Source: a virus
Lineage: Duplodnaviria > Heunggongvirae > Uroviricota > Caudoviricetes
DNA length: 64,000 bases
Virus record (IMG/VR): IMGVR_UViG_3300042398_001353
Strand: one strand, 5' to 3'
Below the pieces are notes generated by a model that worked only from the letters and a program-made list of their open reading frames with translations, was not told the DNA's origin and did no database searches. This document shows positions 1 through 64,000 of this stretch, piece after piece (within the stretch, counting starts at the first letter, position 1; every line of letters starts with the position of its first letter). The translations under genes and the position numbers were made by a program.

Positions 1-131
1 TACTCTACAAGATGTGTTAGAACAATTTGAACCATGGGGTATTGTTAAGGTTGAGTGGGTTATGATCGACAGAAACAATAACCCAACAATTGTATCAGAA
101 GGTGTGTGGACACCACAACTTCAGTACATAG

Positions 132-467
132 ATGAGAATTCGTAATTTTTATTTTAATATACAAGAAATCCATGTAACTTCGTGGTTATTAAAGGACATA
201 TTTTGGTGTCTGAAGTTTACGTGGTTAGCAACTTTAATGGTGTTCCCGACATCACTTCTTACAATATATCTCCTAATAAAGGAAAAACATAATAGAGACA
301 CTAACATTACATTATTTTCATGGGTCTTCATGAATATATTTTGGATGTTACATGAGCTACAAAATTTTCCATTTTGGCCAGTACAACTCTTTATGTTGTT
401 AGGTATTTTTAATACATTTAGGTTACTAACTAAAAGAAGAAATGAGAAGAAAAATAATATTCATTGA
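132..467 (+). CDS. hypothetical multi-pass membrane protein
   Basis: 111-aa ORF with several long hydrophobic stretches (WLLKDIFWCLKFTWLATLMVFPTSLLTIYLLI; LFSWVFMNIFWML); no catalytic motif recognised. Confidence 0.3.
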   Translation: MRIRNFYFNIQEIHVTSWLLKDIFWCLKFTWLATLMVFPTSLLTIYLLIKEKHNRDTNITLFSWVFMNIFWMLHELQNFPFWPVQLFMLLGIFNTFRLLTKRRNEKKNNIH

Positions 468-966
468 TGTCGATGGTCCATTAGCTTGGGGAACTTGGAG
501 AGATGGTAAGGTCACTATAACAGGTGGTGCAGAAGATTTTCAAATACCCTACCCTTGGGTTAAAGAAGACTGCGAGGCGTTACAAAAAATATGTGATGAA
601 ACAAATGCTGAATTAGTTGTTAGTTCAGACTGGAAAAAACATTTTACATTCAATCAATTAAGAAGAATTTTTTGGCACTATGGTATAACGGCTCGTTTGA
701 TTGATATAACTACACATCAGGATTTATGGAATAAAATGAGTAGACCATCCATAGACCACGAACGGGCATTGGAAGTTGTGAAGTGGGCTAAAGATAATAA
801 GATATCAAATTGGATAGCAATTGATGACCTTCGTTTAGCTCAGCAATTCAAATGGTTATCACCAAGAGTTTCAATGTGGAGACACGTTCAAGTGGATGGA
901 GATCATGGAGTTGGTGGAAGACTAAGAGATAAGATTGATGAGTGCATTGCGAAATTAAATAGATAA
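442..966 (+). CDS. HAD-superfamily-like hydrolase (phosphatase/nucleotidase-like)
   Basis: N-terminal IIFIDVDGPL resembles HAD motif I (DxDG); later LVVSSDW (motif II-like) and IAIDD (motif IV-like). Confidence 0.45.
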   Translation: MRRKIIFIDVDGPLAWGTWRDGKVTITGGAEDFQIPYPWVKEDCEALQKICDETNAELVVSSDWKKHFTFNQLRRIFWHYGITARLIDITTHQDLWNKMSRPSIDHERALEVVKWAKDNKISNWIAIDDLRLAQQFKWLSPRVSMWRHVQVDGDHGVGGRLRDKIDECIAKLNR

Positions 967-1328
967 TGATATATAGAACCAGGAAATTAATTAAACCAGA
1001 AGATCTAAACCCAAGAGGCACATTGTTTGGTGGTAGGCTCCTACAATGGATAGATGAGGAGGCCGCGATATATGCGATCTGTCAGTTGGGTAGTTCTAAT
1101 ATTGTTACCAAAGTAATGTCTGAGATTGATTTTGTTGCTACAGCAAATAGTGGCGACGTTATTGAGTTTGGGATGGACTTGGTTAAATTTGGGACAACAT
1201 CAGTAACAATATGTTGTGATGTTAGAAATAAGAAAACCAAACAATCTATTATTAAAATTGACAAAATAGTCTTCGTTTTATTAGATGAGGACGGTAGACC
1301 TAAAGCACATAATAAAACTAAAAAATAA
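966..1328 (+). CDS. acyl-CoA thioesterase, hotdog fold (YciA-like)
   Basis: RGTLFGGRLLQWIDEEAAIYA closely parallels the YciA/acyl-CoA hydrolase active-site region (FGGwLMsqMDxxgAI); size ~120 aa typical of hotdog thioesterases. Confidence 0.55.
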   Translation: MIYRTRKLIKPEDLNPRGTLFGGRLLQWIDEEAAIYAICQLGSSNIVTKVMSEIDFVATANSGDVIEFGMDLVKFGTTSVTICCDVRNKKTKQSIIKIDKIVFVLLDEDGRPKAHNKTKK

Positions 1329-1503
1329 AGATATGGAATACTTACCGGTTTTTGGATTAATGTTCATTGTTGTTGCACTAGTCTCTTGGAGATGGGTGGT
1401 AGGAATTGATTATATGAAGAAAAATCACCCAGATTATAAGGGTGAAGATTGGTTGAACTGGAATAATGAAGATAATGATGATGATAAGCATCAAATTACC
1501 TAG
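1285..1503 (+). CDS. small membrane protein with acidic tail
   Basis: 72-aa ORF, one TM segment (LPVFGLMFIVVALVSWRWVV), C-terminal NEDNDDD. Confidence 0.3.
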   Translation: MRTVDLKHIIKLKNKDMEYLPVFGLMFIVVALVSWRWVVGIDYMKKNHPDYKGEDWLNWNNEDNDDDKHQIT

Positions 1504-1509
1504 TTAAAT

Positions 1510-1523
1510 GATATTTATTGTTT
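1510..1523 (+). promoter_or_regulatory. ATATTTAT(ATA) box immediately upstream of start codon
   Basis: gatatttattgttt directly precedes ATG at 1524; same box precedes more than 12 other leader-tagged genes in this window. Confidence 0.4.
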
Positions 1524-4500
1524 ATGAGAATTGTACTTACTGAAGACCAAATAGCCAGAATTAAATTAAAATTAGATAAGGAAGGTCTAAATGAAGATTG
1601 GTTTAACGATTTCATTTCAAAAGGAAGTGATTTAGTTAACAAAGGTATAGAGGCTGGAAAAGAATTTATCTCCGGTCTGGATAATGATGTTGAGAAAAAA
1701 GCAACAGATGAACCAGGTAAAGCTGACTATATTGGCGATGATGTAAATGATTTTTTTGAAATATTAAAAAACATAGACACATCAATTCCAGAACAAAAGT
1801 ATGGTTCAATGGTTCGTCAACAAGCTGTTGAGGCTGTTCAAATTGGTTTACAGATCTTAGGGTATAGCTTACCTAGATTTGGTACCGATGGTTTATTCGG
1901 GCCAGAAACAGCTCAAGCTGTTAATAAGTATAAAAAAGACAAAGGTTTAGAGGCTGTTAATGAAGTAGCTATAATCGCACCATTGGCGTTACCTTCAGGA
2001 TATAGGGGTAATTTTGGTGTACAAAGAAAAACACATGTTCATAATGGTATCGATATTAGTGCTTCAGTAGGCACACCGATTAAAGCAATTGCAGATGGTG
2101 TTGTTGTAATGAGTGATCCAAACTACAATGACAGTTGTGGCGCCGGAATTTCAATTAAACACGCTGATGGTTTTCAAAGTGGATACTGCCATTTATCAAA
2201 AAATAGTGTTAATGTTGGTGATTCTGTGAAACAAGGTGATATTATTGGTTTAACAGGTGGTGCAGCAGGTGCGCGAGGTGCCGGTAATTCAGATGGGCCA
2301 CATCTACATTTTACACTTAAAAAAGGTGGAACACCAGTTAATCCAATGAGTTATTTTGGTGATTCAATTGGTACATTTAGCGCGCCAACAGATGGGTTTT
2401 TAGCTGGAGGGTCGGTTATTACTGTTGAAATGGTTGATAAGTTAATTAGTGATTTGGAAACCAAAGGAGTTACATCGGATGATTTAAAAAAGCATATTGA
2501 TCCTGCGATTACAACTGGTGGTTCAATGATTTTCAGTGACCTTGATTTAAAAACTAGTAGTGGTAAAGCTGCTTATAAAGATATTTGTGACAATTATATT
2601 AATCAAGTTAATCCATCAGCTTTTGTTAATGGTACAATGATGGCTGACTCGGCAGAAAGAGTGTTCACTAGATACGGAAAGTATGTTCCACCTGAATTAG
2701 CTTTGGCACAATTAGCACTAGAAGGTGGTTTATTGAGCAATACTAGTAAAAGACCTATCAAAACTAAAAACCCATTCAATGTTGGGAATACTGACAAACC
2801 ATATAGAGATAATTACCGACCTAGTTTTGAAGATGGTGTTGACATTTATTATGATCTTATAGCTAGAAAGTATTTGGTAAAGGGTAAAACAGCTAATGAT
2901 TTAATCAATGATTTTAGAAATGCAGCTGGAAACCATTATGCAACAGCTGGAGCATATGAAGAAGGTTTAAGAACTTTAGTTGCGTCTATAAGAAAAAGAA
3001 ACGCATCTGTTTATGCTAGATTAAATTTAAATAAAAGTGCATCTGGTTTATCAGAATCATTATTATCAGAGGCAGATAAAAGACAAGCAATTAAAAATGC
3101 TTTCCGTGTTAGTCAAGATTGGGCTGACGAATTTCACAGATTAAGTGATAAACTATCTGTGTGGATTGCTGATACATTCATTACTAAAATAGTACAATCT
3201 TACGGAAATCAAGCGCCAGCTGGTGAAGATCCTAGAGAATGGATTCTTGGCTTATTTAATGAGTCAACACCTAGTGATCGTGGTATATTTGGTAGAATAT
3301 GGAATGAAACATATAAACCAAAGTATGAATATATTATGCACTTTATTCGTGCACCAAGAAGAGAACAATTAAATGTTCGAGAGCTTACATTAGATTCAGC
3401 ATATGCTATGGCGGAAGAGTGGCATGATAATTTGGAGGTAAGTAAAGAAACTAACTTCAAAGAAGAGGGTGATGTTTTTATTGATTATAGAAACGCTGAA
3501 GGTGTTGGTTATTATTGGGTACACTTACATTCAGGATATTGTTCAAAAGAAGCAGATAGAATGGGACACTGTGCTAGATCAAATAGAGGTGAACTAATTT
3601 CATTCAGAAAAGTAAATGATTTTGGTGAAGGTGAATCTTATTTAACTGTAGACTATAGACCAGGTGGTATTATTGGAGACTTCCATAGACATGGTAACAA
3701 TAAACCAACAGCTAGATTTCACAAACAAATTGTTGATTTTTTAATTAACACAACATATCCTGTTACAAGTTTAACAAGAGAAGGTGTACATAGATATGAA
3801 GATAATTTCCAACTAAGTGATTTATCAGCGGCAGATTTAAAAACTGTTCGTGATAACAACGCAGCATTAAAATATAATATTTCAGATACAAATAGTTGGC
3901 CCGAAATTATTGATGCTATACTTTCTGGTGATCTTGATTTAGGAAATTATTCAGGTAAAATAAAATTACAATTATTGCAAAAAGCTATTTCATTAAATCT
4001 TGGTGACGAGTTTATGAGATTATTTAACCATGATGTTGTTAAAAGTATGTTAGGTGCAACAGATGAATTAAGTAACAGCGAAAGAAATTTCTTACTTACT
4101 AATTTTGGTTCACAAATTGTTGAAACAATGAAATCAGCATTAGACCTATCAATTTCTGAGAATGGTTTAAATGTCGCTAAGGAACATTTTATAGATAGTT
4201 TAAGAGCAATATCACAAGACTTATTTAGTGGTTATCAAAACTTATGTCCATATATTGATTACGGATTTAAAAAGTTTGATGAAGAAGCCAGAATTGAAAT
4301 CGTTGGATCAAGAGGTATAAAGAGAACATTATTCTCATGTACCGATGTTCTACCATTCTTAATACGTTTTGCTGAGAACTCACCTGTGGATAGTAATGGA
4401 AACATTATTGTTAAAACAGAAGATGGTTTGTGGGGATTAATTAAGAGAAGCGGTGAAACTATTCTTCACCCACAGTTCTATGCTGTAGGTATATCACCAG

Positions 4501-4598
4501 AGAACAAGAGAACTTACACCGTTCAGAACGCAAATTCAGACTGGTTTAGATTTGACCCAGAGACTGGTGAAACATTAAAATTAGCTAGAAAAAGATAA
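1524..4598 (+). CDS. multidomain virion-associated peptidoglycan hydrolase (PG_binding_1 + M23 endopeptidase + glucosaminidase-like + RMGHC module)
   Basis: ORF track starts at TTG 1518; ATG at 1524 gives MRIVLTEDQIARIK, matching the shared leader. PG_binding_1-like QAVEAVQIGLQILGY...DGLFGPETAQAV; M23 motifs HNGIDI and PHLHF; ALAQLALEGG...NPFNVGN resembles Glucosaminidase; C-terminal EWHDNL...GVGYYWVHL...RMGHC module is shared with 57953..59491 and 62317..63552. Confidence 0.8.
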   Translation: MRIVLTEDQIARIKLKLDKEGLNEDWFNDFISKGSDLVNKGIEAGKEFISGLDNDVEKKATDEPGKADYIGDDVNDFFEILKNIDTSIPEQKYGSMVRQQAVEAVQIGLQILGYSLPRFGTDGLFGPETAQAVNKYKKDKGLEAVNEVAIIAPLALPSGYRGNFGVQRKTHVHNGIDISASVGTPIKAIADGVVVMSDPNYNDSCGAGISIKHADGFQSGYCHLSKNSVNVGDSVKQGDIIGLTGGAAGARGAGNSDGPHLHFTLKKGGTPVNPMSYFGDSIGTFSAPTDGFLAGGSVITVEMVDKLISDLETKGVTSDDLKKHIDPAITTGGSMIFSDLDLKTSSGKAAYKDICDNYINQVNPSAFVNGTMMADSAERVFTRYGKYVPPELALAQLALEGGLLSNTSKRPIKTKNPFNVGNTDKPYRDNYRPSFEDGVDIYYDLIARKYLVKGKTANDLINDFRNAAGNHYATAGAYEEGLRTLVASIRKRNASVYARLNLNKSASGLSESLLSEADKRQAIKNAFRVSQDWADEFHRLSDKLSVWIADTFITKIVQSYGNQAPAGEDPREWILGLFNESTPSDRGIFGRIWNETYKPKYEYIMHFIRAPRREQLNVRELTLDSAYAMAEEWHDNLEVSKETNFKEEGDVFIDYRNAEGVGYYWVHLHSGYCSKEADRMGHCARSNRGELISFRKVNDFGEGESYLTVDYRPGGIIGDFHRHGNNKPTARFHKQIVDFLINTTYPVTSLTREGVHRYEDNFQLSDLSAADLKTVRDNNAALKYNISDTNSWPEIIDAILSGDLDLGNYSGKIKLQLLQKAISLNLGDEFMRLFNHDVVKSMLGATDELSNSERNFLLTNFGSQIVETMKSALDLSISENGLNVAKEHFIDSLRAISQDLFSGYQNLCPYIDYGFKKFDEEARIEIVGSRGIKRTLFSCTDVLPFLIRFAENSPVDSNGNIIVKTEDGLWGLIKRSGETILHPQFYAVGISPENKRTYTVQNANSDWFRFDPETGETLKLARKR

Positions 4599-5129
4599 TT
4601 AAGATTCGTAACCATCAAGACCATAGAGTTCACCATATTTTGGATCGATCTCTTTGTTCTTGATAAGGTTTAAAACGTTAGCCTTAATTTTGTTTGCTGC
4701 AGCTCTAATAAGAGTTCCATTAGCTGTTATGCGCATACCGTCTTCATATTCAACGGTTTCATCATTACCACGAATATACCATATACCCTTTTTTTGGAAT
4801 ATACCGAAGCCTCTACAACCTAAAAATTGATTAAGTCTATCTTTGGTTGTTGTGGTTTCCCAACCACCAGTGCTTATTGTGACTACATTCTCTTGGTTAA
4901 TTTTTAATATGTTGGTATTATGGTACTTTATAGCAACAGTTCCTTCATCTATTTTATGAACGATGGTGTTGTTACCAAGCTTCTTTGACTCTCTCCCATC
5001 AAGAAAGTTAGATAGTGATCCGTAATAAAGATCAGTACAAGACAATCTAGCCTCGCTTATTTCTACTTTACCCACTTTAGACTCTAATCTCTCGATTTGT
5101 TCTTCTGTTAATACTATTTTAATTCCCAT
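4599..5129 (-). CDS. leader-tagged hypothetical protein (putative virion protein)
   Basis: N-terminus MGIKIVLTEEQIERL matches the shared leader; ATATTTATATT box lies just upstream on the - strand. Confidence 0.5.
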   Translation of the reverse strand: MGIKIVLTEEQIERLESKVGKVEISEARLSCTDLYYGSLSNFLDGRESKKLGNNTIVHKIDEGTVAIKYHNTNILKINQENVVTISTGGWETTTTKDRLNQFLGCRGFGIFQKKGIWYIRGNDETVEYEDGMRITANGTLIRAAANKIKANVLNLIKNKEIDPKYGELYGLDGYES

Positions 5130-5144
5130 AATAATATAAATATC
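5130..5144 (-). promoter_or_regulatory. ATATTTATAT box (- strand) upstream of 4599..5129
   Basis: - strand reads GATATTTATATTAT immediately 5' of the ATG at 5129. Confidence 0.4.
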
Positions 5145-5196
5145 AGGCTTTTTTTTGTTTTTTTAAACAAAATCACATATATTAGTTAATAATTTT

Positions 5197-5388
5197 TTGG
5201 TTATTATGAAAATATTCTTAATTTTACTGGCGTCAATAATGTTCGCGTTTGGGTTTTGGTATCTAATGTTCTTTTTTATCAGCAAAGAACCCAATCTTCT
5301 TGAATGGCATTGGTTAACAAAAATAGTTTATTTATTCTTCAGCTTTGCAAGTGCTGAAGGTATTGTAAAAGGAACAAAAAAAGATTAA
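5197..5388 (+). CDS. small membrane protein
   Basis: 63 aa, two hydrophobic helices (IFLILLASIMFAFGFWYLMFFFI; IVYLFFSFASA). Confidence 0.3.
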   Translation: MVIMKIFLILLASIMFAFGFWYLMFFFISKEPNLLEWHWLTKIVYLFFSFASAEGIVKGTKKD

Positions 5389-5390
5389 TT

Positions 5391-6047
5391 ATGAAATATG
5401 TATCAATTGACATTGAGACTTCTGGTCTTAATCATGACATGAACCATGTCTTATCTATCGGGGCCATCATTGAGGACACCAATAAGAAGTTACCATATGA
5501 AGAGTTACCCAAGTTTAATGCAATAGTTCTTCAAAACAACATTCAGGGTTCACCAAGAGCAATTACCATGAATAAAGATATTATTTCTTTGATGGGTGAG
5601 TACCTTGAAGGAACAGATGAAGTTAGAACCGTTCTAAATAACAATAGTGGTTATGAGTTCTACGAGGAAGACGATGTTGTAAAAGAGTTCTATAAGTTTC
5701 TATGGTGTAATGGGTATGGAACTCTAGATTCACCGTCAATACATGTAAAAGGAAAATTAACACCGATCATTGATGGTAAAACTAAACCAATCACATTGAA
5801 TGTAGCTGGTAAAAACTTTGGGACATTTGATAAGTTATTCTTACAAGAACTTCCTTGGTGGCAAAAGTTAATTAGAACTCGCCAGAGGGTTTTAGATCCT
5901 GCAATCCTTTGTGTTGACTGGGTGAACGATGAGTCATTACCATCACTTACTATTTGTAAAGAACGAAAAAATATCCAAGGTATTGTTACACATAATGCAT
6001 TGGAAGATGCGTGGGATGTTATTGAAATATTAAGAAAGTTTTATTAG
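5391..6047 (+). CDS. DEDDh 3'-5' exonuclease (DnaQ-like), paralog 1
   Basis: Exo I motif VSIDIETSGL; Exo III motif HNALEDAWD (H-x4-D); ~218 aa. Confidence 0.7.
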   Translation: MKYVSIDIETSGLNHDMNHVLSIGAIIEDTNKKLPYEELPKFNAIVLQNNIQGSPRAITMNKDIISLMGEYLEGTDEVRTVLNNNSGYEFYEEDDVVKEFYKFLWCNGYGTLDSPSIHVKGKLTPIIDGKTKPITLNVAGKNFGTFDKLFLQELPWWQKLIRTRQRVLDPAILCVDWVNDESLPSLTICKERKNIQGIVTHNALEDAWDVIEILRKFY

Positions 6048-6048
6048 G

Positions 6049-6321
6049 ATGAAAAAAATAGTTTTATTTGTAATTTTGATAGTGGGAGTGCTATCGTTAC
6101 AGTCTTGTGTTGATTATCGGGTTAGAGTTATTCGTCATGATGACAAGAATATTATCTACATACCATCACAAAGAGTTGGTTTAAGATGGGAGGATTCATA
6201 TTTTGCTTACCCATCATTACACAGTGCAAACGGAGAAATAAAAGAATGGATTGTTAAGAAACAATTTATAAAAGAAATGAAACATCCAAAATATATTAAC
6301 TATGGGGACGAATTATTATAG
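6049..6321 (+). CDS. putative lipoprotein
   Basis: MKKIVLFVILIVGVLSLQSC: signal peptide with a lipobox-like LQSC. Confidence 0.4.
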   Translation: MKKIVLFVILIVGVLSLQSCVDYRVRVIRHDDKNIIYIPSQRVGLRWEDSYFAYPSLHSANGEIKEWIVKKQFIKEMKHPKYINYGDELL

Positions 6322-6805
6322 AATACCAACACACGAGGAAATGGAATCTCGTAAGCAAACCTTAATTGGGTTTGTAACTAATCTTGAACTATCAGCTGAA
6401 AATATTGAAAGCGGATTTAAGCTTATCAGCCCAAGAAAGGATTGGGAGTGGTTCTCACCGTGGGATATGTTTTTAGAAGATACGAATGTACATTTAGGTA
6501 AGAGGAGTGCTGGTTGGAAATTCTGCTGGAACTTTCATAAAAACAAATACTATTCAGATAAAGAAAGTTTGTTAGAGTTTATTCGTGCAGGTAGAGTTGT
6601 TGATGAATATGGTGAAGAACAAGATGCCGAAGCGTTTATTGTAATGGCGCTTACATGGGGTGAACCAGATGGTTTAGTTGTTAATGAGATATACCGATTA
6701 AAAGAAAGAGCCAAAGGACACGGATCATTCTGGTTGGATAACGAAAAGCATGATGATTTAATAATCGATGGACTTAGAGTAAGTTCATCAACAGATTTTT
6801 GTTAA
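6302..6805 (+). CDS. hypothetical protein
   Basis: 167 aa, W-rich (GWKFCWNFHK), no recognised motif. Confidence 0.35.
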   Translation: MGTNYYRIPTHEEMESRKQTLIGFVTNLELSAENIESGFKLISPRKDWEWFSPWDMFLEDTNVHLGKRSAGWKFCWNFHKNKYYSDKESLLEFIRAGRVVDEYGEEQDAEAFIVMALTWGEPDGLVVNEIYRLKERAKGHGSFWLDNEKHDDLIIDGLRVSSSTDFC

Positions 6806-7458
6806 TGATAAAGTTAGATAATAACACTAAAGTTTGGATAACATCTGATACTCACTATGCACATAAAAACATATGCAGAGGTGTTACTAATTGGAGAATG
6901 CCAGATGGTTCTATACCACAATCACAGACAAGACCATTTGAAACATTAGATCAAATGAACGCAGCTATCGTGGACAACATTAATGAATATGTTGGTCAGG
7001 ATGATGTATTAATACATTTAGGTGATTGGTCGTTCGGTGGGTTTGAAAACATTGAAGAATTCCATAATAGATTGATTTGCAAGAATATACATTTAGTTCT
7101 TGGTAATCATGATCATCACATCGACAGGAATCGTGATGATATTAGAAAGCTATTCTTAAGTGTTAGTTGGTTTGAACAATTTGAATACCAAGGTGAAACA
7201 ATTGAATGTTGTCATTACCCGATCTCATCATGGAATGGGCTTCGTAAGGGCCGGATTCATTTGCACGGTCATTGTCATTTACCACTTAATAAAAAGATCA
7301 GCAACGGTCGTCGAATGGATATTGGATTAGATGGTAGTTTATTGTTTACACCATATGATTTGCATGATGTAATTAAAATGTTAAAGAAGCTACCAATTGG
7401 TTTTGAGATGGGTGCCGAAGATCATCACTCAGATGATTTACAAAATGTTGATCGATAA
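6799..7458 (+). CDS. calcineurin-like metallophosphoesterase
   Basis: Motifs ITSDTHYAH, GDWSFGG and LVLGNHDHH (D-x-H / GD / GNHD). Confidence 0.65.
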   Translation: MLMIKLDNNTKVWITSDTHYAHKNICRGVTNWRMPDGSIPQSQTRPFETLDQMNAAIVDNINEYVGQDDVLIHLGDWSFGGFENIEEFHNRLICKNIHLVLGNHDHHIDRNRDDIRKLFLSVSWFEQFEYQGETIECCHYPISSWNGLRKGRIHLHGHCHLPLNKKISNGRRMDIGLDGSLLFTPYDLHDVIKMLKKLPIGFEMGAEDHHSDDLQNVDR

Positions 7459-7493
7459 TTTTTTATTGTGAAAAAAATAAACTATATTAGTTC

Positions 7494-7880
7494 ATGGAAA
7501 AATTAAAAGCATACAAAAAACAAATTGTAACATTCATTACAATTTTCTTACTGTTTGAGTTTGGAATATTCCCAAGCCTAACAGCGCAAAGCACAACATT
7601 TAATATTGTTGGTGCGATTGGATTATTATTATTGATCATCTGGGGTGGTCTGGAACTTTATCATTGGGTTAAAAAATCTGATGGCTTTGTTGATAAAGAG
7701 GAAATGAAAGAAGTTATTAAGACTTCAGAAGAAGAACTTAAAACTAAATCAAATCCTAAACAATTTGATGGTGTTAAAAGTGAAGAACCATTTGTAAAAA
7801 CAAGAAAGAAAAAAGTTAAGAAGCCTGAGTTTCCAATGGAACCACATGCTAAAACAGTAAAGAAAACAAATAAAAAATAA
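7494..7880 (+). CDS. membrane protein with lysine-rich C-terminus
   Basis: Two TM helices followed by KTRKKKVKKPEF...KKTNKK. Confidence 0.35.
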   Translation: MEKLKAYKKQIVTFITIFLLFEFGIFPSLTAQSTTFNIVGAIGLLLLIIWGGLELYHWVKKSDGFVDKEEMKEVIKTSEEELKTKSNPKQFDGVKSEEPFVKTRKKKVKKPEFPMEPHAKTVKKTNKK

Positions 7881-7881
7881 T

Positions 7882-8790
7882 ATGGAGTCATTTGAAGAAA
7901 GGTACGCACGCCAAATGGTTGAGCGTGCACAATTAAAATTAGAAAAACAATTAAAATTACAAAAACTTATGAAAACAATTGGTGCAGGCGTATTAGGATT
8001 TTTCACATTAGTATTTTTATTTTTCTCTTGCGAGAGAATTGATGCAGGACACGTTGGTGTTAAAGTAAATCAGTATGGTGACAATAAAGGTGTTAGTGAT
8101 GTGGTAGAAGTTACCGGTATGGTATTCTTCAATCCGATCACACATAGCATTTATGAGTTCCCAACATTCATTCAACACAAAGAATATACAGGTGAGAATT
8201 CATTCGTAGTAAACAGTAAAGATGGTAGCGAGTTTCACGTTTCACCAATCATCAACTACTCTGTACAAAGAGATAAAGTTCCACAAATATTTGCAAAGTA
8301 CCGCAGAAGTTTAGAGCAGATCGAAGAAGGGTTTTTAAAGACCGCTGTGTTTGATGCATTCAGATTAGCAACTAACGTTTACACAGCTGATGAATTGATT
8401 AGCAATCGTCAGAAGTTTGAAATTGAAGTTCGTAGAATCTTAGATGGAGAATTAGGTAAGGAAGGTTTTATTATCACCCAATTTACATCTAATCTATTAT
8501 ACCCAGAAACATTTAAGAAAGCTATTGAAGCTAAGAACAATGCTGTTCAAGGTGCGTTGATGGCTGAGAATAAAGTTAAACAAGCAGAAGCTGAGGCTAA
8601 GATCAAAGTTGCAACAGCACAAGGTAACGCTCAAGCAATGCTAACATCAGCAAAAGCTGAAGCAGAAGCAAATAGTTTAAAGCAAAAGACTATTACACCA
8701 ATGCTATTACAATTAGAGTGGATCAATAAATGGGATGGTAAGCTTCCAGTATATGGTGCTGCACCAATGTTATATAAACCAGTAAACTAA
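7882..8790 (+). CDS. SPFH/band-7 (prohibitin/HflK-like) domain protein
   Basis: N-terminal TM (GAGVLGFFTLVFLFF), then a globular region and a C-terminal AEAEAKIKVATAQGNAQAM...AEAEANS coiled coil, typical of SPFH proteins. Confidence 0.5.
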   Translation: MESFEERYARQMVERAQLKLEKQLKLQKLMKTIGAGVLGFFTLVFLFFSCERIDAGHVGVKVNQYGDNKGVSDVVEVTGMVFFNPITHSIYEFPTFIQHKEYTGENSFVVNSKDGSEFHVSPIINYSVQRDKVPQIFAKYRRSLEQIEEGFLKTAVFDAFRLATNVYTADELISNRQKFEIEVRRILDGELGKEGFIITQFTSNLLYPETFKKAIEAKNNAVQGALMAENKVKQAEAEAKIKVATAQGNAQAMLTSAKAEAEANSLKQKTITPMLLQLEWINKWDGKLPVYGAAPMLYKPVN

Positions 8791-9266
8791 TGGGAAAAAT
8801 TAACATTTATTTAGATGATGTAAGAACACCAATTGTTGATGGCTGGACAGTAGTGAGAAACTATGATGAGTTTGTTAGTACAATCATGTTTCATGGTCTG
8901 GAAAATATTGAAACAATATCTTTAGATCATGACTTAGGTGACAGTGCAATGACCGAGTACTATACTAATGTTAGAAACAATTATGAATTAGATTATTCTA
9001 ACATCACAGAAAAGACTGGCTATGATTGTTGTAAATGGTTGGTAAACAAGAGTCTTGAAACAAGTATACCGATTCCTCAAGTATATGTTCATTCAGCAAA
9101 TCCAATTGGTAGTGCTAACATGATGGGTTATATCAACAATTACTTAATGAATTGCCGTCAACAACAGACGTGTGTTAGGGTACACATCCCACATACAATT
9201 GATGAAGCGATACAGTTAAGTCCAGAAGCTAGAAAAGCTAGATGGGATAGATCCAAAGAAGATTAA
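8790..9266 (+). CDS. hypothetical protein (conserved ISLDHDLGD motif)
   Basis: 158 aa; IYLDDVR ... SLDHDLG acidic motifs suggest a metal-binding or receiver-like fold; family not identified. Confidence 0.35.
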   Translation: MGKINIYLDDVRTPIVDGWTVVRNYDEFVSTIMFHGLENIETISLDHDLGDSAMTEYYTNVRNNYELDYSNITEKTGYDCCKWLVNKSLETSIPIPQVYVHSANPIGSANMMGYINNYLMNCRQQQTCVRVHIPHTIDEAIQLSPEARKARWDRSKED

Positions 9267-9308
9267 CCATAATTTGGTTTTACGAAAACAATTCACTATA
9301 TTAATAAA

Positions 9309-9776
9309 ATGGCAGGCCAACCAATCAGAAACATTGATTTATTTAAAAAATACAATATCCCTTATCGAGAATTCGCTAAGGATCAGATTGTTATTGATAC
9401 TGCCAAAATTAGCTATCTAGTTGATTTAGTTCCAATTAAGAATAACCCATACGTTTTCAAGGTCTTTAATATGACCGGAAATAGAACAACAATCGAATCT
9501 AAAGATACTTTCTTAAGAAGATTATGCAAGCACTTTAAATTAGATTTTGTTCATTGGAAAGAAAACGTTGATGTTGTTGAAAATCTTTATACTAAAGAGG
9601 AACCAAAAGAAATCAAAATAGGTAATGAGTACACCACGACCTGGGCCAATCCTGTAGCAAAATGGATCTTACGAGACATTCTAGAGGATGACCAGGTTAT
9701 TATGGTGTCACCAAAAACACAAAGACCAATCATATCTAAACTATCAGACCTACGGATCTGGATTATTAAAAAATAA
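9309..9776 (+). CDS. hypothetical protein
   Basis: 155-aa ORF in operon context; no motif recognised. Confidence 0.35.
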   Translation: MAGQPIRNIDLFKKYNIPYREFAKDQIVIDTAKISYLVDLVPIKNNPYVFKVFNMTGNRTTIESKDTFLRRLCKHFKLDFVHWKENVDVVENLYTKEEPKEIKIGNEYTTTWANPVAKWILRDILEDDQVIMVSPKTQRPIISKLSDLRIWIIKK

Positions 9777-9778
9777 AC

Positions 9779-10396
9779 ATGAAAAAATTCTTTTTTGACT
9801 TAGAAACAACAGGATTAGATTACAAAGTTAATGCAATCCACCAACTCTCTGGTTGTATCGAACTTGATGGTACAATTATCGAGTCATTCAACTTTAAAAT
9901 TAGGCCATTTGAAGGGGCTATAATCGAGCCTAAAGCTCTTGAGACATCTAATGTCACCGAAGAACAGATCATGGCTTATCCGCCAGCTGAAGAGGTATTT
10001 AAGGACTTCATGCGAATGTTGTCAAGATATGTTAAAAAGTTTGATAAGAAAGATAAGATGTTTTTGGTTGGATATAACAATGCAGCCTTTGATAATGCAT
10101 TTTTAAGAGAGTTTTATGTGAGATATCAGAGAGATGATTATTTCAATTCATGGTTCTGGGGTAACACTATTGATGTAATGGTACTAGCTTCAGAACATCT
10201 TACTGAAATGCGTGTTGGTATGGAGAACTTTAAGTTAATGACAACAGCTAGGGCACTAGGTATTGAGATTGATGAATCAAAGTTACACGATGCTGAATAT
10301 GATATAGAATTAACTCGAAACATATACAGGATTGTAACAAATAGGTTTAACGAAAAGCCATCTGTTTATGGTGTTTTAGATGAAATGCCATTCTAA
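9779..10396 (+). CDS. DEDDh 3'-5' exonuclease (DnaQ-like), paralog 2
   Basis: Exo I FFFDLETTGL; Exo III HDAEYDIELT. Confidence 0.7.
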   Translation: MKKFFFDLETTGLDYKVNAIHQLSGCIELDGTIIESFNFKIRPFEGAIIEPKALETSNVTEEQIMAYPPAEEVFKDFMRMLSRYVKKFDKKDKMFLVGYNNAAFDNAFLREFYVRYQRDDYFNSWFWGNTIDVMVLASEHLTEMRVGMENFKLMTTARALGIEIDESKLHDAEYDIELTRNIYRIVTNRFNEKPSVYGVLDEMPF

Positions 10397-10404
10397 AAAT
10401 ATTT

Positions 10405-10435
10405 TTTGGTGGTTTCATAAATGTTGATATATTTG
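10405..10435 (+). promoter_or_regulatory. Bacteroidota-type promoter (TTTG-N19-TATATTTG)
   Basis: TTTG at 10405 and TATATTTG at 10428 with a 19-nt spacer, ~15 nt upstream of ATG 10451. Confidence 0.5.
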
Positions 10436-10450
10436 TGAAAACATTAAAAT

Positions 10451-10867
10451 ATGGAAATGATTAACCCTTACAGCTTTCCCGGTTTAAAAATGACCGGCTT
10501 ATCAAAAGAGAAATACCCTTATCTAACTTATGAAAACTATAGTGTGACTAGGGATGAAATTATTCAGTTAGTTTGTAAAGAGTGTGAGGTGGCTGTTGAA
10601 GACATATCATCTACATGCAGAAAAACTGAGATTGTTAATTGTAGAAAGATGTTATCTGCAGCACTTAAGATTAAATTAAACTTAAGTCTAGTTTCAATTG
10701 GTGAATTAATGGGTGGTAGAGACCACACAACGATAAGAAATTTACTCTTAAAGTTTAAAGATCATTGTCAGTATGATGATTCATTTAGACACAGAGCTAG
10801 ATTGATTCTAAATAAACTTGGGACAGATTTCCAGGGTGACTATATTGGAATCAAGGATAATAGATAA
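10451..10867 (+). CDS. DnaA C-terminal (domain IV)-like HTH DNA-binding protein
   Basis: SIGELMGGRDHTTIRNLLLKF resembles the DnaA domain IV signature (GGRDHTTV). Confidence 0.5.
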   Translation: MEMINPYSFPGLKMTGLSKEKYPYLTYENYSVTRDEIIQLVCKECEVAVEDISSTCRKTEIVNCRKMLSAALKIKLNLSLVSIGELMGGRDHTTIRNLLLKFKDHCQYDDSFRHRARLILNKLGTDFQGDYIGIKDNR

Positions 10868-10871
10868 TAAA

Positions 10872-10898
10872 CAACCCGGAGCATTCCGGGTTTTTTGT
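10872..10898 (+). terminator. rho-independent terminator
   Basis: cccgga-gcat-tccggg stem-loop followed by TTTTTT directly after stop of 10451..10867. Confidence 0.7.
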
Positions 10899-10997
10899 TG
10901 GTATTAAAAAATATTTTAAAATTAGCCCTCAATATTTTTTTATTCCAAATTTTTTATTTATATTATGTTATTAATTAAAAATTAAAATTAATATCAA

Positions 10998-11396
10998 ATG
11001 AGTACATTAACTAGATTTCCTAAAAGATGGGCTAAGCCAATCAACATTAATGGTTTTAAAAATAAGTATTTAATTACAAGGAGCGGTAGGATCTTAAACA
11101 CTGTTACTGGAAATGAAATCAAATCATGGAGAGACATGAGTGCCGCTGTTGAATACAGTAGGGTTACATTGTTAAAGAACAATGGTAAAAATAAGAAGTA
11201 TTATTTACATAGACTGGTAGCTGAGATCTTTATTAAAAAACCAAGAAAGAAAAATCTGCAGGTCAATCATAAAGATATGAATACCAGAAACAATAAAACA
11301 ACAAATCTTGAATGGGTAACACCAAGTGAAAACGTTGCACATGCTAGATTATATAAAGCAAAAAAAAGGAGAAAGCAAAATGAAAAAGCCAAGTAA
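10998..11396 (+). CDS. HNH homing endonuclease
   Basis: YLHRLVAEIF ... VNHKDMNTRNNKTTNLEWVTPSENVAHA: HNH_3-type motif (H-N...N...EW.T..EN). Confidence 0.7.
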   Translation: MSTLTRFPKRWAKPININGFKNKYLITRSGRILNTVTGNEIKSWRDMSAAVEYSRVTLLKNNGKNKKYYLHRLVAEIFIKKPRKKNLQVNHKDMNTRNNKTTNLEWVTPSENVAHARLYKAKKRRKQNEKAK

Positions 11397-11508
11397 AGAA
11401 GAAATAATTGAAGCATTAATTTTAGTGGTAGCAACAGCTGTCGGTATATTAGTTTTTGCAACAACATTTGTAATAGCTAGAGCAATTATTCAATCGATAT
11501 TTTAAATA

Positions 11509-11559
11509 CCCCACGAGCATCAACACAAATCCTCATAATTTTATGGGGATTTTTTTTTA
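11509..11559 (+). terminator. possible terminator (hairpin + T9)
   Basis: cccca...tgggg imperfect hairpin followed by TTTTTTTTT. Confidence 0.3.
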
Positions 11560-11605
11560 TTTCAAATTTTTTAATTATATTAATCATTAAGAAACAAATA
11601 TTTTT

Positions 11606-12568
11606 ATGAAATCAATTTATTTAACAAGTGCAGACACTAGATTTATTTATGACAACCTAAAAAATCATGGACATTATGAATGGTTTGTAATATTAAGATG
11701 TGTTGAGGAGATGCAATGTGATTACACATTCTTTTCAACTTTAACCTGGGCTGATATATTATATAATAACGAGATTACAGATGCCGGTGGTGGAAAATAT
11801 GCAACATATGAAGTATCAATTAAATTAAAAGATGAAGTAAGTGAAATTGTTGATATATTAGATATCACTGATCTTAATCAACTCATTTGTGGTAAATTAG
11901 CGTCGGTAACAGCTAGAGAATTATATAAAAAATTATGTGAATATGAATGTATAAAACAATATCAAAGCTCCGGTATTAAAATTAGAATAGATTCATTTGG
12001 TGAGTATCGTGTTGATAAAGATGGAACTAAAATATATGCTGAAAAGAAACTCGATTCTAATTTAGATGTAAATGGTGAAGAAAAGGTTAAACTATATTCA
12101 TTATATGTAGCTGAATGGGCAGATAAAATGGCACATAAAAGACCCAAAGGATTTGAACTTAAAAGCTATGACAAAAAAGTTGGAGTTGCTGGTAATGTTG
12201 ATGAAAGAATGAAAACTTTATCAGTTGATAAAAGAAGTGGTGGAACGCTATCACCAATGTTTGTTAAAGCATTGAGAGCATGGCATTTACCTATAAAAGA
12301 ATGTATTAAACTTGAAACAAGAATACATGATTATCTTGATGATAGAAAAACAGGTGGTGAATGGTTTACTGATTACTATGAGGATGTAATTGAGATTGTT
12401 TTGATGAAGATAGAGGAAACAATTGAAAATGGAATAAATGTAGTTGAACTTAATATAGATAAGGAAACTGAAGATATTACTTTCTACGAGAAGATGCCAA
12501 GGGATTTTTGGTTTAAAACAAAACAAGAAGAAAATAATGATGATGGTCCAGTAATATATAGAATATAA
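11606..12568 (+). CDS. T5orf172 (GIY-YIG-like) domain protein, paralog of 19643..20419
   Basis: C-terminal DDRKTGGEWFTDYYEDVIEIV (GxEWF signature); N-terminus similar to 19643..20419 (YEWFVILRCVEEM vs YDFYIIIKCLTEL; TWADI vs TWDKL). Confidence 0.5.
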   Translation: MKSIYLTSADTRFIYDNLKNHGHYEWFVILRCVEEMQCDYTFFSTLTWADILYNNEITDAGGGKYATYEVSIKLKDEVSEIVDILDITDLNQLICGKLASVTARELYKKLCEYECIKQYQSSGIKIRIDSFGEYRVDKDGTKIYAEKKLDSNLDVNGEEKVKLYSLYVAEWADKMAHKRPKGFELKSYDKKVGVAGNVDERMKTLSVDKRSGGTLSPMFVKALRAWHLPIKECIKLETRIHDYLDDRKTGGEWFTDYYEDVIEIVLMKIEETIENGINVVELNIDKETEDITFYEKMPRDFWFKTKQEENNDDGPVIYRI

Positions 12569-12622
12569 TATTTTGGAATATTAAAAAAATAATCTTAATT
12601 TTGAATTAACAATTAACTTTTA

Positions 12623-12853
12623 TTGGGTATGAGTAAGGATAGAACATATTATGCTAAACAAGCGATAGCTTTAGCAGAAGAAGCAAAACAATCAATCGTT
12701 GTTCCATCTAATATTATTACTGAATGTAATGATGATAGATTACTTGGAATGAGAGTGAGAGGGATGTTAATCAATAAAGTTAGGGAATGTGATGAACATA
12801 TTACTCATATGAAATCTTTTATTGAGAATGAAGAAGGAAAAGGTAATTTGTAA
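12623..12853 (+). CDS. hypothetical small protein
   Basis: 76-aa ORF. Confidence 0.3.
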   Translation: MGMSKDRTYYAKQAIALAEEAKQSIVVPSNIITECNDDRLLGMRVRGMLINKVRECDEHITHMKSFIENEEGKGNL

Positions 12854-13073
12854 TAAAGTTAGATTCAACAAAAGGGAAGCTAAAGCTGCTTTAAATCTAT
12901 TAAAAGATAGCAATAAACCCTGGAGAAGAGAATCTAGGTATTATCATTGTCCAATATGTAACAATTGGCATTTAACATCTAAAGATAGAGAAGATAGTAG
13001 AGTAAAAGAAATTAAATTGATAAATGAAGATCAATGGTTAAGACTCTTAAGTAAAGACACAGATCTCCTCTAG
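12822..13073 (+). CDS. small zinc-ribbon protein
   Basis: C..(~33 aa)..HCPICNNWH: probable treble-clef/zinc-ribbon fold. Confidence 0.35.
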   Translation: MRMKKEKVICNKVRFNKREAKAALNLLKDSNKPWRRESRYYHCPICNNWHLTSKDREDSRVKEIKLINEDQWLRLLSKDTDLL

Positions 13074-13362
13074 AAGAATTTACTCTCAACTTTGACTAAC
13101 CCAACGAGCTTCGGTTAACCAGATTTAATCCTCAACAGATCGTTCCCCATATTAACCTTATAAACGTTGACCTCTTTTGTAGTTGGTACGTCTCATTCCT
13201 ATTTAGAACTACCCCACCAATTAGACCCATACTCTCAATTTCTGAATTACCCTCTGGGCGAAAGCCTTCCTTTTTCTGTCAGAAAACCTACAGAAAATAA
13301 ATACGAGAAACTGGACAAAAAGTAAATAAATTGTTAATAAAAATTTAATATAATGCCACGTC

Positions 13363-13394
13363 AGAGCCCTTGAGCACTTTATGCGAAAGGGCGA
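13363..13394. repeat. 32-bp direct repeat, copy 1 (AGAGCCCTTGAGCACTTTATGCGAAAGGGCGA)
   Basis: Identical to 23388..23419; contains a 6-bp inverted repeat gccctt/aagggc. Confidence 0.85.
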
Positions 13395-13416
13395 ACATAA
13401 TGATATTTATAAACAG

Positions 13417-14109
13417 ATGAAGATAGAAGCATTATTTATATCCGATGTTCATCTCGGATCAAAGGGATCAAACGCCGAAGGCGTTCTTGCGGTCCTAAAA
13501 CAATATCAACCGGAATATCTTTTCCTGGTTGGTGACATAATAGATGGGTGGTTATTAAAAAGAAAATTCCGTTGGCCACAATCTCACACAAATGTACTAA
13601 GAAAGATCTTATCACATTCTAAAAATGGGTGTAAAGTGATTTATATCCCAGGTAATCATGACGAATTCTTAAGAGAGTACGGGGAATTCTCTTTTGGAAA
13701 CATTGAGATTCATAATGAGTTCATATGGAAGAATACTTTCATAACCCATGGGGATCTTTATGACGGTGTGGTTAAATTAAAATGGTTAGGTATTCTTGGT
13801 TCAATTGGATATGATATGGCAATAACAATCGATAGAAGACTTAAGAAATTTGGGATGAAGAGGTCATTATCTAAGTTTTTAAAGGACAAAGTTAAGGAAG
13901 CTGTTAAGTTCATTACTCAATTTGAAATAGAATTAACTAGACAAGCTAAGAAACATCATTGCCATTCGGTAATATGTGGACATATACATCATCCAGAGGA
14001 CAGGATGGTTGATGGTATAAGATACTTAAACACTGGAGATTGGATTGAAAATCATTCATACATAACATACAACAACGGGGAATATAGATCACATGAATAT
14101 AAAGGATAA
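13417..14109 (+). CDS. LpxH-like calcineurin-type metallophosphoesterase (UDP-2,3-diacylglucosamine hydrolase family-like)
   Basis: LFISDVHLGS...EYLFLVGDIIDGW...IYIPGNHDEF parallels the E. coli LpxH N-terminus (LFIADLHL...LYILGDLFEAW...GNHD). The track start 13381 lies inside the 32-bp repeat, so ATG 13417 (MKIEALF) is preferred. Confidence 0.5.
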   Translation: MKIEALFISDVHLGSKGSNAEGVLAVLKQYQPEYLFLVGDIIDGWLLKRKFRWPQSHTNVLRKILSHSKNGCKVIYIPGNHDEFLREYGEFSFGNIEIHNEFIWKNTFITHGDLYDGVVKLKWLGILGSIGYDMAITIDRRLKKFGMKRSLSKFLKDKVKEAVKFITQFEIELTRQAKKHHCHSVICGHIHHPEDRMVDGIRYLNTGDWIENHSYITYNNGEYRSHEYKG

Positions 14110-14815
14110 ACTAACAATTGTAATTCCATCCAAAAACGAAGAAAAATATATTGAAAGAACAATAGGGTGTTTGGTTAAACAATATGGAATAAAGGGGACT
14201 AAGGTTATTGTTGCTGACAATTACAGCAAAGATAAAACCAGAGCAAAAGTAATTACACTAAGAGAAACCTATAGGGATATATTAAATATTGAGTTGGTTA
14301 ATGGTGGCAATGTTGCATATGCCAGAAATTATGGTTCACATTTAGCAAAAACAAAATATGTTTTATTTCTGGATGCTGATTCTGTAATCATTGATCCATC
14401 AAACATACAAGATAATATAAAATTAATGGAAAATGATAAACTGGATCTTATGACCTGCAAGGTAAAATCTGTTGGTAAAGATATAAGAACAGCAATAGCA
14501 TTTAAGTTATTCAATATTGTTAATAAGTTTGTCAGCATAAAGACACCCTTTGCGGTCGGCACATATTTTCTAACCAGAGCAGATAGATTCAAGAAGTTAG
14601 GTGAATTTGATATAACATTGCAGCACTCTGAAGATTATTATTTGAGTAAGAAATATAAAACAAATAAATTTAAAATATCCAAGCATTTCATTGGGCAAGA
14701 TGATCGCAGGTTCAAAAAGATGGGTTATACCGGAATGGTTAAGCTACTTATTAAAGGTTACATTAACAGGGATAACAAGGATTTCTTTAAAAAAGATATA
14801 GGATATTGGTTATAA
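14093..14815 (+). CDS. family 2 glycosyltransferase
   Basis: LTIVIPSKNEE...VIVADNYSKDKT...LFLDADSVI: GT2 (GT-A) motifs including DxD. Confidence 0.65.
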   Translation: MNIKDKLTIVIPSKNEEKYIERTIGCLVKQYGIKGTKVIVADNYSKDKTRAKVITLRETYRDILNIELVNGGNVAYARNYGSHLAKTKYVLFLDADSVIIDPSNIQDNIKLMENDKLDLMTCKVKSVGKDIRTAIAFKLFNIVNKFVSIKTPFAVGTYFLTRADRFKKLGEFDITLQHSEDYYLSKKYKTNKFKISKHFIGQDDRRFKKMGYTGMVKLLIKGYINRDNKDFFKKDIGYWL

Positions 14816-14870
14816 ATTTGGAATTGCCATTTTTTTTATCTATACTAGATTAAAAAGAAGACACACCCAA

Positions 14871-15776
14871 ATGAAATTAGCTATTGTTGATATTGAAACC
14901 ACAGGATTTGTAAGGGAAAAGAACAATTCCATTGTGGAAATTGCCATTGTTTTATGTGACACGGAGACCAGAAAGACGGAGATCCTGTTCAACAATATCG
15001 TTAGGGAAAGCACACTCAGTGACTATCATAAAAGATCCTGGATATTTGATCATTCTGATTTAAGATTCAGCGATGTTGAACGCGCTCAGGACATCAATAC
15101 ATACAGAGCAGAGATTCAAGCTATACTAGACAAATACAAAGTAACAGCCTATAACAAGAAGTTTGATATGGGTTGGTTATCCAGTCTTGGTTTCAGGTAC
15201 AAAGAAAGCAAATGTTTAATGGAAACTGCTAGTGAATATGCTAAAGTTCTTCTTGACGAGGAAATAAGTCTTAAGGAAGAAAATGTATATAGATGGTTAA
15301 TGCAAGATAGAAACTATGTGGAGAAGCACAGAGCATTACCAGATGCATTAGATGAAGCTCAGATATTATATAAGCTATGTGACTTTGCTGAAGATCCCAT
15401 TATCAAGGAAAGTATTGATCAGCTAAGAACAAATAAAACTATTTCAAAAGTTAATAGACATATTAATGAGGATGCATTTAAGCCGGCACCCAAAGAATAT
15501 AAAAGTAACAAAGAAGTTAGTCACGATCCAAAAACATTTGAAGATAAATTTGACTATACCAAGAAAACCATTGAGGTTTTATTATCTGAATATGATATCA
15601 TCTCAATGATTGTATTGGATGAACCAGCAAAAGCCACATTCAGTTATAAAGGTAAGATGTATATCTTTTATTATAATGCCGGTAGATGGGGAATGATGAA
15701 AGGTAGTCAACAACCAGAAAAATATTATTTTTGCAAAGATCCAGATGATCTTTTCACAAGATTTTTAAATAAATAG
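14871..15776 (+). CDS. DEDDh 3'-5' exonuclease domain protein, paralog 3 (N-terminal exonuclease + C-terminal extension)
   Basis: Exo I AIVDIETTGF; Exo III HRALPDALDEA. Confidence 0.65.
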   Translation: MKLAIVDIETTGFVREKNNSIVEIAIVLCDTETRKTEILFNNIVRESTLSDYHKRSWIFDHSDLRFSDVERAQDINTYRAEIQAILDKYKVTAYNKKFDMGWLSSLGFRYKESKCLMETASEYAKVLLDEEISLKEENVYRWLMQDRNYVEKHRALPDALDEAQILYKLCDFAEDPIIKESIDQLRTNKTISKVNRHINEDAFKPAPKEYKSNKEVSHDPKTFEDKFDYTKKTIEVLLSEYDIISMIVLDEPAKATFSYKGKMYIFYYNAGRWGMMKGSQQPEKYYFCKDPDDLFTRFLNK

Positions 15777-15777
15777 G

Positions 15778-16344
15778 ATGGAATTTTTTAACTATAAATT
15801 AACTGAGAAGGATAAAGAATATTGTTCAGTCCATGCAAAGAAGATGGCTGAAGGGTTTTCAACATATAGCTTTAAGAATGATGAGAAACAATCTCTTGAT
15901 GTATACAACATAGGAAAGATTGGTGAATTTGCTTTCTTTAAGTTCTTAAGTAAGCTTGAAAGAAAGAATATGTTAAAGATTAAACATGTTCCATTCAGGG
16001 AGAACTATGATAAGTTAAACTTTAAGGATGATTATATCATTGAGGTTAATGGTAAGGAAGTTCAGATCGAAGTTAGAACAAAAGGTAGAAACGTTGGGCC
16101 AGAATTGGAATATGAATGTTGTACTGATTGTATCAAACCGCATTTTGTTTATGTTTTCATATCATTTAATAAACAAACTGATGTTGTTAGTGTTCTAGGG
16201 TATGCTAACTGGGATAATTTCAAAGAGCATGCTGAAGTTACATTAAAAGGAAACACTAATAGTAACTTTAAAAATAAGGTTAATGAATTTAATATAAAAA
16301 TTAAGTTCTTAAATGAGATAAATGACATAGTAAATTTAAATTAA
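15778..16344 (+). CDS. hypothetical protein
   Basis: 188 aa; D...EVNGKEVQIEVRTK is a weak PD-(D/E)xK-like pattern only. Confidence 0.35.
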   Translation: MEFFNYKLTEKDKEYCSVHAKKMAEGFSTYSFKNDEKQSLDVYNIGKIGEFAFFKFLSKLERKNMLKIKHVPFRENYDKLNFKDDYIIEVNGKEVQIEVRTKGRNVGPELEYECCTDCIKPHFVYVFISFNKQTDVVSVLGYANWDNFKEHAEVTLKGNTNSNFKNKVNEFNIKIKFLNEINDIVNLN

Positions 16345-16347
16345 ACA

Positions 16348-16587
16348 ATGAAGTTCGCGTATAAAATATCATTGGAGCTGGAGTTAGAGTTTGAAGCACC
16401 GTTACTTGGTGCTGATACAACTGTGTTTAGAAGAAGCCAATCAGATAAATTATTCAAGGAAGCTGTCAAAGAACTTCTTAAAGATAAGAAACAAACGGTA
16501 AACTCTTTTAATAAAAATGTCGATGAAGAAAATTTAAAAGGAACCATAAAAGGTTTGAAATATCTTCAAGGCGCAGTAAAAAAATAA
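16348..16587 (+). CDS. hypothetical small protein
   Basis: 79-aa ORF, tightly packed in the operon. Confidence 0.3.
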   Translation: MKFAYKISLELELEFEAPLLGADTTVFRRSQSDKLFKEAVKELLKDKKQTVNSFNKNVDEENLKGTIKGLKYLQGAVKK

Positions 16588-16592
16588 CAGTT

Positions 16593-17174
16593 ATGAAAAA
16601 CAGATCATTAGTTACAGCACTGAGACAATTCAGTCCAGATTTAAAGATTAGCCTCAAAGCGCATTTACAATATGGTTGCGAAGAGGTTGGTTATGGTTCA
16701 GGGGAGTATGAGGGATTAAGTTTCTCTCAAGATTATACCATTGGATGGAACGATGGCTACCTAAGTGCTGATACTTGGGATGGTTACACCGTTCAAGATT
16801 TAATTGATGTGTTATTGGAAAAAACATTATCAAAGATCTCTGATGCTGACTTTGGTTTAAGACCGGGTGAGCTTAGAAATGGTAATCCAGAATACACAAC
16901 AACATGGGATGATGAAGAGCCATCAGAAGATGATATGCCAGAAGATAGTGAATTATATAACATCATGGAGATTGGTGATGCTGATTATAAGTTCCAAGGT
17001 CCACATGCTTTGGAAATCGAAGTATATTATAAGGATCAAGATGGTGATGAAGCGTCGATATCATTTAGTTTAGATAGTGATGAATCAGATAGAAAGCCAG
17101 ACCCATTAGATCCAGTTGCAAAAAAGAAAGCACCATTAAAAAAAGCAGCAAAGAAAGCAGCAAAAAAGAAATAA
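16593..17174 (+). CDS. acidic protein with histone-H1-like basic tail
   Basis: D/E-rich body and C-terminal KKKAPLKKAAKKAAKKK. Confidence 0.4.
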   Translation: MKNRSLVTALRQFSPDLKISLKAHLQYGCEEVGYGSGEYEGLSFSQDYTIGWNDGYLSADTWDGYTVQDLIDVLLEKTLSKISDADFGLRPGELRNGNPEYTTTWDDEEPSEDDMPEDSELYNIMEIGDADYKFQGPHALEIEVYYKDQDGDEASISFSLDSDESDRKPDPLDPVAKKKAPLKKAAKKAAKKK

Positions 17175-17175
17175 C

Positions 17176-17364
17176 ATGAAACTATTTGAATACAAACAGA
17201 TCACTAAGATGGATTATATTAATCAAGCTCTATTATCCCAAATGGGCAAAGAGGGTTGGGAACTTATCCTATGTGATGTTGGCACATACATCTTCAAAAG
17301 AGAAATGGAATCGTTACCAGAAGAAAATGAGTTTGATGATTATGGTATGAGAATTAAACAATAA
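17176..17364 (+). CDS. DUF4177/DUF1737-like small protein
   Basis: MKLFEYKQI...GKEGWELI pattern typical of this small-protein family. Confidence 0.35.
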   Translation: MKLFEYKQITKMDYINQALLSQMGKEGWELILCDVGTYIFKREMESLPEENEFDDYGMRIKQ

Positions 17365-17368
17365 ACTT

Positions 17369-17701
17369 ATGTCTCCAATAAAAATTGTCAAAGATACTGA
17401 AGTGGAATATAGATTTATAACAAACTATTATGATGTTCCATTGCGTGGGTCTTGCTATTATCTTGGCAAGTTATATTCTTTCATGCGTAAAGATGATGGA
17501 AATTATCTATATTTGTTTTATCTAAATAAAAAAGGTGAAAGCAAATGGAAATGGAAACAGTTTTGGTTTGAACAATGCGTTGGCTATCATTGGAGTTGGT
17601 TCCCGAAGAATAGACATGATAAGTTCTATTATAGAAACCCACAATGGTTATATAAGTTATTGTTTAAACTATATTATAAATTAAATAAGAATGCTAGATA
17701 A
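17369..17701 (+). CDS. hypothetical W/Y-rich protein
   Basis: 110 aa, KWKWKQFWFEQCVGYHWSWFPKN. Confidence 0.3.
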   Translation: MSPIKIVKDTEVEYRFITNYYDVPLRGSCYYLGKLYSFMRKDDGNYLYLFYLNKKGESKWKWKQFWFEQCVGYHWSWFPKNRHDKFYYRNPQWLYKLLFKLYYKLNKNAR

Positions 17702-18290
17702 TATAGATTTAATTAAACCGCTGCTAACCTTTGATAAAGAGGGTGACTTCTATATGCTATATGTATTCAAGCGAAAGAAGGATCAGCCGGAAGGAGAAAG
17801 GGATAATCATCAGTCGGTGAGAACCATTAAAGCATATTGTGTTGACTCTATTGCATATCTCGATAAGCGATATGACGAAATTAAACAACTATGTGAGGTG
17901 TTCAAAGCAAGAGCATATATTCATGTAGCCAAGCAAAACCATATGGATGTATCAATGAATATGATCACAGAGATTGTCACCAGGATTCAATCCGGACAGA
18001 TCAATCAACAACATGTATTTGATTCTGTTGTTGGTCAGATAAAAACAACGGAGAAGAGATGGATCATTGATGTGGATGATAAAAATGTTAGAGGATTGGT
18101 ACCCATCACTTCATTCATCCATTCGTTAAGACCTGAAGGTGATAAACTGGAAGCTTGTATACCAACAAGGAATGGTTATCATCTAATCACAAAAAGGTTT
18201 GATGCACAAATGTTTAAGAAGGAATTCCCAAGCATCGATATCCAAAAGAAAAATCCAACATTATTATATTATCCAAATTCATTAGATTAA
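17691..18290 (+). CDS. hypothetical protein
   Basis: 199-aa ORF; no motif recognised. Confidence 0.35.
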   Translation: MLDNIDLIKPLLTFDKEGDFYMLYVFKRKKDQPEGERDNHQSVRTIKAYCVDSIAYLDKRYDEIKQLCEVFKARAYIHVAKQNHMDVSMNMITEIVTRIQSGQINQQHVFDSVVGQIKTTEKRWIIDVDDKNVRGLVPITSFIHSLRPEGDKLEACIPTRNGYHLITKRFDAQMFKKEFPSIDIQKKNPTLLYYPNSLD

Positions 18291-18469
18291 AAATATGAAA
18301 AGATTATTCTCAAAATTTATAGAATGTAGATTTTATGATAGAGTAAATGGTAGGGCAGTTAACTTGTATCAATGTAAAGATGGTAGTTACTTTCTTGCGC
18401 ATTCTAAATTTGATTCATTATTTTTTTATACAACATTATGAAAGAAAATACATTTAAAAAAACAATAAC

Positions 18470-18589
18470 ATGATATATCTATACGGAATCATAATCGGGA
18501 TGCTACTAACCGCGCTCGTCGCGGTGGTAGGTACATTTCAAATGCTTAAACAACTAAACGATGAAGGGGAGACTACACAAGAAGGATAA
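18470..18589 (+). CDS. 39-aa single-TM micro-protein
   Basis: MIYLYGIIIGMLLTALVAVVGTFQMLKQLNDEGETTQEG; below the ORF-track cutoff; speculative. Confidence 0.25.
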   Translation: MIYLYGIIIGMLLTALVAVVGTFQMLKQLNDEGETTQEG

Positions 18590-18767
18590 CAACTGGATGG
18601 TTGAGATGGATGGGATCGGGGATCTACAATTGCACCCAGATGTTGTTAAGGAATTTAAAGAATGGGAATTGATGTTTGATAATATCGAGGCCAGAATATT
18701 AGCACAACCATATGCGGACTTTGAGCTTGTTGATGGATGTGCAAGACTAATAAACAAAACAGAATGA
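18561..18767 (+). CDS. hypothetical small protein
   Basis: 68-aa ORF. Confidence 0.3.
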   Translation: MKGRLHKKDNNWMVEMDGIGDLQLHPDVVKEFKEWELMFDNIEARILAQPYADFELVDGCARLINKTE

Positions 18768-18967
18768 TAATAGCATTAGCAATGTATTGGTTAATCACAA
18801 CCATATACGCAACCTACTGGTTGGTAAAGAACCCATCTAATAGAACATATGAAGATCCGGAGTATGTGACCCTACTAGAAATACTGGCCAAGTTCTTCGT
18901 GTGTTTAATATTGGGTCCGTTCTTTGTACCCATAGCACTATTAAGCACAATAAGATTTAAGAGATAA
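18737..18967 (+). CDS. small membrane protein
   Basis: Two TM segments (IIALAMYWLITTIYATYWLV; FFVCLILGPFFVPIALL). Confidence 0.35.
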   Translation: MCKTNKQNRMIIALAMYWLITTIYATYWLVKNPSNRTYEDPEYVTLLEILAKFFVCLILGPFFVPIALLSTIRFKR

Positions 18968-18972
18968 TAGAT

Positions 18973-19635
18973 ATGTTAAAGATATACCAATACCTTAGAA
19001 GGTCAACACATCACCAAAAATACTCTTTATTAATCCAAAGAGAGATTATGGATTTATATATTAAAGAAAATCCAAACACATATGAAGTTATTCAAATAAT
19101 TGAGGACACATCATCAGCAACGAATGTTAATAGACCAGAATTTATAAAAATTATGAATATTTGTGTAGAAAATAATGGTTTTTTAATGGTTACTCATTTG
19201 GATAGATTAACCAGAAGTGTTAGTGATTTTGATAATATAATCAGTAAGGGGTTAAAAATAATATCTTTAGATTGTTTATCAGCAACAATTGAAGACATGA
19301 GATTTAAGGTATTAATGTCTGAGATCGCCACGAAAAGAAATAATAAAGCAACTTCGGATGTTTTAAAACATATAGGAAAATATAAAAAACTTGGTAATCC
19401 TAATGGATGGAAGGATGTACAAATAAAAGCTCAAGCGACCAGGGTGGGTAAAATGAAAGAGTGGATCTTAGGTAGCCATGAGATCTATGAAACGATATGT
19501 AGATTCCCTTCATTAAGTAAAGCCGCAGCTTTTTTAAATAATAATGGATATAAAGCATTTAGAGGTAAACAGTGGCAAACTACTCAAGTCAGTACATTCA
19601 TCAAAAAATATAATGAATATGTTTTAAATAACTAA
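18973..19635 (+). CDS. small serine recombinase (resolvase/invertase type)
   Basis: YLRRSTHHQ (Y-x-R-x-S-T-x-x-Q, catalytic Ser), DTSSATNVNRPEF and LDRLTRS match resolvase catalytic-domain signatures; probable C-terminal HTH. Confidence 0.75.
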   Translation: MLKIYQYLRRSTHHQKYSLLIQREIMDLYIKENPNTYEVIQIIEDTSSATNVNRPEFIKIMNICVENNGFLMVTHLDRLTRSVSDFDNIISKGLKIISLDCLSATIEDMRFKVLMSEIATKRNNKATSDVLKHIGKYKKLGNPNGWKDVQIKAQATRVGKMKEWILGSHEIYETICRFPSLSKAAAFLNNNGYKAFRGKQWQTTQVSTFIKKYNEYVLNN

Positions 19636-19642
19636 AGATATA

Positions 19643-20419
19643 ATGAAAAGAACATACATAACTAAAGATGAATTAAAATCTCTTTTAAACATCATTAAAA
19701 GGGATAAAAAATATGATTTTTATATTATTATTAAATGTTTAACTGAACTTAATGTTGGTTATAAAGTTCTTGAAAAAATGACTTGGGATAAGTTGGCTAT
19801 TGCTTTAAGTGATAGAAAAGATTTATATAACGAACTGGTTGAATTCAGAGACATTGCCAACTCTAAACGTAAATCCTACAAGGTAAACAATATTGTCCAA
19901 ATTAGTAATCGTTACTTTAATGAGAAAATAAAAGAGTATCAAAGATATGCTGGTATATCAAGAAGTGTAAACATAAGTAGTAAAATATTTGGTAGTAGAA
20001 TTTATTTGGAATCCGGTGAAGTGCATGGGGTTATAGAATATGTGAAAAAGAATAAATTAGCTGAACCGCCTAAAAATAACTTTTTATATGTGGTTAGACA
20101 TAAACACAGGGATGATATGATTAACACGCTTTTAAAAGATAAAAAAATTGGAATAACTAATGATTTAAACCACAGAATAAAAGGATTAACATTAGGACCA
20201 GTAGAGATAGAATGTTTAAAAGTTTGGAAAATTGATTTTTCTTTTATTCATAAAGTGGAGAAGATTTTACACAAAAAATTTGAAGATAGAAAAATTATTG
20301 GTGAGTGGTTTGAGGATATGGACAACAATATAGTACAGGAAATAGAAAAGGAAATAATGCTTCTTAGGTTATTGGAAATTGATATAGAAGAAATTGATAA
20401 TGATAATCTTATTATCTAA
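19643..20419 (+). CDS. T5orf172 (GIY-YIG-like) domain protein
   Basis: FLYVVRHKHRD ... IGITNDLNHRIKG ... DRKIIGEWFEDM: T5orf172/MUG113 signature. Confidence 0.6.
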   Translation: MKRTYITKDELKSLLNIIKRDKKYDFYIIIKCLTELNVGYKVLEKMTWDKLAIALSDRKDLYNELVEFRDIANSKRKSYKVNNIVQISNRYFNEKIKEYQRYAGISRSVNISSKIFGSRIYLESGEVHGVIEYVKKNKLAEPPKNNFLYVVRHKHRDDMINTLLKDKKIGITNDLNHRIKGLTLGPVEIECLKVWKIDFSFIHKVEKILHKKFEDRKIIGEWFEDMDNNIVQEIEKEIMLLRLLEIDIEEIDNDNLII

Positions 20420-20790
20420 ATGGTAGCAAACAATCCCTGCAAGATATAGGATAGCTTATATCCAGCAAACGCCCCAAGCGCCGACGGTATTGGAAAGACA
20501 ATAAGTTTACCAAGATCTGTTACATATTTGGGACGATTCACGATTCTACCCATAAAGAAATAATATGCAAGATAACCAAGAATAACCATAAGATCCATTC
20601 TTGTTGATATAAACACCACAATGGTTGCACCAAGGAATCCAAAGATAAAGTTATCTCTAACTCCCTCCAATACTTCCTTAGGACCACAGTCCTTCCACTC
20701 CTTAACCATTTTTTGAAATTGCTTTTTAGCCATATATATAAATAGATATAAAACAAACCACAATATAACTATGGAAAAAATAATTGGCAA
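20416..20790 (-). CDS. multi-pass membrane protein (lone - strand gene inside the + strand block)
   Basis: 124 aa, 3-4 hydrophobic helices. Confidence 0.4.
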   Translation of the reverse strand: MPIIFSIVILWFVLYLFIYMAKKQFQKMVKEWKDCGPKEVLEGVRDNFIFGFLGATIVVFISTRMDLMVILGYLAYYFFMGRIVNRPKYVTDLGKLIVFPIPSALGAFAGYKLSYILQGLFATI

Positions 20791-20989
20791 CTACAAAGTA
20801 TTCATGGAAACCATCCTAGACCCAGAAGGAGAAGTGATATACCATAAGGTAATCTCACCAATGTTCAAAGGTAAGGTATTAGAGCTAATGTATGAAGATG
20901 ATCTAACAGAAGATGTTATCAAAAAGCATATACAAGTAACAAACAATCACTATGAGTTAGATGATTGGTATCCAGATTCACACATTTAA
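20771..20989 (+). CDS. hypothetical small acidic protein
   Basis: 72-aa ORF. Confidence 0.3.
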   Translation: MEKIIGNYKVFMETILDPEGEVIYHKVISPMFKGKVLELMYEDDLTEDVIKKHIQVTNNHYELDDWYPDSHI

Positions 20990-21099
20990 CCATTAATTAA
21001 CACAAGAACGCGCACGTCCCTATATATGTGGTGTGAATTTTTTTTGTGATATCAAGGATTTTTTCTACATTCGCATATCAATAACATAAAAAAACTGAT

Positions 21100-21561
21100 A
21101 TGAATATCTTTTATCTGGACAACTCGCCAACCAAATGCGCGCAATATCATAATGATAAGCATGTGGTTAAAATGATCCTGGAGACCGCTCAACTACTATG
21201 TAGCGCCCACTGGGTAACAGGATCTTCCGCCCCATATAAACTATCCCATGCAAACCACCCATCTTCCAAATGGACCAGACAAGATTTGCATAACTATATA
21301 TGGCTATGTGAACTGGGCATCCAACTATGCTACGAATATAAACATAGATACGGGAAAACCCATAAGTCATATGATATAATCCTATGGTGCTGTGATAATC
21401 ACCCAAAGATACCAGATATCAAATTCACCCACCCACCTCTAGCTATGCCAGATGAATATAAGTCTATCAACCATGTACAGTCCTATAGAGATTATTATAT
21501 GGGAGAGAAAAGAACATTTTCCACATGGAAACATAGAGATATCCCTACATGGTTTAACTAA
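21100..21561 (+). CDS. Cys/His-rich hypothetical protein
   Basis: MNIFYLDNSPTKCAQYHNDKHVVKMILETAQLL ... LWCCDNHPK; conserved-looking N-terminal block, family not identified. Confidence 0.4.
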   Translation: MNIFYLDNSPTKCAQYHNDKHVVKMILETAQLLCSAHWVTGSSAPYKLSHANHPSSKWTRQDLHNYIWLCELGIQLCYEYKHRYGKTHKSYDIILWCCDNHPKIPDIKFTHPPLAMPDEYKSINHVQSYRDYYMGEKRTFSTWKHRDIPTWFN

Positions 21562-21570
21562 AACAATATT

Positions 21571-21909
21571 ATGAAAAGCAATAAAGAAATACTAGAATAC
21601 CTGAAACCCTATACAGAAATGGATGGGATATTCCTACCCACAAAGATAGTAGTATATGAGAAATATAATAACCAACTCATAGTAAAGATAGACATTAAAG
21701 GATCTTTTGATAAACTAGAAAAACCATTAGCCAAAGCAGATGCTATAAAACAAATGCTCAGAACTAATGGATTCCTATATCACTACTATTCAGATTCCTA
21801 TAATAGACCATGGTTTAAAAAGGATTGGCCTAAGGAGAAAAAGAAAGAAACAGCTAGAGAAAGATATGAGAGAACCCTAAGGATGATGAGATTAATAGGT
21901 CATTCTTAA
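21571..21909 (+). CDS. hypothetical protein
   Basis: 112-aa ORF. Confidence 0.3.
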   Translation: MKSNKEILEYLKPYTEMDGIFLPTKIVVYEKYNNQLIVKIDIKGSFDKLEKPLAKADAIKQMLRTNGFLYHYYSDSYNRPWFKKDWPKEKKKETARERYERTLRMMRLIGHS

Positions 21910-21961
21910 ATTTGGAAATCCGAAAATAATCCCTTATATTAGATAAAAAAACAAAAACATT

Positions 21962-22429
21962 ATGGAACAAAAAACAATTTCGGAAATCATTTCCGGCCAA
22001 AAAGTAAGCTCATTAAACATGAGAGAAAAAATAAAAACAATGTCTGATGCTGAGCTTGAGCAATTTATATTGGCAAGACTAGGCTTTGACGGTACCTATG
22101 ATGAGGACGGGCGAACAAATCATTTAAGATTTGATATGTCTGGAATGTCTGAAAGGTTTATCTGGTTAAAAGAATCTAGACAGATGATGGACTTGTTCAT
22201 TGATTGTGGGATATATGATAGAGTGGTTTTTATTCATGTGGATGCATATAAGGGTGGAATGCATATGTTCTATAAATGGTGGGAAGATGATGACTATTTC
22301 CATACCGATGGTGAATCAACAGTACAGGTTATGGACTTAACCAATATGGGGACAAGAGAAATACTTAAAACCATTATACAATTCTTTTGTATTGATAACC
22401 AAGATAAAAAACAAAGAAGATTAAATTAA
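21962..22429 (+). CDS. hypothetical protein
   Basis: 155-aa ORF. Confidence 0.3.
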   Translation: MEQKTISEIISGQKVSSLNMREKIKTMSDAELEQFILARLGFDGTYDEDGRTNHLRFDMSGMSERFIWLKESRQMMDLFIDCGIYDRVVFIHVDAYKGGMHMFYKWWEDDDYFHTDGESTVQVMDLTNMGTREILKTIIQFFCIDNQDKKQRRLN

Positions 22430-22436
22430 AAACATT

Positions 22437-22706
22437 ATGGAAAAGAGTAGATACAACGAAATCAAAGAAGAGGCTGAAAGAAGAGTAAAGCTATGGGTAG
22501 AAAATACCTCATTCTCTGAAATGACCGTTAGCGGATCAAGACTAAGATTCAATATGGGAATCGGTGCCATGGGTTATCCATTCCAAAAAGAAGAATGGAT
22601 GGGCGAAGATGACTTTAAAAGCTTTGTTACAGAAGAAGAATTTGATTCCCCACAGTATGATGAAATAGCTGATGGGTTGTTTAAGAAGTACTATGATCTA
22701 GATTAA
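22437..22706 (+). CDS. hypothetical small acidic protein
   Basis: 89-aa ORF. Confidence 0.3.
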   Translation: MEKSRYNEIKEEAERRVKLWVENTSFSEMTVSGSRLRFNMGIGAMGYPFQKEEWMGEDDFKSFVTEEEFDSPQYDEIADGLFKKYYDLD

Positions 22707-22708
22707 TT

Positions 22709-23389
22709 ATGGGTAGAAAACTAAATGTCACTATTGGTGAACGGTTTGGTATGCTAACCATCATAGAATATCTTGGACTGTTTAATAAAGCAAAAAAAGT
22801 TGTTTGTAAATGTGATTGCGGGAATACCACAACAAAATACTATAGCAGTTTAACATCTAAAGATAGTAAATCCTGTGGCTGTGATATATTAGTACCATTA
22901 ATATCCGGTACACGTTATGGTAAACTTATTGCAGTTGAAGAACTTAAAAACAACAAGTCCAGAAAAAGATTAATAAAATGTCAATGTGATTGTGGGAATG
23001 AAAAAATTGTTTCATATGGTAATCTAAGGAGTAATAATACTAGATCCTGCGGTTGTTTAGTTATCCCACCCAAAAATACAAAAATAACCCATGGGAAAAC
23101 AAGAACCATTGAATACAATTCATGGAAAGCAATGAAAAGAAGATGTTATGATATAAACCATAAATCATATAATCACTATGGAGGAAGAGGTATTATTGTA
23201 TGTGATAGATGGTTAGAACTAGATGGTAATGGTTGTTCTAACTTCATACTAGATATGGGACTAAGACCGTCAAGCAAATATTCATTAGATAGAATAGATG
23301 TTAATGGTAATTACGAACCTAGTAATTGTAGATGGGCAACCCCTAAACAACAAGCAAATAATAAAAGACAAAAACAACCATCACACTAG
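22709..23389 (+). CDS. HNH homing endonuclease with tandem Cys4 zinc-finger repeats
   Basis: Two CKCDCGN...SCGC repeats, then KSYNHYGGRGIIVCDRW and SLDRIDVNGNYEPSNCRWATPKQQANN (HNH_3-type core). Confidence 0.65.
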   Translation: MGRKLNVTIGERFGMLTIIEYLGLFNKAKKVVCKCDCGNTTTKYYSSLTSKDSKSCGCDILVPLISGTRYGKLIAVEELKNNKSRKRLIKCQCDCGNEKIVSYGNLRSNNTRSCGCLVIPPKNTKITHGKTRTIEYNSWKAMKRRCYDINHKSYNHYGGRGIIVCDRWLELDGNGCSNFILDMGLRPSSKYSLDRIDVNGNYEPSNCRWATPKQQANNKRQKQPSH

Positions 23390-23419
23390 AGCCCTTGAGC
23401 ACTTTATGCGAAAGGGCGA
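23388..23419. repeat. 32-bp direct repeat, copy 2
   Basis: Identical to 13363..13394; overlaps the TAG stop of 22709..23389. Confidence 0.85.
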
Positions 23420-24200
23420 CCCTATATGTTCACTTTTGTTCTCTGTTCACGATCCGTGAACAACGGTATTTTGTGAACACCAGCTTCCTGGTTTGGCGCG
23501 TTTTTACTTCTGTATTTGGCACAATAATAAGCCTTAAATCTGCACAATAGAAGTATGCCAAAAAGTCCATATTTATGCAAATATATGCATATAATACTGA
23601 CATAATTGGTACTGAAAACATCGTAGCTAATTTTATTGCGTTTAGAGCCCCGTTAGGGGCATTTTTTTGGCTGGCTGTATTACAATCGCAAAAAGTGGGA
23701 AAAAATGTTAATAAGTGGGAACCACCCAGGAAGTGTCCCTTGTGTGAATCACGACCCACAAAAAAAATTATTTGGAATTTATATAGTTTTATTTAAGCTC
23801 GCCCACCCCCATAAAGGGGTCGCGGGCTCGCCTGCTTGCACCGGCCGGTGTATGACAGGTCATTAAAAGTGTTTAATGTATGGGCCTAAAAGTTAAACAA
23901 AATAAAGGGGTGTCATACGGCTCCGCAGGACGAGCCCAGTATGGTACTGGGCGAGCCTATACTGGTGTCATACGCAATTTAAAATAGTTTTATTTAGAAT
24001 GCTCGCCGGTCAGTACCATACTAACCGGCTCGCTGTTGGACCGTCATACAGTGGCCCAGGTCATACGGCGCCCATAAGTCATACGCATAAAAAAACCCAG
24101 AGGGTTAGTCTGGGCGTGATACAGGGCGAGGACCAGTATGGTACTGGTCCGAGCATCTATTATTTTAAACTTATGTCTACTGCGATGTTGTCATACGGCT
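23420..24200. repeat. convergent non-coding region with iteron arrays (candidate ori/pac/regulatory)
   Basis: 7 copies of GTCATAC(G) (23850 inverted; 23912, 23967, 24043, 24060, 24078, 24190), ~8 copies of GCTCGCC/GGCGAGC, 4 copies of GTTCAC/GTGAAC (23440-23500), two near-identical hairpins ccagtatggtactgg (23934..23952, 24130..24150). Confidence 0.6.
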
Positions 24201-24858
24201 GCCACTCGATCGGGGAATAATCTCTGAGCATATCTTCTACGCTTCTCCTCATATCGTTTGGTGTTGGTGTTTTAGGATCTTTACCGTCATACGTGACTCT
24301 TACTTTGAATGTGATACCTGGAGCCAGAGTTTCCTGGTGTCTTTTGGCTGTACCGTTTGCTTGGTAGGTTATGGAAATTGGAACGCCGTCTATTGAGGTT
24401 ACATTTTTTTGAATGTACTTAATGAGTTTAACCATTTTATTTAAACGAACTTGGATCTTTCTGTTAACTTCTTCCAGGTCCATTTTTTTATTTAGATTTA
24501 TTTTAATTTTGTTCATTAGGGTGTTTAGTGATTGGAGGCCGAAGTCTTTTACTTTGTCAGCTCCCATGATCATACTACTGATCTCACCCAGGTGTTCATA
24601 CTCTTCCATGATGACCTTGTTGATCATCCACTCTGAGTCATCTATTGCTGTGCCGGCCACTTCTACTATGTGACCCATTGCGTACATGTATAAATCGACA
24701 CCTACGTAAGGTGGAATGTTTTCAATGAACAGTGAGACTGCTACAATGTTATCGTCTCCCAGAGATCCGGTTTTGATATAGATCCTGTATTGGTATGGTC
24801 CATCTTTGTAGACTACGCCGGCCAGTTGGCCAAAGTCTGGTTCTTGCTTTTCTTTCAT
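24160..24858 (-). CDS. hypothetical protein
   Basis: 232-aa ORF; first gene of the - strand block. Confidence 0.4.
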   Translation of the reverse strand: MKEKQEPDFGQLAGVVYKDGPYQYRIYIKTGSLGDDNIVAVSLFIENIPPYVGVDLYMYAMGHIVEVAGTAIDDSEWMINKVIMEEYEHLGEISSMIMGADKVKDFGLQSLNTLMNKIKINLNKKMDLEEVNRKIQVRLNKMVKLIKYIQKNVTSIDGVPISITYQANGTAKRHQETLAPGITFKVRVTYDGKDPKTPTPNDMRRSVEDMLRDYSPIEWQPYDNIAVDISLK

Positions 24859-24872
24859 AATATATAAATATT

Positions 24873-24905
24873 AAAAAAAGGGGATCCGATTCCTCAGGTC
24901 CCCTT
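24873..24905 (-). terminator. rho-independent terminator (- strand)
   Basis: aagggga/tcccctt stem with 14-nt loop; on the - strand it is followed by TTTTTTT. Confidence 0.5.
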
Positions 24906-24930
24906 CTTTGAACAAACATATAGATGAAGC

Positions 24931-25119
24931 TTATACCGCCGTCTTAAGAAGTGAGTTACGGTACATTACTGCAGCACGTTTAGAACTTAAGTTCTTGCTG
25001 TAGCGCTCTCCGTTAAGGATCATTCTTACACGATAGCTTGTGCCATCAAAGTAAATGTTTGGTCCCACTGACTTATAAACTGTCAATGGTGTGGATTTGG
25101 TTGTTCTTTGTTTTTTCAT
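24931..25119 (-). CDS. small basic protein (possible DNA-binding)
   Basis: Track ORF trimmed to the MKKQRTTKST start (25119); the 5' extension runs through intergenic sequence. Confidence 0.35.
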   Translation of the reverse strand: MKKQRTTKSTPLTVYKSVGPNIYFDGTSYRVRMILNGERYSKNLSSKRAAVMYRNSLLKTAV

Positions 25120-25192
25120 AACATTTATTAATTTATAATAAAATATACGAAAAAAATCTGGAATAAAAAAATCCTGGGGGAATATAATTAAT

Positions 25193-25819
25193 TTAATCTT
25201 CTTGCTTCGACTGCAGGAACTCGCAGTAGTTGCAGGACCCATCCGATTCTAGCTCGGCCCCGCATTCCATACAATCAGGTTCACCTTCCGATTCGTCATC
25301 GGCGGATTGATCAATGAATACTAGTTGAAGCGCGACCACTTTATCATCAACCTCAGCCCCATACACTGGATACATCCCGTCACCCCAGCCGCTGCTGCTA
25401 ACAGCTCCTGCGTCATACGCACCCCAGCCTGATTCACCTAAGGTAAACTTGCACATCTTCTCATACCAGGCGTCACCTTCTAGATCCCGTCCAGGTAATA
25501 CAAAGTCAACATATGGAGTTTGAATCGCTTCTGCAGCAGAATCATTCCTGTATGACGCCGCATCAAACACTCCCGCTTGGCCGCTGTCGACGCCGAAGTC
25601 CCCGAACCAGTCATACACAAGATCCTTGGTAATCTGGTGATCCTTGTGAACCAGGAATAGCTCAGCGTTCCTGTTGGTTCCCTGCTTCTCATCATAGATC
25701 ATTGAAACGATCCATTCACCAGGTAATACATTGGTTAGTTTGGTTTGGCACCAGGTTGGTACACTGTAGCAAGGGTCCGTTACATATACTTCGGGCCCTA
25801 GGTTAATTGTCTTTGTCAT
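25193..25819 (-). CDS. hypothetical protein with acidic Cys-rich C-terminus
   Basis: 208 aa; ...DDESEGEPDCMECGAELESDGSCNYCEF. Confidence 0.4.
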   Translation of the reverse strand: MTKTINLGPEVYVTDPCYSVPTWCQTKLTNVLPGEWIVSMIYDEKQGTNRNAELFLVHKDHQITKDLVYDWFGDFGVDSGQAGVFDAASYRNDSAAEAIQTPYVDFVLPGRDLEGDAWYEKMCKFTLGESGWGAYDAGAVSSSGWGDGMYPVYGAEVDDKVVALQLVFIDQSADDESEGEPDCMECGAELESDGSCNYCEFLQSKQED

Positions 25820-25866
25820 AGTAAAGATTTTAGATTAGGTGGAAAGTTAAGAATAATTTCTTGAAA

Positions 25867-26055
25867 TCAAAAATTTTTTTCTAATTGATATTCTTCCTTG
25901 GCATACATCTCCAGGTTGAAGTCATCTTCTAATTCATCCAGGATGTTGATGATGGCCTGGGCTTCAGCTTCGGTAAATTTAATACCCATTGCTTGACAGT
26001 ACTGGACATGAGTTCTTCTAGAATCAATCCATAGTTTTAAGATTTGCGGATTCAT
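25867..26055 (-). CDS. small acidic protein
   Basis: 62 aa; conserved start context AAATAAAACTATATG. Confidence 0.35.
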   Translation of the reverse strand: MNPQILKLWIDSRRTHVQYCQAMGIKFTEAEAQAIINILDELEDDFNLEMYAKEEYQLEKNF

Positions 26056-26066
26056 ATAGTTTTATT

Positions 26067-26321
26067 TTAAATGATTGTTGGTCCCATATAGTTTTCATTG
26101 AAGGCCCTTCTGTCTGGGACCGGTAAATCCTCAGCCGGTTCTTTAACATCGATCATCGCAACCGGTGTTGCGGTAATCATATCCGGCTGGTCCCATTCGT
26201 GGATCTCGAATACTGTAGCGATCCCGTTGACGACGCTGTCATACGCTTGCTGAGCAGCAGCCCTTGCATCCGGAGCATCGATGTCGATCTCCCATACAAC
26301 TCTATAAGATTTATCTTCCAT
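26067..26321 (-). CDS. small acidic protein
   Basis: 84 aa, D/E-rich. Confidence 0.35.
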   Translation of the reverse strand: MEDKSYRVVWEIDIDAPDARAAAQQAYDSVVNGIATVFEIHEWDQPDMITATPVAMIDVKEPAEDLPVPDRRAFNENYMGPTII

Positions 26322-26368
26322 TTGAAATAGTTTTATTTTAAATTAATAATTCCGATCCTTATGCCGGA

Positions 26369-26821
26369 TTAGAATTCCTCTGGCTTCTGCACATGGTATT
26401 CCCAATCTCTTTCATCCATATTATCCCAATACTCATCACGCTTCTGGTCATATTCTGGGTCGTCTTCGTCGCCATCATAATCTGGGGTTACATCTTCCAG
26501 GTAAGTTACTTCCAGGGTAACTACTTTATTCACCAGGTCAAAGATAACTCTACCTTCGGAGCCGTCGTTATTAAAATCTGGTGAACTCACCGCTCTATCC
26601 ATTATATCCCAGATGTATGTATCTGCTATGGAATAGAAATCATTTTCATCACGAGAGCCAGGCTCTATTACTTTTCCTTTAGAATCTTCAATAGTAAAAT
26701 CGAAGAATGAGTCAAAGCTATCACCAGAACCCTGGTATCCAACTGTAATTTTAGCCGCCGCTGGGAATCTTTCCTTAAGCTCTGCTATTGTTTCTTTCTT
26801 GGTCTTTCTTACTTCTGCCAT
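26369..26821 (-). CDS. highly acidic protein (DNA-mimic candidate)
   Basis: 150 aa; long D/E runs (DYDGDEDDPEYDQKRDEYWDNMDERDWEY). Confidence 0.4.
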   Translation of the reverse strand: MAEVRKTKKETIAELKERFPAAAKITVGYQGSGDSFDSFFDFTIEDSKGKVIEPGSRDENDFYSIADTYIWDIMDRAVSSPDFNNDGSEGRVIFDLVNKVVTLEVTYLEDVTPDYDGDEDDPEYDQKRDEYWDNMDERDWEYHVQKPEEF

Positions 26822-26840
26822 TTTAAAATAGTTTTATTTG

Positions 26841-27260
26841 TTAATCAATATACTCAATTTTAACTGTTTTCTTCTCCTGCTTAATTATTCCATCAGGGAA
26901 TCGGAGCTTGGCCGACGACGGTGCTTCTCCCATACCGTTGTTCATCCAGGGCTTGAGCTGCAAGTTCTCCAGCCAGTCCTGCGGCGTTGGAATATATCTC
27001 ATATGATAATCCTCCAAGATGTGAAGCTCGCAGATATCCTTAACGCTCACGCTTCTCCCGCTGGAGTTAGTTATATATTCACCATAGATGGGAATGATTA
27101 CCTCAAAGATAAAGAACATATTATGCGTGAGCAGCCTGTGCCTGTTATCAGGAAAATATTTCTTACTGCAATCCATCTTGGAATGTATCTCTACATAATC
27201 CTGTGGAACTCCTCCCCATTTCTTAACAGAGGACTGTGCGTGTATTAACGGTGTTGCCAT
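26841..27260 (-). CDS. hypothetical protein
   Basis: 139 aa; N-terminal TPLIHAQSSVKKWGGVPQDYVEIHSKMD looks family-conserved but is unidentified. Confidence 0.4.
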   Translation of the reverse strand: MATPLIHAQSSVKKWGGVPQDYVEIHSKMDCSKKYFPDNRHRLLTHNMFFIFEVIIPIYGEYITNSSGRSVSVKDICELHILEDYHMRYIPTPQDWLENLQLKPWMNNGMGEAPSSAKLRFPDGIIKQEKKTVKIEYID

Positions 27261-27261
27261 C

Positions 27262-27579
27262 TTATGCTGGGATTAAGGTGAAGAATTCAACTTTGATTCT
27301 TTCCAGAGGAGTTACAGCTGATGCATCCAGTTCTGGATTCTCAGGGTTGGTTCCGTAGATTAAGCCGTTACCTACAAACTCTCTACCATCCAGTATAAAT
27401 CCATAGTCAGTCCCGTTAATAAGACCTTCCTCGTCGACCCATAGAGTATCTCCATTCGGGTAGTATCTTCCAATCTCCACCATATTAACATCCAGGATTA
27501 AGTACTTGTCTTCCAGCTGTCCCTTATTTTCAACAATGGATACTTGGCGGTTCTTTGCGTCGATGAATATAGCTTTCAT
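27262..27579 (-). CDS. hypothetical protein
   Basis: 105-aa ORF. Confidence 0.35.
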   Translation of the reverse strand: MKAIFIDAKNRQVSIVENKGQLEDKYLILDVNMVEIGRYYPNGDTLWVDEEGLINGTDYGFILDGREFVGNGLIYGTNPENPELDASAVTPLERIKVEFFTLIPA

Positions 27580-27585
27580 ATAAAT

Positions 27586-27813
27586 CTATTTTAAATTCTT
27601 TTTAAATCTGTTAATTGGAAATCTCATCCCGTAGAAGACATCATTTCTGGTGAGTCCCTGCAATCGCATAATCTCCCAGTAGTTGTCATAAAGATAATCG
27701 CACCAAGTTTCTGTGCGCAGGGGTTTCTTTGGGTCGTTGTCCCATACACCTCGTTTGTCATATGCATACTTCACCCAGAATTCCATAAGTTCTCCTTTTG
27801 TTAGAGCTTTCAT
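27586..27813 (-). CDS. hypothetical W/Y-rich small protein
   Basis: 75-aa ORF. Confidence 0.3.
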   Translation of the reverse strand: MKALTKGELMEFWVKYAYDKRGVWDNDPKKPLRTETWCDYLYDNYWEIMRLQGLTRNDVFYGMRFPINRFKKNLK

Positions 27814-27998
27814 ATAGTTTTATTTAAAAGGTTATTCATCTTGTTGATTTCGGTATCCAGTAAACTGGTGAGCCTCTCCATTTCTTTCTTCCAGTCGTGG
27901 TGAGCTCGGCTTCTCTTATTTAGTTGTGGGAGCTTTAATGATTTCAGCTCCCTTAACTTCTGTTCGATTTGCTTCTTATTCTCCATGCTCGATTTCAT
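27810..27998 (-). CDS. small coiled-coil protein
   Basis: 62 aa, K/E/L-rich heptad-like. Confidence 0.3.
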   Translation of the reverse strand: MKSSMENKKQIEQKLRELKSLKLPQLNKRSRAHHDWKKEMERLTSLLDTEINKMNNLLNKTI

Positions 27999-28242
27999 AA
28001 CTTCCGCAGTTATAGTTAATGATGCTGAAGAACTTTAAGTATTTGATGCAAGTGTCATCAGCTCTGTTGATGGCTTCACGCAGATTGTTATCCACAATCG
28101 CTTGGGCAAAGCTACCACCCATTTGAACTTTATCACGAGTCATCAATACTGATGCTGCAACATCTATTGCGTGCTGCTCCTCAACTTTCCATCTTGCTGC
28201 CCATCTTTGCGCAGCCGCTTTGTACTTTGCTACTTTGTCCAT
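27976..28242 (-). CDS. hypothetical small protein
   Basis: 88-aa ORF. Confidence 0.3.
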   Translation of the reverse strand: MDKVAKYKAAAQRWAARWKVEEQHAIDVAASVLMTRDKVQMGGSFAQAIVDNNLREAINRADDTCIKYLKFFSIINYNCGSYEIEHGE

Positions 28243-28262
28243 AGTTTTAATTTTTTGTAATA

Positions 28263-28661
28263 TTAAGAAATGTTTTTTAATTCCACAAATAAAGTTTTCC
28301 CCATACTAACAATATTGTCATACGAAGCTCCGTCCACATTCTGTCCCCCGCATAACCAGTTCGGCTGCACGCGGGGATTATAAGATAGCTGCTCAAAATT
28401 CTTGAGCTGTGTAATACTTGGGCCTTCTAGATCTGTCAGGATGCTGATCTCATTGCAGAGAATCCAGGCACAGACACTTTTGTTCGCGCCCTGGTGAATC
28501 TTGTTAGCTGTTGACTTCTGGTTCTTCACCGTGCAGCCCGTCATACGCAGCTGTACAGCATCCGGGTTAATATATCTCGCCGGTTGTCCAGGGATGTCAA
28601 TCTTCCAGGTCATATAATTCTTACCGGCCGCCAGGTTAAATCTCACTTTAATTGATTTCAT
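28263..28661 (-). CDS. hypothetical protein
   Basis: 132-aa ORF. Confidence 0.35.
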   Translation of the reverse strand: MKSIKVRFNLAAGKNYMTWKIDIPGQPARYINPDAVQLRMTGCTVKNQKSTANKIHQGANKSVCAWILCNEISILTDLEGPSITQLKNFEQLSYNPRVQPNWLCGGQNVDGASYDNIVSMGKTLFVELKNIS

Positions 28662-28667
28662 ATAGTT

Positions 28668-28877
28668 TTATTTTAAAACTTCAAAGTGCTTGTTAAAAAA
28701 TTCTTCGCTAACAATTTTCTTTGCTTCCCTGTTTGCGATTTCATTACCAACTAATTTATCTCCACGCTTCGTAAACAGGACCGCCGCATCAGGCCAACCC
28801 CATACGCCGCCTTCGCGTAGTACATGAAGGATGTTAGTAAAGAATTCTTCGTTTGCTTTGATTTTATGCTTTTCCAT
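28668..28877 (-). CDS. hypothetical small protein
   Basis: 69-aa ORF. Confidence 0.3.
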   Translation of the reverse strand: MEKHKIKANEEFFTNILHVLREGGVWGWPDAAVLFTKRGDKLVGNEIANREAKKIVSEEFFNKHFEVLK

Positions 28878-28916
28878 TGTTTTAAGATTATGCAGTAAAG
28901 GTAATTGTTTTTCTTG

Positions 28917-29303
28917 TTATTCCAAAAAATTTTTTAACTTCTTTAAAAAGATTTGTTTTAAAAATTCTTCGTCCACATCTCCTGGTTTTAATTCGTCTGT
29001 CTTTCCCAGGTATTTCCTGAACTCTGTTTGCTTCCCGTTCACATTGAAGATGCATCTAGCATACGTGTAGTACGTGCCGGCCTTCTCAAGTTCTGTGTAG
29101 TAGATCTTCACATCCCTGGTGGATCTGATCTGTTTTAGCCGGTCGTTAACTATTTTGAAATCAGCCAGGAGCCTTTGTAATACCTGGTCCCTTTCCATGT
29201 GAACCAGGACTTTATTCCGCCTGGTTGTCCATCCCATTTTATCTAGCTCCGCCTCATCTACTTTACTCGGCTTCCTCACTAGCTTCGATAATTCATCTAA
29301 CAT
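28917..29303 (-). CDS. hypothetical protein
   Basis: 128-aa ORF. Confidence 0.35.
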   Translation of the reverse strand: MLDELSKLVRKPSKVDEAELDKMGWTTRRNKVLVHMERDQVLQRLLADFKIVNDRLKQIRSTRDVKIYYTELEKAGTYYTYARCIFNVNGKQTEFRKYLGKTDELKPGDVDEEFLKQIFLKKLKNFLE

Positions 29304-29656
29304 GATACTAATTGTTTGGTTATATAATTTTTTGATATGACAGCTCTGTGCACCATGGCCAGATCTTCCATCTTGAGATCACTATAAAAAACATAGCGAT
29401 CCGCGCCATCTTCATTAACAGCGATCAACTCATTTGTTGATCCGTCTATCCCTGTAATGATCACGTCTTCATTTCCGTTATGGATTGTGGGCCTGTAGTA
29501 TTGTACTGTACATTCGATCGGGTATTTAAACGCGATCTCAAATTCTTCTGGCTCCAGACGGTTATCTGTTATAACTGTACAAATAATTTCCTGGTGCATT
29601 CTATCCCTTAACCTGGTAATTTCATTTACGTAGTCCATATGTGTGTTTTTTTGCAA
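29297..29656 (-). CDS. hypothetical protein
   Basis: 119-aa ORF. Confidence 0.35.
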   Translation of the reverse strand: MQKNTHMDYVNEITRLRDRMHQEIICTVITDNRLEPEEFEIAFKYPIECTVQYYRPTIHNGNEDVIITGIDGSTNELIAVNEDGADRYVFYSDLKMEDLAMVHRAVISKNYITKQLVSC

Positions 29657-29658
29657 TG

Positions 29659-30429
29659 TTACAAAATATTTTCTTTGGATACAATAAACTTACTTTTAGA
29701 TAAATCTATTTTATTTCTCACCTTCTTATACTTTAGGCCGATCACTACCTTCCCAGGATCTTGATATCTCATATCATAAAGATCACCGTCAACAACTGGG
29801 ACGCCCCAATACTGTGCAGGAACCTCTTCGAATACTACAGCTACTCTGATCTCCTGCTCAAGGGCTAACAGTGATTCTGCAATGTTATTCCCGCTGAAGG
29901 AAAAAGTAATGTCATAGTTACTGTATTTCTTCGCCAGCTGTATACGCTTGAAGACTTTAGTATAATCATAGAACTGTACATCTGGAAACATCTCCAGGAT
30001 GTTTTTACCATCCAGGTGAAACTGTTCAGGGCTCAGGTCACTAGTACCGTTCAGCCGCACGCTAAAACTTTTGCCTGCTGCAATAGCTTTCTTCTGCGCG
30101 CTGCGTATTTCATCCTGCAGCCAGCCCATAAAGAATGCGCGCTGCTCAAAGAATAACTTTGTCTTTGTGATACGGGCTTTATTAATTGTATTCTCATGGA
30201 TATCGATTCTGTTATGTCCGCTCTCATTTAAGCAGGCTGTAGTACATTCAATGCTGCGCATTGGGCAAACTTCATAGCCGCTAGATTTAGCAGGAGCTAG
30301 ATAAAGGATGTAGGTCATCTCGTCATACTTCAGACCTTTGGCGATCTTTGAGCTAGTGTTGATCCCACCTAGGTAGCTCAGTCCTGTCATACGTTTCGCG
30401 TCCGCTTTGTTCTTGTAAGTCATAGTCAT
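29659..30429 (-). CDS. Cys-cluster protein (possible Fe-S or Zn binding)
   Basis: 256 aa; YEVCPMRSIECTTACLNESGHN (C-x6-C-x3-C). An in-frame ATG 13 codons downstream lies inside a CGTATGAC motif, so a 30390 start is possible. Confidence 0.4.
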   Translation of the reverse strand: MTMTYKNKADAKRMTGLSYLGGINTSSKIAKGLKYDEMTYILYLAPAKSSGYEVCPMRSIECTTACLNESGHNRIDIHENTINKARITKTKLFFEQRAFFMGWLQDEIRSAQKKAIAAGKSFSVRLNGTSDLSPEQFHLDGKNILEMFPDVQFYDYTKVFKRIQLAKKYSNYDITFSFSGNNIAESLLALEQEIRVAVVFEEVPAQYWGVPVVDGDLYDMRYQDPGKVVIGLKYKKVRNKIDLSKSKFIVSKENIL

Positions 30430-30445
30430 TTAAATTTAGTGTTCA

Positions 30446-30476
30446 CAAAGATAAATAAAATTATTTAATTACCAAA
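30446..30476 (-). promoter_or_regulatory. Bacteroidota-type promoter (- strand: TTTG-N19-TATCTTTG)
   Basis: - strand reads TTTGGTAATTAAATAATTTTATTTATCTTTG, 17 nt upstream of ATG 30429; near-identical copy at 35474..35504. Confidence 0.5.
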
Positions 30477-30488
30477 AATATTTTTTTG

Positions 30489-30800
30489 TTACCAAGAAAG
30501 CTCGAACTGGTTCCAGATAGATTCGTCTAGCTCCCAGCTTTCTGGTGCAGGTAATACGAGCCAGCTCAAGGCGTCCTGAATAATTACATCCCTGCTTGTC
30601 CCGTCTGGCCAGTCTTTTGTGTACGCCTTCCCTGATCCGAGAATATCCCAGATCTCTTCAGGTTCCATGTCTTCAGTCATCCTATTCTGGTAATACATAC
30701 TCACCTGATTTTCATCATTATGGTACACAGATACCACGCCGCCGTCTTCGACTATTACATCGAACTCCATTTCGTTTATTTCATTTATTCTATACTTCAT
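30489..30800 (-). CDS. small acidic protein
   Basis: 103 aa, D/E/W-rich. Confidence 0.35.
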   Translation of the reverse strand: MKYRINEINEMEFDVIVEDGGVVSVYHNDENQVSMYYQNRMTEDMEPEEIWDILGSGKAYTKDWPDGTSRDVIIQDALSWLVLPAPESWELDESIWNQFELSW

Positions 30801-30802
30801 AG

Positions 30803-31045
30803 CTAAATTATTTTAATGAATATGTTATTGAAATTAATTTGGTCATTGTTCGCCTGAAGCTCGAATCCTTTCAAGCTCCATACTAAACCCTGAGCTTCAG
30901 CTTCCTTAATAAATTCTTCAGAGCTGTCCCAGATGCTGTGCTGATCAGGTAGTACATCCAGATCAACGCCGTAGACTCTGATCTGCTGTCTGGCATAATC
31001 CAGTACTTCAATGCGTGCTGTTTCGCTGGCTGGTATAAATTCCAT
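30803..31045 (-). CDS. hypothetical small protein
   Basis: 80-aa ORF. Confidence 0.3.
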   Translation of the reverse strand: MEFIPASETARIEVLDYARQQIRVYGVDLDVLPDQHSIWDSSEEFIKEAEAQGLVWSLKGFELQANNDQINFNNIFIKII

Positions 31046-31056
31046 ATAGTTTTATT

Positions 31057-31317
31057 TTAAATTACGCTGTTGATTAATTCTATCTGTGCTTCGAAGCCTG
31101 AATCGGTTCTGTCCCATTTACCTTCTAATGCCCATTCGGCATCCTCCTGTAGCGTAATTAACGCATCGACCAGCGGAATGGTACAGGAATCAAACACGTG
31201 GGAGTCCAGCGTGGTCATATCTAAAGGTAGCTCATCATTAACAGCTAACTCTACCAGAACAGCTTTTAACTTCTCATTGAAGTTCATAATCTTGAAATCT
31301 CTTTCTGTATTTTCCAT
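31057..31317 (-). CDS. small acidic protein
   Basis: 86 aa, strongly acidic. Confidence 0.35.
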   Translation of the reverse strand: MENTERDFKIMNFNEKLKAVLVELAVNDELPLDMTTLDSHVFDSCTIPLVDALITLQEDAEWALEGKWDRTDSGFEAQIELINSVI

Positions 31318-31323
31318 ATAGAT

Positions 31324-31515
31324 TTAATTTAAAAATTGAAGTTCTGGTTTACCCTCTACCACCATCCATTGACAATTGGATAATGAATAATCTAATCCGT
31401 TCTCATCATCCTCGATAAATTCCTCATAGTTGTCATCTGGACAATTTACTAAATCTAGCACATCTATCGTGCTGGTTTCAAAATTTAGGATTACTACAAA
31501 CATTTCTTTTTTCAT
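31324..31515 (-). CDS. small acidic protein
   Basis: 63 aa, D/E-rich. Confidence 0.3.
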   Translation of the reverse strand: MKKEMFVVILNFETSTIDVLDLVNCPDDNYEEFIEDDENGLDYSLSNCQWMVVEGKPELQFLN

Positions 31516-31526
31516 ATAGTTTTATT

Positions 31527-32360
31527 TTATTTTGTTTCTTCTTCTTTTTCTGCTGGTGTTATACCTTCTGGTAACTTCTCGAATTCTACATACCCATTAT
31601 TCTCATCATAGAATCTGTAGATATCATTCCAGCCAGTATATTTTAACTTCTGTCCATTCACCATATATTCCTTCCAGTGTTCCAGTCCAGCGACCTTCTC
31701 CATTTTATTCTTCTTCTTAGCATACTTAAGACCTTCTTTATACAAAGTATTAAATCTTTTTAATTCCTCAGCATTCAAGAAATCTAATTGCTTTAATGTT
31801 CTTTCATATGATTCTTTAATCTCAGCCATATCATCTTCAAACCAATATTCCATATTGTTATCAATTTCGTGCCAGAATAAATCTTCATCAATTCTGTATA
31901 TACCAGCATAGTAATCCAGACAGAATTCTTCCAGTACATCTCCATCATCTACTACCAACTTACCAGCATACCAGTCACCACTCTCATCATATGTGTGTTC
32001 AATATGTAACCTGTACTGGCTGGAGAGTAATTTAGCAAAACCTGTTACAGGACTCCAAGCAGAATCAAAACACATAGTGATGCATTCATCATCATCCTCA
32101 AGTACAGACATAAATTCCTCAGCAGACTTCTGCCACTTGCTACCATATACACGAATGTTATGCTCGTACCAGCCACCTTCTTCATTCCAGTCATCCTCTC
32201 TGCCCACCAGATAGTCATACGCACCTCCCCAGACTTTTGGGTTGGCTTTCATATCATCCTCCATAAACAGAAGTTTGGCTCTGAGTCTTTTGATTCCTTC
32301 TTGAGTAGTATCTGACTCTGAAGGGGTAATTGTCATTGAGTTGTTGCACCAATTTGGCAT
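31527..32360 (-). CDS. hypothetical W/Y/E-rich protein
   Basis: 277 aa; begins MPNWCNNSMTI. Confidence 0.4.
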   Translation of the reverse strand: MPNWCNNSMTITPSESDTTQEGIKRLRAKLLFMEDDMKANPKVWGGAYDYLVGREDDWNEEGGWYEHNIRVYGSKWQKSAEEFMSVLEDDDECITMCFDSAWSPVTGFAKLLSSQYRLHIEHTYDESGDWYAGKLVVDDGDVLEEFCLDYYAGIYRIDEDLFWHEIDNNMEYWFEDDMAEIKESYERTLKQLDFLNAEELKRFNTLYKEGLKYAKKKNKMEKVAGLEHWKEYMVNGQKLKYTGWNDIYRFYDENNGYVEFEKLPEGITPAEKEEETK

Positions 32361-32380
32361 AGTAGTATCGTTTAGGTGAG

Positions 32381-32411
32381 CAAATATAAACCTATTTTAA
32401 TTCCAAACAAA
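32381..32411 (-). promoter_or_regulatory. Bacteroidota-type promoter (- strand: TTTG-N19-TATATTTG)
   Basis: - strand TTTG ... TATATTTG, 21 nt upstream of ATG 32360. Confidence 0.4.
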
Positions 32412-32485
32412 TTTTTTTGTAATAATTTTTATTAAAAAGAAGACCGACCTATGACAATCGGTCTTCAGGGAACAACTAACCTTTA

Positions 32486-32866
32486 CTAACCTAACCTACC
32501 TTTTATTTGATGTAGTACGTATTCACCTTCTCTCTGATAACCCACGCTGAAGTCATCAGATTTTTTATCAATGAAACATATACCACGTAATTTCTTTCCA
32601 TCAGTATTCACTGATAGTTTACCCATAAATGAGTTAAAAGATTTTTCAAGCTTGTCTGACAAATCATTGTCATTATTAGTGATGACATATTTTGTACCGA
32701 ATCTTTTGAATCTAATTTTATGTCTCTCACTCTTCAGATCTTCAGCCAATAACTTCTTCAAGCCACCAAGTGATTTCTTGATAGTTGGTAAATCATTTGT
32801 CTTTTTTGTTGTCATACGAATTTTTATTTTGTGAATAACTTTGCAAAGATATGCAACTTTTTCCAC
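32486..32866 (-). CDS. basic protein (possible nucleic-acid binding)
   Basis: 126 aa, K/R-rich; alternative start MTTKKTNDL at 32815 inside a CGTATGAC motif. Confidence 0.35.
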   Translation of the reverse strand: MEKVAYLCKVIHKIKIRMTTKKTNDLPTIKKSLGGLKKLLAEDLKSERHKIRFKRFGTKYVITNNDNDLSDKLEKSFNSFMGKLSVNTDGKKLRGICFIDKKSDDFSVGYQREGEYVLHQIKGRLG

Positions 32867-33143
32867 ATATTGGCATTTGTTTAAAGTTTTTTATTTTTGG
32901 TTAAACAAAATAAAGTAGGTGGAACTGGGGGAAGTCCCACCCCTTTACCTAACCACCATTAACCACTATGAACAAAAAACAAAATAAAACTATTTTAAAG
33001 TCCCTCGACTAATGGGAGTAATACGAACCACGTTAACGCGAACCAGAATACTACCAATGCGAACGAACCATACATGTCCCAAAATTCTTTTCGATCATTA
33101 TACCAAAGGTCTTTCGACCCTTGATATAATTCTTTTAACATCT

Positions 33144-33521
33144 CTACCATCTTTGATTATTATAATTGTTATTATAATTGTTTCTCCTTTGGTTATTGTT
33201 ATAAGGTCTTTGCTGATAACCACCACCCATATTATTGGTATAGTCATTACGCAATCTCTCGTGGAAGTCTTCTCCACCACCCGCATCAACTTCAACCCAA
33301 TCATTAGTTTGGAATTCTCCCGCTAATGTGTTCTCTCCTAACTCCTTAATTGTTTGCAGTTCCTCATCCACAATAGCGAATGTATCGTTTTGGAAGTTTA
33401 TGCGTGTAGCATACTTCTGCGTTGTCTTTTCAAACATTCTAAATGCAGTAGTCATTTGGTCTAGATTCACTAGTGTTACCTTTCCCGTTTGAGTGTAAGT
33501 TAACTTGATAATAGTTGCCAT
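33144..33521 (-). CDS. protein with N/Y/Q/R-rich low-complexity C-terminal tail
   Basis: ...NNMGGGYQQRPYNNNQRRNNYNNNYNNQRW. Confidence 0.4.
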   Translation of the reverse strand: MATIIKLTYTQTGKVTLVNLDQMTTAFRMFEKTTQKYATRINFQNDTFAIVDEELQTIKELGENTLAGEFQTNDWVEVDAGGGEDFHERLRNDYTNNMGGGYQQRPYNNNQRRNNYNNNYNNQRW

Positions 33522-33556
33522 AATTGATAAAATTTAAAATTTAAAATAAAATTGTT

Positions 33557-33892
33557 TTAATTAAAAGTTTCATATGTGTTAACGAAGATTGGAGTCTGCT
33601 CTCCTACATATGCGCAAAAGGTATTGTACTCCAAGAATTCCCAAGCATCTTCCTCAGTCATCGGCTCTAAATCCGTTTTGTCTTTGGATTCCATAATGCT
33701 TTTATAATCCATCTCCAATAATAAGTGCACCATCCATTCTTTTGAATAAACTAATTGTCCGCCATCAGTTAATCCTATTATGGCTTTGTCATACCCATTA
33801 GGGTCGCCATCGAATCCATCGGGTTTAAGTGCTAAACAACTTTCAGCAGTTTCATTAACAATGTCTAAATCTACTTTGTGAGTATTTTCCAT
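33557..33892 (-). CDS. hypothetical acidic protein
   Basis: 111-aa ORF. Confidence 0.35.
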   Translation of the reverse strand: MENTHKVDLDIVNETAESCLALKPDGFDGDPNGYDKAIIGLTDGGQLVYSKEWMVHLLLEMDYKSIMESKDKTDLEPMTEEDAWEFLEYNTFCAYVGEQTPIFVNTYETFN

Positions 33893-33966
33893 TTGAATAA
33901 AATTGAATTAATAAATTAATGATGCAATATTACGAATTATTCTTGATATTAAAAAATTATTTTTAA

Positions 33967-34434
33967 TTAGAAGATTTCAAATCCTCCACAAACTTTTAAA
34001 AATGAAATAAATCTTTTTAAATGTCCAAGCGTTACGGAGTGAGATGCTTCAACCACATCGCCAGCTTTTGTGACAACGCTTGAATATAAGATTGTACCAT
34101 TAGGATACTGAACTGATATACCTTGCGGTCTTATTGATTGATTAGTATTGGTATCAATCCACATCCCTAAACAAACATACATTCGATCATCATCGCTTTT
34201 AAGAAACGGATGGTCTTTGATATGTCTTTCAAGTTTATCAGCCATCTTCATACAATCCTTTGCATTTAATCCGCTACCATCGTTATAACCCCAACGGCTC
34301 ATATCAAAATTAAGATTGTGTTTCATATTCAAATACTCACACAAGTAGTGAATAGGTCTCCAAGACCATAGGTTCGCGTGAAAAGTTTCACCATCAGTAT
34401 TGATTGGGTTTATACCCATTACATCCATTCCCAT
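33967..34434 (-). CDS. hypothetical protein
   Basis: 155-aa ORF. Confidence 0.35.
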   Translation of the reverse strand: MGMDVMGINPINTDGETFHANLWSWRPIHYLCEYLNMKHNLNFDMSRWGYNDGSGLNAKDCMKMADKLERHIKDHPFLKSDDDRMYVCLGMWIDTNTNQSIRPQGISVQYPNGTILYSSVVTKAGDVVEASHSVTLGHLKRFISFLKVCGGFEIF

Positions 34435-34438
34435 AATA

Positions 34439-34768
34439 TTATAGTTTAATTAAGTTAGCTAATTGAAATTCGAATTCTTCGCGCATTCCCTCCTCATCAT
34501 ATACTTTGATTGTTTCATCATCGTTTGGATGGTAGAATGCAATATCCACATTAATAGTGTTGCTCACAATCTTCTGCATAGTAATTGAATACTCCGTTTC
34601 GTGAATTGTATCCATATGCTGACTGCCGGCATATCTATTCTGCGAATGCACTACTACTGAGGAGTGAGAGCCAATCGGCTCCCATCCATCAGCGGACATT
34701 TCTTCTATCTTCTTATTCAAACTTGTGCTTGAACTTGCGGTAATGATTTTAATCTTCTTCATCTTCAT
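34439..34768 (-). CDS. DUF1737/DUF4177-like small protein
   Basis: ...EMSADGWEPIGSHSSVVV pattern (GWxPxG). Confidence 0.3.
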   Translation of the reverse strand: MKMKKIKIITASSSTSLNKKIEEMSADGWEPIGSHSSVVVHSQNRYAGSQHMDTIHETEYSITMQKIVSNTINVDIAFYHPNDDETIKVYDEEGMREEFEFQLANLIKL

Positions 34769-35183
34769 CAGTATTAAAGGTTAATTCACATTTGTTATTT
34801 ACTACTTCAATAATTTGTAGCAACCAATCCAATTGAGGAAATTGATAGATACGAACTGAATGCGTTTCTCCCGACTCAATCTCGTACATATGAATAAACA
34901 CTTCGGGGTCACCATCATCATCACGGCACGCACTCACCGAATGAATTTCATAATTGTCTTGTAGGATTAACTCTCCATCGTGGAAATTTAAACACGCATT
35001 TTTCATACTTGCATTATGAATTACTTTGGTAATTTCACCAAGATTAAGATTGGATATGTCATCCATACTAACTTGGTCTCTAACTGCTTTGGTCATAAGC
35101 ATCGCGAATACTGCTCTCTCGGTTTCTAATCCGTGCTTATAATAAGACTCACGAATTCCGTTTACAATTGGATTGATTTTCAT
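34749..35183 (-). CDS. hypothetical acidic protein
   Basis: 144-aa ORF. Confidence 0.35.
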   Translation of the reverse strand: MKINPIVNGIRESYYKHGLETERAVFAMLMTKAVRDQVSMDDISNLNLGEITKVIHNASMKNACLNFHDGELILQDNYEIHSVSACRDDDGDPEVFIHMYEIESGETHSVRIYQFPQLDWLLQIIEVVNNKCELTFNTDEDEED

Positions 35184-35194
35184 AATAATTAAAA

Positions 35195-35452
35195 TTAAAA
35201 GTTATTGATAAATTTTACATTTTCTTTGATGAAGTCCATCACCTTGTCTGCGTAATACGAACTCGTTAATTCATTTAGATATTGAATAATATCAAAATCT
35301 GCATCACGCATATTAACTCTAAATTCCCTACCCATTATTTTTTCTTTGGTAGTCCAATCAAGTGCATCAATATTGATTGTGTCACTTGTAGTACACACTT
35401 GGATAATTCCTCCGACTGCGTACTCTCCGATTTTAAATGTTTTCTTTGCCAT
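35195..35452 (-). CDS. hypothetical small protein
   Basis: 85-aa ORF with its own promoter. Confidence 0.35.
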   Translation of the reverse strand: MAKKTFKIGEYAVGGIIQVCTTSDTINIDALDWTTKEKIMGREFRVNMRDADFDIIQYLNELTSSYYADKVMDFIKENVKFINNF

Positions 35453-35473
35453 AGGTTAAATTGTTTTGTTTAG

Positions 35474-35504
35474 CAAAATTAAATAAAATTATTTAATTAC
35501 CAAA
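35474..35504 (-). promoter_or_regulatory. Bacteroidota-type promoter (- strand: TTTG-N19-TAATTTTG)
   Basis: - strand TTTGGTAATTAAATAATTTTATTTAATTTTG, 22 nt upstream of ATG 35452. Confidence 0.5.
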
Positions 35505-35505
35505 A

Positions 35506-35712
35506 TTATTTTTTTGGTTCATCAAGAATTCTATAAACATCGTCATACGGCTGAACTGCAAGGCTTGACCCATTGTCCCATTTAACGTGGATCTGCCCAA
35601 TGCCATCAATAGATTGTATTACCCCACGTGTCTTTGGTGGTGGTGCTTGCGGATCATCCATTTTAATGATCTCAATGATTTGACCGATCGGCCAGGTTTT
35701 TGACTTTTCCAT
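35506..35712 (-). CDS. hypothetical small protein
   Basis: 68-aa ORF. Confidence 0.3.
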   Translation of the reverse strand: MEKSKTWPIGQIIEIIKMDDPQAPPPKTRGVIQSIDGIGQIHVKWDNGSSLAVQPYDDVYRILDEPKK

Positions 35713-35734
35713 TTTTGATTTTATTTAAGGGTGA

Positions 35735-36085
35735 TTAATTATATTCATAAAGTTCTTGATTCCTTTCACAAACATATGCAAAACACGAACGCACATTCCA
35801 TATCAAATCTTCCTCCGTACTTTTTGCTAAACTTAACCAATCATCAGTAGACTCGAACTCGTCATACGCAAATTCCCATATCAAGTCTATAAGGTTGTAT
35901 CGGAAATTACCGATCGCTTTTTCATCCGTGATCAAAAGCCATTGGTAATACGTGATCATAGTATCGTGCAGATCATCCAATTCCTTATCGGTTAAAATAA
36001 ATTCATCGAATGTGGAGGAGTTAAACTTCCAAATTGATTCGGAAAATTCACCACGAGTGTATATCAAAGTTTTAGGATCTAACAT
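35735..36085 (-). CDS. hypothetical acidic protein
   Basis: 116-aa ORF. Confidence 0.35.
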   Translation of the reverse strand: MLDPKTLIYTRGEFSESIWKFNSSTFDEFILTDKELDDLHDTMITYYQWLLITDEKAIGNFRYNLIDLIWEFAYDEFESTDDWLSLAKSTEEDLIWNVRSCFAYVCERNQELYEYN

Positions 36086-36190
36086 AATGAATGCAATTTA
36101 TTTTATTCTAATTAAATTACCAAATATTTTTTTTGTAATAAGCAGATAGAAAAATAACCCGCACCCGTAATACGAATGCGGGGTAACTAC

Positions 36191-36436
36191 TTAGAACGGG
36201 GTTGGTATGCTTTTAACCAATTCAGCAAGGGACTGCGCTATCCTACTTAAAATTGGGTCTTTACTTTCAGTGTATCCAACATACTCACTTTTAGCATTAC
36301 CAGTGAAATAAGGAGTAGGCGGAACATATCCACGACTTACATTAAGTTTTTCCGCCCATTCATTAAAGGACAATTCGCTTTTGAACTTACTTGGTCTTAC
36401 CCTTAAATTTTCGGGTGCATTTACATTGTTGCTCAT
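36191..36436 (-). CDS. hypothetical small protein
   Basis: 81-aa ORF. Confidence 0.3.
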   Translation of the reverse strand: MSNNVNAPENLRVRPSKFKSELSFNEWAEKLNVSRGYVPPTPYFTGNAKSEYVGYTESKDPILSRIAQSLAELVKSIPTPF

Positions 36437-36521
36437 AATTGAAATAGATTTAATTTAAATTGTAATACGAAATTAATAAAAAATTGGATAGGGACAATAC
36501 ATCCCTACCCAATAATTTTTG

Positions 36522-37406
36522 TTAGCTAATCAGTTGACCTAATTCTGCAAACACTTCGCGCTCTCTACGGCCGTACACTCCGAACAATTTGTTCTCGTTG
36601 CTATCACCTTTTAATTGGTGAGTAGTGTACTTTGTAATACCTGAGAACAATCCCCAAAGGTTACCGCCCTTGTCTTGCACCTCGCCCATAATATTCACCT
36701 CCAAATCGGATAGGATATTTTTCTTGCGAGTAGATAGAGTAGACAAATCAGCTAAACGCTCCTCACCCTCTAAATTAAGGATGCGAGTTAAAGCCAAATC
36801 CTTAACGGATGCAAAGCCTTTTGATTTAAGGGATTTAAGTAATACGGCACTAGGCTCATTGATCGAAATAGAGTCCATCTTGATAATCTGCTCGAATATC
36901 TTTTCCTCCGCGCGTAGTACATCCTCAATCTGCATACAAATCAAATCGATTCGCTCGTGCATCTTTTGAGTATGACGCACTTTGTTAGCCATCTCGCGAT
37001 AGTTAGCAAAGAAAGTGTTTTGGCAAGAGATAGTAAGATTGCTATGGCCAAAAGCAAGTGAGGTAGAGCCATCAAAACTATTCACGCAAGTAAGATACCC
37101 TTTTACCATATCATTATTTACGCGCTGGTCTTTTGTCTTTAATTGAACATAGACCTTTTGGCCTTCGCCAAAATAACCTCCTTTGTGTAGAGGTAAATCC
37201 ATCTTACCACTAATGCGGTCAAGAATTTCCATCATCTCTAAATTCTGCAAAGGGTGATAACCCTTTCCGTGTACTCCAAGAATAGCATTATTATCCGTGC
37301 GGACAATAGCAATGCTATCCGTTTCGATGTTACTTTCTGCGGTAACTAATCGTTCGCCTTTAACGGCCCAATTCAAATTCGCTTGTTTTAAAATTGCATT
37401 TTGCAT
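36522..37406 (-). CDS. hypothetical protein (possibly phage/plasmid-like DUF932 family)
   Basis: 294 aa; size and N-terminal pattern reminiscent of DUF932, not verifiable by eye. Confidence 0.35.
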   Translation of the reverse strand: MQNAILKQANLNWAVKGERLVTAESNIETDSIAIVRTDNNAILGVHGKGYHPLQNLEMMEILDRISGKMDLPLHKGGYFGEGQKVYVQLKTKDQRVNNDMVKGYLTCVNSFDGSTSLAFGHSNLTISCQNTFFANYREMANKVRHTQKMHERIDLICMQIEDVLRAEEKIFEQIIKMDSISINEPSAVLLKSLKSKGFASVKDLALTRILNLEGEERLADLSTLSTRKKNILSDLEVNIMGEVQDKGGNLWGLFSGITKYTTHQLKGDSNENKLFGVYGRREREVFAELGQLIS

Positions 37407-37582
37407 AACTGATAAAATTTAGGTTATAAATAAATTACTCCGCAAAGTAAATAAATCTATTTCAAATAAAAAAATAAGATTTATTTAAAAATATTTTAAA
37501 TTTTTTTTTCGATGCTAACTTACTGATTTTCAATAGATTAAAGCCAGAAAAAAAATAAATTTAATTTAATTACAAAAATAAA

Positions 37583-37615
37583 TTTGTGTATATGAAAAAT
37601 TAGTGCGTACTTTGT
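37583..37615 (+). promoter_or_regulatory. Bacteroidota-type promoter (TTTG-N21-TACTTTGT)
   Basis: TTTG at 37583 and TACTTTG at 37608; the -7 box overlaps the left arm of a long inverted repeat. Confidence 0.45.
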
Positions 37616-37664
37616 TGCCACAAACATAGAGGGATTGCCGATGCCCTATCAAGTAGGCAACAAA
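37611..37664 (+). promoter_or_regulatory. 9-bp inverted repeat TTTGTTGCC-N36-GGCAACAAA (operator or structured 5' leader)
   Basis: Perfect 9-bp arms at 37611..37619 and 37656..37664 with an inner aggg/ccct stem, between the promoter and ATG 37676. Confidence 0.45.
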
Positions 37665-37675
37665 TTTTAAGTATT

Positions 37676-38257
37676 ATGAACAATACAAAACCAACCCACC
37701 GCATTACTACAATGCAATTAGTTTTAATTCTTATGGGAATTAAAGGACATCCATTTAGCCATTGGGCTTTAATGACTGAGGCTACCCTAACGGGAGGTAA
37801 AAAAACTTTGGCACTATTCGGGGGAGTAGTTTACAAGTTTGCAACCTACACGATTGTAGCAAACCGCAAGTACAATAGAGCAATCGAATTGTTAGCGGAA
37901 AAGTTAAACTTGGACTTTGCTAATTGGAAACCACAAGACCACTTGTACGCGGAGCATTTAGGAGGTAATATCTTCCAACACAAAGCGGACAATCATTTAC
38001 CTTTGGAGCAAAAAAGATTGTATGCTCAATTTATGTTGCATACGGATTGCCAAAGAGAAGTGGAGTATTATGATGCTCAAATGCGACCTTTGACTTTTGA
38101 CCAAGTTAAGCCATATTTGAGAGATAATACAAGCAAAAAGCAAGTAGAGTTTGGCATCCCAAAGGAGCAACAAATCCCTTGCATCAATCCGAGTGTTAAT
38201 AACATTAGGTCGATTAGCATAAACGGAGAGAGATACGAGGTATTTGCGGAGTTGTAA
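37676..38257 (+). CDS. hypothetical protein (higher-GC island)
   Basis: 193-aa ORF in a region visibly richer in G+C. Confidence 0.4.
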   Translation: MNNTKPTHRITTMQLVLILMGIKGHPFSHWALMTEATLTGGKKTLALFGGVVYKFATYTIVANRKYNRAIELLAEKLNLDFANWKPQDHLYAEHLGGNIFQHKADNHLPLEQKRLYAQFMLHTDCQREVEYYDAQMRPLTFDQVKPYLRDNTSKKQVEFGIPKEQQIPCINPSVNNIRSISINGERYEVFAEL

Positions 38258-38326
38258 GACACTCAAAACATTGGGGTAGGTAGTTAGCCTACCCCATAAC
38301 TTTTTAACCCCTTAAATCAAATAAAA

Positions 38327-38524
38327 ATGGCTAAATCAAGCATTGTAGAAATCGACCAATTAATTCAGTTGCTACAAACTGAAAAAGCAAAGGGCGAAAC
38401 AATAGTAACCCTATACGGATATATTGCAGACAAGACAAACGACCGCAATATAATAGTAAGCGACAAATCAGCGTTTACCGAACCAAGTTTTGCGGAGTGG
38501 CAAATCGCTCGTAACGGATATTAA
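38327..38524 (+). CDS. hypothetical small protein
   Basis: 65-aa ORF. Confidence 0.3.
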   Translation: MAKSSIVEIDQLIQLLQTEKAKGETIVTLYGYIADKTNDRNIIVSDKSAFTEPSFAEWQIARNGY

Positions 38525-38553
38525 TATATTTTAACCCCTTAAATCGCTTTAAA

Positions 38554-38967
38554 ATGACAAGCAGACAAATCACAAACCCAAGCCAAGCACTTGAATTTCT
38601 TTTAGGCGGTAATGCCACCGCCACATTTGTAGGTACACAAAACCGCTTTACCTATAAGGTACGCAAGGCGGAGGATAGCGACCTCTATTTTGTATCAGTT
38701 TTAAGAGGCTCTAACAACGAGGCGGACTACTCCTACATTGGATGCCTAACGGAGCAAAGAGGCTTTTGGCAAACCGCCAAGAGTCAGTTTAAAGGACTAC
38801 CCCAATCCCTCGCATTTAGTTGGATATTCGCACACTTGCAAAGGGGTATAATTGACAGCCGTACGGAGATATGGCACGAGGGTCGCTGTTGCAAGTGCAA
38901 CCGCAAACTAACCACTCCGGAAAGTATTGAGAGAGGTATGGGAGCAGAATGCTATGGTAGGGGATAG
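38554..38967 (+). CDS. DUF6011-like zinc-ribbon protein
   Basis: C-terminal GRCCKCNRKLTTPESIERGMGAECYGRG matches the DUF6011 pattern (C..C.R.LT.P.S...G.G..C). Confidence 0.5.
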   Translation: MTSRQITNPSQALEFLLGGNATATFVGTQNRFTYKVRKAEDSDLYFVSVLRGSNNEADYSYIGCLTEQRGFWQTAKSQFKGLPQSLAFSWIFAHLQRGIIDSRTEIWHEGRCCKCNRKLTTPESIERGMGAECYGRG

Positions 38968-39003
38968 GGGTACAAATACCCCTCCCCTCCCTCCCCTCCG
39001 TAT

Positions 39004-39027
39004 CCCCTATTATATAGGGGTTTTTTC
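39004..39027 (+). terminator. rho-independent terminator after a poly-C tract
   Basis: cccct-attatat-agggg stem followed by TTTTTT; preceded by CCCCTCCCCTCCCTCCCCTCC. Confidence 0.55.
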
Positions 39028-39131
39028 GGCTTGTGGGACGGGGGACAATAGCGAGAGAAAAATTTTTCCGGAAAAAATCCCTAAAATTGGACTTTACCCC
39101 ATTTTCGAAAAAAAAATTTTTGGGAATTTTT

Positions 39132-39145
39132 TGTATTTATCATAG
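39132..39145 (+). promoter_or_regulatory. TGTATTTAT box variant
   Basis: tgtatttatcatag 13 nt upstream of ATG 39158. Confidence 0.3.
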
Positions 39146-39157
39146 AAACAAGAAGTA

Positions 39158-39976
39158 ATGGAATTATCAACAAATTCAGAATTAGATAGTCAAGCAACGG
39201 TAGATTCATTAAGTTATATAAATGATCTAATTGTTAATGAATGTAGTAAGGGTGGGTATCAAATATTTGTGGAATCATCGCGCATGAATGATGATATGAT
39301 GTCAATCCTAATGAATACCTATGGATATAATGTTACAAAGAAAACAGATGATATGGGTACTCATGTAACTTATAAGATTGATTGGACTAACGCGCCCACT
39401 CCAGTTCCCACATCAACTCCTACACCAACCCCTACCTCAACTCTAGTTCCAACACCAACAGCTACACCAGGTTTCGGTAGTTCAGGATTCCAATGGATGA
39501 CCATTAACTCAGTTACTAGTACAACTGCATCGGGTATAGGTCAAAACAATATTACCATTGCTATTACACAAAGTAAAGGTGGTATGCAGGTAGAAAGTCC
39601 AGGTATGTATGGTGCCTCAACATTCCCTCAAGAATATGGTGTTCCATCTACTGGAACTCAAATACGAAATACATCGGATGGTGTGTTTACAGCAACATTT
39701 AGTCAACCGGTTACAAATCCTTTGATTGCTTTTGCTAGTGTAGGTAATCCAGGTTTAGCTGTTCCCGTTCAATCAACCTTACCGTTTACCCCAATTTGGA
39801 GTACAGCAACTACTTATCAAAATCTAGTAAACGGAACACAGTACACGCAGTTTACAGGAAGTGAAGGGTTTAACATTATCCGTATAGATGGTACATTAAG
39901 TAGTGTGAGTTTTACCTATACTGTTACAGAATTCTATTGTACTGTTTGCTTTGGATTCGAGGATCAGAATAATTAA
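39158..39976 (+). CDS. two-domain protein with Pro/Thr linker (candidate fibre/receptor-binding or carbohydrate-binding protein)
   Basis: PTPVPTSTPTPTPTSTLVPTPTATP linker joins an N-terminal domain to a beta-rich S/T/G C-terminal domain. Confidence 0.4.
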   Translation: MELSTNSELDSQATVDSLSYINDLIVNECSKGGYQIFVESSRMNDDMMSILMNTYGYNVTKKTDDMGTHVTYKIDWTNAPTPVPTSTPTPTPTSTLVPTPTATPGFGSSGFQWMTINSVTSTTASGIGQNNITIAITQSKGGMQVESPGMYGASTFPQEYGVPSTGTQIRNTSDGVFTATFSQPVTNPLIAFASVGNPGLAVPVQSTLPFTPIWSTATTYQNLVNGTQYTQFTGSEGFNIIRIDGTLSSVSFTYTVTEFYCTVCFGFEDQNN

Positions 39977-39997
39977 TCAACACCAACAGCTTAATAT

Positions 39998-40552
39998 ATG
40001 AAATTACAAGAAAACATACAAAGGATCAAACAGGTAATGGGTTTAAATGAGATGAGAAATCCATGGTTCAATTATGTGCAATCCAAAACAAAGGAAATTA
40101 CTGGACAGGATTGGCCTGAGTATGTATTAAAGGATTGGTTGTATGCTTTCACCAAAAGAAGTTATTTTCCTGAGAAGGGTGAAACTCCAGAAGATTATAA
40201 AAACATTGTTAGGTCCTTTGTGGAAAGTTTTGTAGAGGGACACGGTAAAGGTAAATGGGAATACAGGGTATTGGATGTTAGTATGGATATTTTTATTCCA
40301 TCTATACAAGATTCGTTAAAACAAAAGATGGAAGGGTCTATTAGTACAGATGTTCCCAAAGATGAAGAAAGACATAATGTACAGCAATCTCAATTAGATA
40401 AGGTGGGAGTATCTCCTGAACCTATTATTGTTCTGCAGAAGAAAGACGGAATTGAATTATTGGAAGGTTGGCACAGAACCACATCAGCGCTTAAGAAATT
40501 TGGCACATATCAGCAAAATGCTTGGGTATATGTTCCTGACATGTTAAAATAG
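39998..40552 (+). CDS. leader-tagged protein, class-2 leader
   Basis: MKLQENIQRIKQVMGLNEM; shares the N-E-x-I-x-R-I/V-K-x-x-M-G/N-L-x-E leader with 46202 and 46726. Confidence 0.45.
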   Translation: MKLQENIQRIKQVMGLNEMRNPWFNYVQSKTKEITGQDWPEYVLKDWLYAFTKRSYFPEKGETPEDYKNIVRSFVESFVEGHGKGKWEYRVLDVSMDIFIPSIQDSLKQKMEGSISTDVPKDEERHNVQQSQLDKVGVSPEPIIVLQKKDGIELLEGWHRTTSALKKFGTYQQNAWVYVPDMLK

Positions 40553-40573
40553 TTTTTCCAGAATTTTTTAATA

Positions 40574-40586
40574 ATATTTATATATA
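40574..40586 (+). promoter_or_regulatory. ATATTTATATATA box
   Basis: Ends 1 nt before ATG 40587. Confidence 0.4.
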
Positions 40587-41153
40587 ATGAAATTAATTGA
40601 CATCCTTAACGAATCGGCAGAGCAACAGAACATCAATAAGGTTAAGACCGAGTTCTCAAGAAGGTTCGATAAATTTGTTGCAAAATATACCCCTGAATTA
40701 AAGCAAGCATCTAAGGTTATTGATGTTTTTCCTATTGTGGCCCAGGTTAAAATTTACGTATTAAATAGAATAGCACAAGAGTATCCCAACATGATATCCG
40801 GTAAAGGTGGTGATAAGTTTGCTTATGGTGCTTGGGTTTATGCTAGTGGTTTACTTAATAGTGAGATAGACAAGATCGGTTGGGTTAAGAAGCAAGCCAT
40901 TAAAACACTTGCGGGGAGTAGGGATAAGTTTATGCAAAACTCCAAAATTGCTGCCAATGATACCGATCAGTTATATGATTTCATTTCTGGTGTTTTGGAT
41001 ATTGGGTATATTGCTGGGAGTGAGTTGATTGATGATATGAAGTTGGCTGACAATTCAACAAGTTATAGTCAACAGTATATGGACTGGATAAGTAAGAACT
41101 GGAGAAAGATGGAGACCAGTGTGATTAATTCAATTGCAAACAAATTATATTAA
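40587..41153 (+). CDS. leader-tagged protein
   Basis: MKLIDILNESAEQQ. Confidence 0.45.
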   Translation: MKLIDILNESAEQQNINKVKTEFSRRFDKFVAKYTPELKQASKVIDVFPIVAQVKIYVLNRIAQEYPNMISGKGGDKFAYGAWVYASGLLNSEIDKIGWVKKQAIKTLAGSRDKFMQNSKIAANDTDQLYDFISGVLDIGYIAGSELIDDMKLADNSTSYSQQYMDWISKNWRKMETSVINSIANKLY

Positions 41154-41687
41154 ATGAAACTATTATCAGTAATAAGTGAGATTGCAACAGATTTAAGTAA
41201 GGTATATCCTTTTTCCAAGATAGAGAAGAGTTTTGATCCAGCTGAAAGAGATAAAACCATATATAACTTTGAGACTGAGAGTGGTAAACTATATAAGGTT
41301 AGTTTTTTCCCTATATCAAATAGATTCTATCCGGACGGAACTTATGTAAGGGAGTATGCTCCATATGATATGCTTGGGTGGCAGGGAACTGGTATTGATG
41401 ATAAGTCATTAACCGGGGAGAATAAAGCATTGAAAGTTAATGCAACCGTTATGGCAATTACCATTGATTGGTTAAATAACAATAAGGATCTGAATACATT
41501 CTATCAATTACTTATTAAGCCTGTGGATAAAAGAAGATATAAGTTGGTTATGATGTTTATCAATAATCACATTGCTGGTCAATATGACATTACACATGAT
41601 GACTCGCTGGGTGAAACGATTATCATTCGTAATATTGGTGCTAAACCTAGATATTTTGATATGGGCACACGTATGTGGACACGTTAA
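41154..41687 (+). CDS. leader-tagged protein
   Basis: MKLLSVISEIATD. Confidence 0.45.
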   Translation: MKLLSVISEIATDLSKVYPFSKIEKSFDPAERDKTIYNFETESGKLYKVSFFPISNRFYPDGTYVREYAPYDMLGWQGTGIDDKSLTGENKALKVNATVMAITIDWLNNNKDLNTFYQLLIKPVDKRRYKLVMMFINNHIAGQYDITHDDSLGETIIIRNIGAKPRYFDMGTRMWTR

Positions 41688-41698
41688 CATCCTCTAAA

Positions 41699-41710
41699 GT
41701 ATTTATATAA
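41699..41710 (+). promoter_or_regulatory. GTATTTATATAA box
   Basis: 12 nt upstream of ATG 41722. Confidence 0.35.
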
Positions 41711-41721
41711 AAACATTAAAG

Positions 41722-41985
41722 ATGGGTAAGAACATATCACTAACAGACGCTCAATTAAAAGCATTAGTTAAAAAAGTACTTAATGAAGGTGCGGAAGAAG
41801 CTTCACAGGTAAAGCTTCAAAGATGGCAGCAATTTGTTAAAGCTGTGAATATGCATTTAAATCAGATAAAAAATACTCCACAAATACAAACAAACCAACA
41901 ACTTATGGATGAAATGGTAAAAGAGATAATGTTGGACTGTAAGGACTTCCTAAGTAAAAAAGAAATTAAAATTACAATCCAATAA
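41722..41985 (+). CDS. leader-tagged small protein
   Basis: MGKNISLTDAQLKALVKKVLNEGAEE. Confidence 0.45.
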   Translation: MGKNISLTDAQLKALVKKVLNEGAEEASQVKLQRWQQFVKAVNMHLNQIKNTPQIQTNQQLMDEMVKEIMLDCKDFLSKKEIKITIQ

Positions 41986-41987
41986 CG

Positions 41988-42014
41988 AGACCCTCCAAAA
42001 CGGAGGGTTTTTTG
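41988..42014 (+). terminator. rho-independent terminator
   Basis: ccctcc-aaaacg-gaggg(g) followed by TTTTTT. Confidence 0.7.
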
Positions 42015-42015
42015 T

Positions 42016-42030
42016 TTATATTTATACTAT
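42016..42030 (+). promoter_or_regulatory. TTATATTTATACTAT box
   Basis: Immediately precedes ATG 42031. Confidence 0.4.
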
Positions 42031-42513
42031 ATGAAATTTTCTAAACTTATAGCGGAAATCTTAATGGAACAAACATCATGTGAGGATCCTGATGATTGTG
42101 TTCCGGAATCAAAGGTATCAGAATTTCCAACTCCAGAAGAGATAAAAGCGGAGATTATTGCTCAAGGTATTGCACATCCAGATATAGTATTTGCTCAAGC
42201 TAGAATAGAGACCGGTAATTTTACAAGTAACATATACAAAGAAAACCATAATTTATTTGGAATGAAGGTTCCAACCAAGAGACCACATGATTTGGTTATA
42301 GGTAAGAATAGAGGTCATTCACAATATGCAAACTGGAAAGATTCCATTGCGGATTATAAGGTTTGGCAGAACTATATGAAGACATCCAAAACAAAGACCC
42401 CATTTAGTCAATTAGATCAAGAAGCATATCTTAAGATGTTAACAAGGGTATATTGTATTCCTCCTGATTGTAAGACCCCATATGGTGAAGAGGTTAGAAA
42501 GAGAATGGGGTAA
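42031..42513 (+). CDS. leader-tagged glucosaminidase-like (FlgJ-type lysozyme family) peptidoglycan hydrolase
   Basis: MKFSKLIAEILMEQ leader; IVFAQARIETGNF...HNLFGMK matches the Glucosaminidase signature (AQA.LETGWG...NNLFGIK). Confidence 0.6.
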   Translation: MKFSKLIAEILMEQTSCEDPDDCVPESKVSEFPTPEEIKAEIIAQGIAHPDIVFAQARIETGNFTSNIYKENHNLFGMKVPTKRPHDLVIGKNRGHSQYANWKDSIADYKVWQNYMKTSKTKTPFSQLDQEAYLKMLTRVYCIPPDCKTPYGEEVRKRMG

Positions 42514-42531
42514 AAAACTATTTATTATATT

Positions 42532-43257
42532 ATGAAACTTATTATAACAGAATCTCAGCTTAAGAGAATTATTAGCGAAAATGTTAAGATTAAACCTGGC
42601 TCTCCTGAGGAGTTGGTTGGTTTATTGGATTTGTTACCAGTACATGACACAGCCAAGTATATTGGTGAAGAGATTTATCAGGATGTGATGAACTATTTTG
42701 ATAATGATGTTGAGTTACCTAGTGAAAAGAAATATTCGTTTCATCCAGAGGAAGCGTGTTTGCGTCCATATGAGGTAACCATCGATTTTATGCCATCAAA
42801 TAACAGCACGGGTCTTGGTTATGCTAGTGAGGACTATATTCAGGTAAAATTTTTAAGCAAGGATTCTAATGAATATAAGATGTCAAAAGGGTTTAATCCG
42901 GCTTGGCGTTTGGTTAAGGGATTATATCATATCCTTAAGCATGAGTGTAGTCATTTCTATTTGTCACAAAGGGGTGTTGAGCAATGTTTATATAACACAC
43001 ATCCAGATGGTATGAAGAAGTATTATCAGGATAGACAGGAGTTGGTTTTACACAGCAGAGAGATATTTGATAGATTCCAGGACGATTATCCTAATTGGAA
43101 AACGATGGATCTTGAATTAATTACCAAAAGAATTAGCAATAGGGTTAGGGATTTGCGTAGTCATACCAATATACACGCACCATTTAATGCTGGTACACAG
43201 AAGAAGTATGTTAGTTTCATTATAAACAGCTATATTAAACCAAACCTACAATCATAG
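42532..43257 (+). CDS. leader-tagged protein
   Basis: MKLIITESQLKRIISENV: consensus leader. Confidence 0.5.
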   Translation: MKLIITESQLKRIISENVKIKPGSPEELVGLLDLLPVHDTAKYIGEEIYQDVMNYFDNDVELPSEKKYSFHPEEACLRPYEVTIDFMPSNNSTGLGYASEDYIQVKFLSKDSNEYKMSKGFNPAWRLVKGLYHILKHECSHFYLSQRGVEQCLYNTHPDGMKKYYQDRQELVLHSREIFDRFQDDYPNWKTMDLELITKRISNRVRDLRSHTNIHAPFNAGTQKKYVSFIINSYIKPNLQS

Positions 43258-43271
43258 ATATTTATATAAAA
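43257..43271 (+). promoter_or_regulatory. GATATTTATATAAAA box
   Basis: 10 nt upstream of ATG 43281. Confidence 0.35.
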
Positions 43272-43280
43272 AACAAAAAA

Positions 43281-43607
43281 ATGGCTAATAAAAAGCAATT
43301 AATAGATCTATTAGAAAGATTACATGAGTACATGGATAATATCGCTGATGCTGATGGAGATTCTGAAGGATATCATCCAAATGAGGAAATGTCACTTATG
43401 ATTGAAATCGACGATATGTTGTATAGTCTAGGTGTTGAAGGACACGGATCTCATGCAAGAGCATCTGTTGATCCTAATTATGTGAGAGGTGGATTCGAAA
43501 TGGGCGAAGAAGCGCATGAAGAAGAGGAAGATCAAGAAGAAAAATATGACGCCGGATTAATGGAGTCAATAAATAAAATAAAAACAGAATTTAAAAGATA
43601 TTTGTAA
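43281..43607 (+). CDS. leader-tagged acidic small protein
   Basis: MANKKQLIDLLERLHEYMDN; E-rich. Confidence 0.4.
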   Translation: MANKKQLIDLLERLHEYMDNIADADGDSEGYHPNEEMSLMIEIDDMLYSLGVEGHGSHARASVDPNYVRGGFEMGEEAHEEEEDQEEKYDAGLMESINKIKTEFKRYL

Positions 43608-44092
43608 TGTATAAAAATTTTAATTTAACAGACGAAGAAAGAAAAGAGATCATGGAGCAGCATGCTGCGCATGGTTATAAGAAACCAATAAGCGAACAAT
43701 TAACCCCTAAAGCAACTGTTGTTGGTAAGTCCGCAACATTCTATGCAACTGAGCAAGAAGCATTGGATGCGTACGAGGCTGGTAAGCCAAATCCTTCTGC
43801 TAAGGGTTCAGTAATTGGAACCATTACGGGAATGGATAAAATCGAGAACGATTTTGTTAGTTTTAAATTGAAAGTAACTGGTGGTGTTCATGATGATAGA
43901 GGTGCTCTTGGTAAATTAATGGGTGGCGGTCTTGTTGTTACCTTTAAAAGAATCGATGGGTTTTTTACCATACAAGGTGCTGAAGGTAAAAAGTTCTATA
44001 GCGAATCCGTTAAGAAGATATTGGAAGAAACATATTTCACCTCTGATTTGGCTTCGGTTAATAAGCCGAACGCTAACGGTAATATGGCTTAA
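43607..44092 (+). CDS. leader-tagged protein
   Basis: MYKNFNLTDEERKEIMEQ. Confidence 0.4.
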   Translation: MYKNFNLTDEERKEIMEQHAAHGYKKPISEQLTPKATVVGKSATFYATEQEALDAYEAGKPNPSAKGSVIGTITGMDKIENDFVSFKLKVTGGVHDDRGALGKLMGGGLVVTFKRIDGFFTIQGAEGKKFYSESVKKILEETYFTSDLASVNKPNANGNMA

Positions 44093-44117
44093 TTAAGCCT
44101 TTTAAAAAATTATAAAA

Positions 44118-44144
44118 GACCCTCTCATTGTAGAGGGTTTTTTG
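44118..44144 (+). terminator. rho-independent terminator
   Basis: ccctct-cattgt-agaggg followed by TTTTTT. Confidence 0.7.
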
Positions 44145-44159
44145 TTATATTTATATATT
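44145..44159 (+). promoter_or_regulatory. TTATATTTATATATT box
   Basis: Immediately precedes ATG 44160. Confidence 0.4.
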
Positions 44160-44663
44160 ATGAAGTTTAGAGACGTAATAAAAAGCATATTGATTAATGA
44201 GGACGAGAACGGCCCATCTGATAATGCAAAATGGATTGCAAAACAAGTATTGGTTAAGTTTATGTTTGCTGATAGTAAAGAACAGACTGATTTTGTAACA
44301 GATTATGATCTAACTGTAAATGGTGAATCGTCCTTTCTTCTAGATCCTGGTAGTGGTCATGAGTTTTGGCTTGAATACACTTTTGAAATTGATGTCACAT
44401 CATACCCATCATATACCCCAGCAACATGGGACGATCCAGGTGACTATGATCCAGCAGAATATGGATTTAATATAACAGGTTTGTCAGTTATTGAGAATAA
44501 CGAATCGGTATATAAGGGACCAGATTTTACCAATTTTTTAGATTTTAAGGTTGGGGAATTGGAATCACGTTATGGTGCACCTAGAAAAATAGATGGTTCT
44601 GATTTCTTATATGAATTTTTTGGTGATAGAATTGAAGAAGAATTAAATAACCTAATTGATTAA
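44160..44663 (+). CDS. leader-tagged protein
   Basis: True start MKFRDVIKSILINEDENG at 44160; the track start at 44142 lies in the promoter box. Confidence 0.45.
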   Translation: MKFRDVIKSILINEDENGPSDNAKWIAKQVLVKFMFADSKEQTDFVTDYDLTVNGESSFLLDPGSGHEFWLEYTFEIDVTSYPSYTPATWDDPGDYDPAEYGFNITGLSVIENNESVYKGPDFTNFLDFKVGELESRYGAPRKIDGSDFLYEFFGDRIEEELNNLID

Positions 44664-44666
44664 AAA

Positions 44667-45560
44667 ATGAAAAAACTAATATTAATTCTGTCACTAATTT
44701 TTACAACCTTTGTTACAAACGCACAAATACAAAAGCCAGATACACTACAACTATCTGCTAAAGAATTATTTGGAGAAAGTGGCGATTGGAATAATTTGGG
44801 TATATTAGAATCATATATTGATTTTTCAAAAGATGTGCTTTCATCATCAAACCTTTCTATTGGTGTAATTGGTAAGCAGGTATCTACCACTTTAAATCTG
44901 GGATATAGTAAAACATCTAAAAATGGTAGGTGGGGTCATTCATTCTCCACGTCTATAAACCCAATATGGAAATATTATGGTGTGGGTTATGGTTTTACCA
45001 GAAATACAAATAATAGAACTACCACATTACAATCATTTTATTCTACGGATTTCGATTTTCAAAAAGACATTACCCTATCATTCATTGATGTGTTCAGAAC
45101 TAAAAAGTTTGGAACATTCGGTTATAGTGTAATTGCTTCGAAATCATTTTGGGGCGACTATGAAGGTGAGTGGGAGGGAAAATATACAGTAGATACTAAT
45201 GGTAACTTTTTGGATTTAATCTATCCTATGATGCCAGCATCAAGTGAAATGGTGTATAAGGGTATGTTAATGTACACATATACATTTAAAACAAAGTTAG
45301 TTAATATCTCACCACAAGTATTTGCTATGAGCGATATCTATAAGGATTTTAAAGATGGGACAGCGTCTGATTTAGCATATTTAGATGATTTTAATTTGGA
45401 TTTATATTATGGTACATCTATGGATTGGAAATTGGGTAAACGATTCGTTTTGAATACAAACATTAGATATAACACAACTTGGGATAAATTGTCAAAATCC
45501 GTAGGATATAAAAAGGCCAATCCAATTTTATTTATGATTGGAACAAACTTTCAATTTTAA
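44667..45560 (+). CDS. secreted outer-membrane beta-barrel-like protein
   Basis: Signal peptide MKKLILILSLIFTTFVTNAQ (Bacteroidota-type cleavage NA-Q); alternating amphipathic pattern; ends ...GTNFQF with terminal Phe. Confidence 0.45.
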   Translation: MKKLILILSLIFTTFVTNAQIQKPDTLQLSAKELFGESGDWNNLGILESYIDFSKDVLSSSNLSIGVIGKQVSTTLNLGYSKTSKNGRWGHSFSTSINPIWKYYGVGYGFTRNTNNRTTTLQSFYSTDFDFQKDITLSFIDVFRTKKFGTFGYSVIASKSFWGDYEGEWEGKYTVDTNGNFLDLIYPMMPASSEMVYKGMLMYTYTFKTKLVNISPQVFAMSDIYKDFKDGTASDLAYLDDFNLDLYYGTSMDWKLGKRFVLNTNIRYNTTWDKLSKSVGYKKANPILFMIGTNFQF

Positions 45561-45572
45561 TATTTATATTAT
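45558..45572 (+). promoter_or_regulatory. TAATATTTATATTAT box
   Basis: Immediately precedes ATG 45573. Confidence 0.4.
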
Positions 45573-46079
45573 ATGAAAATCATCATCACAGAGACCCAAT
45601 TAAAATCTATTATAGAGGTTAGCGGGAAACCAAAGTACCCAAATTTAGATTTAATGTCTGATGATGAGGTAGCACAAATTGCGTCTGAACATATCAAGAA
45701 GTATAGAACACTTAAAAATAATAAGGCTTTATTAAATGCGTGTATAGAGAGAGGTATAGATTATGACTCATTCAGACCTTTGACTAGTGCTAAGAAATAT
45801 AGAATGATGAGTGATGATGAGTTATTGAAATTGGCTAGAAAGTATAGCAATATGGGAGACCTTCAGCAGAAAGCCGGTGTATTATATTACGAATTAAAAA
45901 AGCGAGATATATCTAAGAATTTATTTAAACCTTTTATGAGGTATATCAATACGGAGATTCCAACTGATATGTTTTTAAAGAAGAAGAAAGATTATACAGA
46001 CTTGGATGATGATAGAAGATATGACAGTGATTCTTTTATGTTTAGTCCTGTTAACGAGGAAATTAGAAAGAAGAATTAA
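45573..46079 (+). CDS. leader-tagged protein
   Basis: MKIIITETQLKSIIEVSG. Confidence 0.5.
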   Translation: MKIIITETQLKSIIEVSGKPKYPNLDLMSDDEVAQIASEHIKKYRTLKNNKALLNACIERGIDYDSFRPLTSAKKYRMMSDDELLKLARKYSNMGDLQQKAGVLYYELKKRDISKNLFKPFMRYINTEIPTDMFLKKKKDYTDLDDDRRYDSDSFMFSPVNEEIRKKN

Positions 46080-46201
46080 TACTTATAACATATGGCAAAC
46101 GCAAAGAAAAAACCCGTAGCTAGAAGATCTAGAAGATCTGGGATTAAAAAAATGGAACTAGTTAAAAGAAATAATGAAATTTTAAAGAAATTTTTAACAA
46201 A

Positions 46202-46702
46202 ATGAAACAAACATTAAACGAACAGGTTGCTAGAATTAAAGCTATGATGAATCTTAATGAAGATGATTCACAAGCCATGTTAATGCAGGACACACAAGAA
46301 TTTAATGAAAAGGTTGACGAAGATTTAACTCCGGAAGAATTTAAGGAAGTTATATGTTCAGATCCTGATGCTCTTGAATTACCACAAGATATTACTAGTG
46401 AACAGAAACAAACTGTTGATCAGTTAAAACAAAAAATGAAAACTGCATCATTTTCTGAATTAATCCAGGCAAAAAGACAATTAAAGGAATTAAAAAGACA
46501 ACAGCAAAATGAACAGGTTGCTGGACCGGCTGTTATAACTTTATTGGGTGTTAGTATGCCACCCGCTTTTGCTATGGTAATTGGTGGAATAATTTTTATC
46601 ATGTTATTAACAATTTTAAGTAGATTCTTTAAATTTACAAGAACAGAAACCTATTGGTGTGATGGAAAAAAGTCACGTTTATTTGGTTTGCTTAGATGGT
46701 AG
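46202..46702 (+). CDS. leader-tagged protein with C-terminal TM anchor, class-2 leader
   Basis: MKQTLNEQVARIKAMMNLNED; C-terminal hydrophobic AMVIGGIIFIMLLTILS. Confidence 0.45.
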   Translation: MKQTLNEQVARIKAMMNLNEDDSQAMLMQDTQEFNEKVDEDLTPEEFKEVICSDPDALELPQDITSEQKQTVDQLKQKMKTASFSELIQAKRQLKELKRQQQNEQVAGPAVITLLGVSMPPAFAMVIGGIIFIMLLTILSRFFKFTRTETYWCDGKKSRLFGLLRW

Positions 46703-46707
46703 CATAG

Positions 46708-46722
46708 CGCGGCTGCGCCGCG
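46708..46722. other. GC-only hairpin cgcggc-tgc-gccgcg in an AT-rich intergenic gap
   Basis: Perfect 6-bp G/C stem with 3-nt loop between 46702 and 46726; no T tract. Confidence 0.4.
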
Positions 46723-46725
46723 GCA

Positions 46726-47334
46726 ATGATGAATATGAAAAAGAATATTAACGAAGAGATTGAAAGAGTTAAAGATGTGATGGGTCTTACGGAGAACGTC
46801 GCTGTTAATTCATTGGACGACTTTCCTGAGGATATAAAAAAGATATTTTTAAACAACTATCTTCATTTGATCTCTAAATTTGATTGGAATAAAGAAAACG
46901 CGAGATTTACAAACAGGGCCACGGGAGAGTATGATGGTGAGGGATTTAATAAATGGATGAAGGAAGAAGAGAAGCGACAGTTTGAAAAAAGCAAAAGAAA
47001 AATAATGGCCGCTGTTGCTGAAGATGTGATTAACCTTAAAAGAAAAATGTATTTTCGTAAAAAAGCTGAAGAGTTTGAAAACGAATTAAAAGATCTTTTT
47101 GGTTTTCATATTATGGGTAATCATGAAGAGGTTGGTAGTCACATCAGTGACGATGTATTTCGTAAGTTTGTTGAAGAAAGACCTAAGTATAAAAAATATT
47201 ATGACAGATGGTCAAATCTTGAAGATGAAGACACCAAATACTTATTAAAGAACTATCATTCGGCGGCTAACGTTCCATCATATGCTGAGATAAGAAAAAT
47301 ATACAACTTTTTAAAAACAGGTAAAACAACATGA
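46726..47334 (+). CDS. leader-tagged protein, class-2 leader
   Basis: MMNMKKNINEEIERVKDVMGLTEN. Confidence 0.45.
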   Translation: MMNMKKNINEEIERVKDVMGLTENVAVNSLDDFPEDIKKIFLNNYLHLISKFDWNKENARFTNRATGEYDGEGFNKWMKEEEKRQFEKSKRKIMAAVAEDVINLKRKMYFRKKAEEFENELKDLFGFHIMGNHEEVGSHISDDVFRKFVEERPKYKKYYDRWSNLEDEDTKYLLKNYHSAANVPSYAEIRKIYNFLKTGKTT

Positions 47335-47747
47335 AACTAATAGACTTAATAACAGAAGGTTCAAACAAAAAGATTAATTGCAATCATTGTGATTGGTCAT
47401 GGAAAGAATCTGAAGGTGGTAAAGACAAATATGTTTGTCATAAGTGTGGTCATGATAATAAACCTGGATCATTTGATGAGTTTGCTCAGACAAGAATGAA
47501 AGGTGCTGATAAGATTGCAACAACCGCTAAAGCAAAAGGTGGTCCAGCAATGCTAACCTATCACCACTTCCACGTTAAGAATCCTTATTATAAAAAAGCG
47601 GCTGAAGGTAAGTTTGATCTTGCTGCAGCTAAAAAAGAATTTAAACAATGTGTTAAAGACTTATCTTCTGACATGGAACAAGTTGCATTTCAGAAATTGG
47701 TTGGACGCATTGAGGTGATTGGTGAATTAATCATCAAACACAAATAA
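47331..47747 (+). CDS. leader-tagged protein with CxxC pairs
   Basis: MKLIDLITEGSNKK; CNHCDW...CHKCGH zinc-ribbon-like. Confidence 0.45.
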   Translation: MKLIDLITEGSNKKINCNHCDWSWKESEGGKDKYVCHKCGHDNKPGSFDEFAQTRMKGADKIATTAKAKGGPAMLTYHHFHVKNPYYKKAAEGKFDLAAAKKEFKQCVKDLSSDMEQVAFQKLVGRIEVIGELIIKHK

Positions 47748-47803
47748 AGAGAACCAGGGTTTGAAGACCCTGCTTAGGACCGGGACTAGTTACTTATCCC
47801 GTT

Positions 47804-47836
47804 GGGATATGAATTCGCTACTCATATCCCTTTTTT
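47804..47836 (+). terminator. rho-independent terminator
   Basis: gggatatga/tcatatccc 9-bp stem followed by TTTTTT; an upstream minor hairpin caggg/ccctg. Confidence 0.6.
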
Positions 47837-47838
47837 AT

Positions 47839-47852
47839 TGTATTTATATATT
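47839..47852 (+). promoter_or_regulatory. TGTATTTATATATT box
   Basis: 2 nt upstream of ATG 47855. Confidence 0.4.
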
Positions 47853-47854
47853 AG

Positions 47855-48499
47855 ATGAAATTTGAAGATATTTTAAAAGAGGTTAATCATGTTGATTTAG
47901 ATGAAGCAACACCCGTCGAGAAGGATGAACTTGGGTCTGGTGCTGATCACCATGTCTACCCATCTAAACATAATCCAAAGATTGTATATAAATTAGGATC
48001 GGAGCATGCTGTGGATTTCTGGTTTGATATGTTCAAGAGCAATCCTAAGGTTTTTCCTGTTGTTTATAAAAGAGGTAAAACAAAAATGAGATTAAAGAAA
48101 GACAAGGTTGTCTTTAAGGATAATGGATTTGTTAGACTTAAAGCTGGTTCTGTTGAACCTGTTGATTATGTTGAAATGGAAAAACTTGATCCAAAAAGAG
48201 CGGAGACCGAATGGAAGTTATTAAATGATGCTATTATTGATATAACAGAGGGTCAATGGGATTTTCAAGACTATGTTCTTCATTTTGCATTATTCGAAAG
48301 TTCTAATATGAAACCAGATGTTGCATTGATGGTTCACGTTGTTGATGAATTAAAATCTGGGTTCCCAAGTGAACATAAAATGATATTAAGGTTTCTGGAT
48401 CTAATTATGGAGATTAAAAAAATAAACAAACACCCGGATTTACATATGTATAACTTTGGTTATGACACAAAGGGTGTTCTTAAGTGTCTTGACATTTAA
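47855..48499 (+). CDS. leader-tagged protein
   Basis: MKFEDILKEV. Confidence 0.45.
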   Translation: MKFEDILKEVNHVDLDEATPVEKDELGSGADHHVYPSKHNPKIVYKLGSEHAVDFWFDMFKSNPKVFPVVYKRGKTKMRLKKDKVVFKDNGFVRLKAGSVEPVDYVEMEKLDPKRAETEWKLLNDAIIDITEGQWDFQDYVLHFALFESSNMKPDVALMVHVVDELKSGFPSEHKMILRFLDLIMEIKKINKHPDLHMYNFGYDTKGVLKCLDI

Positions 48500-48512
48500 T
48501 CTATTTATAGTT

Positions 48513-49226
48513 ATGAATCTTATTCAAATATTAACTGAAATATATAGAGACCCCGAAGTTATTAAAATACAAACGGCGCTTAAAAACACGAATAAGTATG
48601 ATTTAGGTAAAAGTGGACCAGCTAAAGATGGTGTGGATGGGGTATATGGGAAATTAACAGATATTGCATATAGAAAAGAATATGGTAAACCCTTTAAAAC
48701 AACTAACACAAACGCAAACACTAAAAATAGGGGTCGATTTATAATTTCTGAGCCAAACAATGCAACCGATAAAACAGTCGCTGTTGTATTTGGTGGTATA
48801 TCATACGCAACACCAGCTTGGATGAAATCACAGGTGCCAAAAGAATTATTAAATAAAAAAACTTTTGTATTCGCACCACACACATCAAGTATAGATGAGG
48901 TACAAAAAGCAATAGGTAATAAGAAAATAACATCAGTAATGGGGTTTAGTGCAGGTGGTCATAAAGTTTGGCCATTAGCTGGACAATATAACTTTGTTGG
49001 ATTAATTGACCCTTCAACAAAAATATCATATATTGATGCGTATCCAATTAACAATAAATCAGTTGTGATGATGTTTAATAATAGTAATTGGACAAATGGT
49101 TATCCACATATTGCTGAAGCACAGAAAAGCGCCGCAAAATTAATGGGTAGTAACGCAATTAAAACCAGTTCTGGTCATGCTTCAATACCAGCAGAGTTTT
49201 TTGGAAAATTTATAAATAAAATATGA
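48513..49226 (+). CDS. leader-tagged PG_binding-like + alpha/beta-hydrolase (GxSxG) protein, candidate cell-wall esterase
   Basis: Start trimmed to MNLIQILTEIY (48513); VIKIQTALKNTNKYDLGKSGPAKDGVDGVYGKLTDIAY resembles PG_binding_1; GFSAGGH is a nucleophile elbow. Confidence 0.45.
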   Translation: MNLIQILTEIYRDPEVIKIQTALKNTNKYDLGKSGPAKDGVDGVYGKLTDIAYRKEYGKPFKTTNTNANTKNRGRFIISEPNNATDKTVAVVFGGISYATPAWMKSQVPKELLNKKTFVFAPHTSSIDEVQKAIGNKKITSVMGFSAGGHKVWPLAGQYNFVGLIDPSTKISYIDAYPINNKSVVMMFNNSNWTNGYPHIAEAQKSAAKLMGSNAIKTSSGHASIPAEFFGKFINKI

Positions 49227-50413
49227 AAAAAATAAAAATAACCGAATCACAGTTAAAGAGATTGGTTCTTAAAGAACAGGGGTTAAAGAATATAGGTAAT
49301 AAAATTAAAGCCGGTGTTCAAGGTGTTGTAGATAAGGTAAAAGGTGTTACACAAAACAAGGAGGTTCCGCAACCTGGTAAACCGGATAAAGGTAGAGATC
49401 TTGAACAACTTAGAACTGAATGGTCTAAAATTAATCAAGATACCAGTAATATGAGAGGTTATGGTGAGGCTGTTGGTCAAAAAGAAAATTCAGTTAGAAC
49501 TGTCGCTATGATGAAAGCTAAGACCGCAATTTTAAAAAAATTAAATAAACCACAAGCTAGATTTGGGTCTATTATTGTTGATGAAGCATTATTTCAATTA
49601 GAAAATGATAATTACATTAAATTAGTTGTTTTGGAATTAACAAAAGTGTGGGAAGATGGTGATGTTGTTAAGTTAAACGAAAGTGACTTAACTAGACTGG
49701 TTAAAATAATTGTTGAAAATATATCAACAGAAGGTATACCACAAGAAGATTTAGATGCTTTAAGAGCAGAGGCTCAGAAAATGGTTGATAACGCTAGAAC
49801 ACAAGCGCTAAAACGCAAAGAAGAATTAGATAGATTACTAGGAAACATTAGACAGGGTATTGAAAATGGAACATATGATTCTAGTGTGGAATCAGTATTA
49901 AATGATTATGTTAAGGAGAAAGAAAGAGAGTTCGAATATTATAATAAAGCTACGGTGGAAGGTTATATGGAGGGGTTGGTTTTTGAATACAAACGAAATA
50001 AAGCACACGAAGATTACGAGAGAGAAAAAATAGAAAGAAGAAAAACAAAAAAAATAACAAAAAAAGATATTATAAATCTATTTGTAACGGCATTAGAGGG
50101 TGGGTCAAATTATTGGTATTACCTACCAGAAATACCAGGTGGTGTTCGTGAAATTATGAATGATACTGGTATGATGCCTTCGGAAGCAATTGGTGAATAT
50201 GTTCTTAGAGGTGGTAATATTCAAGTAAACGACGCTGAGGAAGAAGATGAGGTTTTGGGTACCGTAGATATGGGTAGTTTAATAGGGGCTATTGAAAAAC
50301 TTAAAGAAGATTATCCAGAGAGATATTACAACATTATAGATGAGGAATATGATGCGGAAGATGCTGATATATTTTTCCAACTAGCCACGATGGGTGACGT
50401 CGTTTTTGGATAA
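49223..50413 (+). CDS. leader-tagged protein with coiled-coil region
   Basis: MKKIKITESQLKRLVLKEQG: consensus leader. Confidence 0.5.
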   Translation: MKKIKITESQLKRLVLKEQGLKNIGNKIKAGVQGVVDKVKGVTQNKEVPQPGKPDKGRDLEQLRTEWSKINQDTSNMRGYGEAVGQKENSVRTVAMMKAKTAILKKLNKPQARFGSIIVDEALFQLENDNYIKLVVLELTKVWEDGDVVKLNESDLTRLVKIIVENISTEGIPQEDLDALRAEAQKMVDNARTQALKRKEELDRLLGNIRQGIENGTYDSSVESVLNDYVKEKEREFEYYNKATVEGYMEGLVFEYKRNKAHEDYEREKIERRKTKKITKKDIINLFVTALEGGSNYWYYLPEIPGGVREIMNDTGMMPSEAIGEYVLRGGNIQVNDAEEEDEVLGTVDMGSLIGAIEKLKEDYPERYYNIIDEEYDAEDADIFFQLATMGDVVFG

Positions 50414-50416
50414 TAA

Positions 50417-50432
50417 CAATATTTATATATAG
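50417..50432 (+). promoter_or_regulatory. CAATATTTATATATAG box
   Basis: 14 nt upstream of ATG 50446. Confidence 0.35.
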
Positions 50433-50445
50433 AAAATTAAAAAAA

Positions 50446-51348
50446 ATGAAGAAAACGATCAAATTAACAGAAAGCGAATTAATTAAATTAGTTAAAAAAG
50501 TCATATCAGAGGCCGCTCTTGAACCAGAACCAATAGAAACTGGTGAACCAATTGCACTTTACTTTTTTGAATTCCCAGAAGGAAAAGCGACACCAATAAG
50601 CGCATATATGACAGATAAGAAAAGTGGTTATACACAAAAAGAAATAAATCAAATTATTAAAGATATTGCCGATTCCTTAAAGATGAGTGGTACACTTCGT
50701 GTTCTTGAAAAATATGGCTCACAAGTACCTCCGTTTATTCATTTACACGCAGGAACGTCACATAGCGGAAGCGGTGAGGTTAATGCTGCTGTAGCTGGAA
50801 AAAGACTTATATTTTTACAAAGTTTATTAATTAAGGCAATGGATTTACTTGGTGTTGACTCATCGGTAATCAAATCAATAATTGTTAACGATTCTCATTC
50901 AAGATATAATCCATCAAAAATAAATAGAAATTTTAGTGACCCTAAGAAAAAAGCAGTAGATCCTAGGGAAAGATTTGGTCATATCATTATCAATCAATTA
51001 ATTGAGGCTGGATTAGAGACTGGAGGAATCCAATCCGTGCAAAAAGGTTTAAATCGCGGATCTAGCGTTATAAATACTTGGGCTGTAGATGGTGTTGATG
51101 AAGATATCATTGTAAATAATATCCTAAAATTAGAATCATTTTCTGATATTATTGATTTAAGTAACTCTATTAGTGCTGGTGGAGTTTGGGCAGATTTAGA
51201 AGGTTTTTTAAATGATCAATTATTTGACGACCCATCAGAAATGAATACGGTGGCTAGGCATTTATCAAGGTTGGCATTAAGAAGTAATAAACAATCAGAT
51301 ACCATTAGAGTAGTTGGTGGAAAAATAAGTATTGGTTTAGGAAGATAA
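50446..51348 (+). CDS. leader-tagged protein
   Basis: MKKTIKLTESELIKLVKKVISEA. Confidence 0.5.
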   Translation: MKKTIKLTESELIKLVKKVISEAALEPEPIETGEPIALYFFEFPEGKATPISAYMTDKKSGYTQKEINQIIKDIADSLKMSGTLRVLEKYGSQVPPFIHLHAGTSHSGSGEVNAAVAGKRLIFLQSLLIKAMDLLGVDSSVIKSIIVNDSHSRYNPSKINRNFSDPKKKAVDPRERFGHIIINQLIEAGLETGGIQSVQKGLNRGSSVINTWAVDGVDEDIIVNNILKLESFSDIIDLSNSISAGGVWADLEGFLNDQLFDDPSEMNTVARHLSRLALRSNKQSDTIRVVGGKISIGLGR

Positions 51349-51377
51349 ATAATAAAATAAAATAAAACAATATAAAA

Positions 51378-51611
51378 ATGAATAAAAAAGTAAAATTAAC
51401 AGAAAGTGAATTAACTAATTTGATTAAAAAAATTCTTAGTGAAGAAGTTAGTAACAAACAAACGATATCAATTGAAAGTTTACATGAGTACATGCACAAC
51501 GAGTATAACCAAAAAAACAATAAAGGTGTTAAATTAGAATTTACATTTGATGGTACAAATATGGTTGTGAATTTTAATGGCGCTAAAATGGTTGTCGAAA
51601 AATGTTGGTAA
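51378..51611 (+). CDS. leader-tagged small protein
   Basis: MNKKVKLTESELTNLIKKILSEE. Confidence 0.45.
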   Translation: MNKKVKLTESELTNLIKKILSEEVSNKQTISIESLHEYMHNEYNQKNNKGVKLEFTFDGTNMVVNFNGAKMVVEKCW

Positions 51612-51619
51612 TCAAACTA

Positions 51620-51656
51620 TAAAAAAGAAACCCCAAGAAATTGGGGTTTTTTTTAT
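51620..51656. terminator. bidirectional rho-independent terminator
   Basis: A-run, cccca-agaaat-tgggg stem, T-run; sits between convergent genes 51378..51611 (+) and 51653..52570 (-). Confidence 0.7.
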
Positions 51657-52570
51657 TTTATTTGAAATATATTAATTTCCAGATTTGGATTTTCATCCTT
51701 AAATTTCTTAAACCTAATTATCTGCTCATCCATATCATCAAATATGTTGATGGTATCAATCGATGGGTTATTTCTTAGAATCTCCATTATTCTATCAGGT
51801 TTTTCTCTATTATCATTTTTAAAATTATAATAATCAAACACATATAATCCACTCAGTTTCTCCTTAACAATTGGTTCAAACTTTGGAATTCTATTTGTCA
51901 TTAAAATAGTAACTGAGTTTGGTATCACCGAATACTCATTATAAAACCCCTTTGTTTGTTCAATTGGTTGAACATCAAATGGTTTTAAACTATCTATTTG
52001 ACCCCACCAACCCTTATGCGGCCATTCATTTCCTGTTAATTCTTTATATTTTTCTTTTCCTGGACCTGGCATGGGTGAATCCATTAATGTACCATCAAAG
52101 TCAAATACATTTAATACGGTTGGGTTATCTTTTGCTTTAAACGGAGCTTGAAATAAAACTTCTTCTATCCTACCTGTAACATTAAAAGATTCGTCTAGTG
52201 GGGACCACTCGGTAATGGCATTAGAATCCTTCGGTTTAGCCCCATTTGCGGCGTTTATAGCCACGGTAATATGTGGAATAGCATTCTGTGATAAAGATGT
52301 CTCTATACCCACCGCAAGCGCCAAATCTGACTTCCCTAGCTTTGTCACACGTAATGTTACCTGTTGACCAAGTTTACCCTTTAAATCTTCAGGTAATTCA
52401 CCCATTTTTATTGTCATATGATGACAAATCACCTTCCAATCATTTGGAATTGACAAATGGTTTAATATGGCTTGTCTAGATTGTGGATCTAAAACAACAG
52501 CTGAATAAGAAACTTTGTAACTTTGTTCCTCGGTAAGAATGTCTAATAATCTCATAATTGATAAATACAA
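51653..52570 (-). CDS. leader-tagged 2H phosphoesterase (LigT/Acb1-like) + HAD phosphatase fusion
   Basis: MRLLDILTEEQ leader (after MYLSI); two H-x-T-x motifs (CHHMTIK, PHITVA) ~46 aa apart as in 2H phosphoesterases; then VFDFDGTLMDSP (HAD motif I DxDGT). Confidence 0.55.
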   Translation of the reverse strand: MYLSIMRLLDILTEEQSYKVSYSAVVLDPQSRQAILNHLSIPNDWKVICHHMTIKMGELPEDLKGKLGQQVTLRVTKLGKSDLALAVGIETSLSQNAIPHITVAINAANGAKPKDSNAITEWSPLDESFNVTGRIEEVLFQAPFKAKDNPTVLNVFDFDGTLMDSPMPGPGKEKYKELTGNEWPHKGWWGQIDSLKPFDVQPIEQTKGFYNEYSVIPNSVTILMTNRIPKFEPIVKEKLSGLYVFDYYNFKNDNREKPDRIMEILRNNPSIDTINIFDDMDEQIIRFKKFKDENPNLEINIFQIK

Positions 52571-52590
52571 TACAAAATTAAGTAATTTTT

Positions 52591-52604
52591 TTATATTTAT
52601 GTAT
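52591..52604 (+). promoter_or_regulatory. TTATATTTATGTAT box
   Basis: Immediately precedes ATG 52605. Confidence 0.4.
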
Positions 52605-53459
52605 ATGAAAATAATAATAACTTCAGATCAATTTAAAAGGATTAAGGGTAGTATGGATCATGATGGCCCAAAACCAAAAAAAGATCCAACAGCCAAGTTT
52701 TTAAAATGTCAGGGTTGCAAGAAGTTTTTTACACAAACATTTCATAAAAAAAAGAAATCGTTACCTATATGTCCTTGGTGTGGTAAACACAATATGGATC
52801 TGGAAGAGGCTGAACTTGATGAAAGAAGTAGAAGTTTTGCTTTTACCAGAAAAATGAGGTTATTTAGCAAAGCGGAAATGATGGCTAACCCAATGAGATA
52901 TAAAAATAGCGAACTTAAAAAAAGAGGTTTAGATGAAATTGGTGTTTATAAGTTCTCCGAAAGATCCAATGCTGGTGTTCCAGGAGTTCAGGACTATGAA
53001 GAAGTTATGAATAATGGTTCTCTTTTTAAAGAGGTAAATGGTTTTGTTTATCTATATGAGATTGATGAGGATGATTATAGTAGCACAACAATAAAAATTT
53101 ATATTGTAGACAAAGTAAAAAAAGAACAAGTTGGTGTTGCTGAATTTGAAATGAGAGGAGCCGATTTTTATGTTAGTTTACCATATGTTAGACAGGAATA
53201 TAGAAAGAGAGGTATCGCGATGGAGGTATATAAAATAATGTTAACATTTGGTGGTTTGGTATCAGGTAGAGCACAGTCAGAACAAGCTGTTGCTTTATGG
53301 AAAAAAATGTATAAAGAATTACCAAATAAAATGGTGTTCATCGACGATGAAGGGAAAGAATATGATGTTGAATTAATTAACAACGATTTAGTGTATGGTG
53401 ATGAAAAAGAAAGTGTATACAAAGATAGAGGTGGTAATTTAAAATTATATCAAAGCTAA
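52605..53459 (+). CDS. leader-tagged zinc-ribbon + GNAT-like acetyltransferase protein
   Basis: Start trimmed to MKIIITSDQFKRIKG; CQGCKK...CPWCGK zinc ribbon; VRQEYRKRGIAMEVY resembles GNAT motif A. Confidence 0.45.
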   Translation: MKIIITSDQFKRIKGSMDHDGPKPKKDPTAKFLKCQGCKKFFTQTFHKKKKSLPICPWCGKHNMDLEEAELDERSRSFAFTRKMRLFSKAEMMANPMRYKNSELKKRGLDEIGVYKFSERSNAGVPGVQDYEEVMNNGSLFKEVNGFVYLYEIDEDDYSSTTIKIYIVDKVKKEQVGVAEFEMRGADFYVSLPYVRQEYRKRGIAMEVYKIMLTFGGLVSGRAQSEQAVALWKKMYKELPNKMVFIDDEGKEYDVELINNDLVYGDEKESVYKDRGGNLKLYQS

Positions 53460-54445
53460 TGAAAAAGCTAGTAATAACAGAAGACCAATACAAAAGATTG
53501 GTAAAGCAGATTAGACAACCAGATGGTATTAGTTGTGGGCCAACTTGTATTAAAATGGTTGGTGATTTCTTTAAGGGAGAAGTTGCTAGCATTTCTGAAA
53601 TATGTAAGAGTTGTGGTACCGACCATATTACTGGAACGCCACCAGAAAGAATGAGAAAAGGGTTAAACTCCTTGGATATAAAATACATAGAACATATTGA
53701 TGATGTGAATCCATATGATTCATTAAGAGAAGCAATCGATAGAGGTAGCGTAACAATGTTAAGAACATTAACACATAGAGTACCTCATTGGATTGTTGTT
53801 CATTCATATAACCCAGAAGCACAAAACATTTTTTACGTAAACGATCCATGGTTGGGTCAGTTAGAATATAACGAGGAACAACTAGAAGAAATATGGAGAG
53901 AAAGAAATTACTTTTTCTTTGAGGTTTTAAAAGAAAATGAACAAATAGATTTAAATGAGGATGATGAGAGTAGTGTTATAATTAGACCATATAAAAACAA
54001 TGACTATAACGCTGTTTTTAATATGTTAGAAGATGTTTATAGTAAACTTGGTGGGATGAAAGCTGAATCTATATGGGGTGTGATTAATCAACAATGTAGG
54101 GGTAATTTTGGCTTGAGCGTTGTTGCTGAAGTTAATGGAGAAGTTGGTGGTTTTTATTTTATAACACAGGAAGACTTACCACCTAAAGAAGGTACAGAAA
54201 TAACGGATGACATGATTGGTATTCAAGGTGTTGCTTTAGGTATTTCTAGCAAATATAAAAATGTAGGGATTGGGAAACAATTAATAGTTTACCCACAAAC
54301 CATTGGTGCTGATTATATTTGGGGTTATCAGTTAAAACAGTTAGATAATATTGATGACTGGCTGAAGAGACGTAAAATATATCATGAAAACCCAGGAATG
54401 TATATAACTTATCAAATATTTAATAATAATGAAAAGAATAATTAA
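53459..54445 (+). CDS. leader-tagged peptidase C39-like (papain-fold) + GNAT-like acetyltransferase fusion
   Basis: MKKLVITEDQYKRLVKQIRQPDGISCGPTCIKMV (Q...C-G motif of C39 peptidases), HWIVVHSY, VNDPW (His/Asp); C-terminal GIQGVALGISSKYKNVGIGKQL (GNAT motif A-like). Confidence 0.5.
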   Translation: MKKLVITEDQYKRLVKQIRQPDGISCGPTCIKMVGDFFKGEVASISEICKSCGTDHITGTPPERMRKGLNSLDIKYIEHIDDVNPYDSLREAIDRGSVTMLRTLTHRVPHWIVVHSYNPEAQNIFYVNDPWLGQLEYNEEQLEEIWRERNYFFFEVLKENEQIDLNEDDESSVIIRPYKNNDYNAVFNMLEDVYSKLGGMKAESIWGVINQQCRGNFGLSVVAEVNGEVGGFYFITQEDLPPKEGTEITDDMIGIQGVALGISSKYKNVGIGKQLIVYPQTIGADYIWGYQLKQLDNIDDWLKRRKIYHENPGMYITYQIFNNNEKNN

Positions 54446-55652
54446 ACTTAAAGAATCTGAGGTTTTCAATGTTATTACCAAGATTATAAACGAAGAAACA
54501 GCTGGTGAAATTACAGTAAGTGCAAGTAATGATTTAGGTACACATCCGGAGTTTGGTGGATTGTTATCTTTATTAGGACAACTTAAAAAAAATGTACAAG
54601 CAGCATTAAGAGGTAAGATCCCATATAGAATTAAAACAGATAGTCAGACAGGAACTGTTAAACCATCAAAACAAGGTAATGCTTTAGTTTTGTCGGTTAC
54701 ATTAATCCCTTGTGAAGAAAGTGAGAGACATTATTTCTTTGATGGTGCTGGTGGTATCTATAGCTATATTAACACAACAAGTGAAAAATCAGTTCATTCT
54801 AAAGTTAGAACTGCTGTTATGAATAAAGCAACTGCTGGTTTTGCGGGTGCAGAACCACAAGAAGCATACCCTAATCACATCAATCTACGTGGATTCACTA
54901 ACTTAAACACTGTTGAGCCAAATAAGGAATATAAATTAATTTTAAAGTTTTTGGTTGGAAAAAGACCTGGTGGATATTATGATGTTGGTGACGATGAACC
55001 GGAACAAAAAATTGATAATAAAACAATAGATAATACAAATAAAGCATCTACAGCGGCGACAAAACAAGATGTTGGTACTGAACCGGAAAAGAAAGTTGAA
55101 AGTAAAAGTGAAAAACCAGTTTCTGCGGAATGGGAAGCTACTGACATAGATACCGCACATAAAGTGAAAACTTTTATTACTGATGTTCAAGCACAATTAG
55201 AGGATATGTGGAAAAAGGGTAAAAATCCTATTGTTGAGGATATTGAAATGACGATTATAAAAAATTCTGACGGTTCATATAAAACAAAAACCAGTGCAAC
55301 AATAACAGAAAGCCAAGATGGTAAAGCTTGGGTTGGTATTGAAAGTAGGGGTTCTGCTGGGGGTGACTATCAAAATAGAGCGAATGATCAATATTATGGT
55401 GGTAGATATGACGATAAAGGTAGACCAGTAATTGATAAAAAGACAGGTAAACAACTTAATAAAGGTCAATCAGAAAAAAAGGCTGACGGAACTGATAACC
55501 CATGCTATGGTAAATCATTAATTGATTGTATGAAACTACCTGCTATTGGTGGTGATGAAGTTAAATTACTTAAGACGGTTGAAGACGCTAGTGTTCCATT
55601 TAAACAATATTTTGTAATTTTTACAAAACCAAAAAAATTCCCACCTAGATAA
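54429..55652 (+). CDS. leader-tagged protein
   Basis: MKRIIKLKESEVFNVITKIINEE. Confidence 0.45.
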   Translation: MKRIIKLKESEVFNVITKIINEETAGEITVSASNDLGTHPEFGGLLSLLGQLKKNVQAALRGKIPYRIKTDSQTGTVKPSKQGNALVLSVTLIPCEESERHYFFDGAGGIYSYINTTSEKSVHSKVRTAVMNKATAGFAGAEPQEAYPNHINLRGFTNLNTVEPNKEYKLILKFLVGKRPGGYYDVGDDEPEQKIDNKTIDNTNKASTAATKQDVGTEPEKKVESKSEKPVSAEWEATDIDTAHKVKTFITDVQAQLEDMWKKGKNPIVEDIEMTIIKNSDGSYKTKTSATITESQDGKAWVGIESRGSAGGDYQNRANDQYYGGRYDDKGRPVIDKKTGKQLNKGQSEKKADGTDNPCYGKSLIDCMKLPAIGGDEVKLLKTVEDASVPFKQYFVIFTKPKKFPPR

Positions 55653-56128
55653 TGAAAATAGTGATAACAGAAGAACAATTTAATAATTTATATAACGTAC
55701 CGGACAGACCAACATTGACTGAGGTTGAGTACATTATTGATGTGATTTATGAAGAGGATGAGAACAATAAAGATAACGAAGAAGATGACTTTGATTTAGG
55801 TGGAAGTGGTGAAAGAGGCGAACATCATCTATATTATTTTTATATTGGTGAAGCATTCTTTGATGAATTTTATGATAAAACTTATTTAGAATTATTTGAT
55901 CAATATAAAGATGATGCGGGTGGTTGTGAAAAATTTGTGGATGCCGTTATTGGTGATATCTTAAAAAAGATGAAGCAATCAATTGAAGAAAAAACCGCAG
56001 CAAAAATCTTAAAGAAAGTTATTAAAAGACAAAGCACTGTTAGATTCAAAGAATCTGATATACGAAAAGCTTTAGATGCGCATTTTGGTAACTTTATTTG
56101 TAATGAGTTTATTGAGGAAACTCGTTAA
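55652..56128 (+). CDS. leader-tagged acidic protein
   Basis: MKIVITEEQFNNLYN. Confidence 0.45.
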   Translation: MKIVITEEQFNNLYNVPDRPTLTEVEYIIDVIYEEDENNKDNEEDDFDLGGSGERGEHHLYYFYIGEAFFDEFYDKTYLELFDQYKDDAGGCEKFVDAVIGDILKKMKQSIEEKTAAKILKKVIKRQSTVRFKESDIRKALDAHFGNFICNEFIEETR

Positions 56129-57963
56129 ATAATATCTTTTAATATTGATTTAAAATTAAGCTTTTCAAATAAAGGTTCGATTTGCATATGATTAACTAGG
56201 TTGTCAACTTGAACAGAACCCTCTTCCGTCTTGTTAGTTTTTTTGTTAAACAATTTAATATCAACACCATTTTCACATGTAAAATGTTTAAACCAAGGCT
56301 GTTTTAACTCTATTCTAACAAATTCATTTTCATAAACGCCAGCGTCACTAAAATATTTTTCAAATATCTTAATTAAAGTATTTCTTGTTTCTTTGCAACC
56401 AGTTTCTTCGTTATCAAAAAATTCTTCATGCTTACTATCAAAATAATCATCAAAAGCATTATCCATAACTTCTTGTGATGGATATTCATAATCATATTCT
56501 GGATATTCAATATAGTCACTATCCGGTAAATCATAATAATCCATATAATCGCGAATAAAATCTTCTAGTGATTCTATTGAATAAATTTCTTTTTCACTAA
56601 TAAATTCAATTAATTTTTCTATTGGTGCTTTTATCACCTTTTCACCACCCCAGAATGTATCAAGTTCTAACACAGCTTCATATTCTTTAATTATTGCTTC
56701 AATAGCAGCTTCTAAAGCGGCACCAGATCCTTCTGTGAATTTATCGAGATATTCATCTCTAACTTTTTCATTTTTATATAGTCCAGAGTTTTCAGCAAAC
56801 TCCACGAAATTTTCATGGGTTCTACAATAAAACCCAAAAAGATCAATTAATTTGTTTTTATTTTTCTCATAATAATTGTATAAATAACCTGATAAAATAT
56901 TTTGGGCTTCATATCTATAACTATCATATTCTGATTCTGATACACTATTGTATGCATCATTGTGCCAAGATCTTAACGTTCGTAAACTATCGTCATAACC
57001 TTCAACTGATGACGGTAATATTTTAACATCAATTTCTAAATTACCTCCACTTATTGCATAATTAGCACTTTTATCAGTAAGGAAGTTAGCCAATTCATCT
57101 TCATTTTCGTTATTCAATGCGGTAACAAAAGGGTTGGTACCACCATATTCTTTATATACAACTTCTCTGTATATAGTTAGGTCAGATTGATCCAAGAATT
57201 TTTTACCTTTTGCTAATTCAGATTTAACATCATCAAGATCTGGATTTGAAATATATAGTGATGGAAAAAATAATTTTTTAATTTCTAACCTTTCGTTAAA
57301 AAAATTAGGTCTGTTACCAACCTCATTGTCTGCAGGGTTTTTTAATTGATTAGATGGGAAATGTAATTGATACTTATCGTTCTCATTTTCTTTGTTAACA
57401 ATAATATACAATGGGCCTTGTGGTGAATATGAATTAAATCGACATGTTCTATCTTTATGATCAGGGTTTAAACTATAATCTCCCCAAGCCGTACACCATT
57501 CTGTGTTAACACCAAGATAGGATGAGGCTTTTTCACTTTTTGGTACTATCACGAACCAGCTATCGCCATTGTGTTTTACCTCATATTCTTTTGGGTCTAG
57601 AGCTTCTATTAGCGTTGCTAAACTTGTATTTGTTTTTACTATTTTATTTTTAACAAGTTCGTAAAGATCTGGTATAGAATTAATTTTCATTTGACCAATC
57701 TTCATTTGATATTTGTAAATTAACTCAAGATATTCTGTTGCTTTTGGTAAATCTTCAAATTTTAAATTACCATTTCTATACATGTTAATTAAGAAAGGAA
57801 AATAAGAACCTAGTCGAATAATTTTATCATCAATTATTTTTGTTTTAGGATCAGCGGAGGCAATTCTAATGAAAGTTTTTCTTTCAACATCAGAAAAGCG
57901 TTTTTTATAAACACCTTCTTGATCTTCGGTTAATAGGCCGTATATCACTTCTCTAAATTTCAT
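56125..57963 (-). CDS. leader-tagged large protein (612 aa)
   Basis: MKFREVIYGLLTEDQ; rich in Y/E/D. Confidence 0.45.
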   Translation of the reverse strand: MKFREVIYGLLTEDQEGVYKKRFSDVERKTFIRIASADPKTKIIDDKIIRLGSYFPFLINMYRNGNLKFEDLPKATEYLELIYKYQMKIGQMKINSIPDLYELVKNKIVKTNTSLATLIEALDPKEYEVKHNGDSWFVIVPKSEKASSYLGVNTEWCTAWGDYSLNPDHKDRTCRFNSYSPQGPLYIIVNKENENDKYQLHFPSNQLKNPADNEVGNRPNFFNERLEIKKLFFPSLYISNPDLDDVKSELAKGKKFLDQSDLTIYREVVYKEYGGTNPFVTALNNENEDELANFLTDKSANYAISGGNLEIDVKILPSSVEGYDDSLRTLRSWHNDAYNSVSESEYDSYRYEAQNILSGYLYNYYEKNKNKLIDLFGFYCRTHENFVEFAENSGLYKNEKVRDEYLDKFTEGSGAALEAAIEAIIKEYEAVLELDTFWGGEKVIKAPIEKLIEFISEKEIYSIESLEDFIRDYMDYYDLPDSDYIEYPEYDYEYPSQEVMDNAFDDYFDSKHEEFFDNEETGCKETRNTLIKIFEKYFSDAGVYENEFVRIELKQPWFKHFTCENGVDIKLFNKKTNKTEEGSVQVDNLVNHMQIEPLFEKLNFKSILKDII

Positions 57964-59491
57964 TTAATCTATCGTTTAATATTTCATTAAAATTATCTCT
58001 ATCAGCATCTGGATACCATCTATCATCAACATCTAATCTAGGTTTTTCAATATAACCGTCCCCCAATAATTCATTGAATAAACATTCAACATCACCATCA
58101 TCACCATCACATCGTTCGCTAATCTCATCCATATCTTCATCACTAATATTGTTATTTGATATTAATGTTTCTAAATCTACTGAAATAACAATACCTTCGT
58201 CATTCATACTTATTATCTCACCATATTCTTCAAATGCACTCTTAACATTTTTGTATAAATAATCTTCATAATCATTCGCCTCAGCATCATTAACCGACCA
58301 ACGAATTCTATTTTTAATTTCGTCATCTTCATCATATTCCTCAATAAGTTCTAATAAATTCTCAGAGCCTGTTATATTTGGATTTTTTTGTTTTAGTATA
58401 TCAACAATTTTTAAAATATTATCATTGTTTAATTCATTTTCAACAGCATATTTCCAATCAGCATATTCACTATTATCCCAATATTGCCAGGTGTTACCAA
58501 CCAAAACGTCATCAACAATATTACTATATTCTCCTCTAACATAATCTTCAGCTTGTTTTGGGTAAATTGTTAATGTAAAAATTCCATATTTTAATGGTTC
58601 AACTAAACCGATGCTCCTTAACAATTTATATTCTTGCCTACCTTTAAACAATTCTGGCCTATCTTGATAAAGTTTTTTAATTTCTTCTTCTGTTAAATCA
58701 GAAATTTTAAAATCTTTTTCACTAGCATATTCATAACCAATATCTTCAATCAAGTACCCATCTTCATCTTTAAAATAAAATAATGGTAAAATTACTGAAT
58801 GATATTCACTCGTTGGTTTTGAATTTTTTTGACCTTTTAATTGTAATAAAGATCCAGATTCATTAATTGATGCTGTTAAGTGACTTTTATTTAGTGTGTG
58901 ATCATTTTCAATTTTTTTAAAACTCCTTAATGAATATAAAACACCTCTTGTGCTTGCACAATGTCCCATTCTCTCAGCTTCATCAGGACAATTACCTGTA
59001 CCTAAATTAACCCAGTAATACCCCACACCATTTTTTCTAAAATCTAATATAATATCTTTTGTTTCATTATAATCTATTTTTGATTCACCAATACCTAAAG
59101 ATTCGTGCCATCTTTCAGATTCATCATATAACTCTTTAAAACTTAGTTCTTGATATGATTTAATATTACCAGCTAAAGCGACTCTAACCCAGTCCATAAT
59201 TCCTCGCATCTTGTCTCTTTCTCTAGTAAAAGAGTTAGACCCATTAACCAATCCCATTCTTTGTTGAATAGAAATTTTATCTCTATTGATGATTTCTTTA
59301 GCCCTATCCGCGGTATCATAATATTCTTCTTCATACATTTCTAGTATTTTATATGCGAAAAATATTGACAATGGTCCAGCTATTCTTGATAACGCTTCAG
59401 CCTGATCGTCCTTTACTTTCAGTTTATTGATTAATATGTCCTTTTTACTAGCCTCAGTTAGTATATTTTCTAACAGTGATTTAAATTTCAT
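57953..59491 (-). CDS. leader-tagged protein carrying the RMGHC module
   Basis: MKFKSLLENILTEA; ERWHESL...DFRKNGVGYYWVNL...RMGHCAS paralogous to the modules in 1524..4598 and 62317..63552. Confidence 0.5.
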   Translation of the reverse strand: MKFKSLLENILTEASKKDILINKLKVKDDQAEALSRIAGPLSIFFAYKILEMYEEEYYDTADRAKEIINRDKISIQQRMGLVNGSNSFTRERDKMRGIMDWVRVALAGNIKSYQELSFKELYDESERWHESLGIGESKIDYNETKDIILDFRKNGVGYYWVNLGTGNCPDEAERMGHCASTRGVLYSLRSFKKIENDHTLNKSHLTASINESGSLLQLKGQKNSKPTSEYHSVILPLFYFKDEDGYLIEDIGYEYASEKDFKISDLTEEEIKKLYQDRPELFKGRQEYKLLRSIGLVEPLKYGIFTLTIYPKQAEDYVRGEYSNIVDDVLVGNTWQYWDNSEYADWKYAVENELNNDNILKIVDILKQKNPNITGSENLLELIEEYDEDDEIKNRIRWSVNDAEANDYEDYLYKNVKSAFEEYGEIISMNDEGIVISVDLETLISNNNISDEDMDEISERCDGDDGDVECLFNELLGDGYIEKPRLDVDDRWYPDADRDNFNEILNDRLNEI

Positions 59492-59963
59492 TTATTCCAA
59501 ATTTTGCTCTTATTATGTCCATACTATGCTGTGATAACACCCACTGAATATTGCGAGCAACTTCTCGTGGTAATTTTTTTTCAAGTCTTTTTTGTTCTAA
59601 GTTGTTATCTCCATATATTTTGTGAACAACAAAAGAAACTATATCAAAAGCGTTATACTCACTAGACATACCCATTAAAACCTCAACCTTTTCTCTGGTC
59701 GTTAATTTTGTGGTGTCAATATATGGGAATATTACCGGTAGTCTTTTTGTCATTTCCACAATATCCTCACAATCATTTTCGTTTTCTCGACATCTGGCCC
59801 ACATGTTCCAAACGTCATCTGACGTTAAATTACCCCCAAAATCATATTGTTGAGCTAGTTCAGTACCATAAAGTGTATCAAAAATAACCGCCGGTTTGCT
59901 ATTGATTTCAATGTGTTTTTTGATTAATTTGTTATACTGGCTTTCAGTAATGAGTATATTCAT
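59481..59963 (-). CDS. leader-tagged protein
   Basis: MNILITESQYNKLIKKHIE. Confidence 0.5.
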   Translation of the reverse strand: MNILITESQYNKLIKKHIEINSKPAVIFDTLYGTELAQQYDFGGNLTSDDVWNMWARCRENENDCEDIVEMTKRLPVIFPYIDTTKLTTREKVEVLMGMSSEYNAFDIVSFVVHKIYGDNNLEQKRLEKKLPREVARNIQWVLSQHSMDIIRAKFGINEI

Positions 59964-59965
59964 AC

Positions 59966-59985
59966 TTTATAAATATTTATATAAC
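59966..59985. promoter_or_regulatory. palindromic TTTATAAATATTTATATAA box between divergent genes
   Basis: Contains the box in both orientations, between 59481..59963 (-) and 59999..61129 (+). Confidence 0.4.
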
Positions 59986-59998
59986 AAAGATAATTTAA

Positions 59999-61129
59999 AT
60001 GAAACGTATTGTTGTAACAGAAAACCAAGCAAAAATGATTGTTGACTATATTATTAGTCAAGAAGAGACCATTAGTGAACAAAAAGTATTAGCTACAACA
60101 ACCGAAACAAAACCATCTAAGGTTTATAATATTAGCAATTCTTTTGCTAGTGGTCAATACAAATTAACAAATACCAAAGAGATTGTTGCTGCGATGGGCG
60201 CAATAAACAAAGAAATTGATGGTTATCCTGATAATCAACAATTTATAATAAATGTGGAGTCTTCCGAATCTGCTGTTCCACCACCAAGTGGTATGAGCGT
60301 AGGTGATCTTTCTAGATTAAGGGGTGAGGCTGTTGAGACTTTTTTAAGAAATGGAAAATATATTGATGATAAGGTTCAAATCAAGAAAATTGACAAAGGT
60401 GTTCAAGGTCCAGCTTGGGATGTAAATAAAGGTAAAAATGATCCAGAGTATAAAAAAAATCAATATGTGACACTTTCTCTACAAGTAATTGGTAGCAAAA
60501 CGGTGCAAACAATATGTAATTTTACCGAAAATAAAGTAGGTGGGGTTGCTAGAAAAGAAGATGATTTTGTTGGTTATAACAAAACGATTGATATTAGTAA
60601 ATTACCAGATGGTACTAAATTTAAAATTGTGTTTTCACCAGCACAAATGGCAGATATGTTGGTCGTTAATGCGGGATCTTTTAATTATAACACCGGATTT
60701 GTTTCTGGTGCACCAACAAGCCCAATGATCAATGCTTGTGTTGCAACCGCATTATATTATGGTTATAATGGTAATATTCCCAATTATTTCCCTAAAAATA
60801 TAGTTCAATTGGATAAGTATGATGCTCAGGATATATTTGCAAATTCAAATTTTGAAAATTTTGCATATTATTGGGGACATGTAATGGATAAACAATATTT
60901 TACTTGGGGTAAAAATATATTCTTAAACAGCGTTAAATTATACACATTTGATGGTCCAACCATAAAACAAACAACAACAGACGATCCGGATTTTAAAGAA
61001 TTAAACCCTAATAATGATGGGTCTGTTGGTGTTACTTTAACAAAAGATCAAAGTATGTCATCTGTTACCATGAGGGTATACAGCCCTGTTGGTGGGACGA
61101 TTTGGAAATTGGGGACTAAGTGTCTCTAA
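59999..61129 (+). CDS. leader-tagged protein
   Basis: MKRIVVTENQAKMIVDYIISQEE. Confidence 0.45.
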   Translation: MKRIVVTENQAKMIVDYIISQEETISEQKVLATTTETKPSKVYNISNSFASGQYKLTNTKEIVAAMGAINKEIDGYPDNQQFIINVESSESAVPPPSGMSVGDLSRLRGEAVETFLRNGKYIDDKVQIKKIDKGVQGPAWDVNKGKNDPEYKKNQYVTLSLQVIGSKTVQTICNFTENKVGGVARKEDDFVGYNKTIDISKLPDGTKFKIVFSPAQMADMLVVNAGSFNYNTGFVSGAPTSPMINACVATALYYGYNGNIPNYFPKNIVQLDKYDAQDIFANSNFENFAYYWGHVMDKQYFTWGKNIFLNSVKLYTFDGPTIKQTTTDDPDFKELNPNNDGSVGVTLTKDQSMSSVTMRVYSPVGGTIWKLGTKCL

Positions 61130-61351
61130 TCTAAACCCAACTAAAGATAGATCATATTCTCGGTTTTTTTTAATATATTGAATATTTGTCATGGTATTCC
61201 CAATTTTGGTGAAACCAACAACCTTTCTATTGTAAACCTTACTTAAAGAATCTACAATTTCTTTTTCTCTTTTGGTTGGGAGGTCTAGTGTGTCTTGCGA
61301 ATACACAGATAAGGATACCGAGCAAAGAATTAATGTTACAATACTTTTCAT
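61058..61351 (-). CDS. small secreted protein
   Basis: Signal peptide MKSIVTLILCSVSLSVYSQD. Confidence 0.35.
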   Translation of the reverse strand: MKSIVTLILCSVSLSVYSQDTLDLPTKREKEIVDSLSKVYNRKVVGFTKIGNTMTNIQYIKKNREYDLSLVGFRLETLSPQFPNRPTNRAVYPHGNR

Positions 61352-61405
61352 AATCTATTTTTTTACAAAACTAATGTTATTTTCTTAATTCTACAAAAAA
61401 ATTTG

Positions 61406-61422
61406 TAATATTTATTATATAA
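61406..61422 (+). promoter_or_regulatory. TAATATTTATTATATAA box variant
   Basis: 28 nt upstream of endolysin ATG 61450. Confidence 0.3.
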
Positions 61423-61449
61423 TAACTAAACATTGAAAATCAATATATT

Positions 61450-62292
61450 ATGCTTTTAAAATTAGGATCTGAAGGAGAAGACGTAAAAAAACTCCAAACA
61501 AAGTTAGGGGTTGACCCCATTGGCAAATTTGGCCCTAAAACCGATGCTGCTGTTAGAGCTTGGCAAGCTGCCAATGGATTAACTGCTGATGGTATTGTTG
61601 GTGACGGAACATGGTCTAAGATGTTTGCTGAAGGTACCGTTAGTGCACCATCTGTTATCACAGAGCCAGCACCAGCACCAAGTGTTGGTGGATTAAAATT
61701 AGAGAAACTAAAGGGGCATATACCAGACGCGGTTATTGCACAAATTCCTGATACAGCAGCTAAGTTTCAAATTAACACACCATTACGTTTAGCCCATTTC
61801 TTAGCACAATGTGGACATGAGAGTGGTGGATTTAGAGCAACACAAGAAAACTTAAATTATTCAGCAAAGGGTTTGAATGGTATCTTTAAAAAATACTTTC
61901 CGACTGAAGCAGCTGCGGCGGCTTATGCTAGACAACCAATTAAAATAGCATCTAAGGTTTATGGTGGTAGAATGGGTAATGGTCCAGAATCAACTCAAGA
62001 AGGGTACAAATTTCGTGGAAGAGGTTATATCCAATTGACTGGTAAAGAGAACTATACAGCATTTGGTAAAGCAATAAATGAAGATATTTGTTCAAACCCA
62101 GATAAGGTAGCAGCTAATTACGCGTTGTTGTCAGCCGCTTGGTTTTTCAGTAAAAATGGTTTACATAAAATGGCAGATGAGGGAGCAAGTGATCAAGTTG
62201 TGACTAAGATAACAAAAAGAGTTAATGGAGGTACAATTGGTTTACCAGATAGAATAAAACACTTTAAAGAATACTACGCATTATTGGCATAA
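61450..62292 (+). CDS. endolysin: PG_binding_1 + glycoside hydrolase family 19 (chitinase-like lysozyme)
   Basis: EDVKKLQTKLGV...FGPKTDAAVRAWQAANGLTADGIVG (PG_binding_1); HFLAQCGHESGGF and FRGRGYIQLTGKENY (GH19 catalytic motifs). Confidence 0.75.
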   Translation: MLLKLGSEGEDVKKLQTKLGVDPIGKFGPKTDAAVRAWQAANGLTADGIVGDGTWSKMFAEGTVSAPSVITEPAPAPSVGGLKLEKLKGHIPDAVIAQIPDTAAKFQINTPLRLAHFLAQCGHESGGFRATQENLNYSAKGLNGIFKKYFPTEAAAAAYARQPIKIASKVYGGRMGNGPESTQEGYKFRGRGYIQLTGKENYTAFGKAINEDICSNPDKVAANYALLSAAWFFSKNGLHKMADEGASDQVVTKITKRVNGGTIGLPDRIKHFKEYYALLA

Positions 62293-62319
62293 AAAAAGGG
62301 GTTTAAAACCCCTTTTTTA
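62291..62319. terminator. bidirectional rho-independent terminator
   Basis: AAAAAAAGGGGTTTAAAACCCCTTTTTT between convergent genes. Confidence 0.7.
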
Positions 62320-63552
62320 TTTTGCTATACTATCTTCATCATCTTCATCTGGTGACATCTTATCCACCAATTCTTGCGCTTGTTGTTTTGTTAAAAATTG
62401 GAATTTTCTTTCCAATGCGTTTTCACTCAATTTTGCAAAAATTATAAAATCGTCATTGGTTTTCACACTCTTAAAATCTTTTAATTGATACCAAGTACCT
62501 TCAATCATATAGTTGTCAGTATAATCACTAGTTTCATCTAAAAGATATTCATAGTCTTTAATTACTTCAAGTGTTTCTATGTTTACAACACCATAATACT
62601 TTGTTGAGTTACTTCTTCCATCTTCTTTAAATAAGACAACGTCATTGTTGTCTTTGTTGGTGTATATTCTTTTTTTATCTCCAAATAGATAATCAATTTT
62701 TATTTCTTTATTATTTGAAAATACTTGAGCTAATTGATCCTTACTTAAATCTTCTAATTGAAAATTTTGATCATATGCGTAAATATTTTTTTCAAATCCA
62801 ACTACTGGGAATTTCTTATTCAATAGCATATCAATAATAAACTTGAAAAAAACTTCTTTAGGTTTTCTATTTTTAGGTCCTTTCATTTGACCTAATTTAC
62901 GTGTTTTAGGATCATATGAAATTGTTACATGTGATCTACCGTCCTGTATTTCATCAATGCTTCTAAGTGAAAATAATACTTTACCACTATCATTACCACA
63001 GTGACCCATTCTTCTTTTTTCTTCCTCGGACATACTTGTGTTCAAATTAGCCCAATAAAAACCAACACCATTTTTTCTATAATCTAAAATTATTTCATGT
63101 TCTTCATTGTAGTTTGAGCTAACTCCGGTTTCCAATGATTCATGCCAAATTGTTGATTTTTCAAGAGCATCTTTAAAACTTAATATTTTAACATTAACTC
63201 TAGAAGCAACTCTTGGGTTTGATAACCAGTCAAATATGTATCTATACTTTTCTTCGTAATCTTCTTTCCATATAAGATTCCTAGGACCACTAGTGTTTAA
63301 TATTTCCCTAGCGGCTCTTTTTAGGTCTTTTTCCTCTTTAAATCTTTTATTTGCTTTCTTCTCAATTGTTTTTTTGTGTGTAACAGTATAATCATTTAAA
63401 AACGAATTTGCTACCCAAATACAGTGTTTTTCACTTAGTTGATAAAACTCTTCAGCCCATGCTGGACTAAACCCCATGGCTCTTTCTATTGTCTTTTTCT
63501 TATCCGTATTTTCGTTGATAAGAATTTCGTAAATTATATCTTTGAAGTTCAT
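62317..63552 (-). CDS. leader-tagged protein carrying the RMGHC module
   Basis: MNFKDIIYEILINENT; TIWHESL...DYRKNGVGFYWANL...RRMGHCGN. Confidence 0.5.
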   Translation of the reverse strand: MNFKDIIYEILINENTDKKKTIERAMGFSPAWAEEFYQLSEKHCIWVANSFLNDYTVTHKKTIEKKANKRFKEEKDLKRAAREILNTSGPRNLIWKEDYEEKYRYIFDWLSNPRVASRVNVKILSFKDALEKSTIWHESLETGVSSNYNEEHEIILDYRKNGVGFYWANLNTSMSEEEKRRMGHCGNDSGKVLFSLRSIDEIQDGRSHVTISYDPKTRKLGQMKGPKNRKPKEVFFKFIIDMLLNKKFPVVGFEKNIYAYDQNFQLEDLSKDQLAQVFSNNKEIKIDYLFGDKKRIYTNKDNNDVVLFKEDGRSNSTKYYGVVNIETLEVIKDYEYLLDETSDYTDNYMIEGTWYQLKDFKSVKTNDDFIIFAKLSENALERKFQFLTKQQAQELVDKMSPDEDDEDSIAK

Positions 63553-63573
63553 TATCTATATAAATATAAAATA
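63553..63573 (-). promoter_or_regulatory. ATATTTATATAGAT box (- strand)
   Basis: - strand reads TATTTTATATTTATATAGAT immediately 5' of ATG 63552. Confidence 0.4.
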
Positions 63574-63589
63574 AGTGTAAAATAATTAA

Positions 63590-63606
63590 CCCTCCAATTT
63601 GGAGGG
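63590..63606 (-). terminator. hairpin terminator ccctcc-aattt-ggaggg
   Basis: Perfect 6-bp stem downstream of 63630..63974 on the - strand, with an A/T run after it. Confidence 0.5.
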
Positions 63607-63629
63607 CTAATTTATCAATCTAAAACCAT

Positions 63630-63974
63630 TTAAACACCTATTTTTTCTTCTGACAAGGATTCTGCTAATTCCCTCAATTCGGTACTAACCGTGAGCATTA
63701 ATCTTTGTATTAAAGCTATCTTTAATGCCACATCAGCTTTTTTAGAGTCTAATGAAACAAAGTTAGTTGGGAAAATAACATCTTTAATTTGAAACCCATT
63801 ACTTTGGCTAGCTTGCTTAAGTAATTTTTGTTGGTAATACTTCTTAGCATTCAACTTGGTACAAGTCTTGCAATAGATACTTTTACCATCCTCATTTGTT
63901 TTGTTCTTGTAAAACAAATTTAGTGAAAGCTCTTTTTTGCACCCGGTACAGCATTTTTCTCTTTTTTCTACCAT
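63630..63974 (-). CDS. zinc-ribbon protein
   Basis: CCTGCKK...(20 aa)...YCKTCTK. Confidence 0.4.
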   Translation of the reverse strand: MVEKREKCCTGCKKELSLNLFYKNKTNEDGKSIYCKTCTKLNAKKYYQQKLLKQASQSNGFQIKDVIFPTNFVSLDSKKADVALKIALIQRLMLTVSTELRELAESLSEEKIGV

Positions 63975-64000
63975 AGTTATTATTTATGAAGTGCAAATAT

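Follow-up and report, generated by a model that had tools for sequence, protein, structure and literature searches.

Background

The PcfJ-like family (PF14284), whose prototype is PcfJ of the Enterococcus faecalis plasmid pCF10, is common in Herelleviridae and in streptococcal prophages. Canonical PcfJ genes are found in the early/recombination regions of temperate phages and also on conjugative plasmids, on one of which the gene adjoins an AcrIIA9-family gene. Our targeted literature searches found no functional study of PcfJ, and the family itself is functionally uncharacterised. Also relevant here are the polyvalent proteins of phages and conjugative elements described by Iyer, Burroughs, Anand, de Souza and Aravind in 2017 (PMC5512222). 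Their described partner domains include ART-PolyVal, ArdA, RadC-JAB and HD, and many of their domains are without predicted catalysis; the term 'PcfJ' occurs 0 times in that text (PMC5512222). In phage T4, a capsid-targeting sequence shared by the internal proteins loads diverse anti-defence proteins into the head (PMC3012670).

Here we analysed 64,000 nucleotides of a virus of the Caudoviricetes (IMG/VR record IMGVR_UViG_3300042398_001353), this whole stretch being referred to as the window. A preliminary description, made from the sequence, had reported a block common to three of its proteins and could not place it in any family. Our analysis assigns this module, with good confidence, to the PcfJ-like superfamily PF14284 as a distant, large and previously unmodelled branch.

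Three copies of one module in the window

Three ORFs of the window, at 1524..4598 (+), 57953..59491 (-) and 62317..63552 (-), have a common collinear module of around 280 aa. The peptide strings quoted for them in the preliminary description are all present, and the collinear block was recovered both by BLASTP and by a module HMM. Pairwise identity across the three copies is 29-34%, with BLASTP E values of 3e-28 to 6e-47. The lysin (1026 aa in this comparison) matches the 512-aa protein at 29% over 291 columns (E 3e-28) and the 411-aa protein at 33% over 286 (E 6e-47), and the latter two match each other at 34% over 267 (E 7e-35). Searching all six-frame ORFs of the window with the module HMM returned exactly three copies (E 4e-72 to 1.5e-102) and no fourth below E 0.03; 'triplicated' is therefore exact, because all other six-frame ORFs score no better than this value. 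The 612-aa ORF at 56125..57963, which has the motif NTEWCTxWG...GPLYII..KYQLHF..NQLKNP, was considered as a fourth, degenerate copy and rejected, since hhalign gave a probability of <1% against both the module and PcfJ when the single sequence and a 33-sequence family alignment were used.

Copy 1 is internal to the lysin, at 3045..3872 (+; BLASTP; module HMM E 7e-72), in agreement with the earlier coordinates of 3050-3900. It starts at GLSESLLSE|ADKRQ, its alpha/beta core spans approximately 3303..3869, and the His-Cys codons of its RMGHC motif are at 3567..3572 (+). Copies 2 and 3 are N-terminal in their proteins. Copy 2 occupies 58640..59482 (-) of the 512-aa protein (BLASTP; module HMM E 1.5e-102), with its His-Cys codons at 58958..58963 (-), and copy 3 occupies 62698..63534 (-) of the 411-aa protein (module HMM E 3.6e-78), with its His-Cys codons at 62998..63003 (-). 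The block as described earlier is real, but its true onset is around 120 residues upstream of the W-H motif, where a helical N-terminal part opens with LL(T/S)E(A)xK. The downstream continuation of the similarity was likewise borne out by the NFQLxDL match, in which F264, D268 and L269 were invariant in the first alignments.

The module defines a large and highly conserved family

A profile search with the module retrieved 3,147 clusters (50% identity) at E<=1e-3 and 2,048 at E<=1e-10. The similarity thus reaches far beyond the three paralogs, and at the level of sequence the block is confirmed as a genuine conserved domain that is not private to this genome. The module-bearing clusters are almost all metagenomic; the module occurs in only 1 of 50,697 deposited phage genomes and otherwise almost only in metagenomic contigs of jumbo-phage size. 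Salicola phage SCTP-2, through its gp31, is its sole carrier in culture. At threshold, no Pfam, PHROGs or NCBIfam family matched the module of the window proteins. Pfam returned no match to the isolated window modules even at E<=10, PF14284 included, and a search of PDB sequences with the module profile was likewise empty at E<=10.

Conservation was counted in 160 domain copies from divergent relatives. W167, H184, C185, R197 and P231 are invariant (160/160), and nearly so are Y166 and N228 (159 copies each), E178, M182 and S195 (158 each) and T210 (157), while Q222 is kept in 146. The His-Cys invariance proposed earlier is therefore well founded, as is the conservation of Tyr-Trp (Y166/W167) within the Tyr-Tyr-Trp. 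The Trp-His pair is also conserved, yet its histidine, H137, is present in 146 of the 160 copies and falls short of invariance.

The module is related to the PcfJ-like family

Profile comparison, predicted structure and a bridging plasmid protein all connect the module to PF14284. Among the module members, PF14284 was the most frequent Pfam match, found in 5 of 97 (best E 2.1e-4; all at E<=0.05). In a relative, P0218, the match to PF14284 reached E 4.4e-5 and 23.8 bits (cut-off 25) on the MGHC..QIKGKGN core. None of the window proteins has a match at the PF14284 gathering score of 25 bits, with the best relatives just below it, and the link therefore rests on profile, structural and bridging evidence rather than on a curated threshold.

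Using hhalign without the secondary-structure term, we aligned the 160 module copies with 15 canonical PcfJ domains, which gave a probability of 78.7%, P 1.7e-5 and a score of 41.8. A reversed PcfJ alignment and 20 column-shuffled ones, used as controls, scored 8.5-15.0 with P >=0.21. The alignment pairs E..HC, LR, T and Q.(K/R)G..N of the two families, and relaxed settings add DW with DY and WH with AHD. Thinner PcfJ or module alignments gave probabilities of 4-51%, the 4% coming from a 4-sequence PcfJ alignment, and for the module HMM the pCF10 PcfJ sequence by itself was no significant match; it took an assembly of 15 diverse domains of PcfJ and of the 160 module copies to make the link clear.

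Foldseek against BFVD, a comparison of predicted models with predicted models, listed Salicola phage gp31 first, followed by four 'PcfJ-like protein' models, these four having E 2.9e-5 to 3.9e-3 and probabilities of 0.91-1.0. Their TM-scores are low (0.23-0.27) because the BFVD targets are long multi-domain proteins. A tblastn search of 72,556 plasmids with the 411-aa protein found the bridging protein, Komagataeibacter WP_078528384.1, annotated 'PcfJ domain-containing protein' (E 1e-5). Aligned with each other by BLASTP, the two gave E 3e-12 and 29% identity over 166 columns, and WP_078528384.1 matches Pfam PcfJ with 23.0 bits over the same stretch.

The residues that the two families have in common are also those that each conserves. 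In the 15 canonical PcfJ domains, E, C, R and T are each present in 15/15, H in 13/15 and N in 12/15, and the equivalent positions of the module are kept in 157-160 of 160 copies (Q222 in 146). The equivalent of H137 in canonical PcfJ, within AHD, is conserved in 15/15. Both families follow the motif order (D-W/Y) ... (W/A)-H ... beta hairpin ... E-x-x-x-[LM]-x-H-C ... [FL]-x-[LI]-R ... T-[LVI]-x ... Q-x-[KR]-G-x-x-N, then a helix; their structural models match, and both occur in phages and plasmids, often within long multi-domain proteins. Unlike PcfJ, the module has its own helical N-terminal part of around 100 residues that starts with LLTEAxK, a hairpin of the form G-x-G-[FY]-Y-W, an invariant K-P following the N and a downstream F-x-L-x-D-L helix, and its HC-to-LR spacer is shorter and lacks the Y..V..G insert. 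While both residues of the His-Cys pair are retained in every module copy counted, Asn takes the place of the His in the bridging plasmid protein and also in two PcfJ proteins of the canonical type from Lactobacillus phages, so that only the Cys is universal.

Protein architectures and genomic neighbourhood

For the multi-domain lysin (1024 aa), ATG 1524 is the most likely start, in line with the preliminary description, rather than TTG 1518 of the ORF listing; judged from the sequence, the former is favoured because the leader then equals that of seven other ORFs. The protein is composed of the leader MRIVLTEDQ, PG_binding_1, Peptidase_M23, a glucosaminidase-like region, the PcfJ-like module and a C-terminal region of around 240 aa for which no domain was assigned. 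PG_binding_1 lies at 1818..1952 (+; Pfam PF01471, E 2.1e-6, 28.2 bits, cut-off 23). Peptidase_M23, at 2037..2345 (+; Pfam PF01551, E 1.5e-27; also matched by NCBIfam M23 endopeptidase models), keeps the HxxxD (HNGID) and HxH (HLH) motifs. The glucosaminidase-like region at 2652..2990 (+) is a sub-threshold match to Pfam PF01832 (E 4.6e-5, 24.5 bits, cut-off 30.2). An identical protein bears the source annotation 'murein DD-endopeptidase MepM/NlpD', and P0126, a 1035-aa orthologue, retains PG_binding_1.

In the 512-aa protein (minus strand), the module is followed by an acidic C-terminal region of 227 aa with a net charge of -38 and a pI of 4.05. No Pfam, PHROGs or NCBIfam family matched this protein at threshold, its sole NCBIfam match being far below it (TIGR02925, E 0.014, 15 bits, cut-off 108.9). 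The 411-aa protein (minus strand) consists of the module and a C-terminal region of around 120 aa, and a Pfam domain was found in 0/133 of its homologues. Its gene adjoins a GH19 endolysin gene, and this synteny is retained in a related contig. No structural genes were seen around the window copies of the module.

Elsewhere in the family the partners are of a different kind. ART-PolyVal is joined to the module in P0235, P0258 and P0260, the last of which contains DUF5824, ART-PolyVal, HD and DUF3140 besides the module. P0232 combines ArdA, the module and a sub-threshold match to DUF5661; P0261 combines the module with RadC (RadC-JAB); and P0218 carries three module copies in tandem. Module relatives thus resemble polyvalent proteins in carrying signature domains of that class in a single polypeptide, and the window lysin likewise strings five regions together. 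The domains named for polyvalent proteins (PMC5512222) do not include the module, and none of the Pfam models of large polyvalent-protein-associated domains matches it. For the lysin, the better reading is that of a polyvalent protein with parts that act at different sites.

A leader shared by otherwise unrelated proteins

The leader M-(K/R)-(I/L)-(V/I)-(I/L/V)-T-E-x-Q opens eight ORFs of the window, against 0.55 expected by position, and four further ORFs open with MKF(K/R)..hL(T/I)(E/N)E. As in the T4 internal proteins, otherwise unrelated proteins here have in common a short leader ending in (I/L)-x-E, an ending that we take to be of the T4 prohead-protease site type. The likeness is one of analogy only, the T4 leader having no sequence homology to that of the window, in which neither a prohead protease nor a structural gene was seen.

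Predicted fold and comparison with GNAT enzymes

The AlphaFold2 model of copy 3 (pLDDT 89.1, pTM 0.77) predicts an N-terminal helical bundle of around 140 aa, followed by an alpha/beta core of around 140 aa. The leader-like helix L-L-T-E-A-x-K at the start of each copy is modelled with low confidence (pLDDT 55-66). Against the PDB, the top 13 Foldseek matches were all MYST domains, yet with E >=0.057. In the model, the order of elements in the core would be like that of GNAT enzymes: beta, alpha, three antiparallel strands, loop, helix, beta, helix (GNAT- or MYST-type comparators HAT1 1bob, ESCO1 4mxe, Tip60 2ou2 and KAT8 7cmr). The conserved, glycine-containing module loop Q-x-K-G-x-x-N-x-K-P would sit at the place of the pyrophosphate-binding Q/R-x-x-G-x-G/A loop of GNATs. 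This motif A itself is absent, the module loop having only Q-x-x-G in common with it, and no GNAT family of Pfam or PDB sequence matched the module at E<=10. The cysteines also differ in position, as the invariant Cys of the module is in a helix-to-strand loop whereas that of MYST enzymes such as Esa1 and MOF lies on the strand preceding motif A. Judging by the sequence of secondary-structure elements, the conserved residues may cluster in space.

Proposed function and alternatives

The assignment to PF14284 explains ancestry and not activity, and placing the module in the PcfJ superfamily does not yet reveal a new mechanism. The overall best explanation, to which we give a probability of about 0.5, is a mobile PcfJ-like module in phage and plasmid effector proteins that is probably enzymatic. 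A role in conflict with the host, as an effector, is somewhat better favoured when taken by itself, and an enzymatic effector is our best guess. In phages and plasmids, this one mobile module of around 280 aa either stands alone, followed by a C-terminal tail that varies (the 411-aa and 512-aa proteins), or is strung into long polyvalent proteins beside domains that attack or evade the host; its partners are peptidoglycan hydrolases in the window, and ADP-ribosyltransferase, ArdA, RadC-JAB and HD elsewhere. Judged by their conservation, the polar invariants (E178, H184, C185, S195, R197, T210, N228 and K230) look like an active or ligand-binding site. Together with the GNAT-like strand and helix order, their placement on consecutive elements would make an enzymatic mode the most likely: E178 on a helix, H184-C185 in the loop after it, S195 and R197 on the strand that comes next, T210 on the one beyond it, and Q222-x-K-G-x-x-N228-x-K230-P231 in the strand-to-helix loop that in GNATs holds the cofactor phosphates. 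The universal Cys may be the reactive residue, either as a nucleophile or by serving as ligand to a bound group or cofactor. That Cys and His form a strict dyad is unlikely, since the His is Asn in some homologues, and a PTP-like HCx5R reading was rejected, as Cys and Arg are 11 residues apart (more in PcfJ) and on different elements. The reaction, we infer, would be a transfer or hydrolysis that takes place in the cytoplasm early in infection, with a host macromolecule as its substrate, by a protein delivered with the DNA. That this would be specifically a Cys-dependent enzyme on a GNAT-like scaffold is possible but doubtful. A far-reaching extension, which we regard as a long shot, is that PcfJ-like modules form a new class of such enzymes delivered by jumbo phages of Bacteroidota-type hosts, the leader (MKIVITE.Q or ..LLTEAxK, in at least 12 window ORFs) being a loading and processing signal that would define a set of injected anti-host proteins cut at their leaders, including the lysin at SLLSE|ADKR.

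The module could instead be a non-catalytic adaptor or handle, a protein-protein scaffold that docks cargo to the packaging, ejection or transfer apparatus or inhibits a host protein, with the conserved residues forming a binding surface or structural metal site. Its use in very different architectures and in tandem in P0218 would suit such a role, as would the lack of predicted catalysis in many polyvalent-protein domains (PMC5512222), the replaceability of His184 by Asn in some PcfJ proteins and the poorly modelled leader-like helix that starts each copy. We nevertheless consider it unlikely, because the invariant residues are small, polar or charged (E, H, C, S, R, T, N, K) across >3,000 clusters and into canonical PcfJ; such conservation points to chemistry more than to an interface co-evolving with varied partners, and the binding surfaces of phage anti-host proteins usually diverge fast. 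A generic DNA-binding or nucleic-acid clamp role is also unlikely, given the mild acidity of the module cores (median pI 5.8).

The preliminary description had suggested an enzymatic or metal-binding core, and the invariant polar residues do fit an active or ligand site. Its metal reading, in which a Zn or Fe ion, catalytic or structural, would be held by E178, H184 and C185 together with H137 as in a hydrolase or other metalloenzyme, is improbable by comparison. Glu, His and Cys do fall within eight residues, with the widely conserved H137 on the preceding helix, but adjacent His and Cys seldom co-ordinate one ion, neither His184 across the homologues nor H137 is invariant, and the structural neighbours show no known metal-site signature or metalloenzyme fold. 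Least probable of all is a role at the cell envelope, which had been proposed from the place of copy 1 behind the M23 and glucosaminidase domains. The module would then help the lysin bind or cut wall or membrane, for example as a wall-binding or regulatory domain of a virion-associated lysin, and the PG_binding_1 domain kept in the 1035-aa orthologue and the GH19 endolysin gene beside the 411-aa gene are consistent with this. However, a wall-acting partner is absent from two of the three window copies and from most family members, and the module has no similarity to known wall-binding domains. Its fusion to the cytoplasm-acting ART-PolyVal, ArdA, RadC-JAB and HD domains argues against an envelope role, as does the location of canonical PcfJ genes in early/recombination modules of temperate phages and, beside an AcrIIA9-family gene, on a conjugative plasmid.

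Significance

Pfam, PHROGs and NCBIfam contain no model for this domain of >3,000 protein clusters, whose members are annotated only as hypothetical. Its placement in the PcfJ superfamily names and bounds a common building block of giant-phage proteins and roughly doubles the known sequence space of that superfamily. The truly universal residues, namely the Glu, Cys, Arg and Thr and the G-x-x-N loop, are now visible and can guide the first mutational and biochemical tests of PcfJ. The polyvalent-protein repertoire, in which new anti-defence activities are being sought, thereby gains a recurrent domain.

Three copies of a conserved module in the window

The module is shared by three window proteins: the lysin (1524..4598, +, 1024 aa), a 512-aa protein (57953..59491, −) and a 411-aa protein (62317..63552, −). 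These ORFs and the peptides quoted for them in the preliminary description are all present in the window, and its observation of a shared block is correct and far above chance. Pairwise BLASTP yielded E-values of 3e-28 (lysin, as 1026 aa, versus 512-aa protein), 6e-47 (lysin versus 411-aa protein) and 7e-35 (512-aa versus 411-aa protein), with 29–34% identity across 267–291 columns. The block had been drawn too short: it starts ~120 residues upstream of the W-H motif and extends from a conserved 'LL(T/S)E(A)xK' helix to just beyond 'NFQLxDL', ~280 aa. The copies lie at 3045..3872 (+) in the lysin, 58640..59482 (−) in the 512-aa protein and 62698..63534 (−) in the 411-aa protein. Searching every six-frame ORF of the window with a module HMM recovered these three copies (E 4e-72 to 1.5e-102), which confirms the triplication, and no fourth below E 0.03. 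In the mechanical ORF call the lysin begins at TTG 1518 (+); ATG 1524 gives MRIVLTEDQ, matching the common leader described below, and public collections record an identical 1024-aa lysin, consistent with the ATG start.

Affinity of the module to the PcfJ superfamily

Conservation was counted over 160 domain copies taken from divergent representatives. W167, H184, C185, R197 and P231 (module positions) are kept in all 160, so the His-Cys pair is invariant as first described. Y166 and N228 occur in 159 copies, E178, M182 and S195 in 158, T210, G183 and I239 in 157, and K230 in 155. The Trp-His pair is conserved (147/160 and 146/160) but not invariant, and reads W-R in gp31 of phage SCTP-2.

Searches of Pfam, PHROGs, NCBIfam and PDB sequences gave no match to the module, with the sole exception of a far-sub-threshold NCBIfam match for the 512-aa protein. 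Its motif E..x.HC ... LR ... T ... Q.KG..N recalls PcfJ-like proteins (PF14284), and this link was therefore tested in four ways. Among 97 module representatives, PF14284 was the commonest Pfam family (5 matches, best E 2.1e-4); in P0218, a relative outside the window, its match of 23.8 bits (cut-off 25) falls exactly over one MGHC..QIKGKGN core. For profile comparison, pCF10 PcfJ was used together with 12 diverse entries out of 277 phage records with PcfJ domains, and 15 domains were aligned. The hhalign probability climbed with alignment depth from 4% to 51% to 78.7% (P 1.7e-5, score 41.8); controls with the PcfJ alignment reversed, or shuffled by column in 20 versions, scored 8.5–15.0. In the match to PcfJ, its invariants are paired with E178, H184, C185, R197, T210, Q222, G225 and N228 of the module, and relaxed settings extend the pairing to DW~DY and WH~AHD. 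Foldseek against BFVD placed SCTP-2 gp31 at the top (E 3.6e-12), followed by four 'PcfJ-like protein' models (E 2.9e-5 to 3.9e-3, prob 0.91–1.0). Finally, a tblastn search of 72,556 plasmids with the 411-aa protein matched a gene of Komagataeibacter nataicola that carries the annotation 'PcfJ domain-containing protein' (E 1e-5; BLASTP E 3e-12, 29% identity, 166 columns). The aligned stretch covers DW, WH, F-x-W, MGNC, FSLR, HVTVEY and QMKCKGN, and in the plasmid-encoded protein scores 23.0 bits with Pfam PcfJ. The Pfam, profile, structure and bridging-sequence results therefore place the module, at first assigned to no family, within the PcfJ superfamily, as a remote lineage outside the curated models. 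Targeted literature searches found no function assigned to PcfJ. Asn takes the place of His184 in the plasmid-encoded bridge protein and in two Lactobacillus-phage PcfJs, and for this reason we propose no Cys-His dyad.

Predicted structure

From a 15-sequence module alignment, AlphaFold2 gave a confident model (pLDDT 89.1, pTM 0.77), with predicted helices across residues 3–139 and a core of β 153–157, β 163–169, helix 176–182, β 192–199, β 204–214, β 219–224, helix 233–243, a short strand and helix 271–280. In the model, the core topology appears GNAT-like; in Foldseek against the PDB, MYST domains took the first 13 places, at non-significant E-values of at least 0.057. GNATs carry a Q/R-x-x-G-x-G/A cofactor-binding loop at a strand-to-helix position, and the conserved module loop Q-x-K-G-x-x-N-x-K-P, predicted to lie between strand and helix, resembles it by position, although it is not a motif match. 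Judged only from the order of these elements, the conserved residues probably cluster.

A large, mostly uncultured family

For the 411-aa protein, a word-indexed search gave 133 homologues. When 1.84 billion cluster representatives were searched exhaustively with a profile, 3,147 matched at E ≤ 1e-3, of which 2,048 reached E ≤ 1e-10 and 436 reached E ≤ 1e-30, so the similarity is not confined to the three paralogs. Contigs carrying members reach 312–324 kb. Queries drawn from three subfamilies found the module in one of 50,697 deposited phage genomes, that of the 440-kb Salicola phage SCTP-2 (gp31); carriers of this family of >3,000 clusters are almost entirely uncultured. Public records name the window's own proteins 'hypothetical protein', and the lysin 'MepM/NlpD'. 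The window has a G+C content of 34%.

Fusion partners and genomic context

In relatives outside the window, the module is joined to ART-PolyVal (P0235, P0258, P0260), ArdA (P0232), HD (P0260) and RadC-JAB (P0261); DUF3140 and DUF5824 occur in several module proteins, and P0218 has three tandem copies. The polyvalent proteins that phages and conjugative elements encode, for which entry into the cell along with the DNA has been proposed, have ART, ArdA-type anti-restriction and RadC as signature domains; PcfJ is absent from that account (PMC5512222). In polyvalent proteins of this conflict type, the module is used as one bead among other domains. Canonical PcfJ genes adjoin an AcrIIA9-family gene in pCF10 and follow recombinase genes in the early region of temperate phages.

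The window is an accessory-gene region, with no structural genes seen among 24 ORFs scanned. It encodes DUF932 (36522..37406, −), DUF1281_C (Api92-like; 31527..32360, −), two T5orf172/MUG113 proteins of GIY-YIG type (11606..12568, +; 19643..20419, +), an RNase_T exonuclease (14871..15776, +), a C39-like peptidase and a PG_binding_1 + GH19 endolysin (61450..62292, +) whose gene directly adjoins the 411-aa module gene. DUF932 and DUF1281 are typically found in the anti-defence regions of mobile elements. A related metagenomic contig, L018, keeps the gene order around the genes for the 411-, 512- and 612-aa proteins; it also retains the endolysin adjacency and lacks the 376-aa gene (59999..61129). 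The 612-aa ORF (56125..57963, −), which shares its first 11 bases with the end of the 512-aa gene, represents a conserved family (94 homologues, one partial homologue binned as Bacteroidota) with the invariant motif LGVNTEWCTxWG ... GPLYI ... KYQ(L/F)HF ... Q and no family in Pfam, PHROGs or NCBIfam. It was ruled out as a degenerate fourth copy (hhalign probability below 1%). The tail of the 512-aa protein (residues 286–512; 57953..58633, −) has a net charge of −38 over 227 aa (pI 4.05); judged by eye, 55652..56128 (+) is also Asp/Glu-rich, as is the C-terminal half of 56125..57963 (−). In composition, these regions recall DNA-mimic anti-restriction proteins.

Shared leaders and boundary motifs

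The N-terminal motif M-(K/R)-(I/L)-(V/I)-(I/L/V)-T-E-x-Q opens eight ORFs, versus 0.55 expected under uniform placement: 1524..4598 (+), 4599..5129 (−), 42532..43257 (+), 45573..46079 (+), 53459..54445 (+), 55652..56128 (+), 59481..59963 (−) and 59999..61129 (+). The fuller pattern on these otherwise unrelated proteins is M-(K/R)-(I/L)-(V/I)-(I/L/V)-T-E-x-Q-h-x-x-h-h; away from the N-terminus the motif has only 3 matches in 110 ORFs. A second form, MKF(K/R)..hL(T/I)(E/N)E, opens four further ORFs, 44142..44663 (+), 56125..57963 (−), 57953..59491 (−) and 62317..63552 (−), the last two being module proteins. A related 'LLTEAxK' opens every module copy, internal and tandem ones included.

The (I/L)-x-E leader ending would fit the T4 prohead-protease site type. 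In T4, a capsid-targeting leader is the only common feature of diverse internal anti-defence proteins (PMC3012670), and the window leader is possibly a T4-type signal for capsid targeting or protease processing. Alternatively, it may be of double-glycine type, processed by the 328-aa C39-like peptidase (53459..54445, +; Peptidase_C39-like papain-fold domain, Pfam E 4e-6); the form of the leader in other phages is M-I-L-S-E-N-Y-I-x-R-L-x-x-L-A-G-I. The C39-like peptidase, which itself bears the common leader and is conserved in L018, is a candidate processing protease for leader-bearing or polyvalent proteins.

Giant proteins have E-Y-G-E-G-G before the module; in giant polyvalent members a conserved acidic/glycine linker, (D/E)-x-(Y/F)-G-(E/G)-G-G, always precedes it (P0225, P0232, P0237, P0250, P0255, P0258, P0260 and P0264). 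In P0218, VLDIL(T/S/G)ED opens each of the three tandem copies and a fourth boundary. The linker and this motif appear to mark recurrent domain boundaries or processing sites.

Possible mechanism

The module is a conserved, well-folded unit whose invariant polar residue constellation persists into canonical PcfJ. These residues would form an active site with the universal Cys as reactive group, and the target may be a cytoplasmic host macromolecule. The enzymatic or metal-binding core first suggested is still plausible given the invariant polar residues, although we consider a metal site as such unlikely. A non-catalytic adaptor is a tentative alternative. With a median pI of 5.8, the cores of the module are slightly acidic, which disfavours a plain nucleic-acid clamp. 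The cell-envelope role proposed in the preliminary description is unsupported and now seems improbable, since the fusion partners found elsewhere act in the cytoplasm.

Present evidence does not establish a new mechanism; the family is a very large new variant of a known, uncharacterised kind. Recognition of the module helps annotation and gives a defined target for experiments.

Follow-up and report, generated by a model that had tools for sequence, protein, structure and literature searches.

Covarying hairpins at gene-module edges and at a non-coding hub in uncultured freshwater phages: a candidate strand-specific boundary signal

Two identical 32-bp copies and the non-coding hub

The 64-kb stretch of tailed-phage DNA analysed here (the window) contains the 32-mer AGAGCCCTTGAGCACTTTATGCGAAAGGGCGA on the + strand at 13363-13394 and 23388-23419 and nowhere else, as the original prediction had stated. 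No further match with up to three mismatches was found in the window, nor any in 100 dinucleotide-preserving shuffles, and identity between the copies extends over 35 of 37 nt. Chance does not explain two identical 32-mers. The surroundings also agree with the earlier description: an ORF-free stretch of about 300 nt precedes copy 1 (13074-13362, longest ORF at most 52 aa), copy 2 shares 2 nt with the TAG stop codon of the HNH gene (22709-23389) and stands at the start of the non-coding iteron region, and the genes listed between the copies are all present, encoding a Metallophos phosphoesterase, a GT2, an RNase_T exonuclease, a Resolvase-domain serine recombinase, a T5orf172 protein and the HNH protein. 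The features are as follows.

13074..13362, no strand: non-coding stretch (~290 nt) before copy 1, 94.6-96.9% identical in 6 relatives
13363..13394, + strand: copy 1 (A), CTTTAT-loop hairpin, exact match; stem-loop proper 13366-13392
13404..13419, + strand: TATTTATA promoter-like motif with the phosphoesterase ATG (13417), recurring across the window
23388..23419, + strand: copy 2 (B), left border of the non-coding hub, exact match; 51.0 bits against covariance model R1
23420..24160, no strand: non-coding hub between converging + and - gene blocks, from the sequence and the marked map
23647..23670, + strand: intrinsic terminator inside the hub, GCCCCGTTAGGGGC then a T-run
23783..23796, - strand: promoter-like motif TTAAATAAAACTAT, immediately after a - strand hairpin
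23797..23831, - strand: third, diverged family member (GCCCGC-GA-CCCC-TTTAT-GGGG-GTGGGC); R1 40.8 bits, E = 5e-9
23930..23956, + strand: second hairpin family, copy 1; fold z = -3.7
23984..23997, - strand: second copy of the TTAAATAAAACTAT-type promoter-like motif, right after a second-family hairpin
24001..24033, - strand: second hairpin family, copy 2; fold z = -6.0
24095..24115, - strand: intrinsic terminator closing the - gene block
24124..24153, + strand: second hairpin family, copy 3; fold z = -5.2

Copy 1 scores 51.8 bits against R1 (E = 4e-12). In 6 relatives with 73-89% identity in the flanks, its 35 nt are unchanged or differ at a single flank position. The non-coding stretch before it is confined to the copy-1-bearing lineage and shows no covariation and unremarkable folding (z = +0.5 and +0.6). 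The TATTTATA motif starts 10 nt past the end of copy 1. This motif followed by 3-6 nt and an ATG is recurrent in the window, often after intrinsic terminators (hairpin plus T-run); a looser pattern, TATTTAT[AC], counts 27 such promoter-like sites.

Relatives have homologous hubs, at identities that go down to about 70%. Its elements are GTTCAC and TTTGGC repeats, GTCATAC iterons and a conserved core (23675-23760) with AAGTGGGA twice. The eight iterons (23850, inverted, 23913, 23967, 24043, 24060 and 24078, plus 24191 and 24287) are interleaved with hairpins, among them the second family, built as stem, AGTA-TGG-TACT, stem within GCGA...GAGC flanks. Both - strand promoter-like motifs in the hub directly follow a strong hairpin, and the TTAAATAAAACTAT motif is fused to the ATG before at least 10 genes of the - block. 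The third CTTTAT-family member, which lay beyond the view of the original prediction, has a fold energy of -21.5 kcal/mol. It stands opposite copy 2 on the far side of the conserved core and, read in the - sense, is immediately followed by a promoter-like motif.

A covarying hairpin family independent of the recombinase

The 6-bp inverted repeat GCCCTT/AAGGGC noted earlier is part of a longer fold, a 27-nt hairpin with a 6-bp G+C stem, tandem GA/GA, a 2-3-bp inner stem (GCA/TGC) and a CTTTA(T) loop. The folding free energies are -14.3 kcal/mol for RNA (z = -4.2) and -8.3 kcal/mol for DNA (z = -4.3). The family layout reads A, 6-bp G+C stem, GA, GC, (N)CTTTAT loop, GC, GA, returning stem, G. 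The window has three members, and a scan of 29 related loci found 80 in 22 of them (2-7 copies per genome), clustered at the hub and in the adjoining accessory region. The carriers are an uncultured group of freshwater phages, with the hairpin at gene-module edges and in the non-coding control region. The hairpin has no match in Rfam, and none of 185,579 bacterial and archaeal species genomes contains its canonical sequence.

Across 29 distinct variants in a fixed register, 92.7% of stem positions pair; shuffles reach 70% and slid controls 28-52%. Most alignment members had been picked with a stem requirement, which favours pairing at 4 of the 9 pairs. Double-sided changes occur at 8 of the 9 pairs, with the loop fixed and the GA mismatches invariant. 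In an unbiased check, all 7 flanking register pairs were found in 32 of 106 distinct CTTTATG contexts compared to 1 of 201 control heptamers. The covarying stems argue for selection on intrastrand pairing and not on a double-stranded recombinase site.

This bears on the central proposal of the original prediction, that the copies are crossover sites at which the enclosed small serine recombinase excises the 10 kb. The window's two copies are indeed identical and in direct orientation, each forms an imperfect 11+5+11 palindrome as duplex DNA, and the enzyme appears catalytically intact, with an intact RRSTHHQ serine motif, a DRLTR motif and a Resolvase domain at E = 1e-14. Nevertheless, tblastn finds the recombinase in the window only and in none of the 36 other loci tested, among them all related loci collected up to that search. 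Those relatives carry the 80 hairpins, and the hairpin is retained at both sites. In the closest relative, which lacks the recombinase, two copies lie 11.8 kb apart with partly different genes between them and differ at 3 positions, 2 of which form one compensatory stem pair. The shared sequence is just 32-37 bp, without accessory subsites and with a central spacer of odd length, the bracketed segments differ in content and range in length from 0.5 to 11.8 kb, and 14 contigs of the window's own population show parental junctions only. Excision by this enzyme is thus largely refuted and in our view highly improbable; the recombinase is probably a strain-specific passenger. The fallback readings of the same prediction, a reused signal or the mark of a mobile cassette, fared better and come close to the explanation favoured below, so that the prediction as a whole is partly supported.

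A proposed boundary signal and its alternatives

A family member at the hub junction is present in L011-L015, L018-L020, L022 and L027-L033. The hub-border hairpin lies about 0-80 nt (mostly 9-54) past the last + gene in every lineage with a member there, while the identity of that last gene varies between lineages. By comparison of these loci, copy 2 is the ancestral copy and copy 1 an extra copy specific to one lineage. The phosphoesterase-GT2 genes occur in other lineages without an upstream hairpin copy, and the lineage of L011, L019 and L029 has a canonical intrinsic terminator, not the hairpin, at the orthologous phosphoesterase junction.

We tentatively favour a strand-specific boundary hairpin in terminator position that doubles as portable homology for module exchange, an explanation to which we give slightly less than an even chance. 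The hairpin would form in single-stranded nucleic acid, most likely the transcript, and would mark the end of a unit directly before the next promoter-like motif or before the non-coding hub. Copy 2 would close the + strand gene block at the hub border, and copy 1 would occupy the terminator position ahead of the phosphoesterase-GT2 unit. Without a U-tract behind it, the hairpin does not qualify as a canonical intrinsic terminator; together with the invariant loop and GA mismatches, this points to a phage or host factor that would read the hairpin for termination, 3′-end formation or insulation. A canonical terminator already lies 10-15 nt 5′ of the hairpin at position 8066 of L019 and at the - block end in L011, L012 and L018. 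Accordingly, a pure terminator role would be redundant in at least two independent contexts. An invariant loop is unusual for terminators, and inward-facing opposite-strand hub pairs beside iterons fit an origin equally well.

As the same 27-50 nt stand at several junctions, they offer portable homology, and accessory modules may be gained, lost and swapped at the hairpin by homologous recombination. Such exchange would account for the different gene sets bracketed by direct copies, which enclose 486 nt in L031, 805 nt in L018, 2,784 nt in L019, 10,025 nt in the window and 11,757 nt in the closest relative, with different gene content in each. An insertion in L019 is missing in L014, and homology restarts about 15 nt upstream of the hairpin. 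The PeSL cassettes of T4-type phages, compared below, offer a precedent for such exchange.

These breakpoints at the 5′ edge of the element, the direct copies around 1-4 accessory ORFs in L018, L019, L031 and L033, and a structure kept while the stems vary, recalling integron attC, could also mean that recombination is the primary function: capture or excision of gene cassettes, with folded single-stranded DNA read by some recombinase or with general phage recombination yielding mini-circles. We consider this unlikely. Neither a tyrosine integrase nor an HUH enzyme turned up in the window or, in 10 loci, up to 10 kb from the hub on each side. A genome has no more than 1-2 cassettes, and the - strand copies and the paired hub layout are left unexplained. 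Sharp breakpoints are also expected if the hairpin is the hub's first essential element.

The main rival to the boundary reading, with a modest but real chance, is that the hub is a replication origin and the hairpins act as its signals in single-stranded DNA. After unwinding, opposite-strand hairpins would direct priming or loading for outward synthesis, and copy 1 would be an outlying extra site. The eight iterons lie among the hub hairpins together with AT-rich tracts and the conserved core, and inward-facing pairs (+ left, - right) flank the core and the iteron box in every lineage. Distant lineages have hairpins with a GAAA loop at the equivalent hub positions, one distant relative (L025) has a perfect DnaA box (TTATCCACA) in its hub, and the phage has a gene for a DnaA_C-domain protein. 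Loop and GA mismatches are both strand-specific features. DNA mini-hairpins gain stability from sheared G:A pairs, and ssi hairpins are recognised by RepB′ of RSF1010. However, no primase, helicase or polymerase was found among the window's 96 ORFs (about 30 kb of the genome lies outside the window), that the hub is an origin is itself something we infer, and an origin function would not lead one to expect the exact placement of the non-hub copies at gene junctions, in terminator positions.

Finally, the hairpin could be a DNA promoter for a phage-specific RNA polymerase, starting transcripts of the phosphoesterase unit, the accessory cassettes and the non-coding hub. As in phage N4 early promoters, the loop and inner bases are conserved and the stem positions are constrained only to pair (PMC4496689). 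There are few copies per genome in one region, some contexts have a terminator immediately upstream, as expected at the start of a unit, and a semi-conserved TAYAYT lies 5-8 nt 3′ of the hairpin. We nonetheless regard this as very unlikely: the window yielded no gene for an RNA polymerase, with a sub-threshold vRNAP_dom_2 match (E = 0.006) as the sole hint, copy 1 and the - strand hub hairpins already have ordinary promoter-like motifs downstream, and in L018 a terminator comes only 25 nt after the hairpin. The element also differs in size, with 27 nt and a 5-7-nt loop against the 5-7-bp stems and 3-nt loops of N4.

Comparison with known systems

The ssiA/ssiB sites of the IncQ plasmid RSF1010 and the primosome assembly sites near the ColE1 origin are conserved hairpins of ~30-40 nt on opposite strands, which adjoin iterons and AT-rich DNA and have strand-specific recognition features. 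The phage hairpins share this opposite-strand layout, its neighbourhood and the strand specificity. Unlike at those sites, no RepB′-like primase was identified here, extra copies lie kilobases away at gene junctions, and the hub is a putative origin. Bacterial REP/BIME elements are G+C-rich imperfect palindromes, extragenic, located at gene 3′ ends and clustered in alternating orientation, all of which recalls the present family; the phage element differs in its low copy number, its invariant loop and the absence of a RAYT-like gene.

The res/hix/gix sites of small serine recombinases resemble the window's copies as short imperfect palindromes directly repeated around a serine recombinase gene, but here sites and enzyme do not co-occur across relatives, the centre is of odd length, accessory subsites are lacking and the half-sites covary. 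The hairpin promoters of the N4 virion RNA polymerase are likewise present in few copies per genome, with some bases conserved, others merely paired and a sheared G:A pair involved. All of them point the same way at the genome end, and they depend on a giant virion polymerase; neither trait is seen here.

Another parallel is with the PeSL (promoter-early stem-loop) terminator/promoter cassettes of T4-type phages, which mediate indels and mini-circles (Arbiol, Comeau and Krisch 2010, PMC2839356; Comeau et al. 2014, PMC4122927). The unit here is a hairpin with a few flanking bases compared to ~100 bp of promoter plus terminator, it has an invariant loop, two G-A mismatches and covarying stems, and it occurs in 2-7 copies per genome compared to dozens. 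Its copies are also paired on both strands inside an iteron-bearing non-coding hub, and any terminator or promoter activity or mini-circles are putative. Both elements are repeated intergenic stem-loops with a G+C-rich stem and an adjoining promoter motif, found mainly in the variable (hyperplastic) genome region with copies flanking accessory ORFs, and in both cases indel differences between relatives end at the element, with no need for a dedicated recombinase.

The repeated hairpin and its family

The 32-mer AGAGCCCTTGAGCACTTTATGCGAAAGGGCGA occurs at two places as an exact match:

13363-13394, + strand: copy 1 of the 32-mer
23388-23419, + strand: copy 2 of the 32-mer

Searching the window at up to 3 mismatches returned no further match, nor did 100 shuffles, which bears out the original observation of a 32-bp direct repeat at two sites only. 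Sequence agreement between the copies extends over 35 of 37 nt. The inverted repeat gccctt/aagggc pointed out in each copy is likewise recovered by the fold, which extends further inward: a 6-bp stem (GCCCTT/AAGGGC) is followed by a tandem GA/GA internal loop, a GCA/TGC stem and a CTTTA loop, giving a hairpin of 6+2+3 bp with a loop of 5-7 nt. Folded as RNA, the 32-mer has a free energy of -14.3 kcal/mol (z = -4.2); folded as DNA, it has -8.3 kcal/mol (z = -4.3).

Rather than a private duplication, this repeat is a conserved element. Its core 27-mer is 100% identical in 1 IMG/VR contig and 13 metagenome contigs, the flanks of which are only 68-91% identical to the window. Relaxed searches revealed a family of variants on both strands which keep the inner sequence GA-GC-N-CTTTAT-GC-GA while the outer stem varies with compensation (GCCCTT/AAGGGC, GCCCCT/AGGGGC, GGCCCT/AGGGCC, GCCCCC/GGGGGC, GGCGCC/GGCGCC, GGCCGC/GCGGCC, ACCCTT/AAGGGT and GCCCGCC/GGCGGGC). 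Inner pairs also swap, from G-C to C-G and from C-G to T-A. When 29 distinct variants are aligned without gaps, 92.7% of the cells are paired compared to 70% in shuffles and 28-52% in slid registers, and both sides have changed in 8 of the 9 pairs. Most members of this alignment were chosen with at least 4 stem pairs adjoining the core, which biases four of the outer pairs; the remaining outer pairs and the inner pairs, free of that selection, covary too. With selection on the heptamer alone, all seven flanking register pairs are found in 32 of 106 distinct CTTTATG contexts versus 1 of 201 for control heptamers. The hairpin is strand-specific and selected for pairing, and its loop and G-A mismatches are invariant.

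A covariance model built for the family finds 3 members in the 64-kb window, namely the two copies and a diverged member on the - strand (23797-23831), and 80 members in 22 of the 29 related loci scanned. It finds none in a more distant lineage (L023-L026, L034-L036), where other hairpins, with GAAA and other loops and GCGAG...CGAGC flanks, stand at the same positions of the non-coding hub described below. A degenerate-pattern scan of viral contigs found only the single IMG/VR relative.

The canonical 27-mer has no match in 185,579 bacterial and archaeal species genomes (one genome per species); it was therefore not copied, at least in exact form, from a host attB site, CRISPR repeat or REP element. 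Nothing in the whole window reaches the gathering score of any Rfam family. At E ≤ 5 there is no match around copy 2, and around copy 1 only two, both off the hairpin, far below threshold and at chance level with E about 4.6 (a plant miRNA at 13253-13351 and a human lncRNA at 13023-13122). No tRNA or tmRNA was found. Many members are preceded at 2-4 nt by GGGATGY in one lineage set and GTTTAAGAY in another, neither of which occurs in the window lineage (loci with such motifs: L011, L012, L013, L018, L019 and L027; L031-L033). A coding role was rejected: the reading frame is not preserved, as the distance from the upstream GGGATG to the hairpin varies among copies, and the in-frame ATG in the copy 1 loop reaches a stop in L009. 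Judged by sequence, an anticodon-loop mimic, a group II intron domain 5 and a boxB/nut site were rejected for misfits in loop length, U33, GNRA loop or position relative to a terminator.

The window is phage-like and low in GC, and it has no cultured relative. Megablast against INPHARED with 12 kb gave no match, the phosphoesterase reaches at most 41% identity by tblastn, and the HNH gene is the only match in distant blastn against known phages. A cluster of RNA-repair type at 442-10396 encodes HAD_SAK_2, HAD_SAK_1, cREC_REC, tRNA_lig_CPD, two RNase_T exonucleases and a second Metallophos, with added matches to 2_5_RNA_ligase2, Acb1 and Tad3 in relatives. Four + strand genes (41718, 49216, 50442 and 51374) have similar 58-nt starts encoding an MKKxIKLTESELxxLVKK-like N-terminus, and these are paralogous N-termini in a presumed structural region.

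Relation to the enclosed serine recombinase

The genes between the two copies, among them a phosphoesterase, a GT2, an HNH gene and a small serine recombinase (18973-19635), had been listed correctly, and the copies were proposed to be the substrate on which this resolvase-type enzyme acts. We show that the hairpin is independent of the recombinase. Using tblastn with the 220-aa protein, the window is the sole match among 36 loci, and 80 hairpins are spread over the related loci in this set. Contigs encoding exactly this recombinase are fragments of the same strain at 100% identity; samples with this strain are JGI 3300059473, 3300043464, 3300042402 and 3300042383 and SRR27420420, SRR27419807 and SRR27420254. 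In the closest relative (L001 merged with L022), the bracketed gene set is partly different and the recombinase is absent; copy 1 is canonical, copy 2 reads GCCCCT-AA...GA-AGGGGC, and the two are 11,757 nt apart. The copies, identical in the window, differ there at 3 of 32 positions, all outside the loop and two of them compensatory.

Two T5orf172/MUG113 proteins, at 11606-12568 and 19643-20419, have similar N-terminal regions, the second lying directly downstream of the recombinase. The recombinase and this second protein look like a strain-specific insertion, since the closest relative has an unrelated 712-aa ORF instead.

The sites of serine recombinases are recognised as duplex, have conserved half-sites and a central dinucleotide (plus accessory subsites for resolvases) and co-occur with their recombinase across relatives. 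In contrast, the sequence common to both copies is only 32-37 bp long, with an 11+5+11 layout and an odd centre, its outer half-site bases covary for pairing, and the family does not travel with the enzyme. Within the window's own population only parental junctions were seen, in 7 contigs with the gene left of copy 1 and 7 with the HNH gene. The proposed check for deletion or circle joins found no hybrid junction in these 14 contigs or in 13 metagenome loci, a test of low power because assemblies display the majority form alone. Three Logan contigs end exactly within the 32-mer, as expected from a k=31 assembly graph branching at a 32-bp repeat. Given that no locus of the 36 other than the window has the enzyme, that the stems covary, that the brackets vary and that the junctions are parental, the resolvase claim is not supported, and we regard it as barely credible that the copies are crossover sites of the enclosed recombinase. 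In this case, a recombinase gene lying between perfect direct repeats is no evidence for an excisable element.

Unit boundaries, brackets and the non-coding hub

The exact 27-mer is found upstream of the phosphoesterase gene, as copy 1 is, in L001, L009, L010, L016, L017 and L021, and opens the non-coding sequence that follows the last + strand gene, as copy 2 does, in L011-L015 and L018-L020. Copy 1 indeed closes an ORF-free stretch (about 300 nt without real ORFs) and copy 2 overlaps the HNH stop codon, both as originally described. The 290 nt at 13074-13362 are non-coding, with no ORF above 52 aa, and are 94.6-96.9% identical in six relatives, a conservation beyond that of the neighbouring protein genes. 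They are C-rich on the + strand, opposing the local strand bias, and occur only alongside copy 1. A structured RNA in this stretch was rejected: there is no covariation, and the two strands fold with z-scores of +0.5 and +0.6.

Only one lineage has copy 1, which occupies a terminator position. The phosphoesterase-GT2 pair has no upstream hairpin in the L011/L019/L020/L029, L031-L033, L034/L036 and L023-L026 lineages. At the orthologous junction of L011, L019 and L029, a canonical hairpin-plus-T-run terminator is followed by GATATTTATAAACA-ATG, the same as 3′ of copy 1, which lies directly upstream of TATTTATA...ATG. In the non-coding region between the + and - strand gene blocks (the hub), the - strand hairpins stand 0-4 nt upstream of the ATAAAACTAT motif, and both - strand promoter-like motifs directly follow a strong hairpin. 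Based on these contexts, the family hairpin takes the place of the terminator in terminator-promoter junctions.

Such junctions are a general intergenic design of this phage. TATTTATA stands 3-6 nt ahead of ATG at 27 window sites (looser pattern TATTTAT[AC]; for example 40575, 42019, 44148, 45561, 47841 and, on the - strand, 24870), often directly after an intrinsic terminator (42019, 44148, 47841; - strand 24870 and 5142). At least 10 small - strand genes between 26031 and 36444 (e.g. 26056, 27814, 28662, 31046, 31516) have TTTAAAATAAAACTAT fused straight to their ATG, which suggests promoters giving leaderless or near-leaderless mRNAs; two copies of TTTAAAATAAAACTAT in the hub are not followed by an ORF.

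The hairpin is followed by GATCTAC, GTATTAC, GAACATA or GACCCTA and has no U-tract, and a consensus terminator scan calls neither copy. A canonical terminator lies 10-15 nt upstream of it in at least two independent contexts. No conserved -35/-10 pair was found within the repeated unit, that is, the hairpin and at most about 20 nt. A sigma-70 promoter upstream of or across copy 1 was rejected: L009 and L017 do not keep the upstream TATAAT, and TTGAGC is spaced 20-22 nt from it.

Copies of the family flank accessory ORFs in the window, L018, L019, L031 and L033, with at most 2 brackets per genome. Exact copy pairs are 805 nt apart in L018, around two small ORFs, and 2,784 nt apart in L019, around three; the bracket holds one 97-aa ORF (486 nt) in L031 and, between two different family members, four ORFs in L033. 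The L019 insertion is absent from L014, where homology picks up about 15 nt upstream of the hairpin, and comparing L014, L019 and L011, the ends of insertions and deletions coincide with the hairpin. The alternative offered originally, a reused signal or the mark of an accessory cassette, comes near the reading we favour. The HNH gene (22709-23389) is 66-71% identical in nucleotide sequence to HNH genes of Staphylococcus and Acinetobacter phages and is the sole part of a 7.9-kb query (19000-26900) shown matching known phages. This fits a mobile gene of homing type that has inserted exactly at the hairpin.

The + strand genes reach 23389 and the - strand block runs from 24160 to about 37400, leaving 770 nt of non-coding sequence. 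In every locus with a family member there, a + strand member follows the last + strand gene at a distance of about 0-80 nt (9-54 in most), and that gene varies by lineage: HNH in the window, unrelated ORFs of 357, 193, 114, 131 and 150 aa elsewhere. Hub members form inward-facing pairs, + strand to the left and - strand to the right of a conserved core (window 23675-23760), and a second inward-facing pair surrounds the iteron box in most lineages. The core contains AAGTGGGA twice and is recognisable even in lineages only about 70% identical. An invertible segment between the inward-facing hairpins was rejected, the core being oriented alike in all loci. The hub also contains eight GTCATAC iterons, converging intrinsic terminators, two promoter-like motifs of - strand genes and a second hairpin family, with covarying stems around AGTA-TGG-TACT and GC-GA...GA-GC flanks:

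23930-23956, + strand: second hairpin family
24001-24033, - strand: second hairpin family
24124-24153, + strand: second hairpin family

The tandem G-A motif is common to this family and the CTTTAT family. The region 23420-24300 is a candidate replication origin. Two of the eight iterons lie inside the 3′ end of the gene at 24160-24858, and a distant relative (L025) has a perfect DnaA box at about position 8785. The first 7 kb of the - strand block (24001-31000) have a G+C content of 40-43% versus 28-36% in most of the window.

A basic 62-aa protein encoded at 24931-25119 on the - strand, conserved at 59-98% identity across 39 protein clusters, was used to fetch the additional relatives L022-L036 and adjoins the hub in each of them. 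It matches nothing in Pfam; inspected by eye, the YRVR...NG...S motif recalls an AP2/integrase-arm DNA-binding fold, and the protein is a candidate hub-binding protein. The same hub and neighbour genes are found on contigs of 324 kb (L031, JGI 3300071517) and 193 kb (L032, JGI 3300071567), well above the 93-100 kb of the contigs from other relatives. They might result from concatemeric assembly, belong to a much larger relative, or represent an integrated or chimeric form.

Function and comparison with known systems

Both the covariation and the architecture of the hub are new and solid, and function is argued from positional analogy. The hairpin is a new, well-supported cis element in an uncultured freshwater phage lineage with genomes of about 93-100 kb, and it marks the edges of variable gene modules as well as the border of the conserved non-coding hub. 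By this analogy, the element would be a regulatory stem-loop that also marks module boundaries. The best reading, held tentatively and at not quite an even chance, is a boundary signal acting in the transcript that doubles as portable homology. From its place in front of the next promoter or the hub, the hairpin would act in factor-dependent termination, 3′-end formation or insulation, and as a short repeated sequence it would let accessory modules be exchanged there. Copies are few per genome and placed at unit boundaries and the hub.

The missing U-tract and the canonical terminators upstream count against the boundary reading, and the inward pairs beside iterons suit an origin equally. The main rival is a role as single-strand DNA in origin firing, as for the ssi hairpins of IncQ plasmids. 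As with IncQ-type ssi hairpins, members lie on opposite strands near iterons. No primase, helicase, RNA polymerase, HUH, Rep or tyrosine recombinase was found in the 96 ORFs of the window (about 30 kb of genome lie outside it), and the lack of a primase there counts against this role, which we consider unlikely. Both hairpin families might instead be sites for dedicated machinery reading folded single strands, either in origin priming or transcription or in integron-like capture in a lytic phage with no recognisable integrase. This is quite unlikely; if true, the accessory region that separates the GT2 gene from the hub would be a true cassette platform. With an origin or cassette-capture role, the element would be a signal read as a hairpin, of a kind new for a double-stranded DNA phage. 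If the boundary and exchange role is true, regulatory stem-loops doubling as recombination linkers, documented so far in T4-type phages, extend to an unrelated group, and the hairpin becomes a sequence tag for module boundaries and a likely origin in metagenomic phage genomes.

Among known elements, integron attC sites come with an adjacent IntI-type tyrosine integrase and cassette arrays. The hairpin has neither: no tyrosine recombinase turned up in the window, nor, for 10 loci, in the 10 kb flanking each side of the hub. A dedicated site for cassette capture, suggested by the bracketed ORFs, is very unlikely. N4 hairpin promoters have a 5-7-bp stem and a 3-nt loop (PMC4496689), dimensions that the longer stem and loop described here misfit, and they need a phage-encoded virion RNA polymerase, no domain of which is seen in the window; an N4-like promoter is highly improbable. 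Intrinsic (rho-independent) terminators differ in having a U-tract. The closest parallel to the boundary and exchange reading is offered by the PeSL (promoter-early stem-loop) terminator/promoter cassettes of T4-type phages, which give rise to module exchange and mini-circles without a dedicated recombinase (PMC2839356, PMC4122927). Unlike PeSL, the repeated unit carries no sigma-70 consensus promoter. Like PeSL, the hairpin is an intergenic stem-loop directly upstream of a recurrent promoter motif, with copies that flank accessory ORFs and indels that end at the element.

Follow-up and report, generated by a model that had tools for sequence, protein, structure and literature searches.

What the gap between two converging gene blocks is for is the question raised by this window, a stretch of 64,000 nucleotides of viral DNA in which a plus-strand block and a minus-strand block of early genes run towards each other. 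A sequence-only reading had found no credible ORF in the gap, described it as packed with repeats and hairpins, and proposed a replication origin, a packaging site or a hub of DNA-binding sites. The repeats and hairpins lie where it placed them, in numbers far above chance. Of its three proposals the hub of DNA-binding sites gained support, as the gap holds a conserved array of motifs, one part of which is indistinguishable from a bacterial MraZ operator; neither the origin nor the packaging site gained positive support.

Comparison with 12 relatives showed that the non-coding block is 83-93% identical, versus 55-82% for the adjacent coding sequence (CDS), and that its length is 487-491 nt, that is, kept within 4 nt over deep divergence. 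In the aligned relatives short invariant motifs are dense in the region and the spacers between them are variable; indels of 23 and 46 nt occur in relatives' copies of the region. A protein-coding function was ruled out, the frames and lengths of the incidental ORFs differing between relatives, which agrees with the earlier view of these ORFs. The comparisons indicate that the gap is a real, strongly conserved non-coding control region. Its neighbours are a homing (HNH) endonuclease gene and an early gene without a reliable family match. The region had also been called more GC-rich than its surroundings. This is so in relation to the plus-strand block (0.44 versus 0.33) and to the whole window, and not in relation to its immediate right-hand neighbours: the minus-strand block averages 0.38 and the 500-nt windows beside the region reach 0.41-0.43, so that the contrast holds for the window as a whole only. 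DNA and protein searches of GenBank phages found no relatives, and a scan of viral contigs with a single protein gave no match. The source is an uncultured, large phage, probably with Bacteroidota as host phylum. The features of the region are collected in Table 1.

Table 1. Features of the non-coding region and of the adjoining early gene block, in window coordinates
Feature	Position	Strand	Sequence or composition	Conservation or context
Boundary hairpin element	23388..23424	.	AGAGCCCTTGAGCACTTTATGCGAAAGGGCGA	Far edge of conserved block
Optional GTTCAC module	23429..23481	.	TGTTCAC-N-TGTTCACGATCCGTGAACA-N-GTGAACA, nested inverted repeats	
Predicted intrinsic terminator, rightward	23647..23668	+	GCCCC-GTTA-GGGGC, then T run	Position kept in all relatives
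Block N	23673..23759	.	MraZ-type array and inverted GTGGG box	Most conserved ~90 nt
MraZ-type three-box array	23695..23718	+	GTGG 23695, aTGT 23705, GTGG 23715; 10-bp period	
Inverted fourth box	23752..23759	-	GTGGGTCG on minus strand, then GTGATTCAC palindrome	Invariant in 6/6 aligned lineages
AT-rich, promoter-like element	23758..23801	+	CAAAAAAAATTATTTGGAATTTATATAGTTTTATTTAAGCTCG; TTTG -33 box, weak -7 box (TAAGCTCG)	
AAATAAAACTAT cassette, second copy	23783-23794			Less conserved; no gene behind
Module 1, ~162 nt	23797..23958	.	GCTCGCC, H0 23801-23827, inverted octamer 23849-23856, spacer, octamer 23912-23919, H1 23929-23958	
Octamer cluster	23912..24085	-	CGTATGAC; 23919-23912, 23974-23967, 24067-24060, 24085-24078, plus TGTATGAC at 24050-24043	
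AAATAAAACTAT cassette copy	23984..23995	-		Invariant in relatives; no gene behind
Module 2, ~157 nt	24001..24157	.	GCTCGCC, inverted H2 24006-24028, octamers 24043, 24060, 24078; remainder: minus-strand terminator, degenerate octamer 24115-24122, H3 24124-24157	
Predicted intrinsic terminator of early block	24088..24115	-	GCCCAGA-CTAACCC-TCTGGG, then T7	
Early gene block carrying the octamer	24160..37406	-	18 exact CGTATKAC	Sense strand only

The region is bounded by two predicted intrinsic terminators that stand face to face and that have been rebuilt, not lost, in relatives. Each consists of a GC-rich hairpin followed by a T run, and each is kept in relatives. The stem of the rightward terminator is rebuilt as AGCTC/GAGCT in L155, with the T run retained, and L168 has a different, weaker hairpin at this position that is still followed by a T run. 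The minus-strand terminator is replaced in L167 by the unrelated hairpin AGTCCC-TTCG-GGGACT, again with a T run, and in the L141 lineage the altered sequence still permits a hairpin. A small plus-strand RNA ending at the terminator at 23647 was considered and rejected; only the terminator hairpin was supported there, with no other conserved structure.

Block N is nearly identical in relatives whose neighbouring protein is just 40-48% identical, and it is also found in a second phage group (L170-L175). Its array has the sequence AAGTGGGAA-N-TG-N-AAGTGGGAA, and MraZ-type arrays occur once in the window versus 0.017 expected. The middle box is a degenerate ATGT in the window, ATGG in L064 (giving GTGG/ATGG/GTGG) and GTGG in L155 (GTGG/GTGG/GTGG); across six lineages neither the outer boxes nor the TG of the middle box change, and the spacers vary. 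A MraZ operator is defined by three or four GTG(G/T) boxes in direct repeat with a 10-bp period (PMC12957436); MraZ recognises such boxes, spaced by 6 nt, in front of the dcw cluster (PMC12957436, PMC8475190). The region likewise has three GTG(G/T) boxes with 6-nt A-rich spacers and a 10-bp period (PMC12957436). A 29-nt pattern derived from the phage matched 35 bacterial contigs. In 30 of the 35 a MraZ ORF lies beside the array, with the pattern directly upstream of mraZ; such loci come from many phyla, with contigs of Bacteroidota, Betaproteobacteria, Desulfobacterota and Mycoplasmatota among them. L184 was confirmed to have the gene order mraZ-rsmH-ftsL-ftsI, and L206 mraZ-rsmH. On the strength of this placement, the array of block N matches a MraZ operator and may be termed a look-alike of one. 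A profile of bacterial mraZ-upstream arrays gave one significant match in the 64 kb, at this very array (E 0.0011), a match that is partly circular because the bacterial arrays had been collected with the pattern taken from the phage.

The phage array differs from the bacterial operator in several respects. It lies in a non-coding region and not upstream of mraZ, its middle box is degenerate in the window, it has no -7 box at the Bacteroidota distance (about 10 nt), and it is accompanied by an additional GTGGG box in inverted orientation and by some 40 nt of invariant sequence for which there is no bacterial counterpart. Neither mraZ or dcw genes nor a TAnnTTTG within about 10 nt were found at the array, and the nearest promoter-like element begins about 50 nt downstream of it. 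A search of the window and of the retrieved phage loci with hmmsearch (E<=10) found no MraZ homologue; a protein that binds the array would therefore have to be the host's or be encoded elsewhere.

The promoter-like element in question is AT-rich and, judged by inspection, similar to repeats at 30446, 32377 and 35474 (D3, D7), which on the minus strand read TTTG-N19-TAnnTTTG before start codons. It could thus be described as resembling the predicted Bacteroidota-type promoters of the early block, a candidate paralogue of theirs that points rightwards into the repeat modules. Its -7 box is poor (TAAGCTCG versus TAnnTTTG), and is not conserved in L064.

The repeat modules are two in number and arranged in tandem with a period of ~200 bp (spacing 201 for D2 and 197 for D7). 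They are framed by four hairpin units of alternating orientation that carry CTCG or CGAG flanks. Two of these units correspond to twin hairpins that had been noticed before and that we confirmed at 23934-23952 and 24130-24150; a third copy, inverted, at 24006-24028, and a fourth unit, built on a CCCC hairpin, had been overlooked, even though the CCCC-ATAAA-GGGG palindrome itself had been reported and is present at 23806-23819. The GCTCGCC/GGCGAGC repeat, previously counted about 8 times, has 4 exact copies, the rest being partial matches in the CTCG/CGAG hairpin flanks. In L168 and L175 the stems are swapped for quite different sequences, with the hairpins and the CTCG/CGAG flanks retained. 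The AT-rich spacer of module 1 exists in two unrelated forms among relatives and is deleted in L159. Hairpin units sit at a fixed short distance from either the octamer described below or a AAATAAAACTAT cassette, a 12-mer that stands directly before the ATG of at least 8 early-block genes. Inversion of the segment between the inverted hairpins by the window's serine recombinase was also considered; no relative has an inverted segment.

GC-rich hairpins that alternate in orientation directly after the last gene of an operon recall REP/BIME elements and 3' stabiliser hairpins, such units at an operon 3' end being typical of BIMEs. The gap could on this account have filled with selfish or structural repeats of the REP/BIME type, or with remnants of lost cassettes, that have no specific function. 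Two copies of an intercistronic cassette with no gene behind them, homing endonuclease genes that adjoin the region both in the window and in L064, and a spacer that is dispensable would all fit. However, the hairpin units occur at this single locus in the 64 kb, and hence are not dispersed like REP/BIME elements, and they are coupled to the octamer or the AAATAAAACTAT cassette. The block is, in addition, more conserved than the neighbouring genes, with a length that stays within 4 nt, and its motifs are invariant while the spacers drift. We therefore regard an accumulation of functionless repeats as extremely improbable.

The octamer GTCATACG had been listed as an iteron of the gap. Its copies at 23912, 23967, 24060, 24078 and 24190 were confirmed, as were GTCATACA at 24043 and the inverted TGTATGAC at 23849. 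It is not a local iteron, though: the window holds 15 exact copies versus 0.54 expected, and 10 of the 15 lie in CDS of the neighbouring 13-kb block, all in one orientation. Written as CGTATKAC, the octamer is found in early-block CDS 18 times on the sense strand and 0 times on the antisense strand, versus 0.2-0.6 expected, and in all three reading frames; the degenerate form YGTAYKAC has 29 copies in the early block, again on the sense strand only. Its polarity is identical in all relatives. Within the region the octamers of relatives are invariant and the intervening spacers vary, and within the genes NCG-TAT-GAC is kept in 15/15 relatives across Pro, Ser and Ala. This pattern of conservation argues for selection on the nucleotides of the octamer themselves, including places where the encoded amino acid differs. 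Elsewhere in the window the strict form would be expected 0.6-1.1 times, and the degenerate form, expected 4.5-7 times, was observed 0 times, an avoidance that is weakly significant. In 240 kb of assorted bacterial loci 7 copies were counted, which is no enrichment.

Several roles for the octamer were tried and rejected. A peptide repeat was ruled out because the copies fall in all three frames. As a hairpin-loop motif the octamer showed no enrichment (4/34 versus a background of 7%). As a promoter it would be oddly placed, with just 3 of 29 copies intergenic, and it is unlike published jumbo-phage promoter motifs. A literature search for the octamer found no relevant paper. Among known systems it can be likened to Chi (RecBCD/AddAB) and KOPS/SRS (FtsK/SpoIIIE), in that the phage 8-mer is about 30-fold over-represented in one orientation, is tolerated in all frames and is held by synonymous-site selection. 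In contrast to these, it is found in a single transcription unit and the 3' flank of that unit and not genome-wide, it runs in the direction of transcription, its density is much higher (one per ~0.7 kb), and the bacterial DNA sampled shows no enrichment.

On another reading, the two ~160-nt modules would be one or two structured non-coding RNA genes. In a rightward version, each would start at GCTCGCC behind an AT-rich box and yield a multi-seed antisense shut-off RNA, with GUCAUACG seeds complementary to CGUAUGAC in the early mRNAs; in a leftward version, the product would be a sponge with the same sites as the mRNAs. The modules are paralogous and similar in length, with pairable 5' and 3' ends and terminal hairpins, and the hairpins of other lineages persist through the swapping of their stems. 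Folding is far better than that of shuffled sequence for both strands (z -5.3 and -5.6), although good folding of both strands is to be expected of any palindromic region, regardless of function. At the non-Watson-Crick positions of H2 there are 14 G.U pairs on the minus strand versus 14 mismatches on the plus strand, all 14 sequences being G.U-compatible on the minus strand. The strand evidence from the hairpins is mixed: the minus strand is favoured by H2 and by the outer stem of H0, the plus strand by the inner stem of H0. H1 and H3, being invariant, offer no covariation. A precedent is found in the early region of a Bacteroidota phage, which has highly transcribed intergenic regions (bioRxiv 10.1101/2020.03.07.982082). 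Against RNA genes, neither module is framed by a canonical promoter or terminator. No Rfam family matched in the window at gathering thresholds, and permissive thresholds gave only chance-level matches (E>5) in 23300-24300; an ARAGORN scan of the window found no tRNA or tmRNA. Variant forms (CGTATTAC, TGTACTAC) make up about 40% of the sites in coding sequence and have no perfect complement in the window's modules, which weakens the antisense version and led us to reject the octamer as an antisense seed match. On balance, non-coding RNA genes appear unlikely.

The region could also belong to the genome end or take part in DNA entry, in which case it would be comparable to the injection-stop signal and the untranslated repeats in the first-step-transfer DNA of phage T5. 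The T5 untranslated repeat regions are more conserved than the neighbouring ORFs and combine direct and inverted repeats with palindromes, boxes for host proteins and, in some phages, an HNH gene insertion (bioRxiv 10.1101/866236). Both they and the present region are large, non-coding and repeat-dense, lie beside the earliest genes, are better conserved than the surrounding ORFs, carry boxes for host DNA-binding proteins and have an HNH endonuclease gene at or beside them in some members. By analogy, the region might be a structure for DNA entry, with the polar octamers as Chi-like or nick-like sites by which the first-entering DNA is protected or marked; their orientation suits a RecBCD-type enzyme that enters from the low-coordinate side. 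In one lineage, five short contigs from different samples terminate at the same base as a 312-kb contig. In opposition to this, the region is traversed without a break by long contigs (93, 157 and 255 kb) and by contigs of other lineages. A genome terminus deduced from contig ends was not reproduced outside that one lineage, and a single copy of the region was found per contig, which leaves no terminal repeat in evidence. The T5 region lies in a terminal repeat and has DnaA boxes where the phage region has MraZ-type boxes; there is no sequence similarity between the two, and what the T5 region does is itself hypothetical. Of the T5 arrangement, conserved repeats beside early genes were found, and a terminal repeat with paired DnaA boxes was not. 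The early genes are, moreover, transcribed towards the region and not away from it, and the octamer is not enriched in the bacterial loci sampled. A role in DNA entry is, in our view, very improbable. Nor did the packaging (pac) site proposed earlier gain support: no terminase gene was identified near the region, and contig ends are inconsistent across lineages.

Short direct repeats that adjoin an AT-rich tract and GC-rich inverted hairpins characterise lambda ori and the IncQ oriV. The region has the same succession: its direct repeats are followed by an AT-rich tract (23760-23796), and this in turn by GC-rich hairpins of both orientations, on both strands, as in the iteron-type origins lambda ori and IncQ/RSF1010 oriV. 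As a replication origin it would be bound by an initiator or host factors at the GTGGGA boxes and perhaps also at the GCCAAA...GAAGT and GTTCAC repeats, the A8/AT-rich tract would serve as unwinding element, and the opposed hairpins would act as single-strand initiation signals in the manner of the IncQ oriV. Strong conservation and insulation by terminators on both sides would be in keeping with this function. The version of the region in the L175 lineage holds a perfect DnaA box (TGTGGATAA), and among the proteins of the window is one with DnaA domain IV, at 10451-10867, as had been pointed out (PF08299, E 1.2e-14). On the other hand, 23300-24300 of the window contains 0 DnaA boxes (TTWTNCACA), and no replication or initiator gene was found beside the region. 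Cumulative GC skew in the window has its maximum at about 24 kb, which is precisely the point at which the genes switch orientation; it follows gene orientation only and is therefore uninformative on an origin. The repeats beside the AT-rich tract match a transcription-factor operator, and an origin would leave unexplained both this copying of the MraZ operator and the main repeat, the octamer, which runs on one strand through 13 kb of coding sequence. Taken together, these points make an origin decidedly unlikely.

The explanation that we favour, with chances that we judge to be evenly balanced, is that the early operon ends in this region as a compound cis-regulatory element, with host MraZ and an octamer-recognising factor as its readers. 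Host MraZ, or a phage protein of the same specificity encoded outside the window, would bind block N and thereby gate the adjacent promoter-like element. A second sequence-specific factor would recognise the sense-strand CGTATKAC sites of the early transcription unit, whether in its mRNA or in its non-template DNA. After the last gene, the modules with their framing hairpins would offer a concentrated array of octamer sites, and might work as a site of loading, titration or decay control for the early unit in its entirety. All of these together would set the level and timing of early-gene expression. Three octamers lie just downstream of a good terminator, which is awkward if the octamers act in the early mRNA.

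A more far-reaching version of this regulatory explanation, which we offer tentatively as possible if rather doubtful, is that the phage copied the host's MraZ operator into its early control region, so that host MraZ would gate a phage switch, and that this region also works with the octamer as a strand-specific 8-nt 'address code' for one factor. CGTATKAC would then run through every early gene, with rare codons accepted as the price, and the one factor would recognise the early unit for coordinated shut-off, protection or processing. Conserved non-coding control regions are known from phages, and some of them borrow host DnaA or IHF. MraZ is nearly universal and its physiological role is poorly understood; we know of no earlier link between it and phage biology, and the MraZ papers cited here make no mention of phages. 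A MraZ operator borrowed by a phage would, if true, be new: MraZ would act outside the dcw cluster, and the phage might be reading or tampering with the division state of the host cell. The octamer is a clean, testable case of nucleotide-level selection inside phage genes, in one temporal class and on one strand, and its reader could reveal a new way of regulating or protecting a whole block of early anti-host genes.

The left edge of the region is marked by a boundary hairpin element that relatives share, to diverge completely beyond it. A 32-bp repeat had been noted at this edge; it measures 32-37 bp, and its copies at 13363-13399 and 23388-23424 are 95% identical. Changes in its stem are compensatory, with GCCCTT/AAGGGC in the window versus GCCCCT/AGGGGC in L064, L151 and L155. 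The four GTTCAC/GTGAAC copies next to it, the palindrome at 23444-23462 among them, are present as reported. The module that they form is carried by the window, L064, L151, L155, L162, L165 and L167, and is missing from L141, L153, L164, L211 and L212. A LexA/SOS box was ruled out for the palindrome, which the Bacteroidota motifs GGA-N5-TCC and CTAA-N5-TTAG do not match, and a literature search on it found no relevant paper. The GTTCAC core with its flanking half-sites also occurs in the unrelated viral contigs L073, L074 and L079.

The non-coding region between the converging plus-strand block and the minus-strand block was compared across about 30 related loci, identified by their homologues of the 232-aa protein. 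Non-coding DNA between the stop codon and the end of block N (487-491 nt) was 83-93% identical to the window in 12 relatives, against just 55-82% for the final 695 nt of the adjacent gene. As the sequence-only reading had claimed, the region holds no protein-coding gene, no ORF being kept in frame or length across relatives. The repeats on which that reading had built its proposals of an origin, a packaging site or a hub of DNA-binding sites proved conserved, in that short motifs were invariant while the intervening spacers drifted. Homology ended at a hairpin element (23388-23424), past which the neighbours vary by lineage. One AT-rich spacer had two unrelated forms among relatives and was deleted in contig L159, where the loss (window 23860-23911) lies between two direct octamer copies. 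The supposed GC-richness held relative to the plus block (0.44 vs 0.33) but not to the immediate right-hand neighbours: the minus block averages 0.38, and 500-nt windows beside the region reach 0.41-0.43.

Block N (23673-23759) was the best conserved piece of the region, nearly identical in the relative L168 despite 40% identity of the neighbouring protein and present also in a second phage group (L170-L175). A query with a 29-nt pattern from it, TTCCCACTTNTNNNCANTTNNTCCCACTT, matched 35 bacterial genome contigs from Bacteroidota, Betaproteobacteria, Desulfobacterota, Mycoplasmatota and other groups. These matches are a triple 10-bp repeat, AAGTGGGAA, with an MraZ ORF beside the array in 30 of the 35; the gene order was mraZ, rsmH, ftsL, ftsI in Myroides albus, and mraZ and rsmH were confirmed beside the array in Thauera. 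In the literature, an MraZ operator lies 5' of the dcw cluster and comprises three or four GTG(G/T) boxes separated by 6-nt spacers (PMC12957436, PMC8475190). Among relatives, the boxes read GTGG/ATGG/GTGG in L064 and were three perfect GTGG in L155. The array was the single one of its type in 64 kb (0.017 expected), and it was the only significant match in the window to a profile of the bacterial arrays (E 0.0011), a test that is partly circular because those arrays had been retrieved with a phage-derived pattern. In contrast to bacterial MraZ sites, the phage array has no -7 box at ~10 nt downstream, and ~40 bases of block N besides the array are also invariant, an inverted GTGGG box among them. 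Neither the window nor the phage loci retrieved encode an MraZ homologue. Because the array fits the sequence definition of the operator but not its genomic context, we call it MraZ-operator-like: it would work like, or mimic, an MraZ operator rather than being a member.

Two intrinsic terminators, both predicted to be functional, enclose ~420 nt. In the relative L167 the minus-strand terminator hairpin was swapped outright, with a T run still behind the new hairpin. The repeats and hairpins previously listed were found in place, with two amendments: GCTCGCC has four exact copies, not eight, and a third, inverted hairpin (24006-24028) had been overlooked. The 13-nt hairpin core CAGTATGGTACTG has two exact copies and one inverted copy with one mismatch. 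The region contains two tandem modules of ~160 nt each, with a period of ~200 bp. On the minus strand the series begins with H3 (CTCG flanks), an octamer (CGTATKAC), the minus-strand terminator and three octamers; next come H2 (CGAG flanks), a AAATAAAACTAT cassette and an octamer; then H1 (CTCG flanks), an octamer, a spacer and an inverted octamer; and last H0 (CGAG flanks) with a second cassette copy. From this flank order it follows that the hairpin units alternate in orientation. In the same reading, YGTATGAC stands 1-11 nt after each CTCG-type unit and the cassette 2-4 nt after each CGAG-type unit. The CAGTA-NNN-TACTG stems were swapped for GCCCRGCCCC-ataaa-GGGG stems in L168, with the octamers kept, and for GGGACTC, GGACC and TCGACC stems in L175, with both octamers and CTCG/CGAG flanks kept. 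Judged from these replacements, it is the structure of the hairpin units rather than their sequence that is kept.

The repeat GTCATACG, which had been described as a feature of the region, has 15 copies in the window (0.54 expected); the copies are real, but 10 lie outside the region, in genes of the adjacent minus-strand block and in a single orientation. In the coding part of that block, CGTATKAC had 18 sense copies and no antisense copy (0.2-0.6 expected) and was one of the two most over-represented 8-mers; for the degenerate form YGTAYKAC the counts were 29 and 2. Octamers occupied each of the three reading frames and also stood between genes. In 15 of 15 relatives, NCG-TAT-GAC was kept close to the C-terminal end of the 232-aa gene, its first codon being Pro, Ser or Ala and its Tyr and Asp codons never synonymously changed. 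Polarity was equal in every relative (3-6 sense, 0 antisense per ~3 kb), with 5-7 octamers up to 450 nt downstream and none farther. By these comparisons, the octamer is selected at the nucleotide level. The remaining 50 kb of the window had no copy on either strand, an absence that is only weakly significant; the octamer showed no preference for hairpin loops, no enrichment in 240 kb of bacterial DNA and no mention in the literature searched. The single inverted octamer of the window (23849-23856; GTCATAC on the minus strand) was flipped in place to GTATGAC in L151, L157 and L159. Between two early genes, a CCCGCA/TGCGGG hairpin (36191-36160, minus) presents CGTATTAC in its loop (octamer at 36174). 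L175 has TGTATGAC twice within a hairpin-like CCCGG...CCGGG setting; the first copy, with a T run behind it, resembles a terminator, and the second has an imperfect stem and no T run.

The phage has no close relative among GenBank phages; its relatives are metagenomic contigs of 93-312 kb. Canonical Bacteroidota promoters (TTTG-N19-TAnnTTTG) precede several genes, three of them in the minus block, which makes a Bacteroidota host probable; the promoters also point to transcription of the early block by host RNA polymerase. We take the minus block (24160-37406) to be an early, host-takeover block because of these host-type promoters and its gene content: many small genes, with domains including DUF932, GP88, DUF4241 and DUF1281_C (Api92-like), and in relatives also DUF3846 and DUF6915. 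This content presumably resembles anti-defence or plasmid leading-region islands. At least eight of the small genes (26055-31527, minus) are connected by a near-invariant 12-nt cassette, TAA-AATAAAACTAT-ATG, a candidate translation-initiation or coupling cassette, or promoter. The block lies ~5 GC points above the rest of the window (0.38 vs 0.33).

Features of the region and of the flanking blocks, in window coordinates unless a contig is named
Feature	Position	Strand	Remarks
Intrinsic terminator	23647-23668	+	kept in relatives with rebuilt stem
Intrinsic terminator	24115-24088	minus	kept in relatives with rebuilt stem
MraZ-type boxes	GTGG 23695, aTGT 23705, GTGG 23715		within block N
AT-rich element	23758-23801		paralogue of the early block's host-type promoters; poor -7 box
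Canonical Bacteroidota sigma-A promoters, TTTG-N17-21-TAnnTTTG	35504-35474, 32411-32381, 30476-30446, 61397-61366	minus	short distance 5' of start codons
Canonical Bacteroidota sigma-A promoters, TTTG-N17-21-TAnnTTTG	10405-10435, 12572-12603	+	short distance 5' of start codons
Cassette TAA-AATAAAACTAT-ATG, example copies	26067-26056, 27825-27814, 28673-28662, 31057-31046, 31527-31516	minus	includes upstream stop codon, abuts next start codon
Small serine recombinase (Resolvase + Recombinase domains), two T5orf172/MUG113 proteins (GIY-YIG-like), HNH endonuclease	18973-19635, 11606-12568, 19643-20419, 22709-23389	+	
GTTCAC-module core in other viral contigs	L073 ~178-214; L074 ~10002-10030; L079 ~539-602		one contig is 304 kb

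What the comparisons establish is a conserved non-coding block with two predicted terminators, an MraZ-type operator sequence, structure-kept hairpin units and a strand-specific octamer common to the early genes. We give an even chance to a general picture of the region as the cis-regulatory end of the early operon. In it, the MraZ of the host, or another protein with similar specificity, would bind block N and gate the adjacent promoter-like element; a second factor would read octamers along the sense strand of the early unit, with the hairpin-framed modules forming a concentrated array of its sites. The specific variants are each less probable than this general picture, and not all are mutually exclusive: the region could act through RNA, as a multi-seed antisense or a same-sense sponge, as a Chi-like or nick-like signal in DNA, or as an origin. 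As regards an ncRNA, both strands fold far better than shuffles, but a palindromic region folds well whatever its function, no Rfam match was obtained and the strand-specific wobble evidence was mixed.

Neither of the two DNA-processing functions first proposed was borne out. Against a replication origin, the region has no DnaA boxes, no replication gene was found adjacent, and the GC skew is accounted for by gene orientation. The L175-lineage version of the region does carry a perfect DnaA box, TGTGGATAA (L175 ~10610), and the window encodes a 138-aa DnaA domain IV-only protein (10451-10867, +; PF08299, E 1.2e-14) behind a host-type promoter. As regards a packaging site or terminus, six contigs of one lineage from different samples (the 312-kb L142 and short L144-L148) all stop at one common base, homologous to ~ window 23421; directly after it come a GCAATC-TTTC-GATTGC hairpin and a CTGC-GAA-GCAG mini-hairpin, both absent from the window. 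However, such ends occur in that lineage only, long contigs and other lineages read through, and strain heterogeneity beside a variable, endonuclease-rich flank would be a simpler cause.

The nearest described architectural analogue of the putative regulatory region is the set of untranslated repeat regions of T5 first-step-transfer DNA, which are conserved beyond ORFs, full of repeats and palindromes, carry host DnaA boxes and have an HNH insertion in some members (10.1101/866236). Unlike these, the region in the window has no terminal repeat, DnaA boxes or sequence similarity to them. We would rate it as a phage regulatory region borrowing a host DNA-binding protein, a kind already known; its potentially novel components are the MraZ mimicry and the octamer code.

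An HNH homing endonuclease gene adjoins the left side of the region, replaced in L064 by a different endonuclease-like gene, and mobile nuclease genes are plentiful in the plus block. Another non-coding stretch (13074-13400, ~300 nt) is GC-richer, has a negative GC skew and closes with a copy of the boundary hairpin element (13363-13399) at 95% identity; an LpxH-like metallophosphoesterase gene (13381-14109) comes directly next. In the L175 lineage this gene and the next glycosyltransferase gene adjoin block N, so a rearrangement boundary may be what the two element copies mark. In the left half of the region, two direct repeats CTTC-N4-TTTGGC(A/G)C (23485-23500 and 23509-23524, within 23482-23560, +) and an inverted partial copy, GAAGTATGCCAAA (~23549-23561), are candidates for further protein sites; their counterparts in relatives are GCCAAA-N4-GGAAGTA. 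The 46-nt GTTCAC module (23429-23481) is present in some relatives only. It does not fit a LexA site, being mismatched to Bacteroidota LexA motifs, and may be a shared operator or small mobile element; unrelated viral contigs also have the module's core, TGTTCACGATCCGTGAACA, and its outer TGTTCA/TGAACA half-sites between their genes.
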